55,807 nt of DNA from a virus (lineage: Duplodnaviria > Caudoviricetes): positions 1 to 55,807 of the IMG/VR virus record IMGVR_UViG_3300030329_001543. The stretch is one strand, 5' to 3'. Position 1 is the stretch's first letter, and every line of letters starts with the position of its first letter. The notes under the pieces were generated by a model, which was not told the origin of the DNA, did not search any database, and saw nothing but the letters and a program-made list of their open reading frames with translations. Shown here in pieces: positions 1 through 55,807 of the stretch. The position numbers and the translations under genes were made by a program.

Positions 1-76
1 TGACTCAGATGGAGCGGGTGACCAAAATGTATTTATTGGGGAATTGGCTGGAGGAACTGGTACTCAAACTGATGCC
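1..76 (+). repeat. Terminal overlap: 1-76 identical to 55565-55640 (circular assembly junction)
   Basis: Direct comparison shows 76 identical bases, then a diverged copy to about 167/55731. Confidence 0.95.
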
Positions 77-1714
77 GCAGATGGTAACACAGGGATAGGC
101 TATAATTCTTTGACTGACCTTACTTCTGGACAACAGAACACAGCTATTGGTGGACACTCGGCTGATGATATTACTTCTGGTGGGTATAATACGGCAGTTG
201 GGAAATCGTCACTTGCAAGTTTGACTACTGGAAGTAATAATATAGCATTGGGAAGAACATCATTGTCAGCGGCCGCTCACGATGAAAGTGATAATATTTC
301 TATTGGTTCAGCCGCAATGGAGGGAGCAAAACAAGCTGAGTTATCAACTGGTGGAAATACTAGAGAAGTAAAACAAAATGTAGCAATAGGCTCAGGTGCA
401 TTATATGGTGGAACATTAACAGGTGCTAATCATCTTGAGGGAAATATAGCAATCGGACATCAAGCATTGGATGCAACTGGTACAAATGCTCAAACTGGAA
501 CTGTAGCCATTGGACATCAATCTTTGAGTGCGTGTACTTCTGGAAGTGGTAATACAGCAATAGGTTATTTATGTGCAGATGCTGTTACTACAGGAAATCA
601 TAATACAGCAATCGGATACGAATCTCTTTCTACTGCAACGGTTACTGCTGGTCAAGATGAACATACAGCAGTTGGTTATCAAGCATTAAAAGATTGTAGT
701 GGAGATAGAAACACAGCAATAGGTACAGGCGCGATGAGTGCAGTAGATAATAGTGATTTTTGTGTTGCTGTTGGATATAACGCACTTGTGACTGCTGGAA
801 GCACTGATGACAATATAGATGGAACTACGGCTGTGGGGTATAATGCCCTTACAGCATTAACGTCTGGAACTGCGAATGTAGCTTTGGGCTTTGAAACATT
901 AACGCTGGAAGATGCAGGAGGTGGAAACACTGCCGTTGGATACAGAGCATTAAAAGTTTGTAATAATGATACTGGTGGAAACACAGCAGTAGGTAAAGAT
1001 GGTCTGGTCGCTGTGACATCTGGAAATAATAATACAGCCGTAGGTCTTGGTGCAGGTAGTAATTTAGAATCTGGAACTAATAATGTTTTTATTGGAAGAA
1101 ATTCTCAAGCAAATGGAACAGGAGGAACAAACCAAGTTGTAATAGGTGGAATTGATACAGAAGGAAATGGAAATAATACAGTTACACTTGGTAATCAAGA
1201 TGCAACTGCTGTTTATATGGGTGAAGAAGGTGGTGCAGTTGTTCATGCGGCTGGTTTAAAATTTGATGATGACCAAACTAATAATATAGATGAGGCAAAT
1301 ACCTTAGACGATTACGAAGAAGGCTATTTTACAGGTGCTTTAACTTGTGGTTCAGGCACAGCAACTGTCAATGGAAGTTATGACCAGTTAGCATATACAA
1401 AAATCGGCAGAATGGTTCATGTTCAAGGTGCATTAGTTATGAGTGCTATAAGTAGTCCTTCAGGAACTTTGGCTGTAAATCTTCCATTTACAAGTGGAAC
1501 ATTAACTGAAGCGGCAGACTTTGTAACAGGAGTTGCTTCTTATACTGGTGTTAATGCTTTGAAATCTGCATCTCTATTGGGAGTGAGAATTGGTCAAGGG
1601 TCTGGTACTGCATCCCTTGTAGAATTTACTACAACTTCAGAAGATGGTTCAGATGCCGCAAATAATATTACAGCATCAACTCAAATATATTTTGGATTCT
1701 CATATATGGTGTAA
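1..1714 (+). CDS. Tail fibre / receptor-binding protein, C-terminal part (continues from 53502 across the circular junction; ~1258 aa total)
   Basis: Many ~14-aa N-x-A-x-G-x-x-A-L beta-roll (YadA-head-like) repeats. C-terminal LDDYEEGYFT...YTKIGRMVHV domain typical of marine phage fibres. Frame is continuous with the ORF starting at 53502 through the 76-bp end overlap. Confidence 0.85.
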   Translation, partial: DSDGAGDQNVFIGELAGGTGTQTDAADGNTGIGYNSLTDLTSGQQNTAIGGHSADDITSGGYNTAVGKSSLASLTTGSNNIALGRTSLSAAAHDESDNISIGSAAMEGAKQAELSTGGNTREVKQNVAIGSGALYGGTLTGANHLEGNIAIGHQALDATGTNAQTGTVAIGHQSLSACTSGSGNTAIGYLCADAVTTGNHNTAIGYESLSTATVTAGQDEHTAVGYQALKDCSGDRNTAIGTGAMSAVDNSDFCVAVGYNALVTAGSTDDNIDGTTAVGYNALTALTSGTANVALGFETLTLEDAGGGNTAVGYRALKVCNNDTGGNTAVGKDGLVAVTSGNNNTAVGLGAGSNLESGTNNVFIGRNSQANGTGGTNQVVIGGIDTEGNGNNTVTLGNQDATAVYMGEEGGAVVHAAGLKFDDDQTNNIDEANTLDDYEEGYFTGALTCGSGTATVNGSYDQLAYTKIGRMVHVQGALVMSAISSPSGTLAVNLPFTSGTLTEAADFVTGVASYTGVNALKSASLLGVRIGQGSGTASLVEFTTTSEDGSDAANNITASTQIYFGFSYMV

Positions 1715-1770
1715 TAATAAGATTTTTAATTGGATAATTAAATGGAACAAATAAACCAAAGGAGTCAATA

Positions 1771-2013
1771 GTGGCTTTATCAAAAGTAGAAAAAGATGAT
1801 TACGAAGTAAGAGGTGAGTACAAACATATTAATGTTCGTACAAAAACATCTATTATGGAAGATAATAAAGAACTTTCTTATTCATATCATAGAAAAATAT
1901 TAACACCAGATATGGATGTATCTGGAGAGTCAGCAGAAGTACAGGCTTTAGCTAGTGCTTTGTGGACTGATGAAGTAAAGAAAGCTTACGAAGATAGTAA
2001 GAAAGAAGATTAA
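1771..2013 (+). CDS. Small fibre-associated protein (putative tail-fibre assembly chaperone)
   Basis: GGAG RBS before a GTG start. Directly follows the fibre. HRK.L.P..DVSGES.EVQA...ALWT pattern is common after DDYEEG-type fibres. Confidence 0.6.
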   Translation: MALSKVEKDDYEVRGEYKHINVRTKTSIMEDNKELSYSYHRKILTPDMDVSGESAEVQALASALWTDEVKKAYEDSKKED

Positions 2014-2034
2014 TTAACAAACAAGGAGTCGAAA

Positions 2035-2304
2035 ATGGCTAAAAAAGAAAAAGAAAAGCCAGTCTTGAATCTTGATGGCAAAGAGTATGTTATCGATGAT
2101 ATGACTGATTCACAAAAGGAACTAGCAGGAGAAGTTGCTATGTACCAAAATCATGTAAGTGATGTTCAGAATAAACTAAATACGAATGCTTTCATGCGTC
2201 AGCAATTAGTTGAGTGTGAAAAAGTGTTTGTAGAAAAACATCAGAAAGGCGTAATGGAGCTTAAGAAAGCTTTAGAGACTGAAGAAGTTGAGGCTGAAGC
2301 ATGA
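2035..2304 (+). CDS. Hypothetical coiled-coil protein
   Basis: GGAG RBS. LNLDGKEYVIDDMTD N-terminus followed by a heptad-like helix. Confidence 0.6.
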   Translation: MAKKEKEKPVLNLDGKEYVIDDMTDSQKELAGEVAMYQNHVSDVQNKLNTNAFMRQQLVECEKVFVEKHQKGVMELKKALETEEVEAEA

Positions 2305-2432
2305 GAAAATACAAAGCTACATATATAGTGCCATATGGTAAATATGAATCTGATTCACTAATTGGATTAATAGCTGAAGTATTAAAGCATAGATTCTTTC
2401 ATCTTTTAAATCATAGAAAGTGGATGGATTAA
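2301..2432 (+). CDS. Small hypothetical protein (43 aa, MRKYKATYIV...; not in ORF track)
   Basis: Translated by hand. ATGA overlap with the upstream stop and TAATG overlap with the next gene. Confidence 0.5.
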   Translation: MRKYKATYIVPYGKYESDSLIGLIAEVLKHRFFHLLNHRKWMD

Positions 2433-2722
2433 TGCTTATAAGGAAAAGTTCACAGGGTCATGATTTGAAGTTGTATAGAAATACAACTCCAGGTGCAACT
2501 AGAACAAAGAAGTATCCAGATGGTACAACAGAGGCCCTGGCTTATCCTTCTAGTAAAAAATATTTTCTTGTTTTTAATGGAAATGTTATACAACGTAGTG
2601 ATAATTTTAATACAATTGAACAAGCATATGTTGATAAATGTAAAGATGAACATGGAGGAGGAAGTGGAAGAATGATAATTGGAAAACATAAATTAGTTAA
2701 TGGAGTAATAACAAAATTATGA
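2432..2722 (+). CDS. Hypothetical protein (probable start MLIRKSSQG)
   Basis: ORF track 2420..2722. TAATG coupling supports the ATG at 2432. Confidence 0.55.
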   Translation: MLIRKSSQGHDLKLYRNTTPGATRTKKYPDGTTEALAYPSSKKYFLVFNGNVIQRSDNFNTIEQAYVDKCKDEHGGGSGRMIIGKHKLVNGVITKL

Positions 2723-2943
2723 ATGAAAAACAAATAGTAGTAAGTATTCCAGAATTAACTCATTTAATAAGACATTTAGATTTAATGTATTTACAATTAT
2801 TAAAAAAAGAAGAACCTAAACCAGTTGAGCAGCCTCAACATGAAGGGCAACCTCTTGTAGAAATACTTGGAAAACCTTACATACAAACTAAATCTTGGTA
2901 TAACCCAGGTCAAGGAATTAAACAATCAACAGCGGTGGAATAA
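2719..2943 (+). CDS. Hypothetical protein
   Basis: ATGA/TAATG-coupled ORF in the late operon. Confidence 0.5.
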   Translation: MNEKQIVVSIPELTHLIRHLDLMYLQLLKKEEPKPVEQPQHEGQPLVEILGKPYIQTKSWYNPGQGIKQSTAVE

Positions 2944-3236
2944 TGAAAAATCCTTTAGCAACATTAGTATCATGGCAATATAAAACAGGTCAATTAGATG
3001 GCTGGACTGCTTATCATTTAGCAGCAGGAGCTTTCTTATGTAAAATATTTCAATGGTTAAGTTGGACAGATTTTTGGTGCGTAATGGGAGTATTTATTAT
3101 TGGAGTATTGTGGGAAATATTTGAATGGATTATTGAAGGTGATGAAGAAACCTACGGAACTAAAAAAGCATGGGCATATAACACTATGGCTGATATAGTA
3201 GTAGAAACTGGTATAGCTTGGTGGATGGTGTTATGA
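2943..3236 (+). CDS. Small multi-pass membrane protein (possible holin/lysis accessory)
   Basis: Three hydrophobic segments. H...WEIFE...D pattern. Confidence 0.5.
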   Translation: MKNPLATLVSWQYKTGQLDGWTAYHLAAGAFLCKIFQWLSWTDFWCVMGVFIIGVLWEIFEWIIEGDEETYGTKKAWAYNTMADIVVETGIAWWMVL

Positions 3237-3260
3237 ATAAAACAATTAAAACATTAAAGA

Positions 3261-3506
3261 ATGGAGATTTTAAAGTTGTTAGTACGAGTTACGGCATTCC
3301 TGTTAATTATATCAGGGATACCAAGTTGCAGTCAGGGGTGGATAGTAGGAAACATTCCTCTAACGCCACAAGATACACTTACAAACACAGTATTTACAGA
3401 GATAATTGATGCTGATAGCATTACACATTGGTATCATGGTAGTATCTCTAATCATACTAATTGGTGTTACTTACACAATGATTGGGAAAAAGTCGAGGTA
3501 AAGTGA
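3261..3506 (+). CDS. Putative lipoprotein (possible o-spanin-like)
   Basis: Hydrophobic signal ending in a lipobox-like GIPSC. Lies next to TM + coiled-coil genes. Confidence 0.45.
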   Translation: MEILKLLVRVTAFLLIISGIPSCSQGWIVGNIPLTPQDTLTNTVFTEIIDADSITHWYHGSISNHTNWCYLHNDWEKVEVK

Positions 3507-3829
3507 GTGCGAAACCAGATACCGCTAGAAGTTATAGGACTACTATTCTTGACGATAACGCCATTGTTAGCATTAACCTTAAGTGGCTTGGTCAAATTGC
3601 AGTTCTTATCGGAATGTTGGTATATGGTTATTGGCAAATTGAAACAAGGATACGAAACCTTGAAGATAAAGTTATTATTGCGGATGAACAAATTGGGAGC
3701 CTTCTTGATAAGCATATCTTGGAAGAACGGGTTGAAAGAGAAGAATTGGCACAAAAGGTAGCTTTTTATGAAAAAGAATTTAATATTAATCCATTAAGTT
3801 GGGGTAAAAAGAAACGAGGTAAAAAATAA
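3503..3829 (+). CDS. Membrane-anchored coiled-coil protein (i-spanin/holin-like); probable GTG start at 3503
   Basis: One TM segment (WLGQIAVLIGMLVYGYW) then a coiled coil and a basic C-terminus. GAGG RBS before the GTG. Confidence 0.5.
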   Translation: MSAKPDTARSYRTTILDDNAIVSINLKWLGQIAVLIGMLVYGYWQIETRIRNLEDKVIIADEQIGSLLDKHILEERVEREELAQKVAFYEKEFNINPLSWGKKKRGKK

Positions 3830-4146
3830 TGGATTTTATGGCTTTGTATGGTGAAGCAGGAATGATAGGCGTTGTTGGAGCAATGTTTGTATATTTAGTA
3901 GTATCATTAAGCAATAAATCAGCAAAACAGCAAGAAACATTAGAAAATTTAAAAGTAGAAAATAAAGGTCAAAGTGAAACTTTAGAAAACATGGAAGGTA
4001 TGATTATAAAATTAATTGGTAGATGGAATCAATCTGATGATAAATTAGATAGAAAATTTGATGCTATTACTAAAGAAATAAATGATTTGGATAATCAAGT
4101 ATCTGAATTAAAAGGCTCTATGAGTAGAATAAATGGAAGACATTAA
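3829..4146 (+). CDS. N-terminal TM + coiled-coil protein (holin/spanin-like)
   Basis: GMIGVVGAMFVYLVV TM segment and heptad repeats. Confidence 0.5.
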   Translation: MDFMALYGEAGMIGVVGAMFVYLVVSLSNKSAKQQETLENLKVENKGQSETLENMEGMIIKLIGRWNQSDDKLDRKFDAITKEINDLDNQVSELKGSMSRINGRH

Positions 4147-4292
4147 TGGATAGTTTAAAAGTAACAGGAATAAGTACAGGTTTAGGAATGGTATATTGGA
4201 CAGATATTATATCAGGCGTATTAATGTGCATTATGTTTGCAATACAAATTTATTATTTATATTTAAAAACAAAAAAGATAAAGGAAAGTTAA
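4146..4292 (+). CDS. Small holin-like membrane protein (48 aa, MDSLKVTGISTGLGMVYW...; not in ORF track)
   Basis: Hand translation. Hydrophobic core plus basic tail KTKKIK. TAATG coupling. Confidence 0.5.
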   Translation: MDSLKVTGISTGLGMVYWTDIISGVLMCIMFAIQIYYLYLKTKKIKES

Positions 4293-4520
4293 ATGGATAT
4301 AAAATCAATGCTAGTAAAGTTAGCTGAAGAGCAAGCTGAAAAAATGCAAGAAGAAGCAATGAATCATTTAGGTTCAGATGAAATGGCAGAAAAAATTGCT
4401 ACTGCTATTAACAAAAGAATAGACATCCCGTTTGTAAGTGAAGATAAAGAACAGATATTTTTTGAAAAAGTTGTTGATGTAGTTACGGATGTTTTAGAAG
4501 GTGTGTTTAAAGGTAAGTGA
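4293..4520 (+). CDS. Hypothetical protein
   Basis: Coupled ORF with an INKRIDIPFVSE..EQ motif. Confidence 0.55.
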   Translation: MDIKSMLVKLAEEQAEKMQEEAMNHLGSDEMAEKIATAINKRIDIPFVSEDKEQIFFEKVVDVVTDVLEGVFKGK

Positions 4521-4663
4521 TGCCAGAATCTAAAAAGAAAAAAGAAGTAAAAGAAGAAACTATATCTATAAAAGATTTAGAAAAGTTTGTTGCTTATTTA
4601 CTTGATGAGAATAAAACTATGAAACAACGATTGGATAAAATCGCTACAAGATTAGGAATATAA
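4520..4663 (+). CDS. Small hypothetical protein (47 aa, MPESKKKKEV...; not in ORF track)
   Basis: Hand translation. TGATG coupling. Confidence 0.45.
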   Translation: MPESKKKKEVKEETISIKDLEKFVAYLLDENKTMKQRLDKIATRLGI

Positions 4664-4664
4664 T

Positions 4665-4778
4665 ATGCCAGCTAAAAAACGATATAAAAAAGAATCAAAA
4701 GCAGCTTATAAAAAAAGAATGAGCAAAACTGGTTCCGCTAGAAAAAAAGCAAATAAAGCAGCTAAAAGAAAATATTAA
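4665..4778 (+). CDS. Very basic 37-aa peptide (MPAKKRYKKESKAAYKKRMSKTGSARKKANKAAKRKY)
   Basis: Hand translation. 17 K/R against 1 E. AGGA upstream. Fills the gap before the nozzle gene. Confidence 0.55.
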   Translation: MPAKKRYKKESKAAYKKRMSKTGSARKKANKAAKRKY

Positions 4779-4786
4779 ATAATGAT

Positions 4787-7609
4787 ATGCCTAAAAGATA
4801 TAAAGTATATCGAGATTTTTCTGGAGGTATAAATACTAAAACAGACCCTAAATTATTAAAAGATAATGAACTTGTAAATGCCGCTGGTGTAGTTGTAGAT
4901 AAAAGAGGTAAAATTAGAACAGTCTCTCCAACACAAGCATCTGCAACTGGTACAAAAATGGGTGGTGCATTATCTGATATGGATGCCAATATGTTAAAAG
5001 TGGCAAGAGGTCTTTTTACTTTTAAATCTGATTATTCATTTAGTGATACAGATAATACATTTTCTCATAGAGAAAGTGAATATATTATAATGGCTAGTAA
5101 ATCTGATGCAAAATTTAGCATATATGGATATAATGACGCAGCAGACCAAGATGACCATATGTTACAAGTAGACCCTTCAGGTCTTGATTTAGGAAGTGGT
5201 GTATTGTTTGCTGTGTATTATTATGCTGAAGGAGCAGTTAGACTTGGTTGTTCTAATTTTAGTCATTCAAGTAACACACCTAGATGGTTTGGAAGAATTG
5301 GGGATGAAAATAAAAAGAAATTACTTGGGGCTGAATTAGATAGAAAATGGTTATGTATAAAAAATAATTTAGAAACACCAACAGTTGGGTTTGTAGCTCC
5401 TAAATTAAGTGGAACTGCATCTGGGGATACAACTACTCTTACATTAACAGCTGGGGTTTCTTCAAGTGGAGACATAACTGCGTTTTCTGATAGTGGGACT
5501 GGAGATGGTAGAACAAGAGTAACTGATGCAAGCCATGGATTGGCGGTTGGAGATGAAATAACAATTCATAGTAGCGGGCCTGGAATTAATGGGACTTGGG
5601 AAGTATTATATGTTTCAGATTCTAATAATTTTGATGTTGGAGTATCATTTATCAGCGAATGGGAAGCAGGAGGATGGACAAAAGCAGCTATATCAGATAA
5701 TTTTCAAGGATGGAGTACGGCAATTTCAGCAGCTGCTAGTGACGATAGGCATTTAGTAGCATATGATGTATCTGCTGATGCCACGTGGAAAATAACTGCT
5801 GTTTCAGGTCAAAGCTTAACAACAACTACAAATGCCACAGCTAGTTGGAATGGAAGAACTTTTGATATTTATCCTTACCCTGGCGATGGTATTTTATTAG
5901 AAGCTTATCAAAGTCAAAGTTCTAATGAAGGTGATTGGGAAGAAGGTGAATATGAATTTGCGCAAAGTTTTGTATATGAAGGAAATCAAGAATCTAAAAT
6001 TCTTAAACTTGAGGGAAATAATATTCAAATTGACCATAATCAAGTTTTATATGCAAGAGTTCATGTTTCTGGTATAAGTGATGTAGGAGAAAATGAAAGT
6101 GCAATTAATCAAAGATTAATAGGAGGTCGTGTATATACTAGAAAATCTGGTACAAATAACTTTTGGTCTTTATTAATAGATATGGATTTTAGAGTTCATA
6201 ATGATTTAACTGGTGGAGGAACTAGAATTTCTACTATTGATGATTATGATGCATGGTCTAGTGTTGAGGATGCTGGAACTAATGGTGAAAATTTTGAAGA
6301 TTTTACTGACACAAATTTTGAAGGATTTAAAAGTAAACAATACACAATAAAAAGATTAAGTATAGAAAGCTATGAAAATATTAATGGATTTAGTCCTAGT
6401 GAATATGCTATTTCATTTGCTCAAGACAATGTAGCTGGGTATGGATATACAGCAGCTGTAGTAGCTGGTCAAAGAGTGTTTGTTGCTAATGTTAGATATA
6501 TAAATCCAGATACAGGTGTTGTTTCTATAATGGGAGATGCTATATTTTACACACCTATAGGAAAATTTGATACATTTCCATCTTCATATAAATTAAATAT
6601 AGCTGGTAATGATGGAGATGAATTTACTTCTCTTAGATATTCTAATGGAATTTTATTAGCATTTAAAAGAAATTCATTATTTTTAATTGATATTTCAAAT
6701 CCTAATGAAGCTGCTTGGAGGTTGTTAGGTAAACATGATTCTATGGGAGTCGAAGGTGATTGGTCTGTTTCTGAAACAGATATGGGAGTTGTTTGGGCTA
6801 ATAAACATGGTTTATTTATGTATTCTGGAGGAAAACCAATTAATTTAAGTAAAGAAAAACTTAGTTATGATGATTGGCACTCTTTTATTGATAACGATGA
6901 ATCTGGGCCTCTTGTTGGATGGGATAATAGTTGTAATAAAATATTAATTGTAAATGATGCAAGAGAAGCTACAAAAGCAAGAATTTTTGATTTAGATACA
7001 AGAATATGGACTAAAGGATACGATTTAACAAGTTCTTCAGGTTGGGGAGGGATGCCAGCTGGAAGTAATAATTCAATTTCTAATATGATTACATTCACTG
7101 GGAATGAAATTCAAGACACTACTAATAATGACATGAATCCAAATGGAGGTCTTATATTTTATGGTGATGATGCAACCAATCTTAATTCTGGAACTTCTAC
7201 TGATTTATATCAATTATCTTTAGCTAATACAAGCGCTTCTGCTTTTGCAATTACTACAAAAGATGATGATTTTGGATTACCTAATGTTTTTAAAAAAGTG
7301 TATGCATTAGATATAGAATATATAACTGATAATAGTAGTCCAGCTATTGATGTAAAATATGAAATTAATGGAGATGATGTTCCTAATGGAAGTTCTACTG
7401 CATTAAGTAGTAATGTAACTTTAGGAGGTAGTGCTGATAAAGATAATGTAAATATAAAAAAATTAACATTTACAACTCCTGTTAAATGTAGAAGTATTTC
7501 TTTTAGAATAAGTTCATATAGTACAACTACTTTTTATTTTGAAATTGTAAGTATAGCGATAAGATATAGGCCTCTTCAGTCTTCTGCAATTGCTACGGAG
7601 CATGATTAA
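4787..7609 (+). CDS. Tail nozzle / DNA stabilisation protein (P22 gp10 / T7 tubular B-like)
   Basis: N-terminal DFSGGINTK.DP..L.DNEL motif, beta-rich sequence, C-terminal CRSISFRIS...IAIRYRP, and position before the ejection genes. Confidence 0.7.
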   Translation: MPKRYKVYRDFSGGINTKTDPKLLKDNELVNAAGVVVDKRGKIRTVSPTQASATGTKMGGALSDMDANMLKVARGLFTFKSDYSFSDTDNTFSHRESEYIIMASKSDAKFSIYGYNDAADQDDHMLQVDPSGLDLGSGVLFAVYYYAEGAVRLGCSNFSHSSNTPRWFGRIGDENKKKLLGAELDRKWLCIKNNLETPTVGFVAPKLSGTASGDTTTLTLTAGVSSSGDITAFSDSGTGDGRTRVTDASHGLAVGDEITIHSSGPGINGTWEVLYVSDSNNFDVGVSFISEWEAGGWTKAAISDNFQGWSTAISAAASDDRHLVAYDVSADATWKITAVSGQSLTTTTNATASWNGRTFDIYPYPGDGILLEAYQSQSSNEGDWEEGEYEFAQSFVYEGNQESKILKLEGNNIQIDHNQVLYARVHVSGISDVGENESAINQRLIGGRVYTRKSGTNNFWSLLIDMDFRVHNDLTGGGTRISTIDDYDAWSSVEDAGTNGENFEDFTDTNFEGFKSKQYTIKRLSIESYENINGFSPSEYAISFAQDNVAGYGYTAAVVAGQRVFVANVRYINPDTGVVSIMGDAIFYTPIGKFDTFPSSYKLNIAGNDGDEFTSLRYSNGILLAFKRNSLFLIDISNPNEAAWRLLGKHDSMGVEGDWSVSETDMGVVWANKHGLFMYSGGKPINLSKEKLSYDDWHSFIDNDESGPLVGWDNSCNKILIVNDAREATKARIFDLDTRIWTKGYDLTSSSGWGGMPAGSNNSISNMITFTGNEIQDTTNNDMNPNGGLIFYGDDATNLNSGTSTDLYQLSLANTSASAFAITTKDDDFGLPNVFKKVYALDIEYITDNSSPAIDVKYEINGDDVPNGSSTALSSNVTLGGSADKDNVNIKKLTFTTPVKCRSISFRISSYSTTTFYFEIVSIAIRYRPLQSSAIATEHD

Positions 7610-8223
7610 TGTCTGGTAAATTAGAAAATATTCTTCAAAATTCTCCAGCGCAACATAAAAGTATGAAAAATGGAGATATGGTTACAGAAGCTATTGGAGA
7701 TAATATTACTACATATTTAAAGCATAATAATGCTTTATATAAATTAAAATGGGAAAAATTTGAAAAACCAGAAAATAAAAATCCTTCTTCTGAAATAAAG
7801 AGCAAAAATTATAAAGCTGGATTACAAGGATATAAAATACAAGAAAATGGGGATGCTGATTTAGGAGCAGTGACTTCAAATTCAATTAATAATCTTAAAT
7901 GGAAATTTTTTCAAGGAACATCTGAGATTAAACAAAGATTTGTAACAATACCTCATGGAATTAGCAGAGCAATGAAAAAAATTGTATGCGTTAGTGTTAA
8001 TATACAATCAGATACATCCCCTAATGCTTCTTCTGGGTCTATTCCAACTAGTTCGTTTTTAGCAGGAGCTGGGAATATACAAGATGAAAATGATGAAGAT
8101 AGGGAATTTCAAACTTTATATGATGATACCAACATTTATATATTTACAGACAGTACAGCTGATGATGTAGCTGAAAATCAATATACTTGTGTTGTTTTTT
8201 ATACTGATTACGAGCTTTATTAA
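7609..8223 (+). CDS. Putative tail-associated structural protein
   Basis: Coupled to the nozzle gene. VTIPHGI beta-sandwich-like C-terminus. Confidence 0.5.
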   Translation: MSGKLENILQNSPAQHKSMKNGDMVTEAIGDNITTYLKHNNALYKLKWEKFEKPENKNPSSEIKSKNYKAGLQGYKIQENGDADLGAVTSNSINNLKWKFFQGTSEIKQRFVTIPHGISRAMKKIVCVSVNIQSDTSPNASSGSIPTSSFLAGAGNIQDENDEDREFQTLYDDTNIYIFTDSTADDVAENQYTCVVFYTDYELY

Positions 8224-8252
8224 TTGAAAAAAATGTTATTATTTATTAAATT
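8224..8252 (+). promoter_or_regulatory. Sigma70-type promoter for the ejection cassette (TTGAAA-N17-TAAATT)
   Basis: -35 at 8224-8229, -10 at 8247-8252, followed by GGAG RBS and ATG 8273. Same -10 as two early promoters. Confidence 0.45.
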
Positions 8253-8272
8253 AATCCAGAATTGGAGTTTAT

Positions 8273-9148
8273 ATGCCAAAGGCAAAGAATAAGAAAAATA
8301 ATCAAGCTGATAAAAAAGCATATGTAGATAAGCCTAAAAAACCTACTATAAGTAGAGGCCAACGACAATATATGTTGGCTAAGGATGTTAAAGCATCACA
8401 AGAAGATTACGCAGCTCAAGTAGCTGATGAAGAAAAAAAAGCTGGTAAAAGAAGTCTTTGGACTTCAGTAGGTGGAATATTAGGTGCAGGTGTAGCTGTA
8501 ATGGCTGCTCCAGCTGTTTTAGGAGCTGTTGGTCTTGGAACTGCAGGTGGATTAGTAACTGGACTTGGAACTGGATTACTTACTGGTATTGGTTCAGCAG
8601 GAGGTTCAATGGCTGGATTGAAAACAGCTAAAACTGCAGGTAAAGCTGAAAGAGGTGCAGTAAAATCAGATAAGTTTTTTGAGAAAAAAGCTCAAGAAGC
8701 TACTGAAACTTTTAAAGACTATGATAAAAAAATTGCTAAATCAGCTAAATGGCAAGCTATTGGAAGTGGTGTTTTTGCTGGGTTGCAAGCTGGTGGTGCA
8801 TTTAAAAAAGCTGGCGAATGGACTAAAAAAGGATTAAATATAGGTCAAACTCCAGATGCGGCATTGGGAGGAGTTGATGCAGGTATTTCAGTAAATGTAA
8901 CTCCAGCAGGAGCTGAAAATGTGGTTAGTGAAAGTGTTGGTAAAACTGTTTACGCTGATATGGATGCTTTGCAAGGAGCATATAAAGCTTCAACAGCAAA
9001 TAGGGATTTACTTTCAGCTGCTGGTGATTATTTATATAAAGGAGCTGGACAAGCTGCTATTGGATATGGAGTGAATAAAGTTACTGGCGGTAATCAAAAT
9101 CAAAATTTATATGAAGAACAAGAAATTCAACTTCCTACTTATAGTTAA
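8273..9148 (+). CDS. Ejection (internal virion) protein with glycine-zipper hydrophobic hairpin
   Basis: Long GxxxG-rich hydrophobic stretch (VGGILGAGVAVMAAPAVLGAVGLG...). First gene of the post-nozzle cassette. Confidence 0.6.
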   Translation: MPKAKNKKNNQADKKAYVDKPKKPTISRGQRQYMLAKDVKASQEDYAAQVADEEKKAGKRSLWTSVGGILGAGVAVMAAPAVLGAVGLGTAGGLVTGLGTGLLTGIGSAGGSMAGLKTAKTAGKAERGAVKSDKFFEKKAQEATETFKDYDKKIAKSAKWQAIGSGVFAGLQAGGAFKKAGEWTKKGLNIGQTPDAALGGVDAGISVNVTPAGAENVVSESVGKTVYADMDALQGAYKASTANRDLLSAAGDYLYKGAGQAAIGYGVNKVTGGNQNQNLYEEQEIQLPTYS

Positions 9149-9930
9149 TGTTTATAACAACTAAAGCAGAATTTAAATGGGATGGTGAGAAGTATGTAGA
9201 AGTACATACTGAAGGATACGAATATGAAGGTGAATTAGCATTAGCTGATTATGGAGATGATGATGATTATACATCCCATGGGGCTGGTGGTCAAGGAGCT
9301 AACCCAGGTTCGGGAGGTAGTCCTAGCTTACAAGATTTAACTACTAAAGACGTAGGTCAAATAATGTTAGATATGGGATTTACTCAAGAAGAAGTTGATA
9401 AATATGCTGGATATGTGCCTGAATTTGACCCGTGGAAAGCTGGATATGCTCAAGAAGCTTATGATGTCAATGCAACAAGAATGGATTTAGAACAATCTGG
9501 AATTGAAACATCTAGACAATTAACTCAAGATTTATTTGGATTATCTCAACAAGGTTTATCTCAACAAATGTTTGGAGCAGCTCAAGCTGGTGAGCAAAGT
9601 TTATATGGAGCGTATCAACAGCAATCTGCTGTAGCTGGAGCTGGATTAGGAAAAAGGTCTAATATTACAGATAGAATGAGAGGTCAATCTATTTCTCAAT
9701 ATGAATCTCAAATGGATACTCTTGGATTGCAAGGATTAGAGCAAGAAGCTAAGTTTGAAGCTCAAATGGAAGATTTTACAAATCAATTATCTATGTTAGA
9801 AACTGATAGGAGTATGGCTGATATTGATTTACGAAGAGATGTAGAATCAGAGCAACGACAATATGAAGATGATTTTTGGGAATTTATGACATTTTTAAAA
9901 ACTAATTTTGATGTAGGATTTGATGACTAA
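9148..9930 (+). CDS. Ejection/internal virion protein (Q-rich helical)
   Basis: TAATG coupling, Q/E-rich helices, cassette position. Confidence 0.55.
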   Translation: MFITTKAEFKWDGEKYVEVHTEGYEYEGELALADYGDDDDYTSHGAGGQGANPGSGGSPSLQDLTTKDVGQIMLDMGFTQEEVDKYAGYVPEFDPWKAGYAQEAYDVNATRMDLEQSGIETSRQLTQDLFGLSQQGLSQQMFGAAQAGEQSLYGAYQQQSAVAGAGLGKRSNITDRMRGQSISQYESQMDTLGLQGLEQEAKFEAQMEDFTNQLSMLETDRSMADIDLRRDVESEQRQYEDDFWEFMTFLKTNFDVGFDD

Positions 9931-11816
9931 TGGCTAATATTAATATACAACAAGCACCAGATGTAGTTCTTGAAGAGCCAGGTTCAGTATTTAAAGGATT
10001 AGCTGGTAATGTATTACAAGGTGTAATAAGTGATATATTTTATCAAGCAAGACAAGATAGAAGAACTCAACAAGCTAGTTTATGGGAAGGGTATAAATTA
10101 CATGGTGAATTAGGGATTAAACTTGCAGACCCAGTTTTAGTTGAAGAAGGTATTGCTAAAATAGATTTAAAATTATCTGATGCTAGAACAAGTAACGCAG
10201 ATAAAGAACAACTTAGCGTATTAAGAGATAGTTTTGAATTACAATTAAAAGACCTTAAAAAGAAAGAACCTACGAAAGATGTTGCTTCTTCAGTAGCAGG
10301 GTTTCAAGATTTATTTCTTAATGCTAAAGGGGGAGGTAGCCCTGAATTTATTGGAGATGCAATAAATGATATGCAACATGAATATGATAGATTAATTGAT
10401 GAACATATTCCAGAAAGAATGGGAGATGTTGCAGATATTACAGAATCTTTAGAAGCTATGAGAAATAATGAATGGGCTGAATTTGCAAATAAATACTATC
10501 AAACTTCTTTTGACCCTCAGACAGGTGAACAAATATCGACTAATGAATTAAGAGATGATTTAACTAATCAAGAATTAATTCAGTTGGGATTAGACCAAGA
10601 AATTTTATCAGCAAAAAGTAAAGGATTACAAGAAGAAGCAAAAATAGCTGTTGAGGCTTCACAACTTGACCCAGAAGCCTATTTAAGAGAAGTTAGACAA
10701 AAACCAGGAGACAGAGAACTTGCCACTAGTCTTGATATATTATCTGGTCAAATAAGAATACTCGAAGAAGAAAAAAATAAATCTGAATCTATTAGAGATT
10801 GGAATATAACAATTAATGAATATGAAAAAGTTTTAATGGATGGAAAGAAAAATCCAGAAGGTTTTGGAGAATTGTCTAAGGCTCTTTTTGATGATTTAAC
10901 TGAAATTGCACAAGCAAATAGTTACCATCTTCAAAAAACTCATTTTGATATGCTAGATGATTTACAAAAAGATGCTAAAAATATAATTACTTCTTTAAAT
11001 ATACTTGATAGAGTTGCCTTAATTAAAGATAGCGGTGGATATAAAGATGAAGTTGCTCAAGACCATTTACAACAAGCATTTGATGAAGCTACTAGAGCTT
11101 ACGTTACTGGAGACACAGGGGCAGTTTCAAAAGCTGTATCTTCAATTAACTCAGCTATTAATGCAGAAGGTCGTTATAAAATAAGAATTGCAAAAGGTAT
11201 TGAAAATGATAAGAAAACAGAAACAAAGAGAGTTAAAGGTTTATTAGGAATAGAAGCTTCTAAAATAGCTGAATCATTTGGTAAAGGAGCTAAAGGAGCT
11301 GAAAGTAAAAAAGTATTTGATAGTGATTATTTAGGTGGCGGTTCTTATTCAGTTAATCAAAATCCAGAAGGGTTTCTCAAAGGTTTAAATATAGACAATC
11401 CTCAAAATTTAAATGCTAGTAAAGTTGCAGTAGGTGAAAATGTTGCTAAGCTTGTTCTTTCAAGTGATTTAGAAGGAGTCCAAGATAAAGCAAAAGCTAA
11501 GCAATTAGCAAATCAAGCTTTAAATACAAATTTAAGCAACGAGTTACAAGCTAAAGCTTTAGATGAATTATTTTCAAAACATCTTCAAGATGCTGATACT
11601 GATTTAGATTTTGAAGGAATAGGAAAAAGAGACACATCAGCTAAAAATTTATATTCTCAATATTTAAGAATGTATGAAGTATTACATACTTTTGGAATTG
11701 AGTCATCTTCTAAATGGGGTGAAGATTTTGGAGCGCAGTTTATATCGGAATATGGTCACGGTTCTGCAGCAATAGATTCTTTAACTGGAGAAGATTATGG
11801 AGGACTTTTTGACTAA
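9930..11816 (+). CDS. Ejection/internal virion protein (helical, 628 aa)
   Basis: TAATG coupling, acidic all-alpha composition, cassette position. Confidence 0.55.
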   Translation: MANINIQQAPDVVLEEPGSVFKGLAGNVLQGVISDIFYQARQDRRTQQASLWEGYKLHGELGIKLADPVLVEEGIAKIDLKLSDARTSNADKEQLSVLRDSFELQLKDLKKKEPTKDVASSVAGFQDLFLNAKGGGSPEFIGDAINDMQHEYDRLIDEHIPERMGDVADITESLEAMRNNEWAEFANKYYQTSFDPQTGEQISTNELRDDLTNQELIQLGLDQEILSAKSKGLQEEAKIAVEASQLDPEAYLREVRQKPGDRELATSLDILSGQIRILEEEKNKSESIRDWNITINEYEKVLMDGKKNPEGFGELSKALFDDLTEIAQANSYHLQKTHFDMLDDLQKDAKNIITSLNILDRVALIKDSGGYKDEVAQDHLQQAFDEATRAYVTGDTGAVSKAVSSINSAINAEGRYKIRIAKGIENDKKTETKRVKGLLGIEASKIAESFGKGAKGAESKKVFDSDYLGGGSYSVNQNPEGFLKGLNIDNPQNLNASKVAVGENVAKLVLSSDLEGVQDKAKAKQLANQALNTNLSNELQAKALDELFSKHLQDADTDLDFEGIGKRDTSAKNLYSQYLRMYEVLHTFGIESSSKWGEDFGAQFISEYGHGSAAIDSLTGEDYGGLFD

Positions 11817-11844
11817 TAATTCGTGACCAGAATCATGGAAAATT

Positions 11845-14800
11845 ATGATAAAACAATTTTACGCACCTTGGTGGATACATACAAAAGACCCTCTTTCTGT
11901 AAGTGAGGAACCCTATAATATCTACATGGATGATGATTTATTATCCGATGAAGATATTGGTTTAAAAATACAAAAACACACACCTGAATTATGGGATTTA
12001 GCAGGTAATTATGCTGTTGGTCAAGCTAAATTAGATGAAAATGGTAAATGGACATATCCAGAATGGAATGAAGAAGCTAAAGAATTTTATGAAAGCACAT
12101 CTAATAGAGCTAGGTATTTATTAAATAATTATAAAGATTTTGAACCACTTAGAGAAAAATCACAAGTAGACAATTTAAATATTTCTTTTGGAGAGAAATG
12201 GGGATATGGAGTAGATGAATCATTTGAGCAAGCTGGTAAGGTTGGTATTCCTTCTATGCTGGCAACTGGGACAGAAATAGCTTCTTCAGCTTTAAGGTCT
12301 TTAGATGATTTAAGTAAAAATTTAGATTTAGCTTTTGAAAAAACATTTGGCGAAAGAGATGAAGCAGCAGGTCATAGAGGAATGTTGTTTCCATTTTCAT
12401 CTCAAGATGAAAAAGATTTTTGGAAAGAACAATATCAAGAAAAAAGAGATAGGATTAAAAAAGAAAAAGAGAAAAAAGAACCAGATGAATTAACATTTAA
12501 ATTTCTTGATGAAATAAATGAATGGGCTGAAAATACAGCAATAAAAAATCTAAAGTCTTTTGAAAAAAGACACGCTAAAGATTTAAGATACCAAGCTTAC
12601 CAACAATACTTACAAAATAAACCAGTGGGATGGTTTACCACTTTTGAATCTCCAGAATATTTTACAGATACAATGATTTCTATGGTGCCTTCTATGGTTG
12701 TTATGGGTGCGACTATGGGAGCTGGAATGATAGCGGGAGCTCCAGCAGCTATTGGAATTGGAATGGTAGGACATGCTCCATTAGAAGCGTCTGGCACATA
12801 TACAGAAGCCTATAGATGGACTATGGATAATTTTCAAGATGAAGAATTAGCAAGGTCAAATGCAGCTTGGTCTACTGCAGGTTATTTAACTATAGTAGCA
12901 GGAACTGAAGGTCTTGGAGCTAGCAAGTTGATAAAAGCTCTTATGCCTAAAAAAATACAAAATAGTATAAAGAATAAAGCATTTAGAACTCTTTATAAAG
13001 GAAATGTATCCGATGAAGGAAAGAAAACAGTTCTTGGTGAAATGGGTAGAAAATGGAGAGAAGGTAAACTTGTAGATAAATCAACATATCATGCATTAAC
13101 ATCTCCATTTTCAGAAGCTCTTCAAGAGTATGTTCAATATGGAGGTCAAATATTAACTGAAGCTGGCTATAAAGATGAAAGTATGAATATTATAGACATT
13201 GCTATGATGAATCATCCTTTAGTAGACCCAACTGAATTGCATGAATCGGTAGTTGGTGGAGGTTTATTTGGAAGCATATCTGGAGCTTCTGGATATTTAG
13301 GTAAAAAATTATTTTTTAATGAAGATACCAACATGGCTAATAATATATTAGCTAATGAATATGGAGTTGACACAGGTGTACCTAATGTAGATTTAAGCGA
13401 AGAAAGTCTTTATAATGTTCCTATTGTTAAAGGTGATTCTAAACCGACTTGGGAAAATTATCTTAAAGAACTAGCTAATCCTAAACCTGGTGAAGATGCT
13501 ACTATTGTTAGTAGAGAAAAATCAAAAAATACTCCATTAGGTGAGTTAATTAAAAAACAAAAAAATTATGATAATACAGCTATAGCTGAAAAAATGGCGG
13601 AAACTATTAAAGATATGGGCAAAAATGAATGGGATAAAGTAAGCCAAGACACTAAAAATAAAATTAATTCTCATTTATTAGGAGCTGTTTTAGGGTTACA
13701 AGGTAAAGGTGGGGAAGATATTGTTTCTTCAAAAATATTAAGAAATAATGATAACATAGCTAAAGACATATTAGATGGTAAAATATCATTTGAAAGGATA
13801 GGAAAAGGTCAGAAAACCCAAAGAGGATTTAATGTTAAAAGAGGGACAAGGACATTAAAGATTCACGATAAACAATATGCTGATAGTGTTGTCAAAATGT
13901 ATGAATCTGAAATATCAGAAAATTTTGAAGGTAAAGATATAAATGAAAATTCTACAGCTAGATACTTAGAAAATACTTTTGGTATAACAATAGATAAATC
14001 ATTAAAACAAGAATTAAAAAGTTCTATACAGCAAAATATTGAAGGCCAAGTTGTTTCTCAAGCTCAAAGAGAAGTTGAACAACAGGCTGAAAAACAAATT
14101 ATAGAACAAATGGAAAAAGAAACTACTGAAGCTGTAAAGAAAAAAGTAGGGATAAAAGAATACAAAACTGAACAAAAAGAATCTCCTAAAATAATTGGTC
14201 AAGAAGCTGTCTTAACAACTGGTGATTATGCAAATCAAAAAGGTGTAATTACTGCTTATGATGATAAAAAAGAACTTGTAAATATTAAACTACCCGATGG
14301 AACAAGAGTGGGACCCGTAAAATCGAGTGATGTTCAATTGTTTATGTCGGCTCCTCCTACTAAACCTACTGTTTCTAAAAAACCTGTTGGAATTATTGGT
14401 AAAGAAGGTAAAACAAAAGTTGAAACAAAAGATTCAATTAGCAAAGATTTGGATGTTTTAAGTAAGAAACAAGACAAATTGTTTGGAGAAGCAGATGATA
14501 CAATTGCATTAAAAGTTGAAGAAAAATTATATGAAAAGTATGATTTATGGGATGATGATGGGAATTTACCGACAGGTAATGAACTTATAAAAATTGAAAA
14601 AACAGGTTTGGATTATAAAAAAGATTGGACTGGTGAAAAATTTTCTATAACAGAAAAAGCAAAAGAAATTTTAAATAGTTCTGAATTAAAGGAACTTCAA
14701 TTAAATGTAGATGAAGTTAATAATATTGAAGAACAAGCAAGTAAAATTATTAAAAAATTAAAAGTATCTAAAAAAACAACTACAAAGAAAAAGCCTACTG

Positions 14801-17800
14801 ATAAAGATAAATTAAAACAACAAGTTAACCAAGCAATAGATATTAATAGAGAAATACGACAATTATCTACTGTTGCTGGATTACAAAAAGCTTTAGGTGA
14901 GGATACTAAAAAAGATGATAAAAAAATCAGAACAAATAAAGAATTGTTAAGAAGTTTATTATCAAAAGATGATGTACGACAAGAATTAAGTAAGCAAGGA
15001 AAATTAAAAGCAATAGAAAAAATTCTAGGTGAAGATACTGATACTAAGAAAAAACTTCACAGAATTGGAGATGCTTACGAAAAAGGAGAAAGAAAAGCCA
15101 CTAAAGCATTTATATCAAAAGCTGTTAGAGAAATTATGGGTAAACATTCTCCAGATATTAATAAAATATTTGTAGAAGAAATAAAAGAAGACCCTGCAGC
15201 TGTTGGTGCTTATAGTAATGGAATGGTTGAGTTTGTACTTGGAAGAGCTACTCAACACACAGCTTATCACGAACCTATACATTGGTTTATGAATAGAGTT
15301 TTAGATGATAATGATTATAATACAGTTATTAATCATTTTAAAGGTGAAGAACCTGCAACAAGAGCGGCTGCTGATTGGTACATGGGGCAAAAAGATAGAA
15401 ACTTAACAGAAAAAATTAAAGATATATTTAGAAAATTTTGGATTGCAATTCAGAAATTCTTAAATATGCAAGTTACAAAAGAAGATACAATTTTTGATAT
15501 ATTTGATAGAATAGGTAGAGACTTTACTATCAGAAATTTTAGAGATAGAATGAATGAATATGATATTGGAGCTGATGTGGATTTTGATGGGTTGCAACCA
15601 ATATATGCTTTGCCATCTATTACGACTACAACTTTTGAACAACAAATAGAAAAGTATATACATATACCTTTATCTGAATATAGACCAAGAGAACAAACGA
15701 TAGGAAGAGCAGAATTTATACTTGAAAATCCATATGTAGCGGGTAAATATAGTGGAATATCAATGTCTCAGATTCCAGCTTCTAGTTCTAGTGAAATAAT
15801 AATGCCATATTCTTATGGTTTTTCTGAGGTTTTATCGAATCAAGGAGATAAAATTTCTATATCTTCTCCTTTCTCTACAAAAAATCTTTCTAAATATGAA
15901 AAATCTGTTGTAGAAAATTTCTATAAAAATATAAAAGATGCAGAATGGACTGAAGGAAAAAAATCTGTAGATAGGGAATTATTAATTCAAAAATACGAAT
16001 CTTATATTGAACAGGAATTTCCATTAAATGCATATGCTGTAAGGTATAAACCTGAGAATATTAATCAAAATGGAAACGCTGTTCCAATGCTTTTACCTTC
16101 TTTATTACCATCTGCTGAGAAAAATAATATATCTGATGATTTCTTTTCTTCTAGAATTATGCTTACTGATAATGAATTTTACAAAGGATTTGGTCACAGA
16201 TTTCAATTAGAACAAAATTATATTGATGAAGATAAAAGTATTGAAAAATTTCCAAGTAGTCCTCAAGTAAATGGACTTGGGTGGTATGTGTATGTAGAAC
16301 CTAAAATGAAAAGACTGAAGCAATTAAATGACATTGCTATAATATATGAAATTCAACAAGATATAAATGATGTTATTGAAAAATTTGATGATAAGGGAAA
16401 AGAAGTTCAAACAAAATTAGATTCTGAAATAGATAGAAAGATTGCAGAAGGTATTATAACTCCAGAAGAAGGGGCTCGTTTATATTTAAAAAATAAAGCA
16501 TATTTTCTTGCAAAAGACAGAATGCTTCAACATGCTTCACATACAGGGGATAAAGTTTTAGTTAAAGAATTTATAACAATGTATAATAAAGACCATGAAT
16601 TTAAATTAATTCACCCTAATCGTATGCCTGATGTTTATGATAAATTAATAAGAGAAACAAAAAAATTAATAAATCGTACAAGTGACATAATTAATGAAGG
16701 AATACAAAAATCTATTGTTAATAGAATGATGACTAAAGTTATGTATGATGAAATGACACATTGGAATAATTTTAGAAAATCACTTGGTAAAGACCCTTAT
16801 CAATATATAGATAAATATTATAATTTTATTAATAAAAGATTAAATACCATCTTAACTGGTCACCCTGATAAAACTTTAAAAAATAAACTGGTTAATGATT
16901 TACAATCTACACTTGGTGATAATGTAATTGTACATGGTGAGGGTGGAGCATATTCATCGAGGAACTTAATACCTGTAGATAAAAATGGAGAACTTGATGA
17001 ATCAAGATTACAAAGTATTTCATCTCTTTTAAATAAAATTGGACTAGATAAAGAAAGTAAAAAATATATTTCACTAACTTTAAAAAATCAAAAATCTAAA
17101 TTTCCTACTATTTTAAAGACTGTTGCTAGAACAGCTGATATGAAAGAGTTAGGAGTTGAAATAAAATTTAGAATAGCATTATATGATTTTTTTAAAAGAA
17201 CTTCTGCTGATTATTCAGACCTTATAAAGAAATCGGAAGGTTCTTCTCAATTAGAACGTTCATTTAATACATATTGGGCTCAGAAAAATGCATATAATAA
17301 ACATATTAAAAGAAATCAAGAAAAACGTAATCAAAAAAATATAAAATTAAATCAAAGACTTAAATGGAAACTTTCAGATTGGTTTACTTCTGTTTCTAAA
17401 GTATCTAAAATAGCTCAAAGATATGTAGATTTATACAATAGACAAGTAGATGGGATAACAAAATCTTTACAAGATAGAGTTGATTTATGGGTTGATGATT
17501 ATGATAAGTTAAAATCTGGAGATACAGCATCTTTACAAAAAACAGATAAATTAGTAAATGAAGCAAAAAGATTTAAAGAAATATCCATACATCATTCTAT
17601 TTTAACAGCTCATCAAAGAGGTAATAAATATTGGGGAATAACAGGAGCTGACGCTAATACAAAATTAGAAGGGAATCCAAGAGCTTCTAGATTGTACGTT
17701 AATGATTATGAATTAAATGACCCTGACAGAGCTAAATCTTATGAAGAATGGAAACTTCGGTCTAATATTCTTACTGATAAAGATGTAGAAATTGATACTG

Positions 17801-20800
17801 AAAGAGAAGCTCAATTAAGAGAAATAGGAGCTGGAAATATTGTAGGTTTACTTGGACAAGAAATCGCAAGGGAAATGGGTGTAGAAAAAGAATTTGCCAA
17901 AAGGAAAAAATTAAAAGTACTGCCTTGGGTAGATAAAGAATTTGGACTTCAAAAAGGAAATCATTTAAAAAGTGATGAGCAATTAGAATCTGAATTACTT
18001 GCTATAAGACAAGATAAAATATTAAAAAGATACCAACGGATTTCTGTTTTAGATAAAGATAATAAAACTTTTACTTTACGAAATATAAAATATAATACTT
18101 CTCGTGAAATATCTCTACCTGAAGCAATTCAATTATATAAAGATGCTCCACAATTAGGAGCTGTTTGGACAGCTGCAAGAAAAGTATTAAGAAAATTAGG
18201 ATTAAATCCAGAATTTAAAAAATATTCAGCATTAGAAGCTCCTATTGTTCGAGTAAGAATACCTGACAATTTTAACGCAGTTCCAATAAAACGATTTCAT
18301 AAAATTGAAGAAGTGCCAGAGTTTCAAAAAAGTGAAAATAATTCAGAAGAAATACAAAGAAAGACTGGAGTTAAAGATGAGTCAACTCCTATAAAAGATA
18401 CAATTGTAGAGGATGCTGTTAATTTAAACAGAGCTGTACAAAACTTTAATAAACCTGAAAAAATAAAAGAATTATTTAGTTCTTCTTTTAATAAAATAAA
18501 AAATAAGTATGGTATAGAAGTTGCTGATTATGTGCCAATATTAAGTAAATCAATAAATAAATCTATTGCTATTAGAGAAGATAGGGATATGGTTAAGAAT
18601 TTATTATCTGAATGGGCTGTTAGTGTAGACCCTGATGTTGGAATTAAGATGAGAAGTGATAATAAAGCTATGAAATTAATTGATTTAATCGGCAAGACAG
18701 GAGCTAAGAAAAGAAGAATTAGAAGGCAACTTGCTGATTTAGATGTTGTAGAAAACATTGAAAGAACATTAGAAGGACACAGTCCCGAAGATAGTCATGA
18801 TGTTACTCGTGAAGGGTTGCACATATCCAATACAACTGATATTGAAGAAATAGAAAATAATAACGATATTGATACTTATAATTTTTCTGATGATAGATTT
18901 TTTAAATTTTTAGAAGAAACAAATGTTAGAGGTTATTTATCTCCAAAAGAAACTGCCGAATTAATGTCTGAAGTTGTTGTAAAAGATTTTGCAGGTTTTA
19001 CATCATATCTTTCATCTAAATATAATTGGGAACCTGTTACTACAGCTGACAATAATACAGTTAGGGGATTTTGGGTAAGGAATCAAATGATTAATAGGCA
19101 ATCTGGATACGATAAACCTTCTTGGTGGTATGCAAATGTTACATACGATGGAAAAGTATTAAGCAATAAAGATGATAAAAGATTAGTCCCCAAAGTAGGA
19201 GGTCATCCTAAATATGGAAAAGACCTTAGAAGCAACAAAGACCTTCCAAGAACTGTTGGTGTATCATTTTTAGATTATGATAATATGTCTTATGAATGGT
19301 CTAGTGGTGGAGATATTAAATATTCAAGAATGTATCTTAAAGATATGATTGATGTTCATAAGGGAGAAGAGAAAGGTGGGTATTTTTCTACATTATCTTA
19401 TGTGACATTAAATGGGCAATTAATAAGAGATTTAGATAGAAATTTTGCTAAATACGCTGATGAAGAAATAGGAGATAAAAGAGCTAGAACTATTGTTGCT
19501 GTTAAAGCTTCTGGAAATCAACCTTCTTTTATAGTTGCAAGAGCAAGTGAAGACATTATGGAAATATCTTCTAATATTGATTCTGTTGTGGATTATCTTG
19601 ATTATGAAGTAAGCATTGGTAATATGAATGAATCAAATAAAAAAGAATTATTAAAATCAATGCAACATGAAATTAAAAAATCTCCATTAAATAATTATGT
19701 AATAGCTCAACATATACTTACGCATGAAACAATGAAAAGAGCTCGAGGCAGAGATTATTTAATAAGAACTCCTAATACATCTCATCACAGCAGAAGATTA
19801 GGTATTGACGATGGTAATGGAATTGTAGCTGTAGGAGCTGGCGATTTTACTATTAAAATTATAGACCAATCTAAAGCATTTATTTCTAAAGGAGTTCCAG
19901 GTGCAACAGGTTCTTCTGCAAAAATACCTATGGCTGATTACATAGCTGGATTACCAGACAAATATCATGGTGATGGTTCTTTGTGGGTAGATTCTGATTA
20001 TTTAGATAAAACGTCATATAACATAGGTCGAATACCAACAACTGGAAATTCGTCAAAATTAAGAGAAATTAAAACAAGAATAAGATTTATAAGTAAAAAT
20101 GATGATTTTTCAAAAAAGCATTATGGTGAAGATTTGCAACCTGGTCAAGAATTAGAAGGAACTAATTACTTAGCTATGAAACATAATGAATTTGTTCCAG
20201 AAGAAAACATATATATAACAGATGAAGCTGATAACATAATAGCTTACACTGTTAACGTAGATGGAAGTATTCATATATATGATGCTGATGACAACAGAAT
20301 GACTATGTTTGGAACTCTTGATGAAGCTAAAGAACCAGATGGTGGTAGCGGTGCTTTTAAGCTAAATGGAAGAATTTCTACTAATATACTAACATTACCA
20401 GAAGAATCAAGGCGCATAGTTAAAGTTCCTAAACAACAAGGTCATAATAGTGCAGCGTTTCCGTGGATGTGGATGTCTCATTTATACGATTCTTCTTTTG
20501 ATGGTTTAAGAGATTCATTATTAACTAGAATGTTAAATGTAGCAAAAGGTAATATGAGAGCTTTATTTGCAGCTAGGCAAGACCCTCAAGTAATGAGAGC
20601 TTTAATGGGGCAATTTAAATCTGATGGATTAACTATCATGAATGAAGTAGATAGATTAATTGAACCTTCAGAAGGATTAATGATACAAGATGGATTTATG
20701 TATCCTCATATTATAAGAGGAATATTAAGTCCTATAAAAAATAGAGTTGTAAAAGAAAATTCTTATGGAGGAAGAAGAAGAGGTTTCGGAAGTTTTCCTG

Positions 20801-22836
20801 TTATTAAATCTGATTTATCTAAAACTATTGTTAGTAAAAAAGATGGAGTAGTTCTTAGTGGTGATGATGTAACTATGGTAAGATTTTTAAAAGATTTCTT
20901 AAATGTAGAAGGATTTGGCAATGAATTGATTGACAATATTAATGAAGCTTTAAGAACTAGAAAGGAATATCTAATGGTGGGAAGGTGGCCAGCTTATACT
21001 CTTAGTTCTGTGTATTTAGCTAGAATAGAAAAAGTAATGCCTAGAGGTCATGGAGATGTTGTATGGTTTCATCCAGAAACAGCTCTTGGTAAGTTGCAAG
21101 CTGACCACGATGGTGATACATCTTTCTTAATTGCTCCTTATTTTGGCATGAATTATATGGATAGAAGTGTTATTAATAAATTTAATAACAAAGAAGTCAA
21201 GGATTCTTTTTCAAATATGGAAAGCTTTGTTCGATTGGAGTATTTTAAAAAATCGAATATAAATTATAAAATGACATCTAAAAGAGATATGTATATTACT
21301 GTTGGTAAGTTAGGTAGAGGTATGAACTCTCAAGGAATGTTAATGAACGCAGTAACATTTATGGAAGATATGTATTCAAAAGATTTAAAAATGGAAATAG
21401 GTGGTCAAAAAATTGTTGTTAGAAATCCAAATGAAGAAAATATTATTATGTCTTATGCAAAGCTAAATGATGATGTTACACAAGAAATGTTAGATTTAGC
21501 TAAGATGGGTCAATTGGTTAACAAAGATGGTTCTCAATGGACAGAAGGCGACAAATATTTAAAAACAAGTCCTTTAAAACAATTACATATATTATTGCAG
21601 GCAGCTGTTGATAATTCAAAAGAGTTTTTATTAGCTGATTGGGGATTCGGTGGATGGGTATGGATAGCTCCAAGAATGTTTATTCAAGATAATGGCTCTC
21701 CTATTGGTTCAAAACAAGCTCATACTATTTCTTCAATAGTAAGAAAGCAATTAATGAATAATGTCTCTAGGCGTGGTGTAGATATGGATACAAATAGGAC
21801 TCAAGATATTGATGGAATGTTTCACACTAGTAAAAAAATGTATGAGTTAAATCAAATGTCTGGTATAGAAAGGGGAATGGAAATTAAAGACAGAGCAAAT
21901 ACTAGAAGAATAAAATATGGTAAAGATAGTAAATTGGCAAAAAGGACTTACGCAATTGATAAAATTACTTTCAATAATAAACTACTACCACTTGAAAGAT
22001 TAATTGCTGTACCTCATGAATCTTTAATTGAATATCAAGAAAATAATCCAGATGATAAAGTACATAACAATCCTTTAGGTTATCATCCTAATAGAATACA
22101 AAGAGGTATAATGTACACACAGCAAGATATGTACACACTTCAAAAAGAAACAGAGCGATGGTATCCAGAAACAGAGCAATTTGAAAAAGATAAAGAAGTT
22201 GCTAGAAGATTTACAAATGAAATGGGTCGTGAATTTTATAGAATTGCTATGAAACATAGAATGTATAATGATTCAACTAAAAGTAGAATTACATCTTCTG
22301 GTTACCCATATCAAGATGAAATTGTTAAATTTATTGATAAATGGTTGAATAAAACTGATAAAAAGTATTTTAAAAAAGTTGGACTCCCATCTTGGAAAGA
22401 ATTATCTGAAGAACAACAAGCGTATTCTTCTCTTAGATTTCTTAGGGGTATATTGACTTATTCTCCTAAAACACATGAAAAAGTTGGAGAACAAGAAAAA
22501 AGATTATTTAATAGACTTGTAGATTTAAAATCTAAATTAAATGAAGAAATTGATTTAGGTATAGTTGAAAGAATAGAATCAAACATAGCAAAAGTTGAAA
22601 AGCAGTTAGACAATATATATACACCTGCTACATATCAAAATATGTCAAGACCTAGAGATATAGAAACAGTATTACCAATGCCATTAATGCACCCAGATGT
22701 TTGGAGAACATATGCTAATTTGTTCGGGCCAAACCTAAGAAGAGCTTCAAGTGAAAAAATTAGTTTAAAAGCTGACACTAGATATGAGGATAGACAAAGA
22801 AGGACTGTTGAATCAATACTGAAGGAGTGTGGATAA
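11845..22836 (+). CDS. Giant polyvalent virion protein with predicted single-chain two-barrel RNA polymerase, zincin-like metallopeptidase and KOW-like domains
   Basis: DG (aa 2710), K2779, K2829, RWP (aa 3047), ADHDGD (aa 3086-3091; DHDGD at nt 21103-21117), GMLMN (aa 3164-3168), AVDNSK (aa 3254-3259). HEPIH at aa 1142-1146. KOW-like GQEAVLTTGDYANQKGVI. N-terminal hydrophobic/Gly-rich segments. Confidence 0.8.
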   Translation: MIKQFYAPWWIHTKDPLSVSEEPYNIYMDDDLLSDEDIGLKIQKHTPELWDLAGNYAVGQAKLDENGKWTYPEWNEEAKEFYESTSNRARYLLNNYKDFEPLREKSQVDNLNISFGEKWGYGVDESFEQAGKVGIPSMLATGTEIASSALRSLDDLSKNLDLAFEKTFGERDEAAGHRGMLFPFSSQDEKDFWKEQYQEKRDRIKKEKEKKEPDELTFKFLDEINEWAENTAIKNLKSFEKRHAKDLRYQAYQQYLQNKPVGWFTTFESPEYFTDTMISMVPSMVVMGATMGAGMIAGAPAAIGIGMVGHAPLEASGTYTEAYRWTMDNFQDEELARSNAAWSTAGYLTIVAGTEGLGASKLIKALMPKKIQNSIKNKAFRTLYKGNVSDEGKKTVLGEMGRKWREGKLVDKSTYHALTSPFSEALQEYVQYGGQILTEAGYKDESMNIIDIAMMNHPLVDPTELHESVVGGGLFGSISGASGYLGKKLFFNEDTNMANNILANEYGVDTGVPNVDLSEESLYNVPIVKGDSKPTWENYLKELANPKPGEDATIVSREKSKNTPLGELIKKQKNYDNTAIAEKMAETIKDMGKNEWDKVSQDTKNKINSHLLGAVLGLQGKGGEDIVSSKILRNNDNIAKDILDGKISFERIGKGQKTQRGFNVKRGTRTLKIHDKQYADSVVKMYESEISENFEGKDINENSTARYLENTFGITIDKSLKQELKSSIQQNIEGQVVSQAQREVEQQAEKQIIEQMEKETTEAVKKKVGIKEYKTEQKESPKIIGQEAVLTTGDYANQKGVITAYDDKKELVNIKLPDGTRVGPVKSSDVQLFMSAPPTKPTVSKKPVGIIGKEGKTKVETKDSISKDLDVLSKKQDKLFGEADDTIALKVEEKLYEKYDLWDDDGNLPTGNELIKIEKTGLDYKKDWTGEKFSITEKAKEILNSSELKELQLNVDEVNNIEEQASKIIKKLKVSKKTTTKKKPTDKDKLKQQVNQAIDINREIRQLSTVAGLQKALGEDTKKDDKKIRTNKELLRSLLSKDDVRQELSKQGKLKAIEKILGEDTDTKKKLHRIGDAYEKGERKATKAFISKAVREIMGKHSPDINKIFVEEIKEDPAAVGAYSNGMVEFVLGRATQHTAYHEPIHWFMNRVLDDNDYNTVINHFKGEEPATRAAADWYMGQKDRNLTEKIKDIFRKFWIAIQKFLNMQVTKEDTIFDIFDRIGRDFTIRNFRDRMNEYDIGADVDFDGLQPIYALPSITTTTFEQQIEKYIHIPLSEYRPREQTIGRAEFILENPYVAGKYSGISMSQIPASSSSEIIMPYSYGFSEVLSNQGDKISISSPFSTKNLSKYEKSVVENFYKNIKDAEWTEGKKSVDRELLIQKYESYIEQEFPLNAYAVRYKPENINQNGNAVPMLLPSLLPSAEKNNISDDFFSSRIMLTDNEFYKGFGHRFQLEQNYIDEDKSIEKFPSSPQVNGLGWYVYVEPKMKRLKQLNDIAIIYEIQQDINDVIEKFDDKGKEVQTKLDSEIDRKIAEGIITPEEGARLYLKNKAYFLAKDRMLQHASHTGDKVLVKEFITMYNKDHEFKLIHPNRMPDVYDKLIRETKKLINRTSDIINEGIQKSIVNRMMTKVMYDEMTHWNNFRKSLGKDPYQYIDKYYNFINKRLNTILTGHPDKTLKNKLVNDLQSTLGDNVIVHGEGGAYSSRNLIPVDKNGELDESRLQSISSLLNKIGLDKESKKYISLTLKNQKSKFPTILKTVARTADMKELGVEIKFRIALYDFFKRTSADYSDLIKKSEGSSQLERSFNTYWAQKNAYNKHIKRNQEKRNQKNIKLNQRLKWKLSDWFTSVSKVSKIAQRYVDLYNRQVDGITKSLQDRVDLWVDDYDKLKSGDTASLQKTDKLVNEAKRFKEISIHHSILTAHQRGNKYWGITGADANTKLEGNPRASRLYVNDYELNDPDRAKSYEEWKLRSNILTDKDVEIDTEREAQLREIGAGNIVGLLGQEIAREMGVEKEFAKRKKLKVLPWVDKEFGLQKGNHLKSDEQLESELLAIRQDKILKRYQRISVLDKDNKTFTLRNIKYNTSREISLPEAIQLYKDAPQLGAVWTAARKVLRKLGLNPEFKKYSALEAPIVRVRIPDNFNAVPIKRFHKIEEVPEFQKSENNSEEIQRKTGVKDESTPIKDTIVEDAVNLNRAVQNFNKPEKIKELFSSSFNKIKNKYGIEVADYVPILSKSINKSIAIREDRDMVKNLLSEWAVSVDPDVGIKMRSDNKAMKLIDLIGKTGAKKRRIRRQLADLDVVENIERTLEGHSPEDSHDVTREGLHISNTTDIEEIENNNDIDTYNFSDDRFFKFLEETNVRGYLSPKETAELMSEVVVKDFAGFTSYLSSKYNWEPVTTADNNTVRGFWVRNQMINRQSGYDKPSWWYANVTYDGKVLSNKDDKRLVPKVGGHPKYGKDLRSNKDLPRTVGVSFLDYDNMSYEWSSGGDIKYSRMYLKDMIDVHKGEEKGGYFSTLSYVTLNGQLIRDLDRNFAKYADEEIGDKRARTIVAVKASGNQPSFIVARASEDIMEISSNIDSVVDYLDYEVSIGNMNESNKKELLKSMQHEIKKSPLNNYVIAQHILTHETMKRARGRDYLIRTPNTSHHSRRLGIDDGNGIVAVGAGDFTIKIIDQSKAFISKGVPGATGSSAKIPMADYIAGLPDKYHGDGSLWVDSDYLDKTSYNIGRIPTTGNSSKLREIKTRIRFISKNDDFSKKHYGEDLQPGQELEGTNYLAMKHNEFVPEENIYITDEADNIIAYTVNVDGSIHIYDADDNRMTMFGTLDEAKEPDGGSGAFKLNGRISTNILTLPEESRRIVKVPKQQGHNSAAFPWMWMSHLYDSSFDGLRDSLLTRMLNVAKGNMRALFAARQDPQVMRALMGQFKSDGLTIMNEVDRLIEPSEGLMIQDGFMYPHIIRGILSPIKNRVVKENSYGGRRRGFGSFPVIKSDLSKTIVSKKDGVVLSGDDVTMVRFLKDFLNVEGFGNELIDNINEALRTRKEYLMVGRWPAYTLSSVYLARIEKVMPRGHGDVVWFHPETALGKLQADHDGDTSFLIAPYFGMNYMDRSVINKFNNKEVKDSFSNMESFVRLEYFKKSNINYKMTSKRDMYITVGKLGRGMNSQGMLMNAVTFMEDMYSKDLKMEIGGQKIVVRNPNEENIIMSYAKLNDDVTQEMLDLAKMGQLVNKDGSQWTEGDKYLKTSPLKQLHILLQAAVDNSKEFLLADWGFGGWVWIAPRMFIQDNGSPIGSKQAHTISSIVRKQLMNNVSRRGVDMDTNRTQDIDGMFHTSKKMYELNQMSGIERGMEIKDRANTRRIKYGKDSKLAKRTYAIDKITFNNKLLPLERLIAVPHESLIEYQENNPDDKVHNNPLGYHPNRIQRGIMYTQQDMYTLQKETERWYPETEQFEKDKEVARRFTNEMGREFYRIAMKHRMYNDSTKSRITSSGYPYQDEIVKFIDKWLNKTDKKYFKKVGLPSWKELSEEQQAYSSLRFLRGILTYSPKTHEKVGEQEKRLFNRLVDLKSKLNEEIDLGIVERIESNIAKVEKQLDNIYTPATYQNMSRPRDIETVLPMPLMHPDVWRTYANLFGPNLRRASSEKISLKADTRYEDRQRRTVESILKECG

Positions 22837-25800
22837 TGAGTTATTGTGATGATAAAAAACTAGCATCAGTTTTAGTTGAAGAATCTAGAAAAGAAATAGA
22901 GACAAATTTAGAAAAAGGTATTTCTAATATTATTGAATATCCTCATAGTAATGTAAAAAATTTAAGAAAAAAATATAAAGAAGCTACTAAAGCTAGAGAA
23001 AGGAAAACTTTATTAAAACATATAGATATTGAGAAAAAAAGATTTAAAGCTCATCAAAATTTATTTAATCATATTATGAGAAAAAGTATTGATGATTTGC
23101 ATAATGTAAGCGCTTTTGTGATTCCAGATGAATATGTAAGCAATAGGTTAGATTTTATACAAGGTGTTTTTCAAGAAGCTTATTCTAAATCTGCGTTTGC
23201 TAAAAGAGATGAAGGTCTTTCTAAATCTGGATTAAATAATTCATCTCAATGGGATGCTCCTAAAATAAATTATATTTTATATAAAATGAAACAATGGGAG
23301 AAAAGAGCAAATTCAGATAAAGAATTAAGTAGCTATGAAAAAACAATTAAGATGCCTTTATTAGTTGCATCTGCTATTGACCCGAGTGGTCAAGTAAGAA
23401 AATTTGTTAAAATGACAACCACTCTTTTAGATTCTTATTTACAAATAGGGTACCCGTGGAAAACAAGTATTATTGACCCCATAACAAAGCAAAAAAATCC
23501 TATTTCTTTACAATCTATAGAAGATAAATTAAAAGGTATTGGAGCAAGAGGGGAAGTTTCTGATATGTCCAATTATCAAAAAACTGTTGCGGCTACTCAA
23601 TTATCAGAAGAATTACTACATGATGAAGTTAGAAGTATAATCCCTAGAGATATACCAACAAACCCTAAAGAGTTTACTAAATGGAGAAATTCTTGGGAAG
23701 GTAAACAATTTTTTCAAATGATAAAATTTGAATCTGAAAGACATGAAATAGGTGATTCTGATTCAAGGTATGTTATGATACCATTACACAGCTCTGATAA
23801 AGGTATAAAGATTTTATCAAAATATAGAAAATATCAAAAAAGTTCTGGACAAAAAGCTGTTATTCCAAATGAAAATGAAAATGCATTTATTGTTTATAGG
23901 ATACCAGACAATCTTAAATCTTTCTTTTCTTCTATAAAAAACAATAAATCTATTACAAAAGAATCTTTAGAAGAACAAATAAAACCAAGCGAATTAGAGG
24001 AAGGTTTTTTTACAGCTCAAGAGCATAGAGTTTATAAATATGAATCAATACCTGGAACAGATACACCTAAACGAAAATATGCAGATTGGAAAAAAGGTGT
24101 AAAATTTCAAAATAAGATATACGACCCACCAGATTCTTGGATGCCTGAAATGTGGGATTCTATTGAAATGCAACGCGAATGGAATGAATTATTCTATGAA
24201 AAAGTATTAAAAAAAGAACATTCTAAAGTAATGCAAGAGCTTGATGATTACATGGCTAAAATACAACCTATTCTAATGGAAAACGGTTGGCATGTTGATG
24301 ATATTCAAGAAATGTTTGATAAGATAAGTAGTATTGGTGGAATTAAATTTAATCTTACTCAAGACAAGCAAGGAAACTTTATATCTTCAAATTCTTTTGT
24401 TAGAAAAGCATCTAAGTTTGGATATGGTCATATTAAATTTGAAAATGCTGTTTATTTAGACATGGTTCAAGAAGCTGTTAAAGCTATAAGTTCTTCATAT
24501 TTACCAGAAATAGATGCTCAAATAGCTACTGATGAAAATATATTAAATAGTGAAGAATCTGATTTAGTTGAAAAAGCAGAATCAAGAGAAAGATTAGCTG
24601 ATTTTTATAAAAGAAAAAAATATTATGAAGATATGTTAAATAATCTTGAAAAAAGATTATACGGAGATACTGATACAGAAGCTGATAAAAAAGAAATTAT
24701 GATGGTTCATAAAATATTAGCTACAAAAGGAAGAACATTATTTACTGACCATAAAAAAAGAAGAAAAGACAGGTCTTTATGGTCTGAATATGTAGATGAA
24801 GCTATAAGAGCTAATGAATTAACAAGGATGAAAATAGAATTGTTTAAAACAATCTTAGCGTTTAAAGACAATCCATCTTTAGTTAATTATATTGTTGACC
24901 AAACTAAAGTAGCAGCTGGTGATGCTGATATTGAAGCTGGGTTTTTTAATTTAAATTATAGCGATTCTAATATTTCTAAAATATTTAAAAATTGGTTTGG
25001 AAAAGATGTATCACCTGAGCGAATTAGAGACACAGGAGTGTTTATAAGGTCTTTAAAAACTGCTTTTAATTTAGGAATGGGAACAGCTTTTACTAACAAT
25101 TTTCAAAGAGCAAATGGGATTATAAATTATGGATTTGATTATGTAATGGACTCTATGAGAGCAATGAATCCATCTAGTGAAAACAATGGAACTCAAAATC
25201 ATAAATATCAAGAATTAATTGAACAAGTAGAAGAAACAGGAGTTCTTCACCCTGGCAATGCTTTTATTGATATGCTTACTTTAGGAATGGACTTAGGGCA
25301 AGGAAATAGCTCCGATGCTAAAGAAGCTATTCTTCCATTAGTAGATTTAATTAGATTGCAAAAAGCTACAAGTTTAGAAGGTTGGTTAGACCAAAGTAAA
25401 TCTTGGGATAAATTAATAACATCAGCTCAAAATCGAGGAGCTGTTGGAGAAAAAATACAATTAGAAGAAATACAAAGAGTTAAAAAAGAAATATATGAAA
25501 TATATCATGGTGATTATAAACCTAAACATAAAAAATATTTACAAAATAGATTAAAAGATTTAAGATTAGGTTTGTCGCAATCAGCTATCAACAGATTAGT
25601 TAAATGGAAATTAGAATGGTTTCCTACTGCTGGTGAATATACTACAATGTCTGGAAGTGAAAGAAGAATGAGGTCTGAATTTGCTTTTATAGGATTCAAA
25701 TTATCAGAAGAAATGGGTAGAGTAAATATTCCAGAATCGGGAGATTGGAAGTACACAGATTCTCAAGATGCAATAGACATGGCTAGATTGTCAGTATATA

Positions 25801-26558
25801 TGAATTTATTTGGATTTACAAAAGTTATGGCTTCTAAAATGTTTAGAGGTGCAGTTGGAGGTATGGGATGGCAATTTAGACAATATGATTATCATCAAAC
25901 AATTGTTGAAATGGAATGGTTAAGGTCTGCGGCTATGTCTCCAGAGGGGATGCTTAGTAATAAAGCTCTTGGATATGGAGCTTTGGCATTTAAAATCCCA
26001 TGGCAGATAGCTAAAAAATCAATGAGAGGAGGTATGCACGCAGCTAGATTAGCTGGGATGACAAAAGAACAAGTTCTTTATTGGCAAAAACATTCTTTTT
26101 TAAACAAAGATTATGATGATAAAAATTTAGATAGAGCAACAAATTTCTTTTTAATTAGGGGTCTTCCTACCATAATGTTAAAATTTTTATATTTTAATTT
26201 TGCACCATACACAATTTTTAGAAGTGTTCAAGGATTAGCTAGGTCTTTTACTAAAGATGATATTAACATGAGAGCTTCTAGAGGTCTTGAAAGTATGGTT
26301 GTTTCAAAAATAATTACAGCAAGTATGTTGCTTTCATATGCTTTTGATATAGGTATGATGTCAGTTGATGACGAAGATGATACAATAGAAGATGCTATTA
26401 GGCAATTACCATTTAGTATGGAAATAATAACAATGTTATTATGGGTAGTTGATTTTGGTGAAAATTTCTGGAGAGGAGCTAGACCATACCTACCAACTCC
26501 TTTTAAACAATTAGGAGATGAATCTGTAAGAGAATTTGCAGATGATATAATTAACTAA
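22836..26558 (+). CDS. Large ejection protein with C-terminal hydrophobic helices (inner-membrane channel type); probable start MSYCDD at 22836
   Basis: TAATG coupling to the giant gene. Several hydrophobic segments in the last ~150 aa, as in podophage ejection proteins. Last gene of the late block. Confidence 0.6.
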   Translation: MSYCDDKKLASVLVEESRKEIETNLEKGISNIIEYPHSNVKNLRKKYKEATKARERKTLLKHIDIEKKRFKAHQNLFNHIMRKSIDDLHNVSAFVIPDEYVSNRLDFIQGVFQEAYSKSAFAKRDEGLSKSGLNNSSQWDAPKINYILYKMKQWEKRANSDKELSSYEKTIKMPLLVASAIDPSGQVRKFVKMTTTLLDSYLQIGYPWKTSIIDPITKQKNPISLQSIEDKLKGIGARGEVSDMSNYQKTVAATQLSEELLHDEVRSIIPRDIPTNPKEFTKWRNSWEGKQFFQMIKFESERHEIGDSDSRYVMIPLHSSDKGIKILSKYRKYQKSSGQKAVIPNENENAFIVYRIPDNLKSFFSSIKNNKSITKESLEEQIKPSELEEGFFTAQEHRVYKYESIPGTDTPKRKYADWKKGVKFQNKIYDPPDSWMPEMWDSIEMQREWNELFYEKVLKKEHSKVMQELDDYMAKIQPILMENGWHVDDIQEMFDKISSIGGIKFNLTQDKQGNFISSNSFVRKASKFGYGHIKFENAVYLDMVQEAVKAISSSYLPEIDAQIATDENILNSEESDLVEKAESRERLADFYKRKKYYEDMLNNLEKRLYGDTDTEADKKEIMMVHKILATKGRTLFTDHKKRRKDRSLWSEYVDEAIRANELTRMKIELFKTILAFKDNPSLVNYIVDQTKVAAGDADIEAGFFNLNYSDSNISKIFKNWFGKDVSPERIRDTGVFIRSLKTAFNLGMGTAFTNNFQRANGIINYGFDYVMDSMRAMNPSSENNGTQNHKYQELIEQVEETGVLHPGNAFIDMLTLGMDLGQGNSSDAKEAILPLVDLIRLQKATSLEGWLDQSKSWDKLITSAQNRGAVGEKIQLEEIQRVKKEIYEIYHGDYKPKHKKYLQNRLKDLRLGLSQSAINRLVKWKLEWFPTAGEYTTMSGSERRMRSEFAFIGFKLSEEMGRVNIPESGDWKYTDSQDAIDMARLSVYMNLFGFTKVMASKMFRGAVGGMGWQFRQYDYHQTIVEMEWLRSAAMSPEGMLSNKALGYGALAFKIPWQIAKKSMRGGMHAARLAGMTKEQVLYWQKHSFLNKDYDDKNLDRATNFFLIRGLPTIMLKFLYFNFAPYTIFRSVQGLARSFTKDDINMRASRGLESMVVSKIITASMLLSYAFDIGMMSVDDEDDTIEDAIRQLPFSMEIITMLLWVVDFGENFWRGARPYLPTPFKQLGDESVREFADDIIN

Positions 26559-26601
26559 AAAAAAAGGGCAAATGACAATCATTTAAGACTATCACTTGCC
26601 C
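26557..26601 (-). terminator. Intrinsic terminator ending the early (minus) block at the convergence point
   Basis: Minus strand GGGCAAGTGATAGTC-ttaaat-GATTGTCATTTGCCC (15 bp, 3 G:U) followed by a ~10-T tract. Confidence 0.8.
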
Positions 26602-26700
26602 ATATATTATTTTAATAGTTTAGTAATTTTATGTATTTCCTCATTTAATTTTCTTAATAATTCAGATATTGCTTTTAATTTCTTTTTTATATATTCTTCA

Positions 26701-26928
26701 TTATTCATTTGTTCCCCCTCCAATTTGTATATATAAGTTGCTGATACCTATTTTAAATGTTGTTAACTCAGCAGATATATTTAATTCAAACCATATTATA
26801 TCATAAAACAAATACAATGTTATAATATTTTGTTTTGTAAATGCTTTTACTATTAAATGGTCGATTTTTATTAGAGGATATAAACTTTTTTGCCATTTAT
26901 ATCTTGCTTTTATTTTCTTAACCGCCAC
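26701..26928 (-). CDS. Hypothetical protein
   Basis: ORF track. GAGG RBS at the end of the upstream gene. Confidence 0.45.
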   Translation of the reverse strand: MAVKKIKARYKWQKSLYPLIKIDHLIVKAFTKQNIITLYLFYDIIWFELNISAELTTFKIGISNLYIQIGGGTNE

Positions 26929-27405
26929 TCACACCTCCTCTTTTTCTATGTACATTCCGTACATTGTTATTAATACTGCATCAGCGTTCCACAACGTCGC
27001 AGGTCTTTCTGTGTAAATTGATGCTATTTCTTTTAGTTTATTTTTTCTATCTTTTTTTATTTTAGGTAATTTCTCTCCTATTTTATTTTCCCAAAATTTC
27101 ATCCATTTTTGTGGTGATACTTCTACTATTTTATTTATTCCTTTTACTGAATTAAGTATTCCTAACCATGCTCCATAGTTTACTCCAAATTTAAATAAAG
27201 AACTTCTTCCATCGTGAGGCATTGCATGAACTTTTTCTATATATACTATTGCTTTTTTAGATTTATATGCATTTAAAGCCATAGAAACAGTCAATCTTCT
27301 ACCACTTATTAGTTTGTGGCATTTATGTGTATATATTTCTTTTTTTTCTGAGTTAGTAAAGCATAATGCTCCACTAGCACCTGGGTCTATTCCTATTATT
27401 GTCAT
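26929..27405 (-). CDS. RuvC-like Holliday junction resolvase
   Basis: IIGIDPGASGA, YIEKVH, FKFGVNYG, VSPQKW and ADAVLI motifs of RNase H-fold RuvC. Confidence 0.85.
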   Translation of the reverse strand: MTIIGIDPGASGALCFTNSEKKEIYTHKCHKLISGRRLTVSMALNAYKSKKAIVYIEKVHAMPHDGRSSLFKFGVNYGAWLGILNSVKGINKIVEVSPQKWMKFWENKIGEKLPKIKKDRKNKLKEIASIYTERPATLWNADAVLITMYGMYIEKEEV

Positions 27406-27710
27406 TGCGCATCCTTTCTATGTGAATATTTATGTGGACTTTTAACATATTTTCTTTTATATGTTTTTGTTGGTTTAGATGGTGGTTCATATTTGTCTCC
27501 TAATATTTCTCCATCAAATGTATTTATTATTTTATCAGTTAATTTGTCTCCAGCTTTATATCCAATAGATACATTGTTTTTATATTTGCTACATCCTACA
27601 TTTAATATATCTTTTGGTATTTGCTTTGGGCGCTTTCCTTGATTTAAATGGAACCAATAACATTTAAAGGAGAACTCAAAGAAGCACCCGTAGCAAGTTT
27701 TTTTAACCAA
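27402..27710 (-). CDS. Hypothetical Cys-containing protein
   Basis: CYGC...C...C pattern. Overlaps both neighbouring genes. Confidence 0.5.
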   Translation of the reverse strand: MVKKTCYGCFFEFSFKCYWFHLNQGKRPKQIPKDILNVGCSKYKNNVSIGYKAGDKLTDKIINTFDGEILGDKYEPPSKPTKTYKRKYVKSPHKYSHRKDAQ

Positions 27711-29028
27711 GATTATCTTTCTCAGCCATATCGGAGTTCATGTAAAACTTACATCTTCCTCCATTGAATCCTACCATATGAGTACCTATTTTACCATATC
27801 TACTTTTAGATACAATTATTTCACTTTTATATGGTGAATATCGTTCACTGTCAAAGTTATGTCCATAGAATACAAACATAGCTGATTCAGCAGTCTGTTC
27901 AATTACACCTGATTCTGCATAATCACTCATACGAGGTCTAGGGTCTAATCGTTTTTCTATTTCTCTATTTAATTGAGAAACCAATATTGCAGAACAATCT
28001 TCTTGTTTACATATCCATTTATATTCTTGCATTATTTTTTCTATTTCAAACCTTCTTCCTTCCTTTACTCCTTGAACATCTATTAATTGAATATAATCAT
28101 CGATAACAACATCTGGTTTATTTTTTGCAATTTCTCTCAAGCAATCATCCAATGTTCTAACATTGTCATACATTATTAAATTCTCATAATCTTTTTTCAT
28201 TTTTTCAGCTATTAAATCAAACTCTTCTTTACTTGTTTCGGATAAGTCGTTTCGTCTTATATCTCCGTATTTTAATCCATTTGATTCCATTACCACCATT
28301 TTCTTTAACATCTCCGTATTGCTCATTTCTCGATTAAATAAAATTACTTTGTATCCTTGTTCAATTAATCCTTTTACCATATTAATAACAAGAGTTGTTT
28401 TACCATGTCCAGGCCTTCCACCTAAAACAGTAATTTCTTTTCTTGTCATTCCACCTGCAAACATATCTAAATGTCCAAGATTGAATGGAATTAAATTAGA
28501 ATCTTCTTCAACAACTGATTTCATTTCTTCTATTAATATTTCCATTGTTCTTTCATATGATGGTTGTATTTGTCTTAATTCATTTATTAGTTTGCTATGT
28601 TTTTCTAATATACTTCCTACTTCTTTATAATCTTCATAACTAGCATCTAATAAAGCAGAAGCAGATTTAGCAGTTTCTCTTTGTATATATTTTTCCCATA
28701 TTATTCTTGCATAATTTTCTATATTGCTATTAGATGTAAATTCTTCAGCTAGTCCAGTAATATAGAAAACCATACTTTCACCTTTATATTCTTTTACTTT
28801 ATCATTTAATGTTATTAAATCAATCTCTACATTATTTTTATATAATTGTTTAAATGCTTTCCATATTATTTTATTATCTGTATAATAAAAGGCTTCATCT
28901 TCACGAATCCAAGCCATAGCTATTTCATGTTCTCTGTCCCCTCCTTCTATCATGCAAGATAATAAAGCTTTTTCAGCTTCTTCTGAAGAAGGCATTAATT
29001 TTATTTCGTTATTTTTGTTGTCTTCCAT
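27703..29028 (-). CDS. dnaB: Replicative DnaB-family helicase
   Basis: N-terminal PSSEEAEKALL, Walker A GGRPGHGKT, VVIDDYIQL, SQLNR, SGVIEQTA, KSRYG. Confidence 0.95.
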   Translation of the reverse strand: MEDNKNNEIKLMPSSEEAEKALLSCMIEGGDREHEIAMAWIREDEAFYYTDNKIIWKAFKQLYKNNVEIDLITLNDKVKEYKGESMVFYITGLAEEFTSNSNIENYARIIWEKYIQRETAKSASALLDASYEDYKEVGSILEKHSKLINELRQIQPSYERTMEILIEEMKSVVEEDSNLIPFNLGHLDMFAGGMTRKEITVLGGRPGHGKTTLVINMVKGLIEQGYKVILFNREMSNTEMLKKMVVMESNGLKYGDIRRNDLSETSKEEFDLIAEKMKKDYENLIMYDNVRTLDDCLREIAKNKPDVVIDDYIQLIDVQGVKEGRRFEIEKIMQEYKWICKQEDCSAILVSQLNREIEKRLDPRPRMSDYAESGVIEQTAESAMFVFYGHNFDSERYSPYKSEIIVSKSRYGKIGTHMVGFNGGRCKFYMNSDMAEKDNLG

Positions 29029-29037
29029 TGTCTCTCC

Positions 29038-29871
29038 TTAAAACATCCCTAATTGGGATTTTGGTTCATAATTAAGAATAAGATATTCTTTTCTTTTCTT
29101 TAATCTAGCTTTATCTGTTGTTCCAGAATAACTCTTTAACTCTATTGTTTTAATATAATAATCACTATATAATTCCTTTACTTCTTCTCTGTAGTCGTAA
29201 CTAATCATAAACTTTGCTCCACCTTTATCTATTGCATCAACAGCTTCTTTAAATCGAAAATGGTCTTCTGAATCAAAGTTATTCATATAATAATCACCTT
29301 TATCTGTTGCTATGAAATATGGCGGGTCCAAGTACCAAAAATCATCTTTGGATGGTGGGTATTTTTCTACCAATTCTGCAAAATCTAAATTTTCTACAGT
29401 TGTTCCACCAATATGCTTTCTTGAGTATTTTAGTTCTGTTTCCCAGTCTTTATTCATATCTTTATTTTTAGAAAACGGAGTATGAATAAGCTTGTTAAAG
29501 CTATGCCTTATGCAATAAAAGTATTTAGCAGCTTGTAATGGGTCAGGTATATTAAACTCACTGCCTTCTTTTATTTCGGTGCGAAAATCTAAAAACAATT
29601 TTCTAGATTTAGGAAGCCAATTAAGATAATGTATTAAATCATCTAAGTTATGCATAACACACATATAGAGGTTTACAATATTATTGTCTTTATCATTTAC
29701 AACATTCCAATCCGCTTTAGATTTTCTAAAAAACATAGATAAACCACCAGCGAACATCTCGAAATATCTTTTATGAGGGGGTATAAGAGGAACAAATAAT
29801 TTACTCATCTCATACTTCCCCCCATAATAAGGAATTACGATAGGACAATCATACCAATCATGCGACGGCAA
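29038..29871 (-). CDS. D12-class (Dam-family) DNA adenine methyltransferase; probable TTG start at 29871
   Basis: PYYGGK, EMFAGG (motif I), YLDPPY (motif IV), FMISY, EYLILNY. Confidence 0.9.
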   Translation of the reverse strand: MPSHDWYDCPIVIPYYGGKYEMSKLFVPLIPPHKRYFEMFAGGLSMFFRKSKADWNVVNDKDNNIVNLYMCVMHNLDDLIHYLNWLPKSRKLFLDFRTEIKEGSEFNIPDPLQAAKYFYCIRHSFNKLIHTPFSKNKDMNKDWETELKYSRKHIGGTTVENLDFAELVEKYPPSKDDFWYLDPPYFIATDKGDYYMNNFDSEDHFRFKEAVDAIDKGGAKFMISYDYREEVKELYSDYYIKTIELKSYSGTTDKARLKKRKEYLILNYEPKSQLGMF

Positions 29872-30655
29872 TTTTAGCCTCTTTTTCTGCCCACTTTTTA
29901 ATTGTAGGATACAATCTTCCTTCAATATTGTGAGTGGATTGAGCATTTCTATTCATATGATGAGTTAATACGTTAGTCCCTACATTAAACAAATCCCAAA
30001 ATGATTTCGGAGCATTAGCTATTAATGATTGTGTAACCATTTCATTTGCTTGTATTGGAAACATTTTTAGAAAATCAATAACATGTCTATCTCTAAATTT
30101 AGTTCCCTGTAATACAGGAAATTCTTCTTTAAAGATTAGTTTTGTTTTATCCATAGTCTCCGAGATTACTTCATCGAAATCATCAAAAGAAACATTGGAT
30201 TTAATATGCTTGTTCTTGTATTTAGCAGCAACTATACCTATAACAGTACCATTTAAACAGATTAATCTAAATGCTCCAGCCATAATATTTACTCCAAGAG
30301 TACCATCATAACTATTACCTACAACAATCTCAGGTGTCATTTCGTCATCTTTACCAATTTTTATCATATGTTTAGGAAAATTCCATTTCATATGAACTGA
30401 CCTTCCATTACTAAATATAGATACTTCTTTTACTTTTCCACCATGTTTCTTTACAATTGGTGCAGCTGCCTCAATGATAGATTTATTTGTAACAAGTCTA
30501 TAACTATCTGTCATACAACTAAGCACTTGCCCTGTGTCTTCTCTTACTATGAATTTATATCCTGTTTTATCAAGTAGTGTAACATCTTGATTATCATCTA
30601 GTGGATAACCAACTGCTGGTACTTCTTTTACTGGAAACATTGCATTTTGTAACAT
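29858..30655 (-). CDS. DUF932/DUF945-family protein
   Basis: VREDTGQVL..MTDSYRLV.N, NSYDGT, GAFRLICLNG, WDLFN..T...TH. Confidence 0.75.
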   Translation of the reverse strand: MLQNAMFPVKEVPAVGYPLDDNQDVTLLDKTGYKFIVREDTGQVLSCMTDSYRLVTNKSIIEAAAPIVKKHGGKVKEVSIFSNGRSVHMKWNFPKHMIKIGKDDEMTPEIVVGNSYDGTLGVNIMAGAFRLICLNGTVIGIVAAKYKNKHIKSNVSFDDFDEVISETMDKTKLIFKEEFPVLQGTKFRDRHVIDFLKMFPIQANEMVTQSLIANAPKSFWDLFNVGTNVLTHHMNRNAQSTHNIEGRLYPTIKKWAEKEAKIAVA

Positions 30656-30794
30656 ATCTCTCTCCTTTTTATGTTATTTAAATGGTGATTCTAAAAATTT
30701 CTTTAATCCATCTCTTACTTTTTTAAAGAATAAATCTTCCTTGCCTCTAAAATTATTAGGAATATTCTTTTTTTTAGTTGTTTTTTTAGGCATT

Positions 30795-31196
30795 TTATAC
30801 CTCCTTTTCATGTTTTATTATTGGAGGAGCGCTACCAAGTCTTTTCCTCTCATTTTCTTTAATAGACTCCATGTTTTTATCTCTATTTTGAACAATGCTT
30901 CTTAAATAAGCAAATCCTTTTCCTTGTAAATAATGCCTACTTTGATAATATTGTTCTATTGCCCAGTTTAAAGTTCCATCTTCTATATCTCTTAATCCAT
31001 ATAAGAAATAAAAATAAGTGTCTCTGTTTTCTGTATTTATATTTTGCGATATTAATCTTGATATTTGTCTTAATAGAGTTTTTGTTTTTTTACTTCTTTT
31101 TGATAGCAATCCCATTATTTCTTTTGATTTGTTGTATTTTTTAAATACATTAAATCCGCAAGCTGGACAATTAAATGTTTTTGTATCTTTTATCAT
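30795..31196 (-). CDS. Possible DnaD-like replication organiser
   Basis: CPACG knuckle. KGFAYLRSIVQN resembles the DnaD/DnaB_2 YxxxIL motif. Lies upstream of the helicase. Confidence 0.4.
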   Translation of the reverse strand: MIKDTKTFNCPACGFNVFKKYNKSKEIMGLLSKRSKKTKTLLRQISRLISQNINTENRDTYFYFLYGLRDIEDGTLNWAIEQYYQSRHYLQGKGFAYLRSIVQNRDKNMESIKENERKRLGSAPPIIKHEKEV

Positions 31197-31383
31197 TCTT
31201 TACCTCTTTTTGCATTTCATCGTGAATTTCATTCAACTTATTGTATGCAGGGTTATTTCTATTTTCTCTCATTTGGTTATGAGCTTTTAAAAACCCTTCA
31301 GCTAATTTCTTTCCCACTTCATTAATTAGCTCTTTTTTATTACCAGTTTCACATAGGTAACTTATCCATGACATTTTGCTCAT
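31171..31383 (-). CDS. Hypothetical protein (probable start MSKMSW)
   Basis: GGAGAG RBS before ATG 31383. Confidence 0.5.
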   Translation of the reverse strand: MSKMSWISYLCETGNKKELINEVGKKLAEGFLKAHNQMRENRNNPAYNKLNEIHDEMQKEVKNDKRYKNI

Positions 31384-31588
31384 TGTTCTCTCCCTTACAA
31401 TGTTTACATATTTCTTTTTGTTTTCCGTATGTTGGAAAATCATAATAATAGTAAAAATTTTCTTTATTACCATAATATAATATTTCCCAACATCTATTGC
31501 ATTCCATACAATGCTTTATTCTTTTATCAGCTATTCTAGAGTCTTGTGCTTTTTCTCCCCATGGCTGTTTTTTAGGCATTCTACTCAT
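31349..31588 (-). CDS. Small zinc-finger protein
   Basis: CMEC...CKHC. Confidence 0.55.
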   Translation of the reverse strand: MSRMPKKQPWGEKAQDSRIADKRIKHCMECNRCWEILYYGNKENFYYYYDFPTYGKQKEICKHCKGENNEQNVMDKLPM

Positions 31589-31802
31589 AGCTATACTCTA
31601 TATCATCACCTTTATTATGCTCATCTGCAGTTGTTGGTTCTCCATCTGTATAAACTCTTATAATATCAATTATTTTTAATATTTTATATTGGTCTTCAAT
31701 ATCCCATGATAATACTTCTTCAATATTTCCCAATGCAAGTTTGTACCAATCTCTTTCTAGTTTATATCCTTGAGCTTTTGATGTGACTATTTCTTTATTC
31801 AT
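31581..31802 (-). CDS. Hypothetical protein
   Basis: ORF with GGAG RBS. Confidence 0.5.
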   Translation of the reverse strand: MNKEIVTSKAQGYKLERDWYKLALGNIEEVLSWDIEDQYKILKIIDIIRVYTDGEPTTADEHNKGDDIEYSYE

Positions 31803-31803
31803 T

Positions 31804-32103
31804 TTAATCTCCTATTACTTTTACTTCTGTCTTTAATGCCCATCTTTGTTTACCTAAATAGAATTGTTTGTCTTCTGGTTTTTGAGTTTTAGCATCTAAT
31901 ACCAACACTAGAGATGCGCATTCTGAATGCCCTACAACAACAGCACGCATTTGAGTACCTGTGTCAACTAATTCCCCAACAGCAACATCTTTTAAGTAAG
32001 TATAACCTTTAGCAGGCGGCCAAACTGGTTTATCAATCAATGCAGCTTTCGCAAGCTTCTGGGCCATTCCTATTTTCTTCTTCTGTTTTGTTTCTGGTTT
32101 CAA
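31804..32103 (-). CDS. Hypothetical protein
   Basis: TTG start with AAGGAGAG RBS. Confidence 0.5.
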   Translation of the reverse strand: MKPETKQKKKIGMAQKLAKAALIDKPVWPPAKGYTYLKDVAVGELVDTGTQMRAVVVGHSECASLVLVLDAKTQKPEDKQFYLGKQRWALKTEVKVIGD

Positions 32104-32281
32104 TGTCTTTCTCTCCTTGTATTATATCTGTTCTTATTTGAATAAAATCTTGTTTTATTTTATGTGTAAACATAATTGGTGCATCAAAAAATTCTGCTGA
32201 ATCTTCTGTAAATTGCAAAGATTTTATAACCATTTCTATTTCAGATTTTGTTAGTTTAATTACTGCGCTTGATTCTTTCAT
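32033..32281 (-). CDS. Hypothetical protein (probable start MKESSA)
   Basis: AAGGA RBS before ATG 32281. The longer track start runs into a hairpin. Confidence 0.5.
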   Translation of the reverse strand: MKESSAVIKLTKSEIEMVIKSLQFTEDSAEFFDAPIMFTHKIKQDFIQIRTDIIQGEKDIETRNKTEEENRNGPEACESCID

Positions 32282-32295
32282 ATTTATTCCTTTTT

Positions 32296-32373
32296 GGGAT
32301 TGAGGGCGGCCAAGAGGCACTAAGGAGAGATGAGAGGAAGTAGATAGTGAATATATACAACCGCCCTCATCTC
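32296..32373 (-). ncRNA. Predicted structured RNA H1 (closing stem + C/U-rich anti-SD loop)
   Basis: Perfect IR TGAGGGCGG 32301-32309 / 32361-32369, extended by G:U on the minus strand. Starts at a predicted TSS. Confidence 0.5.
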
Positions 32374-32374
32374 T

Positions 32375-32404
32375 AATTTACATTATCTTGCATTATACAA
32401 TCAA
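32375..32404 (-). promoter_or_regulatory. Sigma70-type promoter TTGATT-N18-TAAATT
   Basis: Same hexamers as the promoter at 35045-35073. Confidence 0.55.
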
Positions 32405-32429
32405 TATAACCTTAGTTTTTCATTACCAT

Positions 32430-33053
32430 TTAGAATGGTACATCCTCATCTAGTTCTTCTAAACTTAAAGTAGGGCCGTTTTCCCATTTCTTTAGTTCAG
32501 ATACTTTAAATGTAGTCCTCTTTTCCTGTTGGTCAGGTGGGAGATGTTTTGTATCGCTTGTGACATATTCTTGCCTCTTAACAGTAATATGCACAGGAAC
32601 TCCTACAACATCATCTTCTTCTAAAAGAACTAACTTCTTTATTCCATTACTATCTTCACATTTAATGCCAAGATTTTCTAGTAATTGAAAGTATCTACTA
32701 TTTTTACTAGCAGAAGATGTATCTGTGAATATAAAGAAACCATTATCGTAGAATATTCTATCTTTTAAATGTCCACAAGATATTGTTTCTTGTTCGTCGC
32801 CTCCATTAAGTACAGGAACTCTATTTCCAGATGAATCTTTAACATAGTTATATCCATCCATTTCCCATACTAATTGTTCTACTTTTTCTACAGCTTCATT
32901 GACTTTATAAGTCATATTCACTATAATAGCTTCTCCAGCTCTTGTATTCATTTCCTTAGTTGCAAGGCTTGTTATGTGTGCTGGGTAGGTTCCTTCTTCA
33001 ATGGGTGTCCATTTATTAGAAGGGTCGTAAGTGGCATCAAGTGTTTTAGCCAT
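32430..33053 (-). CDS. Single-stranded DNA-binding protein (DUF669-like)
   Basis: WTPIEEGTYPAHI N-terminus, acidic C-terminal DEDVPF tail, located in the recombination module. Confidence 0.75.
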   Translation of the reverse strand: MAKTLDATYDPSNKWTPIEEGTYPAHITSLATKEMNTRAGEAIIVNMTYKVNEAVEKVEQLVWEMDGYNYVKDSSGNRVPVLNGGDEQETISCGHLKDRIFYDNGFFIFTDTSSASKNSRYFQLLENLGIKCEDSNGIKKLVLLEEDDVVGVPVHITVKRQEYVTSDTKHLPPDQQEKRTTFKVSELKKWENGPTLSLEELDEDVPF

Positions 33054-33061
33054 TGTTTCTC

Positions 33062-33334
33062 CTATTTATTAGTTGTTTTAGTTGTTGCGTATTTATCTAC
33101 GAGTTTTTCATAATTAGCTACGAACTCATCCATTTTTTTGCTTGGAGTAGTGTTCTTAGAACCTCTGAAATACAGCATTGGGGATACAAATTTCCCATCT
33201 GCAGTCTTAAAGAATTTCTTAGCTTTTTTCGTTTTGCTAATATGACCTGTTTTTTCCATTTCAGCTTTTGCTTTATTAGATAGTACTCCACTCTTTCTAA
33301 GAGCTTCTGCATCTTTAGCTGATATTTTTCCCAT
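33062..33334 (-). CDS. Basic hypothetical protein
   Basis: Lys-rich ORF with GGAG RBS. Confidence 0.55.
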   Translation of the reverse strand: MGKISAKDAEALRKSGVLSNKAKAEMEKTGHISKTKKAKKFFKTADGKFVSPMLYFRGSKNTTPSKKMDEFVANYEKLVDKYATTKTTNK

Positions 33335-33336
33335 TA

Positions 33337-33618
33337 TTATTCTCCTTTTACTTTGTTTTGTATGTAAACATCCACTTTTGATTCTAAATCCTCAGGCTGA
33401 GGTAGCGGTTGTTCTTCTATTGTGTAAGTATGAAATGACGGATTAACAGTTAATTTTACATTATCTTCTGTTTTAAATACCATCATAGGCTTACCATTTA
33501 AGAGTCTAGTGCCTCTATAGACTACTCTCCTAAATTCTTTACCATCATTAGTTCCTATTGAATAACATTCTCCTTTTTTCAATAAGTTTTCATCATAAGA
33601 TATACTTGTATTAATCAT
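33337..33618 (-). CDS. Hypothetical protein
   Basis: ORF overlapping the Sak stop codon. Confidence 0.5.
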   Translation of the reverse strand: MINTSISYDENLLKKGECYSIGTNDGKEFRRVVYRGTRLLNGKPMMVFKTEDNVKLTVNPSFHTYTIEEQPLPQPEDLESKVDVYIQNKVKGE

Positions 33619-34231
33619 TCTTAGCCTCTCTTTCTAATTTAGCAAATGAAGCTTTAAAGTTTGCATTGTTTATTGATTGGTCTTTTATTAACTCATGTAT
33701 TTGAGACATTTTTTCTTCACTAATTTCACCAGCTAATACTAATATATCGTTTTTCTGTTCATCACTTAATTCTAAATCATCTACTTGATTTCGATAAACA
33801 TCATCTGCAATATTTAAATACATATTAAATGCTTTTTTAATGCAATCTGTATTAGAAGCTTTTATATCATTACCAATGTCTACAAATTCATTAGTTCCTC
33901 TTTTCTTTTGTATTCTATGAGCTGCTACCATATCAGCTTCTCTCCAAATACCTTCATCGTACCATTTTAATCTTCCATGAACTACATAAGCTTCACTGCC
34001 TAATACTTCAGTTTTTTGTATTGTCCATGACCAACCTGGATATTCTTTATCAGCTATTTCTCTCATATAAGAAAATTCTACATAGTCCATACCCATTTTC
34101 TTTTTTACAAATGGTTTTGGTGTTGCCATAGATGATACTTTTTTATGTTTATCTGTTATAGCTTTTCTTATTGAATCAGTAGCCTCTAATTTCTTTTGGT
34201 CTATTATTACTACGTTTTTATTATCACTCAT
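33611..34231 (-). CDS. Rad52/Sak-family single-strand annealing protein
   Basis: MDYVE...A....PGWSW.I, VVHGRL, KASNTDCIKKAFNMYLNIADDVY. Confidence 0.85.
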   Translation of the reverse strand: MSDNKNVVIIDQKKLEATDSIRKAITDKHKKVSSMATPKPFVKKKMGMDYVEFSYMREIADKEYPGWSWTIQKTEVLGSEAYVVHGRLKWYDEGIWREADMVAAHRIQKKRGTNEFVDIGNDIKASNTDCIKKAFNMYLNIADDVYRNQVDDLELSDEQKNDILVLAGEISEEKMSQIHELIKDQSINNANFKASFAKLEREAKND

Positions 34232-34241
34232 TATCTCTCCT

Positions 34242-35018
34242 TTATCTTTTCTTTTCTGCTAATTTGCTTGGACAAATACTATAGTATTGACAGTATCTGC
34301 ACTCCCAATCCATAAATGGAACTCCTTCAGTCATTTCTGGAATTAATTCTTCCTCAAAATGTTTTTCCATATCATCTTTTAGTTCTTTTAATCCCATCCA
34401 ATACATATGTGCATTTTCTATCCAATCATTACTAACTAATTGTTCTCTCATTTGAGATGTATTCTTATTATACCAAATAAGGTACATATGAATTTTGTCT
34501 GGACTATATTTATGTCTTATTCCAAGAGCATAAGTACCTAATTGTAATTTATAATTTGTATCGGTACTCGCTACTCTATTTTTAACTCTTCCAAACTTTG
34601 TAGTCCATTTATAAGCAGCTGCTGTTTTATAATCATAAAGATTAAACTCAACTTCTTTTGTTATATCGTTCATTATTTGTTCTCCAACATCAAACGTTCC
34701 AACAATATCATAATCTTTTATTTTTACTTTTTCTTCTATATGAATACTTGTTTTAATTGGAGCATCTGGTTTTTGCATATCAGCAAGCTTGTCTTCATAC
34801 ATAGACATTGCTTTTTCTAAATCAGCATGTACTAATGTTCCAAGTCTTAACAATCTAAATGATTTATCATCTTTGTCGTCTGATGGAAAATCGTAATAAG
34901 AATACATTTGTTTTCTATAACAACTTCCTGCTGATGATGCATGAAATATATTTTTATCTCTTTGTCTTAAAGAGTCTCTTTTTTTTAAATAAGCGGCATA
35001 GATAGCCTTTATATCCAT
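34242..35018 (-). CDS. PD-(D/E)XK exonuclease (Cas4/AddB-like, Fe-S Cys pattern); probable start 35018
   Basis: ASSAGSCYRK, GTLVH, GTFD, YDYKT, QLGTY, CRYCQYYSIC. Confidence 0.85.
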   Translation of the reverse strand: MDIKAIYAAYLKKRDSLRQRDKNIFHASSAGSCYRKQMYSYYDFPSDDKDDKSFRLLRLGTLVHADLEKAMSMYEDKLADMQKPDAPIKTSIHIEEKVKIKDYDIVGTFDVGEQIMNDITKEVEFNLYDYKTAAAYKWTTKFGRVKNRVASTDTNYKLQLGTYALGIRHKYSPDKIHMYLIWYNKNTSQMREQLVSNDWIENAHMYWMGLKELKDDMEKHFEEELIPEMTEGVPFMDWECRYCQYYSICPSKLAEKKR

Positions 35019-35044
35019 TGTTTTTTCTCCCTTAGTGCGTTGTA

Positions 35045-35073
35045 AATTTAACAATATCAAGGTTTAGAATCAA
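35045..35073 (-). promoter_or_regulatory. Sigma70-type promoter TTGATT-N17-(TGt)TAAATT for the recombination/replication genes
   Basis: Ideal 17-bp spacing, extended -10 TG, upstream of the GGGAG RBS of the exonuclease. Confidence 0.6.
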
Positions 35074-35075
35074 TC

Positions 35076-35147
35076 GAAACATAGGCTGATGCTGTTGGTT
35101 CGTTCACCTGCAACATGGTTCAGAACCTAAACACCAACCTACATTTC
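35076..35147 (-). ncRNA. Predicted long RNA hairpin H2 (RNase III site-like)
   Basis: 18-bp lower stem with 5 G:U pairs on the minus strand only, an internal loop, then a GGTTC/GAACC upper stem. Confidence 0.6.
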
Positions 35148-35163
35148 TTTTTGCTCGGGTTAG

Positions 35164-35637
35164 CTAGCAAATACTAAATCCACCAGATTGTTCACAGAAT
35201 TTTGCAAAGTCCATTACAAAATCAACTTCAAAAGGATACTCTTTTGACCAATTTTCTTTTTTTCCTTTTCCATCGCATCCGTTACATTTTATTTTTCCAG
35301 CTCCAATTTTAGGTGGTTCTTTTCTTTTGCCTGTTGCATCACATATTTTACATTCTTCATCTGGTAGTTTTTCAAGATATGAATCTCTAGTAGTTTTGTA
35401 TTTATACAGAGTTCCATCTTTTAATAATGATTCTAATCTATCTGATATTTCTAAAGCAGTTGTTTCGTTATATTCATACCCATTATTATATGTTCCTTCT
35501 ATAATATCTTTTTCAGATAATATATCATCACAATAATAAGCAACGCATTCCCATAATGGCCTCCACCACCATACATTTGCTCTGAAGTAATCTCCATTGT
35601 CTGCTTTAGGATTAATTCCATACACATCCATTCCCAT
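35164..35637 (-). CDS. Hypothetical protein with DnaJ-type zinc finger
   Basis: CKICDATG / CNGCDGKG (CxxCxxxG / CxxCxGxG) inside a MGMDVYG..YFRANVWWWRPLW phage protein. Confidence 0.65.
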   Translation of the reverse strand: MGMDVYGINPKADNGDYFRANVWWWRPLWECVAYYCDDILSEKDIIEGTYNNGYEYNETTALEISDRLESLLKDGTLYKYKTTRDSYLEKLPDEECKICDATGKRKEPPKIGAGKIKCNGCDGKGKKENWSKEYPFEVDFVMDFAKFCEQSGGFSIC

Positions 35638-35835
35638 TTATTTAACCTCCTCTAATTCATCTAAAACATCGTTTAATGTTTCATTTACAATATCTATTTG
35701 CTTTTTTATACCATTAAATCTTATATCAAGATACCATCTCAGTAAATAGTGATACATTATTAATAAAATTGCTATATAAACCAATGTAAATACATCGAAC
35801 CCATTTTCTGATAATGATTGTAGCCAGTATTTCAT
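35638..35835 (-). CDS. Small membrane protein
   Basis: One TM segment, GGAG RBS. Confidence 0.5.
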   Translation of the reverse strand: MKYWLQSLSENGFDVFTLVYIAILLIMYHYLLRWYLDIRFNGIKKQIDIVNETLNDVLDELEEVK

Positions 35836-36165
35836 TTGTTACTCCTTTTCTTCTTGTTTTTTGTTAAGTCCTAATACCCATTCTAATGCTTTTATATATC
35901 CATAATTTTCATCAGAAACAGGAGGTCTGACTTTACGATTCGCACATTTTTTATAAGTATTAAGTAATTGTTCAAATATTTCATCTTTATGCCTTACATG
36001 GATTGTTTGTCTACTCATTACTTGTTCCTTTTATGGCTTCCTTTAACCATTGATTTACTAATGATAGTATCATCATTATCATAAATGCCCCCACAGCCCA
36101 TACTATTATAGATATTCCTAATAAAAAGAAATTTGCTATCCATTCGGCTATATTGAATATAATCA

Positions 36166-36381
36166 TTACTCCTCCTCTTGTTTATTGTAACTTCTCATCC
36201 AATCTGATAAATATTTTATTGATGTTTTTTTGTCTAGATTAAATTCATTTTGTATATAAGCGGCAGCTCCAAACATATTTGTCTCACCAGATTCTCTCAG
36301 TTCTTCAAGATACAAGAATACTTCATTTTTAATTCGATTTTCTTCTTCAATATCTTCAAACATTTTTTTAATTGCTATCAT
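36166..36381 (-). CDS. Conserved phage hypothetical protein
   Basis: YLEELRESGETNMFGAA.Y motif, AAGGAG RBS. Confidence 0.6.
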   Translation of the reverse strand: MIAIKKMFEDIEEENRIKNEVFLYLEELRESGETNMFGAAAYIQNEFNLDKKTSIKYLSDWMRSYNKQEEE

Positions 36382-36544
36382 AATGTTCTCCTTTTATTAT
36401 TAACATTCCATGTTCATCTCCAAACAATTTCATACATGGTTTACAGTTTTTAGTTATTTTTTTTGTTATTTTTGCTTGACCAGAGACTTTTATTCCGTTT
36501 TTATCAGTTTTTTGATAACAATAAAAACATTCATATACTTTCAT
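36368..36544 (-). CDS. Small zinc-finger protein (probable start MKVYEC)
   Basis: CFYC...CKPC, GAGGAG RBS. Confidence 0.5.
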   Translation of the reverse strand: MKVYECFYCYQKTDKNGIKVSGQAKITKKITKNCKPCMKLFGDEHGMLIIKGEHYDSN

Positions 36545-36562
36545 TATAACTCCTCTTAATTT

Positions 36563-36649
36563 TATTGGGGTGAATGCATATCTGCAGCCAACCGAATCAA
36601 ACAACATCATTAGTCATTCTTATTCAATTAATATTTTTACACCCCAATA
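36563..36649 (-). ncRNA. Predicted structured RNA H3
   Basis: Perfect 10-bp IR TATTGGGGTG / CACCCCAATA closing a 67-nt interior in an intergenic gap. Confidence 0.45.
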
Positions 36650-36661
36650 TTTTATTATTAT

Positions 36662-37468
36662 TTACCAAAGTTTTATTGGTTTCCTATTATTGTAATTATA
36701 TACATCTTCAATCATCCTAAGATAATCGTTTATTTTTGTACAATGTACAAATCGAGTAGGTATTTGTTCAATTTTCCTTATTAGCACTTCATGGCTAAAA
36801 TCTGGATGAGTCAACAAATCAATGTAAACAGATAAGAATGTTCTATGTCTATATACTTTATCATTGTATTGTCTAAACTCTTGTATTTTGCCAAGAACAT
36901 CGTGAACAAATTCAAGTGATTGTGTAACTTTAAACTGACCTCTTCTAAATTCATCACACATTGTTTTATCATTTCGACCAGCTAATACTCCTATTAAAGT
37001 AGAAATAGGATATTTATATTGTTTCTTAAAACCGGCTAATATCTTGTATTCATGCATACCTCTATTGCAATAATGATGTAATGAATCATTTAAATTCCAT
37101 TTATCTTGTACAGAATTAACTAATCCTATATCATCAAGAGTCATATTAGAGAATCTATAGTAAATAGGAAGCTTCATATCCATACAAGTAATAAATCTAT
37201 GCTGTCCTTCTACGATAATTAATCTATTTTCTTTATTTAATACTACTTTTATTTCATTTTCAGATGTAAGGTCATTTCTTTCTATTTCTATTCTAAGATT
37301 AGCAATTTTATTAGGTCGAATAGTTCTATTGCTTTCCACCAACAGAAATCTATTGTAATCTTCTTCATCTGTACCTGTTTTAAATATTGGCACCATAGTT
37401 ACTTCATCAAGGCCAACAGCTTGTTGTTGATTTTTATTTAATTTTATTTCTTTGTAAGGTGTTTTCAT
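36662..37468 (-). CDS. ParB-N-like domain protein
   Basis: NRTI...I.V......IVEGQHRF motif. Confidence 0.7.
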   Translation of the reverse strand: MKTPYKEIKLNKNQQQAVGLDEVTMVPIFKTGTDEEDYNRFLLVESNRTIRPNKIANLRIEIERNDLTSENEIKVVLNKENRLIIVEGQHRFITCMDMKLPIYYRFSNMTLDDIGLVNSVQDKWNLNDSLHHYCNRGMHEYKILAGFKKQYKYPISTLIGVLAGRNDKTMCDEFRRGQFKVTQSLEFVHDVLGKIQEFRQYNDKVYRHRTFLSVYIDLLTHPDFSHEVLIRKIEQIPTRFVHCTKINDYLRMIEDVYNYNNRKPIKLW

Positions 37469-37505
37469 TTTATTATCCTTTTATTTTAATTATTATTAAA
37501 GGGGG

Positions 37506-37569
37506 AGGCCCGTATGTCATGTGAAAGAGGAGCTTTTTTTCACGAGTGTATGTGTTGACACACGAGCCT
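37506..37569 (-). ncRNA. Predicted structured RNA H4
   Basis: 14-bp stem AGGCTCGTGTGTCA / TGACATACGGGCCT (2 G:U on the minus strand). Inner hairpin with a CUCCUC loop. Confidence 0.55.
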
Positions 37570-37575
37570 TAATTA

Positions 37576-38028
37576 TTATTTTAAAGAGTACCAATATTTA
37601 TATCCACAATCATCATCCCAAACAGAGACTTCTTCAAAATTTAATTTACTATGTTGTTTTATATAATATTGATGATTGCTATCTATTGGTTTCCAATATC
37701 CAATTTTAAAATATCTATTACCACTTAAATCATTTGCAAATTGCACATTATCATATTTTTTCATTTTTAGTAATAATTTAGCTTTTTGTTCTTTTTCTTT
37801 TGCAATGTCTTCTGATGTTTTCATCGCTTTTAATTTATATTTAGCATATGAAGTACCAAATCTATTTGTAACCATCTCTGTTTTTATATCTAATCCATCC
37901 TTTTTTAATAGATTTACTATAGATGCTAATCTCATCCCCCATCCTCTTTCAAATGATTCTACAGCTGTTAAAGAATTACCAGCTTCAAGATATTCTTTTA
38001 CTTTTTGTTTTTGTGATTTTTTTTTCAT
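37576..38028 (-). CDS. Winged HTH DNA-binding protein (HTH_39-like N-terminus)
   Basis: QKQKVKEYLEAGNSLTAVES...MRLASIVNLLKKDG.DI.T....YAKYKL. Confidence 0.7.
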   Translation of the reverse strand: MKKKSQKQKVKEYLEAGNSLTAVESFERGWGMRLASIVNLLKKDGLDIKTEMVTNRFGTSYAKYKLKAMKTSEDIAKEKEQKAKLLLKMKKYDNVQFANDLSGNRYFKIGYWKPIDSNHQYYIKQHSKLNFEEVSVWDDDCGYKYWYSLK

Positions 38029-38062
38029 TTTATCTCTCCTCGTTATTATTGTTTATTATTAA

Positions 38063-38282
38063 TAAGCGCAAGCCAAACGGTTTTGTGTTTGATTATTTAA
38101 TTTGAATAAAATTTCAAATACATTGTGTCTAGCTTGCACTTAATGATAGGGCACTGCTACTATAGACGATGCGGAGGTCTATTTTACCACATTGTAGTTG
38201 TGAGTGGAAGGGAACAGTGCCCATAAATTCTAGAGCCGCATTTTTGTTACAAGGTAGCGGCACGCATTTTTCAGCACCTTGT
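38063..38282 (-). ncRNA. Tandem structured-RNA array: pseudoknot H7 (38235-38282), multi-stem H6 (38149-38222), hairpin H5 (38063-38142)
   Basis: Three abutting inverted-repeat elements filling a non-coding gap. Mismatches resolve as G:U only on the minus strand. Confidence 0.55.
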
Positions 38283-38286
38283 TTCG

Positions 38287-38436
38287 CTATGAGCCTGGCT
38301 TGCGATGTTTTGGCATAATCTTAATTCTTCCATGAGGTATTATTACAACTGCAACCTCACCTCTCTTTCCTTGAGGGTATGAATCTATTACTAAATCTGG
38401 AGCCCAAGATTTTATTTCATTGACTGTTAAATCCAT
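38287..38436 (-). CDS. Small hypothetical protein (49 aa, MDLTVNEIKSWAPD...; not in ORF track)
   Basis: Hand translation, AAGGA upstream. Confidence 0.45.
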   Translation of the reverse strand: MDLTVNEIKSWAPDLVIDSYPQGKRGEVAVVIIPHGRIKIMPKHRKPGS

Positions 38437-38568
38437 TATTTTTGTTTCCTTTCTTTTTTCTTTTTATTTCTAGCAATTTGATTTGGAGTTCTTCCATTAG
38501 ATTTTAATTGTTCATTTAATTTATGTTTCTTTTGCTTATTTGTTTTACTTGGTCTCATTATGTTTCCT

Positions 38569-38763
38569 TTATTGTTTATTATATGGGTTATATTGATTAG
38601 ATAGTTCTAACCAATTATTATCTAAGTATTCCTTTAATTCTTTATATCTTAACGAATTATTAATATTCCAACCATTCTTTTTGTAATGTCTTTCCATACC
38701 TTTAATTATTTGTATCAACTGCATAAAATTTAATTCTTCGGGATTAGCATATTTATTATTCAT
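38569..38763 (-). CDS. Hypothetical protein
   Basis: ORF track, early-gene orientation. Confidence 0.45.
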   Translation of the reverse strand: MNNKYANPEELNFMQLIQIIKGMERHYKKNGWNINNSLRYKELKEYLDNNWLELSNQYNPYNKQ

Positions 38764-38976
38764 AATTATATTCCCAACATTTGCCTTACTTCTAGCACTA
38801 AACGAAGAAACTCTAGTATTAAATATAGAGTCCAGAATTGTAATGAAAATTTTAGAAATCTTTTAATGTTTGTTGTCATTGTATAATCCTATAGTTATTG
38901 ACCAAGTTAATAGTAAATGTGTATTATAAATAGAAATAAAGTATATATATATTATAATGAATAAGAATAAAAAGAG

Positions 38977-39003
38977 AAAAAAGGGGGGATTAAGGTTCCC
39001 CCC
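38977..39003 (-). terminator. Intrinsic terminator after the first minus-strand gene
   Basis: GGGGGGA-accttaa-TCCCCCC followed by TTTTTT on the minus strand. Confidence 0.75.
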
Positions 39004-39017
39004 AGACCTATGATTGG

Positions 39018-39254
39018 TTACATTCCCTCATCAAGTGCGAGTGTATCCATTGCTTGTGTAGCATCAGAGTTCTCTAGATTAGAAACAGTCTCTGCGTCTG
39101 CGAGATATTGAAACCCAGACCCTTGATGCTTAACAAGGTTGTATTCAGTCCCGTCTACATTCACTGTACCGTCTGATACTTTTGCCTCGATAGGTACAAT
39201 CTTCTTACCTTCTTCAGTTGTTACAGGTGCTACGACCCTTATTGTTCTTGCCAT
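39018..39254 (-). CDS. Hypothetical protein, monocistronic (probable start MARTIRVV)
   Basis: TAAGGAG RBS before ATG 39254, with its own terminator. Confidence 0.6.
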   Translation of the reverse strand: MARTIRVVAPVTTEEGKKIVPIEAKVSDGTVNVDGTEYNLVKHQGSGFQYLADAETVSNLENSDATQAMDTLALDEGM

Positions 39255-39463
39255 AGTATTCTCCTTATATGGTTTATTGTTAACTAAAAATCGGATTTTC
39301 ATAATCCGCCAGAAAGGTTTACGAGCTAATTATATGTATATATCAAAATCCTACAATTTTTTTACTAAAAGAACTTGGTCAAATAAACCTTTTTATAATT
39401 TGACTTATCATTTAAATTCAAGGGTGGCAGGGTTAGGGATTAATAATATAATGTGTAATTTTT

Positions 39464-39679
39464 ATGGCGAAGGAAATTAAAGAATTATCAAAGCTTCCAT
39501 TAGAGCATCAGAATTACATATTAGAGGCATTGTGTAAAAAGTATGAACCCATAGAAATAGATGATAGGGTGTACTTAATCCCTCCAGAAGTAAATGAATT
39601 AATAGATAATCTTGTTATTCAATTAAACGATTTACATTCATTCAAAAAAAGAGACACTATTGGAAAAAAAGAAAATTAG
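39464..39679 (+). CDS. Hypothetical protein
   Basis: First ORF of the plus block. Confidence 0.5.
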   Translation: MAKEIKELSKLPLEHQNYILEALCKKYEPIEIDDRVYLIPPEVNELIDNLVIQLNDLHSFKKRDTIGKKEN

Positions 39680-40439
39680 AAATGTTCCTCATTATGTTTA
39701 TGATAACATAAATGAGTTTGAAGAACATAATCCTAATACAGTTGTACATCCAGATTGGCGAAAAGCGTCTGAAGGAGACTGGGTATTTAGTGATGACGAT
39801 AGAATAATACAGCTTTTAAAAGTATCAAAAGAAATAAACCATCCTCACGATAGAAAAAATTATAAATTTGCAAAAGGATGGGTAAGAACTGTTGTGGGTA
39901 GTTTTATTAATAGACCTAATACATTTATGGATACTGATTTTAGTGCTCATAGTAATAGATACACATTTAGTAAAACTATTAAAAATACAAATGAACAAGT
40001 TAAAAAACGTAAAAATGTAACAAACAAAGAAAAAGACTTTGCTACAAATATTGTCGTAGGAATGGGAGCAATAGAAGCGTATAAAAATGCATACAAAGAA
40101 GCTTCTGATAAAAAAGCAAGACAAAAAGCAACTGTACTTTTAAAACAGGAGAGAGTGATGAAAGAAATAGAAAAATCAGTTTTAGACGTTGCTAAAGGAT
40201 TAGGTATAGACCATGAGTATATCCTTAGTAAATTAAAAAATCTTGCAGATTTTAGTGAAGATGATAATATTATTTTACAATCAACAAAAGAATTAGGCAA
40301 GATTGTGGGGACCTCTGGAAATACAATTAAACAAAAAGAAATGGGATTACTAGGAGTATTTCAAGGATTTTCACCAGAACAACTTGAAGGTGCATCAAGA
40401 AATGAAATACCACAAATAAAAAATAAATCTGAGGAATAA
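39660..40439 (+). CDS. Terminase small subunit (putative)
   Basis: T.KEK.FA......GA.EAYK.AY....A...A..LLK...V...I HTH pattern of TerS, upstream of TerL. Confidence 0.7.
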   Translation: MEKKKIRNVPHYVYDNINEFEEHNPNTVVHPDWRKASEGDWVFSDDDRIIQLLKVSKEINHPHDRKNYKFAKGWVRTVVGSFINRPNTFMDTDFSAHSNRYTFSKTIKNTNEQVKKRKNVTNKEKDFATNIVVGMGAIEAYKNAYKEASDKKARQKATVLLKQERVMKEIEKSVLDVAKGLGIDHEYILSKLKNLADFSEDDNIILQSTKELGKIVGTSGNTIKQKEMGLLGVFQGFSPEQLEGASRNEIPQIKNKSEE

Positions 40440-40453
40440 AAAAAGGGGAAAAA

Positions 40454-41530
40454 ATGAGCATAGGAGATGACATCCGAAAAGATGCGGATGGGAATGTAAT
40501 AGGATGTCCACATTGCGGAGCTAGGTCAGTCCATAAAAGTGGATTTTTATATAGAGCAAATTCTAAAAAACAACAATGGTTGTGTACTGCGTGTAATAGG
40601 AAAACTGTAAGACCTAGTATAATAGAAAAAAGTCCATTTAAAGTTGAAGATATTGACCCAGACCATATACCAATAGAAGATTTAATTGAGCATAGAAAAA
40701 AACAATACAAGCAAAAAGCAATATCTAAAAAAAGTAAAAAACTTGTAAAAATAGATATTAATGTAAAAGGGCCTATTGGAATTGCTCACTTTGGAGACCC
40801 TCACGTTGATGATGATGGTACGGATATATCTCAAATATTATATTATATGAATGTGATTAATGGTACGCCAGGTATGTTTGCTGGTAATCTTGGAGACATT
40901 CAAAATAATTGGATAGGTAGATTATCTTCTTTATATGGACAACAATCTACTTCTGCAAAAGAATCATGGAGACTTACAGAATACTTTGTAAATAAATTAA
41001 ATTGGTTATACTTAGTAGCTGGAAACCATGACGTATGGAGTGGGGATGGAGACCCTCTTGATTTTATAATGAGAGACCATCAAGGATTATATGAGAAATG
41101 GGGAGCTAGGATGAATCTTGTATTTCCTAATGGAAGGGAGATAAGAATAAATGCAAGACATACTTTCAAAGGTAATAGTATATGGAATACTGCTCATGGG
41201 GTTGCTCGTGCTGCTCAAACTGGTTGGGCTGACCATGTCCTTACTTGTGGACATACTCACGTTTCTGGTTATCAAGTCATTAAGAATCCCGCTAATGGAT
41301 TAATATCTCATGCTTTACAAGTAGCTTCTTTTAAAATAATGGATAGTTACGCAGATAAATTAGGATTAGATGATAAAAACATCTTTAATTGTCCAGTTAC
41401 TATTATTGACCCTCAATACGATGATGATGATAATAGATTAATTACTACAATTTTTAATCCAATTAATGCATCACAATATTTAACGTATCTTAGAAAAAAT
41501 TATAATAAATTAAAGAATGAAAAAGCTTGA
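40454..41530 (+). CDS. Calcineurin-like metallophosphoesterase with N-terminal zinc ribbon
   Basis: CPHC..CTAC; GDPH, LGD, GNHD, ARH, GHTH. Confidence 0.85.
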   Translation: MSIGDDIRKDADGNVIGCPHCGARSVHKSGFLYRANSKKQQWLCTACNRKTVRPSIIEKSPFKVEDIDPDHIPIEDLIEHRKKQYKQKAISKKSKKLVKIDINVKGPIGIAHFGDPHVDDDGTDISQILYYMNVINGTPGMFAGNLGDIQNNWIGRLSSLYGQQSTSAKESWRLTEYFVNKLNWLYLVAGNHDVWSGDGDPLDFIMRDHQGLYEKWGARMNLVFPNGREIRINARHTFKGNSIWNTAHGVARAAQTGWADHVLTCGHTHVSGYQVIKNPANGLISHALQVASFKIMDSYADKLGLDDKNIFNCPVTIIDPQYDDDDNRLITTIFNPINASQYLTYLRKNYNKLKNEKA

Positions 41531-41927
41531 TAAATTTATATATAATGCTAAATTAGTAAGAGTTGTTGATGGCGATACTTGCGATGCTCTTATAGATTTA
41601 GGATTTGATACTTTTGTAAAAAAAAGAATACGATTTGCTGGTGTAGATACTTGGGAATCTAGAACCAGAAACCTAGAGGAAAAGAAAAAAGGATTAGAGG
41701 CAAAAAATTATACAAAAAAAATGCTAGAAAGTTCCGATAAAGGAAGCTTTACTTTAAAATCTCACGGCCTTGGTAAGTACGGCCGAGTACTTGGTGAGAT
41801 TTTTCTAAAAGGACAAGAAATTAGTCTAAATGAATTATTAAAAGAAAATGGCCATGCGTATGAATACGATGGTGGCAAGAAAAAACAATTTACTAATAAA
41901 GGAATACAAAACGACCCAGAGTGTTAA
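41517..41927 (+). CDS. Thermonuclease (SNase family)
   Basis: RVVDGDT, RIRFAGVDTWE, KYGRVLG, NELL..GHA..YDGG. Confidence 0.9.
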   Translation: MKKLDKFIYNAKLVRVVDGDTCDALIDLGFDTFVKKRIRFAGVDTWESRTRNLEEKKKGLEAKNYTKKMLESSDKGSFTLKSHGLGKYGRVLGEIFLKGQEISLNELLKENGHAYEYDGGKKKQFTNKGIQNDPEC

Positions 41928-42033
41928 ATGAGCGAATTACAAGAATCAATTATCAGAAGTCAAGTCCTTGTATTGCTCCATAGAAATCAAAATAAATCAA
42001 AAAGAATAATAGAAAGATTTTTAAAATGTATAA

Positions 42034-42246
42034 ATGGAGAATACAATGAAGCAAAAAAAATCATTAACGAAACGTAGTCTACAAACAAAAATAGATGATT
42101 TAGAAAAAACAATATTATTTATTGCAGATAGATTAAAAAGAGTAGAAGTTGTTTTTGATGATTTTGTAGAAATGACAAAGCAAACTGAAAAATTTGAGAA
42201 ATACTTAGATGGCAAATATAAACAGTCAGAACATAAACAAAGCTGA
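42034..42246 (+). CDS. Hypothetical coiled-coil protein
   Basis: ORF directly before TerL. Confidence 0.5.
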   Translation: MENTMKQKKSLTKRSLQTKIDDLEKTILFIADRLKRVEVVFDDFVEMTKQTEKFEKYLDGKYKQSEHKQS

Positions 42247-43777
42247 AGAAGCTTTACAATTAGCATATAAAGACCTTATATCATTTGGAAAACTTTTTCT
42301 TCCAGATGACTTTATGCGAAGTGAAACTCCTTTCTTCCATTATGAAATTGCAGATGCAATTGATGATAAAAATGTAAAACAAACTGCTATTATTATTCCC
42401 AGAGGACATGGAAAAACTGTTCTTACCAAAGCTTCTATTGTAAAAGATTTTTGCTTTGCAAGTAAAGACAATTTTCTATTCTATGCTTGGGTATCAGCTA
42501 CACAAAAATTAAGTGTAGGTAATATGGATTATATTAAACATCATCTTGAGTTTAACGATATGATTAAATATTACTTTGGCCCAATGCGAGGAAAAAAATG
42601 GACAGAAGAAGATATAGAGGTAACCAATGGATGTAAACTTATATCGAAAAGTAACGTTGCAGGGATTCGAGGAGGAGCTAAACTCCATAAACGATATGAC
42701 CTCATTGTGCTTGATGACTTTGAACATGAAGCGAATACAATTACAAGAGAAGCCAGAGATAAAAATGCGAATTTGGTCACGGCTGTTGTATATCCCGCTA
42801 TTGAGCCTCATACTGGCCGTCTTCGTGTCAATGGTACTCCTGTACATTATGACAGCTTTATTAATAATCTTATTAATAATTATGCTAAGGCTCAAGAAGA
42901 TAAAAAAGAATTTTCTTGGAAAGTTATTACATACAAAGCATTACTTGATGAAAACACTCCGCTTTGGGAATCATTTTTCCCAATCTCAAAAATAAAAGAA
43001 AAGAAAAAATTCTACGCTGATTCTGGTCAACCTCAAAAGTTCTATCAAGAATATATGATGGAAGTAATGAGTGAGGAAGATGCAATATGGAGAAGACAAC
43101 ATATAAAATATTGGGATGGGTATTATAAAAATGAAGATGGGATAAATTATATTGTAAAAAATGGTGAAGAAGTGCCAGTGAATACATTTATAGGATGCGA
43201 CCCAGCTACAGATATTGATACAAAACATAGTGACTTTTCTGTAATAACTGTAATTGCTATTGATGTAAATAATGAATTATATGTACTAGAATATGAAAGG
43301 CATAGAAGTATTCCCACTATTGGTTCTAAAAATCCATCAACAGGTGAGATACTTGGAAAAAAAGGTGTAGTAGATATAATACTTGAATTACATGAAAAAT
43401 ATAATTGCATATCATCTACAGTAGAAGATGTAGCTATGAATAGAAGTATTTTTCAAGCATTAAATGAAGAAAGAAGAAGATTAAATAAGTTTGGAATATC
43501 GGTAATTCCAGAGAAACCAGGCGGACAACAGAAAAGAAATCGCATTTATAGCGGACTTTCTGCCCGTTTTAGTACTGGAACAGTGCATTTACGGAAAAAT
43601 ATGTTTGATTTAATCAACGAAATCCTTACTTTTGGCCCTAAAATGGCTCATGATGACACAATAGAGAGCCTTTATTATTCGCAAGTTCATGCTTTTCCTC
43701 CTAATATGAAAAAGGATAAAAGTAAAAGAAGTTGGTTTAAACCAAGAAAAAAAGCTAAAAGTTGGGTAATCGCATAA
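42209..43777 (+). CDS. Terminase large subunit
   Basis: Walker A PRGHGKT, Walker B LIVLDDFE, GTP coupling motif, QEYM, RNase H-like GCDPA..DFS..VE..HDD. Confidence 0.93.
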   Translation: MANINSQNINKAEEALQLAYKDLISFGKLFLPDDFMRSETPFFHYEIADAIDDKNVKQTAIIIPRGHGKTVLTKASIVKDFCFASKDNFLFYAWVSATQKLSVGNMDYIKHHLEFNDMIKYYFGPMRGKKWTEEDIEVTNGCKLISKSNVAGIRGGAKLHKRYDLIVLDDFEHEANTITREARDKNANLVTAVVYPAIEPHTGRLRVNGTPVHYDSFINNLINNYAKAQEDKKEFSWKVITYKALLDENTPLWESFFPISKIKEKKKFYADSGQPQKFYQEYMMEVMSEEDAIWRRQHIKYWDGYYKNEDGINYIVKNGEEVPVNTFIGCDPATDIDTKHSDFSVITVIAIDVNNELYVLEYERHRSIPTIGSKNPSTGEILGKKGVVDIILELHEKYNCISSTVEDVAMNRSIFQALNEERRRLNKFGISVIPEKPGGQQKRNRIYSGLSARFSTGTVHLRKNMFDLINEILTFGPKMAHDDTIESLYYSQVHAFPPNMKKDKSKRSWFKPRKKAKSWVIA

Positions 43778-43974
43778 TGGCAGGAAAAACTACACATAAA
43801 ATACAAAACCCTAAAAGCATGGGAAAATCTTCTTTGGAAACTAGAGCTAATGTAGGCTCAACTGAAGTGGATGTTGGAGGGCCTAAACATTCTTATTGGC
43901 AATCTTTTATGCCAAAAACAAAATCATTTGTTCCTAAAAAATTAAATGTGCTTTATTCTCAAAAGAAAAAATAA
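43777..43974 (+). CDS. Small basic hypothetical protein (probable start MAGKTT)
   Basis: TAATG coupling on both sides. Confidence 0.5.
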   Translation: MAGKTTHKIQNPKSMGKSSLETRANVGSTEVDVGGPKHSYWQSFMPKTKSFVPKKLNVLYSQKKK

Positions 43975-44354
43975 TGTATAAGTTTGGAAAAAGAAGTAAA
44001 AGTAGATTAAAAGGAGTGGATGCTAAGCTCGTTAATGTTCTCAATGAATTAATTAAAATTATGGATGTTACTATTATTGAAGGTGTGCGGAGTAAGGAGC
44101 GGCAAGAGCAATTATTAGCACAAGGGAAAACAAAAACTAGATTTTCCAAACACATCGAAGGAAAAGCTGTTGACCTCGCTCCTTACCCGATTAACTGGGA
44201 TGATAGAGAAATGTTTCATTATATGGGTGGAATGTTGAGAGGATTAGGAAAAGCAATGGGTGTAAAAATAAGATGGGGCGGAGACTGGGATAGCGATGGT
44301 GATATACACGATAATAATTTTGACGACTTAGTCCATGTAGAAATATTAGATTAA
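43974..44354 (+). CDS. Endolysin, M15 family L-Ala-D-Glu peptidase
   Basis: EGVRS.ERQ, SKHIEGKAVD, RWGGDW, DLVHVE. Confidence 0.9.
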   Translation: MYKFGKRSKSRLKGVDAKLVNVLNELIKIMDVTIIEGVRSKERQEQLLAQGKTKTRFSKHIEGKAVDLAPYPINWDDREMFHYMGGMLRGLGKAMGVKIRWGGDWDSDGDIHDNNFDDLVHVEILD

Positions 44355-46597
44355 TGGCAAGAAAATCTAAAAAATTAGTAGATAATATAGTTGACCTTTT
44401 TAGAAAGGCTAATTCTAGCGAAAGACAAAAATGGCAAACTGATGCTCAAAAAAATTATGAATTTTTCTTAGGAGACCAATTATCAGCGACTGAAAAAGAA
44501 TCATTGCAAGCTGCTGGTATGCCAGATTTTGTTATTAATAGAATTACTCCAGTGATTGAAATGATGAAATTTTTTGCGACAGCTAACAATCCTAGATGGC
44601 AAGCTGTTGGAGCTGAGGGAAGTGATTCCGATGTAGCTGCTTTACATTCTGATATAGCGGATTTTTGTTGGAGCAATTCAAATGGAAACAGTCTTTACTC
44701 AAGTGTGATACAAGATGCTTTAGTAAAAGGCATTGGATATATGCAAGTAGATGTAGACCCTGACCAAGATAGAGGAATGGGTGAAGTTGTATTTAACACA
44801 ATTAATCCTTTTGATGTTTATGTTGACCCTACCTCAAGAGACTTTTTATTTAGAGACGCTAGTTATATTATTGTTAAAAAAGATATGCCTAAAGAACAGT
44901 TAATGAGATTGTTTCCAGATGATAAAAGAAAAATTAAAAATGCAAATCCCAGCAACATATCAAATAATGACTATAGTCAAAGAGACATTACCGACAGTGA
45001 ATTAATATTTAATGCAGATGTTAGAAGTTCTTCTTATACTAAAGACGGGGAAGATGATGAAATTCTAGATTATTACGAAGGTTATTTTAAAGAAAAAATT
45101 GCATATATGAATCTTTTTGTAAATATGCCTCCATCTCCAGAAGAAATGCAAGAAATTCAAAAACAAGTAAAAGATACATTAGATAATCTTAGAAAAGAAC
45201 AAATAGTTCAACTTGAAGAACAAAAATTAAAATTAACTCAAGCTGTTGAACAAGGCGAAATGATACAAGAAAGAGCAATTCTTGAAATTGAAAAAATGCA
45301 AAAATCAATGGAAGCTGAATTAGAACAAAGAAAAATTGTATTATTAAGTCAAATGGAAGAATCTAGGACAAGAGTTGAAAATAGAGTAGTCACAGAATTT
45401 GAATATAATATAATGAAACAGGATGAAAATCTTGTTACAAATATTGTTGACGCAGTTAAGTTTTATGAAAATAGAATAAAAATGTGCGTAGTTGTTGGAG
45501 ACAAATTATTATATGAAACTATATTAAATGTAAAAGAATATCCAATAATTCCTTTTGTATATCAACACACAGGTACTCCATTTGCATTAGGAGCTGTTTC
45601 TCCTTTAGTTGGTAAACAAAAAGAATTAAACAAAGCTCATCAAATAATGATTCACAATGCTAATTTAGCTTCTAATCTTAGATGGATGTATGAAGAAGGT
45701 TCTGTACCAGAAGAAGAATGGGAAAAATATTCATCATCTCCTGGCGCTTTATTAAAATACAGACAAGGATTTGCCCCTCCACAACCTGTTCAACCATTGC
45801 CACTTAATTCAGCTTTTTACGGAATAACTGAAAATGCTAAAAGAGACATGGAATATACTTCTGGAATTTATTCTTCTATGCAAGGAGATACAGGTTCTTC
45901 ACCAGAAACATATCGTGGATTATTGGCAATGGATGAATATGGTACTAGAAGAATTAAATCGTGGATGCAAAATATAATAGAACCGTCATTAGAACATTTA
46001 GGAAAAATATTTAAAGATTTTGCTCAAAGTACATATCAAGCTCATAAAGTTTTTAGAATAGTAAATCCTAATAACATAGATGAAGAAACGCAAGTTGAAA
46101 TAAATGTTCCTATTTATAATGACTTAGGAAATTCTATTCAAAAATGGAATGATTATGCTTCTTCAAGATTTGATGTTAGGATTATAGGAGGTTCAACGCT
46201 TCCTTTGAATAGATGGGCATTAATGGAAGAGTATTTTAAATGGTATCAATCTGGACTTATTGATGATATAGCTATGATTTCAGAAACGGATATTAGAAAT
46301 AAAGAATCAATTATAAAGAGAAAAAGTGTTTATATGCAATTAAGAGGTCAAATAGAAGAATTGCAAGGATTAGTTACCGATAGAGAAGGTGCAATAGAAA
46401 CACTAGAAAGGCAATTAGTACAATCTGGAATACAGAGCAAGATACAAAACGCCGATATGAAAATCCAAAAAGACTTACTTGAAACCGAAGCTGCACAAAG
46501 TATGCTACGGAACAAACTAAAAAGTGACACAACCACTAAGATAAAAGAACTAGGTTTAGCTGTAGCTGACGCTAAAAAGAAAGCAACAACAAAATAG
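44354..46597 (+). CDS. Portal protein (P22-like)
   Basis: FFLGDQ...INRI.P, VYVDP.SRD...DA, YPIIPF, Q.ELNK, and a C-terminal helical barrel. Confidence 0.9.
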   Translation: MARKSKKLVDNIVDLFRKANSSERQKWQTDAQKNYEFFLGDQLSATEKESLQAAGMPDFVINRITPVIEMMKFFATANNPRWQAVGAEGSDSDVAALHSDIADFCWSNSNGNSLYSSVIQDALVKGIGYMQVDVDPDQDRGMGEVVFNTINPFDVYVDPTSRDFLFRDASYIIVKKDMPKEQLMRLFPDDKRKIKNANPSNISNNDYSQRDITDSELIFNADVRSSSYTKDGEDDEILDYYEGYFKEKIAYMNLFVNMPPSPEEMQEIQKQVKDTLDNLRKEQIVQLEEQKLKLTQAVEQGEMIQERAILEIEKMQKSMEAELEQRKIVLLSQMEESRTRVENRVVTEFEYNIMKQDENLVTNIVDAVKFYENRIKMCVVVGDKLLYETILNVKEYPIIPFVYQHTGTPFALGAVSPLVGKQKELNKAHQIMIHNANLASNLRWMYEEGSVPEEEWEKYSSSPGALLKYRQGFAPPQPVQPLPLNSAFYGITENAKRDMEYTSGIYSSMQGDTGSSPETYRGLLAMDEYGTRRIKSWMQNIIEPSLEHLGKIFKDFAQSTYQAHKVFRIVNPNNIDEETQVEINVPIYNDLGNSIQKWNDYASSRFDVRIIGGSTLPLNRWALMEEYFKWYQSGLIDDIAMISETDIRNKESIIKRKSVYMQLRGQIEELQGLVTDREGAIETLERQLVQSGIQSKIQNADMKIQKDLLETEAAQSMLRNKLKSDTTTKIKELGLAVADAKKKATTK

Positions 46598-46638
46598 TTT
46601 ACTTGATTAGAGTTTGTGTTATAAATTAAGGAGTAATT

Positions 46639-47508
46639 ATGACTGAAACTCAAACAGACAACCTAAAAGCAGAAGAAATGTTTCCTGCTGATAGCCCTGA
46701 TGAAAGTACAGTTCCTAACGCTGACGATTTTTTTGAAGCTCTTGACCGAAAGGTAAATCAAGGTATACTGGAGCCAGAAGAAACCACAGCATCAAATGTT
46801 CAACAATTAGAATCTGAGCCAACCTCGGAAGCGAGCCCTCAACAAGAAGCTAATGGAGAACATAATTGGGAAAAAAGATACGCTGATTCAACTAATGAAG
46901 CTAGAAAGTTAAATGGACAGCTAAAAGAACTTGAACCATACGTTCCTATTCTCAATGCAATGAAAAAAGACCCTAATTTAATTTCTCATGTTAGAAATTA
47001 TTTTGAGGGTGGTGGTGAAACGCCCAAAAGTGTCAAAGAACAACTTGGCTTAGATGAAGATTTTATTTTTGATGCAGATGAAGCTGTTACAGATAATAAA
47101 TCTAGCTCAGCGAAAGTTCTTCAATCTGTTATAGATGGAGCTGTTCAAAGAAAACTAACTGGGTTTGCGCAGAATCAACAAAGAGTTGCTGAATCGCAAA
47201 ATGCAGAAAGAACTTTTAAAGAACAGCATAATATGACAAATGAAGAATGGAATGACTTTGTAGAGTATAGTAAATCTAGAACTCTTACGCTTGATGATAT
47301 TTATTATCTAAAAAACAGAGACAATCGAGATAAGCAGGTGGCTAATTCAACTCGACAAGAGATGAAAGACCAAATGCAAAGAGTTAGAAATAAACCTCAA
47401 TCAGCGGCCAAAGCAGGTAGTCAAGGGACTCCACAAAAGTCTGGCGACGACAATATCTTTGATTCAATTTTGGGAATTGACAAAGAACTGGATTCAATGT
47501 TTGGATGA
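46639..47508 (+). CDS. Capsid scaffolding protein
   Basis: Acidic N-terminus, WEKRYADS..EA coiled coil, between portal and MCP. Confidence 0.75.
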   Translation: MTETQTDNLKAEEMFPADSPDESTVPNADDFFEALDRKVNQGILEPEETTASNVQQLESEPTSEASPQQEANGEHNWEKRYADSTNEARKLNGQLKELEPYVPILNAMKKDPNLISHVRNYFEGGGETPKSVKEQLGLDEDFIFDADEAVTDNKSSSAKVLQSVIDGAVQRKLTGFAQNQQRVAESQNAERTFKEQHNMTNEEWNDFVEYSKSRTLTLDDIYYLKNRDNRDKQVANSTRQEMKDQMQRVRNKPQSAAKAGSQGTPQKSGDDNIFDSILGIDKELDSMFG

Positions 47509-47562
47509 TAACTATAATGGTTGGACAAGCGTTGATGAAAATAAAATAAAGGTTAGAATATA

Positions 47563-49158
47563 ATGGCTGATTATTTTGGCGTCTCTGATGTCTCCAGTTT
47601 AACTGAAAGTACCGCGGGTATAGTAGACCCAGGTGGTTCTTTAAGTACTGGTGACCTTCGGAGAAAATATAACTTTGGCGATAGAGTTAGTGAGTTAGCG
47701 ATTGCACAAGACCCATTTTTTCGTTTTGTATCAAAATTAGCTAAAAAACCAACTGATGACCCTCAGTTTAAATTCACAGAAAGAAGACCTTCTTATCATA
47801 AGCGATATGCGTATGTAACTGCACATGGGACAACTCAAGGTGGGTTGGCTTCATCAGATGCTACAGTTACTCAAAGCAACGTAGAAGAAGGCGACACTTA
47901 CTGGGTAAGAATGATGAGTGATTACAAGAACGATGGTAATATCGGTCAAGTATATGGCTCTTCAACTTCTTTACGAGTAGGTGATAATGGTACTAGACCT
48001 AACTTCTTTCTACCAGGTATGATGGTTAAAATTCCTCTACAAACAACAAACACAAATGCGGCTACAGCTGCTAATGCGTTTTTAGTAGACGATTACATCG
48101 TAGGTAGAATAGAAGCTGCAAATCTTCAATCTGAAGGTTCAACTTCAGCTACAGCTAATTCAGTTGAGTTGAAATTAACTATTGTAAGAACTTGTTCTGC
48201 TAATAGTGAACTTTCTGGTTGGGGTGCTGGTACAACCGCTCAAAAAGACCTCTCTGCAAATACTGATGATGTTTCAGCTGCTGAATGGAAAAATTTTACC
48301 GTTCAACAACTTGAAACAGCTCGTTGTTATGTAGTTGGTAATTCTTGGGGACAAGGAAGTGGATACCCAGAAACTTGGAAAGATAATCCTTTCTCAACAG
48401 GAAGTGGTTTAACTCAAATTTGGAAAACATCTATGGCGATGGATAACACAACTCGTGCGACTGTCCTAAAGTATGAACCAAATGAGTTTGCAAGAATCTG
48501 GCGTGAAAAGTTGATTGAACACAAATGGGATATTGAAACATCTCTATTGTTTGGAAATCAATATACAGACGCAGCAGGTATTCAATACACTCAAGGTGGA
48601 GTTGATTATGTATTAAGTTATGGAAATCAGTTTGGTTTAACTTTATCAAGTAAAACTCAAGATGATTTTCTTGACGATTTATCTCAATTCCTAGACCCAC
48701 GATACAATAACTCAGCAGCTACAATGTTCTTCTGTTCTACAGAAGTATTTAACTGGTTGCATAAGTTAAGTGGATATTTCGCTAACAATGTTGGTATGGT
48801 AAAGCCAGGGGCTTCTTCACCTGATTCTTCAGGTAATTCCTATGGTAGAGCTAATATCGATATGGTTGGTAAAAAGAAAGCCTTCGGAGTTGATATTACA
48901 GTTATTTCTACACCTTATGGTGATATGAATGTAGCTCGTAACGTTCACTTAGATGGTTCTCCAGTTAAGATATTTGCTTGTAACATGAGGCATTGTCATT
49001 ATCGACCATTAGTTGGTAATGGATTGAATCGTGATACTGCAGTGTATGTAGGAGTTCAAACTCTAGAGAACAGTGGTGTTGACCGAAGGGTTGACTTAAT
49101 TCAAACAGAAGCGGGGATGGAATGGTCAATGCCAGAAGCCCACGCTGTCTGGACTTAA
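47563..49158 (+). CDS. Major capsid protein (HK97 fold, DUF5309/SU10-like)
   Basis: DPFFRF, TQIWKT, KLIEHKWDIE.SLLFG, TPYGDM, TEAGME. Follows the scaffold and precedes a stable hairpin. Confidence 0.88.
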   Translation: MADYFGVSDVSSLTESTAGIVDPGGSLSTGDLRRKYNFGDRVSELAIAQDPFFRFVSKLAKKPTDDPQFKFTERRPSYHKRYAYVTAHGTTQGGLASSDATVTQSNVEEGDTYWVRMMSDYKNDGNIGQVYGSSTSLRVGDNGTRPNFFLPGMMVKIPLQTTNTNAATAANAFLVDDYIVGRIEAANLQSEGSTSATANSVELKLTIVRTCSANSELSGWGAGTTAQKDLSANTDDVSAAEWKNFTVQQLETARCYVVGNSWGQGSGYPETWKDNPFSTGSGLTQIWKTSMAMDNTTRATVLKYEPNEFARIWREKLIEHKWDIETSLLFGNQYTDAAGIQYTQGGVDYVLSYGNQFGLTLSSKTQDDFLDDLSQFLDPRYNNSAATMFFCSTEVFNWLHKLSGYFANNVGMVKPGASSPDSSGNSYGRANIDMVGKKKAFGVDITVISTPYGDMNVARNVHLDGSPVKIFACNMRHCHYRPLVGNGLNRDTAVYVGVQTLENSGVDRRVDLIQTEAGMEWSMPEAHAVWT

Positions 49159-49169
49159 GGAGGTTATAA

Positions 49170-49667
49170 ATGGCTAATCCAATGTACGGACAAAATAAGT
49201 TTGATGACTCTGTTGATGGTAAGATTGGCATCGTTGAACATGTCAAGCCTGCCGCTGACGGCACTGTTGCATCTCCAACTAAAACATTAGTAAAAGGTGA
49301 CGCAGGTAATTACTACATAGTAGATATATCTGCGAACACAGCTGCTTTTGTTTTACCATCAGCTGCCTTAGCTAAAGGCGCAATTTTTACATTCATATTG
49401 GGTGTTGAAAGTGACGCTGAAGGCACAAAGGACTTAATAATCGCAAGTGCAGCGGCTACTGAGTTCTTAATGGGTGTTGGAATTGATGCTGGAGTTGTTC
49501 ACGACCAACAATCTGATGATGACCAAATAACTATTGACACATCTGCTGGAGCAGCAGGGGCTGGCGATAGAATACAGGTATTGTGTGATGGACATCATTG
49601 GTATGTTTTAGACGCATCAGCTTTATCAGGTGGTGCTTTTGTATCTGGAACAGCATCAAGGTCTTAG
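49170..49667 (+). CDS. Capsid decoration/auxiliary protein (putative)
   Basis: Strong GGAGG RBS directly after MCP. LPSA...G..FTF and GD.I...CDG..WYV beta motifs. Confidence 0.6.
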   Translation: MANPMYGQNKFDDSVDGKIGIVEHVKPAADGTVASPTKTLVKGDAGNYYIVDISANTAAFVLPSAALAKGAIFTFILGVESDAEGTKDLIIASAAATEFLMGVGIDAGVVHDQQSDDDQITIDTSAGAAGAGDRIQVLCDGHHWYVLDASALSGGAFVSGTASRS

Positions 49668-49688
49668 AGTTAATCTAAACGACAAATA

Positions 49689-49718
49689 ATATGTGGGGGT
49701 CTTCGGGCCCCCATGTAT
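49689..49718 (+). terminator. Stable cUUCGg hairpin after the capsid genes (terminator or 3' stabiliser; lacks a U tract)
   Basis: ATATGTGGGGGTC-TTCG-GGCCCCCATGTAT, with G:U pairs on the plus strand. Confidence 0.65.
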
Positions 49719-49732
49719 AAAAAAGAAATTAT

Positions 49733-51325
49733 ATGGCAACAACAAACATAGAATTAGATATAGAAAACATAACTGGAGTCTCGGACGCTGATAACCAGTT
49801 TATAATATCTGCACAAAAATTTGTAGTAGCTAGCGTTCCAAAAAATTTATTAAAATTTGCACAAAAAGCTTCATCCGCTTCTACTGACGGAAGCGCTATA
49901 ACATTTTCAGTAAATGATTCAATACTAGATGTACAAAGAAATGGTTATAGTTGTAAGGAAATACCAATGTCTGATGCTATATGGGCATTAGATTCTACAA
50001 GTTTAAAATATGCAACTGCTAAACATCCAGTTTGGTATCATAAGCAAGGAGCTGTTCATTTTGCACCAGTAACTGATGGAAGTAATGCAGGGTATGTTTT
50101 TTATATAGATTATAGTAAAATAGATGATGATTGTGATTTAAGAAATGCAGTTATTTTTCACGCAGCTTCTAGTGAATTTTCAAAATTGGCAAGTTCTAAA
50201 GTTGCAAGTTGGTCTTCTATATCTACTCCAATAGCTCCTACTTTATCTGATAGTTCAATTACATTTAATTCTGTAGTTCCAATATTTACTAAACCAACAA
50301 GAAGCGCTTCTACAGTTTTTAATGATTATTGGACTTTAGGAGATTTTGGAGACTCAGACCCAGATGAATTAAACATAACAGCTGTTCCTCCAACTATTCC
50401 AACTATTCCTAGTTTTACAACTCCAGATATAGCAAGTACAACAATTTCAAACGCAGGAGTTCCACCTGTTTATACAGCTCCAAATGTTACTGGTGATGGA
50501 ACGGAAATGACATCTGTATCTATACTTGACGCTGATAACACTATAGATACACACGCTGACCAGATTGAATTTGACCAATGGTGGTCTACAGCTACTCATT
50601 TAATAGAAGGTGAAGAAGATATTGAATTAGCGGGAGCTACATTACAAAAAATATCTACTTATATTAATGCATACACACAAGCTATGCAAAATAAATTAAA
50701 TCAGTTTAATGAAGCAAATGTTCAATACCAAGCTGAATTACAAAAAGGTATTCAACAAGCTCAAATAAATGCAAATGAAGCTCAGCAAGAAGCTAACTTG
50801 AAATTACAAAAAGAGAATCAAGAATATGTTGTTAAGATGCAGAGATACAATGGAGAATTGAGCACATATCAAGCTGATGTTAATAAACAAGTCCAAGAAT
50901 ATGTTCAGAATATGGCAAGGTATAATTTAGAATTAAACACAGTGTATCAATCTTGGGTAAAAAGTGAAAGTGATAAAATAGAAATATATAAAAGCGATAT
51001 ACAAAATGAATCTGCTGTATTTAATCGAAATAATGCACAATATCAGGCTGAATTACAAGTAGCAATACAAGAAGCTCAATTGATTTCTCAAGACGATGCT
51101 CAAAAGCTTCAAAAATATAGTAACGATATTCAAGAATATCAAAATAAGATTAATGAAGAAGTTCAAAAATTAACTGCATCTAATAAAGACTCAATGTTTT
51201 ATGCAAATGAATCGAAAAAATATTACGAATGGTCTCAATTAGAAATAAATTCTTATATTAAAAATAATTCTAAAATGATTGGATTATCTATGCAGGCTAA
51301 TCAACAATCACAACAACAAGGATAA
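49733..51325 (+). CDS. Virion structural protein with long Q-rich coiled coil
   Basis: Located in the structural block. Internal repeat QYQAELQxxIQxAQ. Confidence 0.55.
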   Translation: MATTNIELDIENITGVSDADNQFIISAQKFVVASVPKNLLKFAQKASSASTDGSAITFSVNDSILDVQRNGYSCKEIPMSDAIWALDSTSLKYATAKHPVWYHKQGAVHFAPVTDGSNAGYVFYIDYSKIDDDCDLRNAVIFHAASSEFSKLASSKVASWSSISTPIAPTLSDSSITFNSVVPIFTKPTRSASTVFNDYWTLGDFGDSDPDELNITAVPPTIPTIPSFTTPDIASTTISNAGVPPVYTAPNVTGDGTEMTSVSILDADNTIDTHADQIEFDQWWSTATHLIEGEEDIELAGATLQKISTYINAYTQAMQNKLNQFNEANVQYQAELQKGIQQAQINANEAQQEANLKLQKENQEYVVKMQRYNGELSTYQADVNKQVQEYVQNMARYNLELNTVYQSWVKSESDKIEIYKSDIQNESAVFNRNNAQYQAELQVAIQEAQLISQDDAQKLQKYSNDIQEYQNKINEEVQKLTASNKDSMFYANESKKYYEWSQLEINSYIKNNSKMIGLSMQANQQSQQQG

Positions 51326-51328
51326 ATT

Positions 51329-51880
51329 ATGGCAGATAAAGCAAGAGGAGCGGTATCAATGACTCCAATTATAACAATAGCTGCCGATGAAGATGCTGAT
51401 GCAGTAGACGCTATCCATCACGATTTTAAAAGTTCTTTAGGTGGGAAATTAGAAGTAGATACTTCATCTGGATTTACAGCGGTAAAATGGTGGGGTGGTG
51501 AATTTTTAGTAAGCACTACGAGTAGAGATTTAGTTACAGGGCATACAACTGGTACATTTTATGGTTCAGATGCGGTAGTAGGAGATTTTACTGAAGGGAC
51601 AGCTGTGGTAACTACAGACCAAGTAAAAATGATATGCGTAGAAAATTTAGGTTATTCAGATGTAACTAAAGCTACAGTTTCGACTGCAAATATATATATA
51701 CATATTTCAGGTGGTAATGCAGCTTCAGATGCCGATGTATTATGTGTTGGGGCTAATGAAGCTATAGTTTTAAAATTTAAACCTGGCGATGCTGGTATAG
51801 ATATTGCAAATTTACATGCTGCCTCAAGCAGTGGTAATATTTTAGTAAAAGTTTGCGCATTAGTAGATGATGGAGTTTAA
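51329..51880 (+). CDS. Virion structural protein
   Basis: Beta-rich, structural block. Confidence 0.5.
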   Translation: MADKARGAVSMTPIITIAADEDADAVDAIHHDFKSSLGGKLEVDTSSGFTAVKWWGGEFLVSTTSRDLVTGHTTGTFYGSDAVVGDFTEGTAVVTTDQVKMICVENLGYSDVTKATVSTANIYIHISGGNAASDADVLCVGANEAIVLKFKPGDAGIDIANLHAASSSGNILVKVCALVDDGV

Positions 51881-51883
51881 TAT

Positions 51884-52174
51884 ATGACAGTGCAAGAAAT
51901 AATGGAAAGAAGTGGTATGGATAATACTACATTAACTATTGCTTGGATAAAAGATGCAATTCATTTAATACAATCTAATAGTAAAGAAAAAATAAAAACT
52001 GTTAAAAGAGATGTTATTAAAGGAGTGGATGGAGATGATAATGTATATCAAGCACCAGGTGATATGATTGCATTGAAAAATATAAGCATTAAAGATACAA
52101 GTGATGGTAAATATAAAAAAATTAGAAGATTAACAAGTCAGCCTCATTATTTAATTGAAGACACATCTCCATGA
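51884..52174 (+). CDS. Head-tail adaptor-like protein, small
   Basis: MTVQEIMER...WIKDA...Y.APGD N-terminal pattern of podophage adaptor proteins. Confidence 0.45.
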   Translation: MTVQEIMERSGMDNTTLTIAWIKDAIHLIQSNSKEKIKTVKRDVIKGVDGDDNVYQAPGDMIALKNISIKDTSDGKYKKIRRLTSQPHYLIEDTSP

Positions 52175-53127
52175 GTAGCTATGTAGATAGAGAATGGTTT
52201 TATTTTTTAAAAGGAAGGGAAATTCTTTTATATAAATTATTAGGCGGCTCTACTAGTGAAAGAATTACACAAGCTGGAGTATTTAAAACACAACAAAATG
52301 AATTAATATATCCAGATGAAGATATTGCAGATGGATTAAGAATTGAATATACTGCTCTTAATGAGCCATTTGTAAAAGAGGCATTAGAAACATCAAATGC
52401 GTACACATCTGGAACTTCTATTGTTTTTCAAGATGCATCTACTGATTTTTATGAAGGTGATTCTGATACTAATTTTACAGCTAGTTCAAAAACAATTACT
52501 TTTCCAAGTTCAAGCGGAGAACCTACAAGAATAAATGCAACAAATAATTTTTATGTAGGACAAACTATTACAATAGCTGGATGTAGTAATGGGACTAATA
52601 ATGGAGGAAAGACTGTAGCTTCTGTTCCTTCTTCTACTACTATAACAGTTAGTGAATCTTTAGCTGATGAAACTGGGGCAAGCGCTTTAATAAATAGTAC
52701 AACTGGAGCTATTTTAGGAGGTTCGGCTGGAACTAATACATTTACAGATTTTGCAGCTAATGATAAAATAAAAGTTCAAGGAACTGCTAATAATGATACT
52801 GATTATACAATATCTTCTATTTCTTCAAATGGAGATGCTTTAATTGTTTCATCTGTTCCTTCTGCAAATGAATCTGGGCAAAGAGTTTCTATTACTCAAA
52901 TATCAGTAGAAGATTCTTCTCCTAGTGAAACATCCCATGCTAATCTTAATAAAATGTTGAGTTTAGCATTAGTAGATTATATTAAAGCTATGAAAGCTGA
53001 TGAAGCAGGAGATTTAGAGAGAAAAGAATACTATATGAAAGAATTTTGGGGTAAGTTAGGTGACAATGAAAGCAACAAAAGAAATATTTCAATGACATTC
53101 CCTAATGGCCCGTTTGCTATTAGATAA
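52171..53127 (+). CDS. Head-tail adaptor/tail protein
   Basis: LRIEY..., inserted beta domains, C-terminal ALVDYIKA...YYMKEF helix. Confidence 0.5.
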   Translation: MSSYVDREWFYFLKGREILLYKLLGGSTSERITQAGVFKTQQNELIYPDEDIADGLRIEYTALNEPFVKEALETSNAYTSGTSIVFQDASTDFYEGDSDTNFTASSKTITFPSSSGEPTRINATNNFYVGQTITIAGCSNGTNNGGKTVASVPSSTTITVSESLADETGASALINSTTGAILGGSAGTNTFTDFAANDKIKVQGTANNDTDYTISSISSNGDALIVSSVPSANESGQRVSITQISVEDSSPSETSHANLNKMLSLALVDYIKAMKADEAGDLERKEYYMKEFWGKLGDNESNKRNISMTFPNGPFAIR

Positions 53128-53185
53128 AAAATAAACATATGCCCATGAGAGTTGCCAAGCTCGGTAAGGCATAAAAGGAGACAAG

Positions 53186-53491
53186 ATGGCTAAAGGACTT
53201 CAAAGTTGGAGCGTAAAAGAGCAAGGTGCTCCAATCACATCGGCAGAAATTAAAGATGGTAACGGAACATCAACTGTATCATTCTCAAGTACAACAAGAG
53301 CTATGATGGGAGTTGTAGTTCCTTCTGGTACAGAAATTTTAACATTAACATTGGCAAGTGGAGAAACAATAGCAATACCTGGAGCTGCTGTATCAGCTAT
53401 ATTTGCCCCAGGCGCAATAGTTCCATTTGCTTGTGATTCATTTGTTTTCGCAGGTTCTGAAACTGCATTTAAAGTTATTGGATTATTTTAG
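53186..53491 (+). CDS. Small structural protein
   Basis: AAGGAG RBS, beta-rich, precedes the fibre. Confidence 0.5.
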   Translation: MAKGLQSWSVKEQGAPITSAEIKDGNGTSTVSFSSTTRAMMGVVVPSGTEILTLTLASGETIAIPGAAVSAIFAPGAIVPFACDSFVFAGSETAFKVIGLF

Positions 53492-53501
53492 GAGGTAATG
53501 A

Positions 53502-55807
53502 ATGAGATTTACTAGAAGTGCCCCATTAACTGGTGGTGGTACAATTAATGGCGACCTTACCATAACTGGTGATTTAACTGTACAAGGCGATGGAGCAGGT
53601 AATTATGATGAAATAGTAGAGGGTAATTTAGTTTTAACTTCTGGAAGTAAACTCGGAGTGGGAATAGGAGATGCAACTCCTTCAGCACCTGTTCATGTGT
53701 CAATAGCGGCTCAAGATGGCGTAAGCTCTCCTCTAGAAGCATTAAGACTTGAAGTTTCTGAATCATTTGGAAATGTTGATGTAGGCAGTAATCAGGGCCC
53801 AGCTATTGATTTTTATGTTCCTGTTGATTCTAATACATCACAAATAGGTGGTCGTATTGCTGTTGGTCACGAAAATGGAACTGATACAGATAGTGCGGCT
53901 AAACTAACATTTACAACAGCTCCAGATGGAGCTTCTTTAAATGCTAGTCCAGCAATCACTATTTCCTCAACTGGAAATGTTGGTATTGGAATTTCGCCAT
54001 TAGCTGTTTTCCATGCAAAAATGGCTTCCAATGTTAATTTTACAACTACTGCTAATAGCTCATCTTTAAGATTAAATGCAGTAAATGATGCCGTAGATGC
54101 GACTATTCAATTAGAAATAAATTCAACAGATACAAAGTTTCTTTCACCTGTAACGATTGATGCAAATGCTACTGATGGAACAGCTTTAACAATAGACTCA
54201 GAAGCACAAGATGGTCAAGGCATCTATATGGATGTTTCCCAACAAACAACTGGGTATGGAATTAATATAGCTGATACTGGTACAAGTAGAACTACTGGTG
54301 GAATAATATATATTAATTCTAATCAGAATAATAGTGGGACAAGAAATTTAGTTGATATAATAAATAATCACGAAGGTGCTACAGGTGCGACTGGTTTAAA
54401 AATTCAACAAGACAGCTCAAGCTACGCTATGCACATATCAAACCCTACAAATACCACAAATTTTGGGAATGGGTTAATTATAGCAACTCAAGATGAAAAC
54501 ACTACATCTTATCCATTGTTTATTAAAACCAATAGTTCAGATGCGGATGAAAGTGCTGGTAACTCAAGATTTGTTGTTCGTGCAGATGGTAAGGTTGGTA
54601 TTAATGAAATAAATCCCGCTGCAAAGCTTCAAATTACTGGTGGTTCTTATAATGACAGTTTAATAATTAAAGGTGTTAGCTCAAATAGCGGTATTCAATT
54701 TGTAGATAGTGGTGGAAATACAGATGGTTTTGCATATGCAGAAAATGGTCAAATAGGTTTCTTAGACCCAGGTGGTGATTGGATGATAAACGCTAAAGAT
54801 GATGATTTTATACGATTTGCAATAGGAGCTAATTCTGAAAAAATGAGAATAGACAGCTCTGGTAATGTCGGTATAGGCACAGCAAGTCCTTCAGCTAAGT
54901 TGCAAATTGAAGAGTCTACTAATGGAGCAGATATTCAATTTAATATGAGGGCATTAAATGATGGTGGTACTGGTAGGACTACTGCTATAAAGTTTGACCC
55001 AGATGCAAGAAAAATGCACTTTGGTGAAGATTTTACTAATTTAATTTTAGATACAAGTAATGTTAGAGTCGGTATTGGCGAAACACCATCTTATAAACTT
55101 GACGTAAATCATGGTGGTGTAAGTTCTTCAGACCAAGTAATAGCAAGATTTATGGCAGAATCATCAAGGCAGTTAGGTTTAGTTTGGGATGACTCTGCAA
55201 GTACACTTGGGTTGGCAACTTTGACTTCACATAATTTAGTTTTTCATACTGGTGGTAATAGCAATCCTCGTATGACCATAGATACATCTGGAAATGTTTC
55301 TGCTGGAACTACAGCAACTTATGGAAATTTAACAGTAGGTGGAACAGGTGAAATAATTGCTGGTAGAGCATCAAGTGGTGCAGGTTCTTTTTCAATGTAT
55401 GAAGCTGGAACTACAAGATTTGTAATAGAAAGTTTAAACGGTAGTAATGGAGTAGCTTTTAAAACTCCATCAACAGCCAGAATGATACTTGATGACAATT
55501 CCAGAATTTCACTAAGTAATAATGATGATGGTTCTAATAATACAATATTTGGTAAAAATGCGGGTGACTCAGATGGAGCGGGTGACCAAAATGTATTTAT
55601 TGGGGAATTGGCTGGAGGAACTGGTACTCAAACTGATGCCTCAGATGGCAACACAGGTATAGGATATAATTCTTTGACTGCCCTGACTTCTGGACAACAG
55701 AACACAGCTATTGGTGGAAACTCGGCTGATGCTGTTACTACAGGAAATCATAATACAGCAATCGGATACGAATCTCTTTCTACTGCAACGGTTACTGCTG
55801 GTCAAGA
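53502..55807 (+). CDS. Tail fibre, N-terminal part (open to the window end; joins position 1 at 55565)
   Basis: GGAGG RBS, ATG 53502, MRFTRSAPLTGGGTINGDLTITGDL, repeated (R)IDSSGNVGIGTASP-type units. Same frame as ORF 44..1714 across the overlap. Absent from the ORF track because it has no stop in the window. Confidence 0.85.
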   Translation, partial: MRFTRSAPLTGGGTINGDLTITGDLTVQGDGAGNYDEIVEGNLVLTSGSKLGVGIGDATPSAPVHVSIAAQDGVSSPLEALRLEVSESFGNVDVGSNQGPAIDFYVPVDSNTSQIGGRIAVGHENGTDTDSAAKLTFTTAPDGASLNASPAITISSTGNVGIGISPLAVFHAKMASNVNFTTTANSSSLRLNAVNDAVDATIQLEINSTDTKFLSPVTIDANATDGTALTIDSEAQDGQGIYMDVSQQTTGYGINIADTGTSRTTGGIIYINSNQNNSGTRNLVDIINNHEGATGATGLKIQQDSSSYAMHISNPTNTTNFGNGLIIATQDENTTSYPLFIKTNSSDADESAGNSRFVVRADGKVGINEINPAAKLQITGGSYNDSLIIKGVSSNSGIQFVDSGGNTDGFAYAENGQIGFLDPGGDWMINAKDDDFIRFAIGANSEKMRIDSSGNVGIGTASPSAKLQIEESTNGADIQFNMRALNDGGTGRTTAIKFDPDARKMHFGEDFTNLILDTSNVRVGIGETPSYKLDVNHGGVSSSDQVIARFMAESSRQLGLVWDDSASTLGLATLTSHNLVFHTGGNSNPRMTIDTSGNVSAGTTATYGNLTVGGTGEIIAGRASSGAGSFSMYEAGTTRFVIESLNGSNGVAFKTPSTARMILDDNSRISLSNNDDGSNNTIFGKNAGDSDGAGDQNVFIGELAGGTGTQTDASDGNTGIGYNSLTALTSGQQNTAIGGNSADAVTTGNHNTAIGYESLSTATVTAGQ

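Follow-up and report, generated by a model that had tools for sequence, protein, structure and literature searches.

The window (the whole stretch of DNA analysed, 55,807 bases long; CheckV estimate 100%) encodes a giant protein whose C-terminal ~1,200-1,500 residues are probably a single-chain two-barrel RNA polymerase (RNAP), an injected virion enzyme that is homologous to the virion RNAPs (vRNAPs) of crAss-like phages and has the fold of QDE-1. The core of this reading is supported by three independent tests, namely residue conservation, fold match and profile homology, whose agreement bears out an earlier note on this DNA that had assigned the protein to the single-chain two-barrel type of crAss gp66 and QDE-1. 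The gene and its polymerase module are located as follows:

11845..22836, plus strand: giant ORF (P0001), a single open frame of 3663 aa with an N-terminal conserved module, a variable middle and the predicted C-terminal RNA polymerase
18322..22833, plus strand: C-terminal polymerase module, aa ~2160-3663, a conserved block in all homologues (modelled part aa 2480-3663)

A colinear full-length homologue, P0009 (3653 aa), aligns to aa 1-3663 of P0001 with 61% identity. With a cut-off of E ≤ 1e-3 the homologue family comprises 79 cluster representatives, of which 57 remain at E ≤ 1e-10.

The earlier note had picked out seven motif strings, and each of them was found once in the 3663-aa ORF at the residues and bases given there. 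They are listed with their conservation in a 53-row alignment of homologues, which reaches down to 19-24% identity and in which only rows with a residue at the column were counted:

19972..19977, plus strand: D2710-G2711 of HGDGSLWV (aa 2708-2715; D2710 at nt 19972), predicted first (beta-like) barrel region, 46/46 each
20179..20181, plus strand: K2779 of LAMKH (aa 2776-2780), 47/47
20329..20331, plus strand: K2829 of DEAKE (aa 2826-2830), 48/48
20983..20991, plus strand: R3047-W-P3049 (RxP) of MVGRWP (aa 3044-3049; R3047 at nt 20983), predicted start of the second (beta-prime-like) barrel, R 49/51 (two Lys), P 51/51
21103..21117, plus strand: D3087-H-D-G-D3091 of LQADHDGDT (aa 3084-3092), 40 aa past R3047, predicted Mg-binding catalytic loop from its conservation and its alignment to gp66 DFDID
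21331..21348, plus strand: Q3163-G-M-L-M-N3168 of SQGMLMN (aa 3162-3168), at the start of a helix past the predicted second barrel (model helix 683-699, aa 3162-3178; possible counterpart of the bridge helix), G3164 and N3168 47/51 each
21604..21621, plus strand: A3254-V-D-N-S-K3259 (AVDxxK) helix of LQAAVDNSKE (aa 3251-3260), D3256 51/51, K3259 45/51

Within the loop, D3087 and D3089 are found in 52/52 sequences and D3091 in 51/52, with a single Asn. D2710/G2711, K2779, K2829, P3049, D3087, D3089 and D3256 are thus identical across all homologues that have a residue there, and the residues for which the earlier note had proposed a conservation check (D2710, K2779, K2829, R3047 and the Asp residues of DxDGD) are kept almost throughout. 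By their order, K2779 and K2829 may be equivalent to the catalytic Lys residues of beta, gp66 or QDE-1. The His of DHDGD had been put forward as a distinguishing trait, which did not hold up: it is a local variant and not family-wide (H in 17 sequences, F in 17, Y in 7, others in the remainder).

The giant protein has a single occurrence of D.DGD, and the complete six-frame translation (111,610 residues) has two. When the giant protein was shuffled 2000 times, R.P followed by D.DGD at a distance of 30-50 aa appeared in 2 of the shuffles. The motif set is thus more than a chance occurrence; its conservation across homologues is the stronger argument.

An AlphaFold2 (AF2) model of aa 2480-3663 has a pLDDT of 84.9 and a pTM of 0.80. 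The structural check suggested earlier, AlphaFold combined with Foldseek, gave this confident model and, as best solved matches, gp66 followed by QDE-1. The highest-ranking PDB entry is 6vr4_A (phi14:2 gp66 vRNAP; E 2.1e-10, prob 1.00) and the second is 7y7p_B (QDE-1; E 2.2e-6, TM 0.39 by target length). Beyond these, beta-prime and Rpb1 chains and the RNAP of phage AR9 were retrieved, and the best 50 solved matches are two-barrel RNAPs throughout. Both gp66 and QDE-1 align to the model over more than 1000 columns at ~11% identity, with TM-scores by query length of 0.36 and 0.32 and rmsd values of 21 and 13 Å, respectively. These low global TM-scores indicate that only the core is common. From the fold matches we infer that the module contains two double-psi barrels with the corresponding active-site geometry.

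Among predicted structures in BFVD, the best match of the model has an E-value of 8.9e-46, and proteins of crAss-like phages follow further down at E ~1e-10. The closest predicted structures, those of the unnamed viral proteins A0A516M7V2, A0A516LUR1 and A0A516LSI3 (E 9e-46 to 6e-36, TM 0.56-0.74, 16-17% identity), probably belong to the same family as the polymerase of the giant protein.

Profile-profile comparison of the family with nine crAss vRNAP cores by hhalign yielded a probability of 93.6% and E 2.1e-7 over 231 columns, a match that is confined to the connector and the DxDxD barrel and in which RxP and DxDxD are each aligned with their counterparts. RxP is aligned to RIP of gp66 and to the RIP column of the crAss profile, and DHDGD to DFDID of gp66 (1361-1365). 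The AVDxxK stretch falls outside this match; the consensus of the crAss cores at the site is FLAASVDNAKDPVL, and all nine sequences agree in V, D and K. Compared with gp66 alone, the family profile reached only E 0.028 (prob 1.8%), and phmmer and tblastn gave nothing significant. No match was obtained by tblastn of aa 2301-3663 against GenBank phages, a collection that may omit records very near the window. Of two Ile-loop relatives searched in the same way, P0089 had no match and P0067 matched only outside its polymerase region.

In its organisation, the predicted enzyme resembles phi14:2 gp66 (6VR4). Both are single chains with the same order of elements, RxP, DxDxD and A(A/S)VDNxK are common to both, and both lie within a very large protein encoded among virion genes, with a second large gene downstream. 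The giant size is not unusual, since annotated crAss ORFs bearing a vRNAP reach ~4,550 aa (13,656 nt). Differences to gp66 are the C-terminal position of the polymerase here, behind a conserved N-terminal module and an HExxH region, and the fourth loop residue, which is Gly in 46/52 and Ile in 6/52 family members, whereas the gp66 preprint gives Ile or Val for all crAss-like phages; the nine crAss cores read D-F-D-V/I-D at the loop. According to the same preprint, each loop Asp of gp66 is required for activity.

QDE-1, the RNAi polymerase of Neurospora crassa (7Y7P, 2J7N), is likewise a single-chain two-barrel enzyme, and its loop is a Gly-containing DxDGD. It differs in being eukaryotic and non-viral, in its low identity of ~11% and in lacking a giant fusion.

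A second comparison concerns N4 gp50 (Schitoviridae), described in two papers (PMC5512222, PMC13434306) as a virion protein of ~3,500 aa that combines a helical N-terminal injection region, a polymerase and an HExxH peptidase, is ejected with the DNA and transcribes the early genes. The giant protein is similar in size and modular logic. The polymerase of N4 is T7-like and unrelated to two-barrel enzymes, and it lies in the middle of its protein, whereas that of the window is C-terminal. An N4/T7-like polymerase was rejected for the window because the best 50 solved fold matches are two-barrel RNAPs only. For P23-45 gp96, PMC10770324 describes a two-barrel virion RNAP with a DFDGD loop in a giant protein with metallopeptidase and transmembrane regions. 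That RNAP differs from the one studied here in its place at the N-terminus of a long-tailed phage's tape measure protein and in its flat architecture, which according to the same paper lacks the C-terminal clamp part. P23-45 gp96 is absent among the best 50 solved matches of the polymerase model.

The remainder of the giant protein consists of a conserved N-terminal module and a variable middle, with these features:

11845..14400, plus strand: N-terminal conserved module, aa ~1-850, mostly helical, common to homologues of 2500-3900 aa
12697..12753, plus strand: most hydrophobic segment, aa 285-303, Gly/Ala/Met-rich, borderline transmembrane, adjoining the invariant P282/S283
14197..14340, plus strand: small KOW/Tudor-like beta-barrel, aa ~785-832, a weak candidate
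14485..18321, plus strand: variable middle, aa ~881-2159, present in nearer relatives only
15268..15282, plus strand: HEPIH (HExxH), aa 1142-1146, candidate zincin-type metallopeptidase site

In the BLASTP coverage map, aa ~210-486 of the N-terminal module are kept even in distant homologues, and invariant residues, including P282/S283, were found in the alignment. The AF2 model of the module is helical (pLDDT 65.9, pTM 0.47) and has no solved-structure match in the PDB at E ≤ 0.001, hence there are no structural grounds for calling it an ejection or membrane domain; it is a possible packaging or ejection module. Residues 285-303 have the top Kyte-Doolittle 19-residue mean of the giant protein (1.58), and no segment reached the transmembrane cut-off of at least 1.6 used in the hydropathy scan. 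For aa ~785-832, the Pfam KOW match (E 0.006) falls short of the cut-off, a PDB profile match to L24 has E 0.18, and Foldseek matches of aa ~787-832 of the N-terminal model to KOW, L24 and Tudor structures have E-values of at least 0.14.

According to the coverage map, the variable middle is replaced or absent in homologues of 2000-2900 aa, and some homologues have GNAT or HATPase_c_3 Pfam domains in its place. Atlas leads from this region to polyvalent-protein LPD/ART-PolyVal clusters score 0.79-0.86, which is under the counting level of 0.9. HExxH is kept in 13/13 long homologues holding the region, and H1142, E1143 and H1146 are invariant in the alignment; searches of the region in Pfam and PDB gave no peptidase match. 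According to PMC5512222, an HExxH peptidase domain is almost always found in fusion with virion RNAPs of the N4 type. Polyvalent phage proteins (Iyer et al. 2017) are giant polypeptides that are injected and in which several mutually unrelated effector domains are joined, an HExxH peptidase of the zincin type being typical. With its modular layout, swappable middle and invariant motif, the giant protein may be one of them. Searched as a whole, it gave only KOW (E 0.042) and SBDS (E 0.47) in Pfam, both short of the cut-off, and only an Arc-like repressor (E 0.0064) in PHROGs. PDB profile searches with the family alignments yielded nothing below E 0.18, and a phmmer match of the C-terminal tail to a radical-SAM chain in the PDB (E 0.009) was treated as chance.

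The giant gene ends a plus-strand block with terminase, portal, major capsid protein (MCP) and tail fibre genes, beyond which a hairpin separates it from an opposed replication block:

4787..11816, plus strand: five upstream ORFs (940, 204, 291, 260 and 628 aa), weak candidates for internal or ejection proteins
22827..26558, plus strand: downstream ORF of 1243 aa with a 10-nt overlap with the giant ORF, a conserved partner
26566..26601, minus strand: strong terminator-like hairpin with a stem of 15 pairs and a T-run after it as read on the minus strand, separating the convergent structural and replication blocks

The 940-aa protein matches phrog_511 'internal virion protein' (E 3.1e-5) and the 291-aa protein has one hydrophobic segment (aa 64-95); PHROG and Pfam scans of the remaining upstream ORFs gave no match. 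The gene order is retained in the distant relative L007, in which a 2453-aa RNAP protein is followed by a 1255-aa ORF. The downstream proteins of L007 and the window match with E 9e-27 over ~1000 aa, and in a relative with the conserved pair of RNAP and ~1250-aa gene the identity of the RNAP module is as low as 22-27%. The 1243-aa protein matched nothing in Pfam or PHROGs, and Atlas gave only unnamed viral clusters. In phi14:2, gp66 is similarly followed by gp65, annotated as 'RNA polymerase associated protein', to which the 1243-aa protein shows no similarity (E 0.32).

From gene position, architecture and analogy we infer packaging, ejection, a DNA template and early genes as the target. The giant protein would be made late alongside the structural genes, packed in the capsid and ejected with the DNA, upon which the polymerase would transcribe the first genes of the phage with no need of the host enzyme. 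Early transcription by a virion polymerase has been shown for phi14:2 gp66 and for N4 gp50, an unrelated enzyme. In the polymerase itself, a first barrel with D2710/G2711, K2779 and K2829 would be followed by a helical connector and a second barrel with R3047-x-P3049 and the Mg loop D3087-x-D-G-D3091, and then by the QGxxxN and AVDxxK helices. The conserved N-terminal module may have a part in packaging or ejection, the invariant HExxH would mark a peptidase of the zincin type, as found in fusion with virion polymerases of the N4 type, and the downstream 1243-aa protein may be a co-packaged partner.

An active two-barrel RNAP that is not packaged but works within the cell, where it would transcribe middle or late genes in the manner of P23-45 gp64 and the non-virion polymerases known from jumbo phages, is an unlikely alternative. 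Phages with non-virion two-barrel polymerases do exist, as PMC10770324 reports; here, however, ~2,100 residues of other sequence precede the polymerase in the same chain, its gene sits in the structural block away from the replication and early genes, and both characterised polymerases embedded in giant proteins encoded among virion genes are virion proteins. In addition, a polymerase made only late would be unable to start its own expression. Promoter and transcription-gene searches were silent: sigma-70 consensus sites in 26400-42300 number 89 against 93.7 expected, the repeat search gave no recurring intergenic motif fit to be a polymerase-specific promoter, sigma-70 region 2 had no match in the record, and neither did T7-type RNAP (PF00940), for which the control was silent in every genome. 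The record also contains no tRNA genes.

The host lineage of the predicted injected polymerase had been called unusual, which stands at the sensitivity reached: TerL, portal and MCP were assigned to families that differ from the crAss ones, and among the GenBank phages searched none has a counterpart of the RNAP region. This comparison was made with a single crAss phage, phi14:2, by BLASTP and PHROG/Pfam families. BLASTP gave no match for TerL (best E 0.92) and MCP, and E 0.035 for portal. The PHROGs for TerL, portal and MCP are 6681, 6547 and 11589 in phi14:2 and 38, 156 and none in the window, whose MCP is Pfam SU10_MCP. A small crAss-like phage was rejected on these grounds, and the conclusion that the phage is not crAss-like and its lineage distinct from Crassvirales holds by the tests run. 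It also differs from crAss-like phages in genome size (55.8 kb instead of 85-102 kb), the lack of a DNA polymerase and frequent Shine-Dalgarno-like sites; of the records listed as having a gp66-like core, most measure 85-102 kb and one 32.6 kb. The strong Shine-Dalgarno use noticed earlier was confirmed, with GGAG/GAGG/AGGA upstream of 23/45 ORFs compared to 7.2% of random 15-mers, which argues against a Bacteroidota host. The polymerase module has no relative in the genome contigs searched. For the DnaB protein, the only relatives lie on two short contigs from MAGs, one in a Dehalococcoidales and one in a Flavobacteriales bin, and these were rejected as evidence for either host. By title and abstract, the non-subscription literature, without supplements, contained no paper on this lineage or on a polymerase of the gp66 type from phages other than Crassvirales.

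DnaB and a RuvC-type resolvase, two components of the replication module described in the earlier note, are present, whereas its third, Sak, was not found in the ORFs scanned. The absence of a DNA polymerase and primase claimed there was upheld, as PolA, PolB, Toprim_2, Prim-Pol and the DnaG zinc-ribbon had no match in the record. It is distinctly unlikely that the enzyme mainly synthesises primers in place of the absent primase, for which DnaB without any of these matches would speak, or that it copies RNA, as QDE-1 can use both DNA and RNA templates according to PMC9508822. A phage without a DNA polymerase probably borrows the host replisome including its primase, and a primer role is compatible with transcription.

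We consider it very improbable that the fold has been kept in an inactive structural or ejection component, although the bulk of the giant protein is non-polymerase and the gp66 crystal represents a self-inhibited state, according to the preprint. All predicted catalytic residues are kept in homologues down to ~20% identity while the remaining parts of the module change quickly (64% identity, compared to 96% for TerL and 95% for MCP), which points to selection on the active site. A PolD-like two-barrel DNA polymerase supplying the absent replicase is scarcely credible: the genome has no PolA or PolB match and PolD too has two double-psi barrels (PMC10770324), but no PolD chain is among the best 50 solved matches, which are RNA polymerases throughout, and the profile homology runs to crAss virion RNAPs.

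With the injected two-barrel RNAP as the preferred reading, an enzyme of the vRNAP type so far known from crAss-like gut phages would occur in an unrelated lineage with about half the crAss genome size, another capsid and packaging module and no replicase, and early transcription that is independent of the host would be known from a wider range of phages. More tentatively, and with considerable doubt, the phage may represent an undescribed family-level lineage of ~55-60-kb marine phages without their own DNA polymerase or primase, carrying an injected two-barrel RNAP in an N4-style polyvalent protein. If so, the gp66/QDE-1 polymerase class would not be a hallmark of Crassvirales; it would be a mobile virion module of old origin. 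Because the canonical DxDGD is kept in most members, this branch may lie nearer than the crAss branch to the phage ancestor that has been proposed for the eukaryotic RNAi polymerases. The enzyme might, in addition, prime replication. The 79 cluster representatives are new material for tracing the origin of single-chain two-barrel polymerases, including the eukaryotic RNAi enzymes, and the compact, confidently modelled polymerase module is suited to biochemistry. The constant ends and swappable middle, with HExxH here and GNAT or other domains in relatives, would amount to a natural exchange of cargo in injected phage proteins.

The IMG/VR record (55,807 bases, 31.8% G+C) is classed as linear, and CheckV estimates it to be 100% complete. 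BLASTP of the entire giant protein against all collected homologues gave a three-part layout:

11845..22836, plus strand: giant ORF, open for 3663 codons
aa ~1-850: N-terminal module, kept in relatives of 2500-3900 aa; aa ~210-486 kept even in distant ones
aa ~880-2160: middle region, found in nearer relatives only and elsewhere absent or replaced
aa 1142-1146 (window 15268-15282, plus strand): HEPIH, an HExxH motif in the middle region
aa ~2160-3663: polymerase module, present in all homologues

The last part of this modular giant protein is a conserved single-chain polymerase module of the predicted two-barrel type, homologous to the virion RNA polymerases (RNAPs) of crAss-like phages. Each of the seven strings that an earlier note had read as polymerase motifs occurs once, and its residue and base numbering was correct. 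The pattern D.DGD has a single occurrence in the giant protein and two across the six translated frames of the entire window. Of 2000 shuffled versions of the giant protein, 2 contained R.P with D.DGD 30-50 residues further on. A word-indexed search with aa 2650-3350 yielded 46 proteins of 2063-3944 aa, including the protein's own cluster, which are metagenomic throughout and almost all without a name. An exhaustive HMMER search with aa 2480-3663 matched 79 cluster representatives at E<=1e-3, of which 57 also passed E<=1e-10 and 23 passed E<=1e-30.

For the conservation analysis, 52 homologues with identities to the window down to 19-24% were aligned with the window module, and only rows holding a residue at the respective column were counted. 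The predicted catalytic residues, whose conservation had been proposed as a check, are almost invariant: D2710 (46/46), G2711 (46/46), K2779 (47/47) and K2829 (48/48) in the predicted first barrel region, R3047 (49/51) and P3049 (51/51) in RxP, and D3087 (52/52), D3089 (52/52) and D3091 (51/52) in the loop. Downstream, G3164 and N3168 (47/51 each), D3256 (51/51) and K3259 (45/51) are also conserved. The DHDGD loop is present as described, but its second residue varies (H in 17 rows, F in 17, Y in 7, plus others), which makes DHDGD no more than a local variant of DxDGD. At the fourth loop position, 46 rows have Gly and 6 have Ile.

An AlphaFold2 model of aa 2480-3663, based on a 33-row alignment, reached a mean pLDDT of 84.9 and a pTM of 0.80. 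As the earlier note had anticipated, Foldseek matched the model to two-barrel RNA polymerases, and the two barrels are thus predicted from these fold matches. The best solved structure was gp66 (6vr4_A, E 2.1e-10), the virion RNAP of the crAss-like Cellulophaga phage phi14:2, followed by the Neurospora RNAi polymerase QDE-1 (7y7p_B, E 2.2e-6, 1093 columns) and then by bacterial beta-prime subunits, eukaryotic largest subunits and the non-virion RNAP of phage AR9. Global TM-scores normalised by query length are low (0.36 for gp66, 0.32 for QDE-1), as expected for a model in which only the core is common; the gp66 report itself gives 479 equivalent residues at 8.6% identity between gp66 and QDE-1. 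In a comparison with predicted viral structures, three proteins without a name match best (E 9e-46 to 6e-36, TM 0.56-0.74, 16-17% identity). Two more of this kind follow, and after them proteins from uncultured crAss-like phages, the latter at E 1e-10 to 1e-4.

Plain sequence searches with the giant protein (Pfam, PHROGs, PDB, tblastn of GenBank phages) gave no link to crAss polymerases. The family profile against gp66 alone reached E 0.028, with RWP set on RIP and DHDGD on DFDID 1361-1365. By tblastn, gp66 aa 1000-1700 matched 136 GenBank records; the matches listed belong to crAss-like phages or to Flavobacterium phages of the FpV type, and most of them measure 85-102 kb. When the gp66 core was aligned with eight crAss-like GenBank orthologues, hhalign matched the family profile to the resulting nine-sequence profile with 93.6% probability (E 2.1e-7, 231 columns). 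It takes in the connector and continues into the DxDxD barrel (aa 2885-3125 of the window protein, gp66 aa ~1140-1392). Outside this match, the crAss consensus FLAASVDNAKDPVL compares with LLQAAVDNSKEFLL in the window. At the level of sequence profiles, the window polymerase is homologous to the crAss enzymes beyond the common motif.

Outside its polymerase, the Ile-loop homologue P0067 has a region (aa 979-1216) with weak similarity (E 1e-3, 27% identity) to 'structural protein' genes in crAss-like phages of Flavobacterium (FpV21, Fpv20 and related records). For FPSV-D18, the matching stretch lies ~2.6 kb beyond the gp66-like core of the record.

The model of the N-terminal module is mostly helical, of moderate confidence and without a significant solved match in the PDB; its most hydrophobic segment is aa 285-303 (score 1.58). 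A small SH3-like barrel at aa ~785-832 (window 14197-14340) resembles KOW/L24/Tudor domains, weakly in three tests and significantly in none (Pfam E 0.006, Foldseek E>=0.14, PDB profile E 0.18). In the middle region, all 13 long homologues have HEPIH, which is invariant in the 14-row alignment, as is E1169, 23 residues past H1146; E1168 is conserved in 90% or more of the rows. The region has no Pfam or PDB profile match and is a candidate gluzincin peptidase. Shorter relatives (P0015, P0016, P0018, P0019, P0031, P0032, P0017, P0034) carry GNAT (PF13673, PF13508, PF00583), HATPase_c_3 (PF13589), PF12694 or PF25176 domains instead, and one such relative is named RelE-type endonuclease by one source. 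The middle region looks like swappable cargo.

According to Iyer et al. 2017 (PMC5512222), the virion polymerase N4 gp50 has a helical injection region at its N-terminus, then the polymerase, and an HExxH zincin domain in its C-terminal region; nearly all N4-type virion polymerases are fused to such a domain. P23-45 gp96 likewise joins metallopeptidase and transmembrane regions to a two-barrel polymerase (PMC10770324). The window protein repeats the same logic in a different arrangement.

The giant protein gene lies among virion genes and forms a conserved pair with the large gene downstream of it, in the following order:

39660-40439, plus strand: TerS
between TerS and TerL, plus strand: nuclease pair
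42209-43777, plus strand: TerL
between TerL and portal, plus strand: endolysin
44354-46597, plus strand: portal
47563-49158, plus strand: MCP (Pfam SU10_MCP, E 3.7e-15)
off the window end, resuming at the window start, plus strand: tail fibre
after the tail fibre, plus strand: small ORFs
directly before the giant ORF, plus strand: five ORFs (204-940 aa), one of them weakly matching 'internal virion protein'
overlapping the giant ORF 3' end by 10 nt, plus strand: 1243-aa ORF
26566-26601: 15-pair hairpin and T-run, separating plus-strand and minus-strand blocks
minus-strand block: RuvC-type resolvase, DnaB, DNA methyltransferase, DUF932, PD-(D/E)XK nuclease, ParB-like protein

This block holds the DnaB and RuvC replication genes noted earlier, and the claimed lack of a DNA polymerase or primase agrees with the absence of matches to PolA, PolB, Toprim_2, Prim-Pol and the DnaG zinc-ribbon in the window; sigma-70 region 2 was likewise unmatched. 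The T7-RNAP search of the window is uninformative because its control was silent. The DUF932 protein (29858-30655, minus strand; Pfam E 8.8e-19) overlaps the start of the DNA methyltransferase gene (29038-29946, minus strand) by ~90 nt. The record ends (1-1714, 53502-55807) lie inside tail-fibre-like ORFs made of internal repeats, with end repeats at inconsistent offsets (575-657 and 55725-55807 at 99%; 1-201 and 55565-55765 at 91%). Probably the genome is circularly permuted and its assembly broke in a repetitive fibre gene, which makes the exact genome length uncertain.

By analogy with gp66 and N4 gp50, the giant protein would be made late, packaged and then ejected with the DNA, and the polymerase would transcribe early genes ahead of host-polymerase-dependent stages. 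Candidates for these are the small ORFs at 1.8-4.1 kb or the minus-strand block, whose start lies near 39.3 kb. Processing of the giant protein may fall to the HExxH domain, and the N-terminal module may direct packaging or ejection. No promoter motif was found in the window by a sigma-70 consensus scan of 26400-42300 or a repeat search for recurring intergenic motifs.

The phage was rejected as crAss-like by TerL, portal and MCP comparisons with one reference, phi14:2, at BLAST/HMM level. By BLASTP, TerL and MCP had no similarity and the portal only E 0.035, and the PHROG families of the three proteins do not overlap. A link between the structural modules may still exist at a depth beyond the reach of such one-reference tests. 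In GenBank phages, TerL shows at most 24.2% identity among the matches listed (all 406 records <60%), matches to the portal span no more than 40% of its length, and the MCP has no match. The Shine-Dalgarno use claimed earlier is supported by a Shine-Dalgarno-like motif before 23 of 45 ORFs versus a 7.2% background. Since such sites are rare in Bacteroidota, their frequency hints at a host from another phylum. DnaB relatives (54-57% identity) lie on 2.3-kb and 4.1-kb MAG contigs labelled Dehalococcoidales and Flavobacteriales, probably phage fragments binned by chance.

Two-barrel virion RNAPs are already known from Crassvirales (2020/21) and P23-45 (2024). Judged by title and abstract, none of the papers listed in the literature searches describes such a lineage or polymerase arrangement. 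What is new is the lineage of the phage, the arrangement of domains and a catalytic loop of the Gly type, which are relevant to phage transcription and polymerase evolution and hold no surprise of principle.

Judged by their sequences, the window and two related records form one coherent lineage. The more distant one, G001 (60,298 bases, CheckV 100%), encodes a 2453-aa polymerase protein and is 22-27% identical to the window in the polymerase module, 50% in TerL and 58% in MCP; PolA and PolB were not found there either. Its 1255-aa downstream ORF matches the 1243-aa ORF of the window (E 9e-27 over ~1000 residues), giving the same gene pair. The closer one, G003, is 96% identical in TerL, 95% in MCP and only 64% in the polymerase module. 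These gaps indicate that divergence is far quicker in the polymerase protein than in the head genes, with the active-site residues of the polymerase fixed. In the G001 TerL gene (C1:52593-55235, minus strand), the window TerL is matched in two pieces, aa 1-75 and 69-519, which lie ~990 nt (~330 codons) apart inside one 889-aa open frame. The gap suggests an insertion that keeps the frame, possibly an intein.
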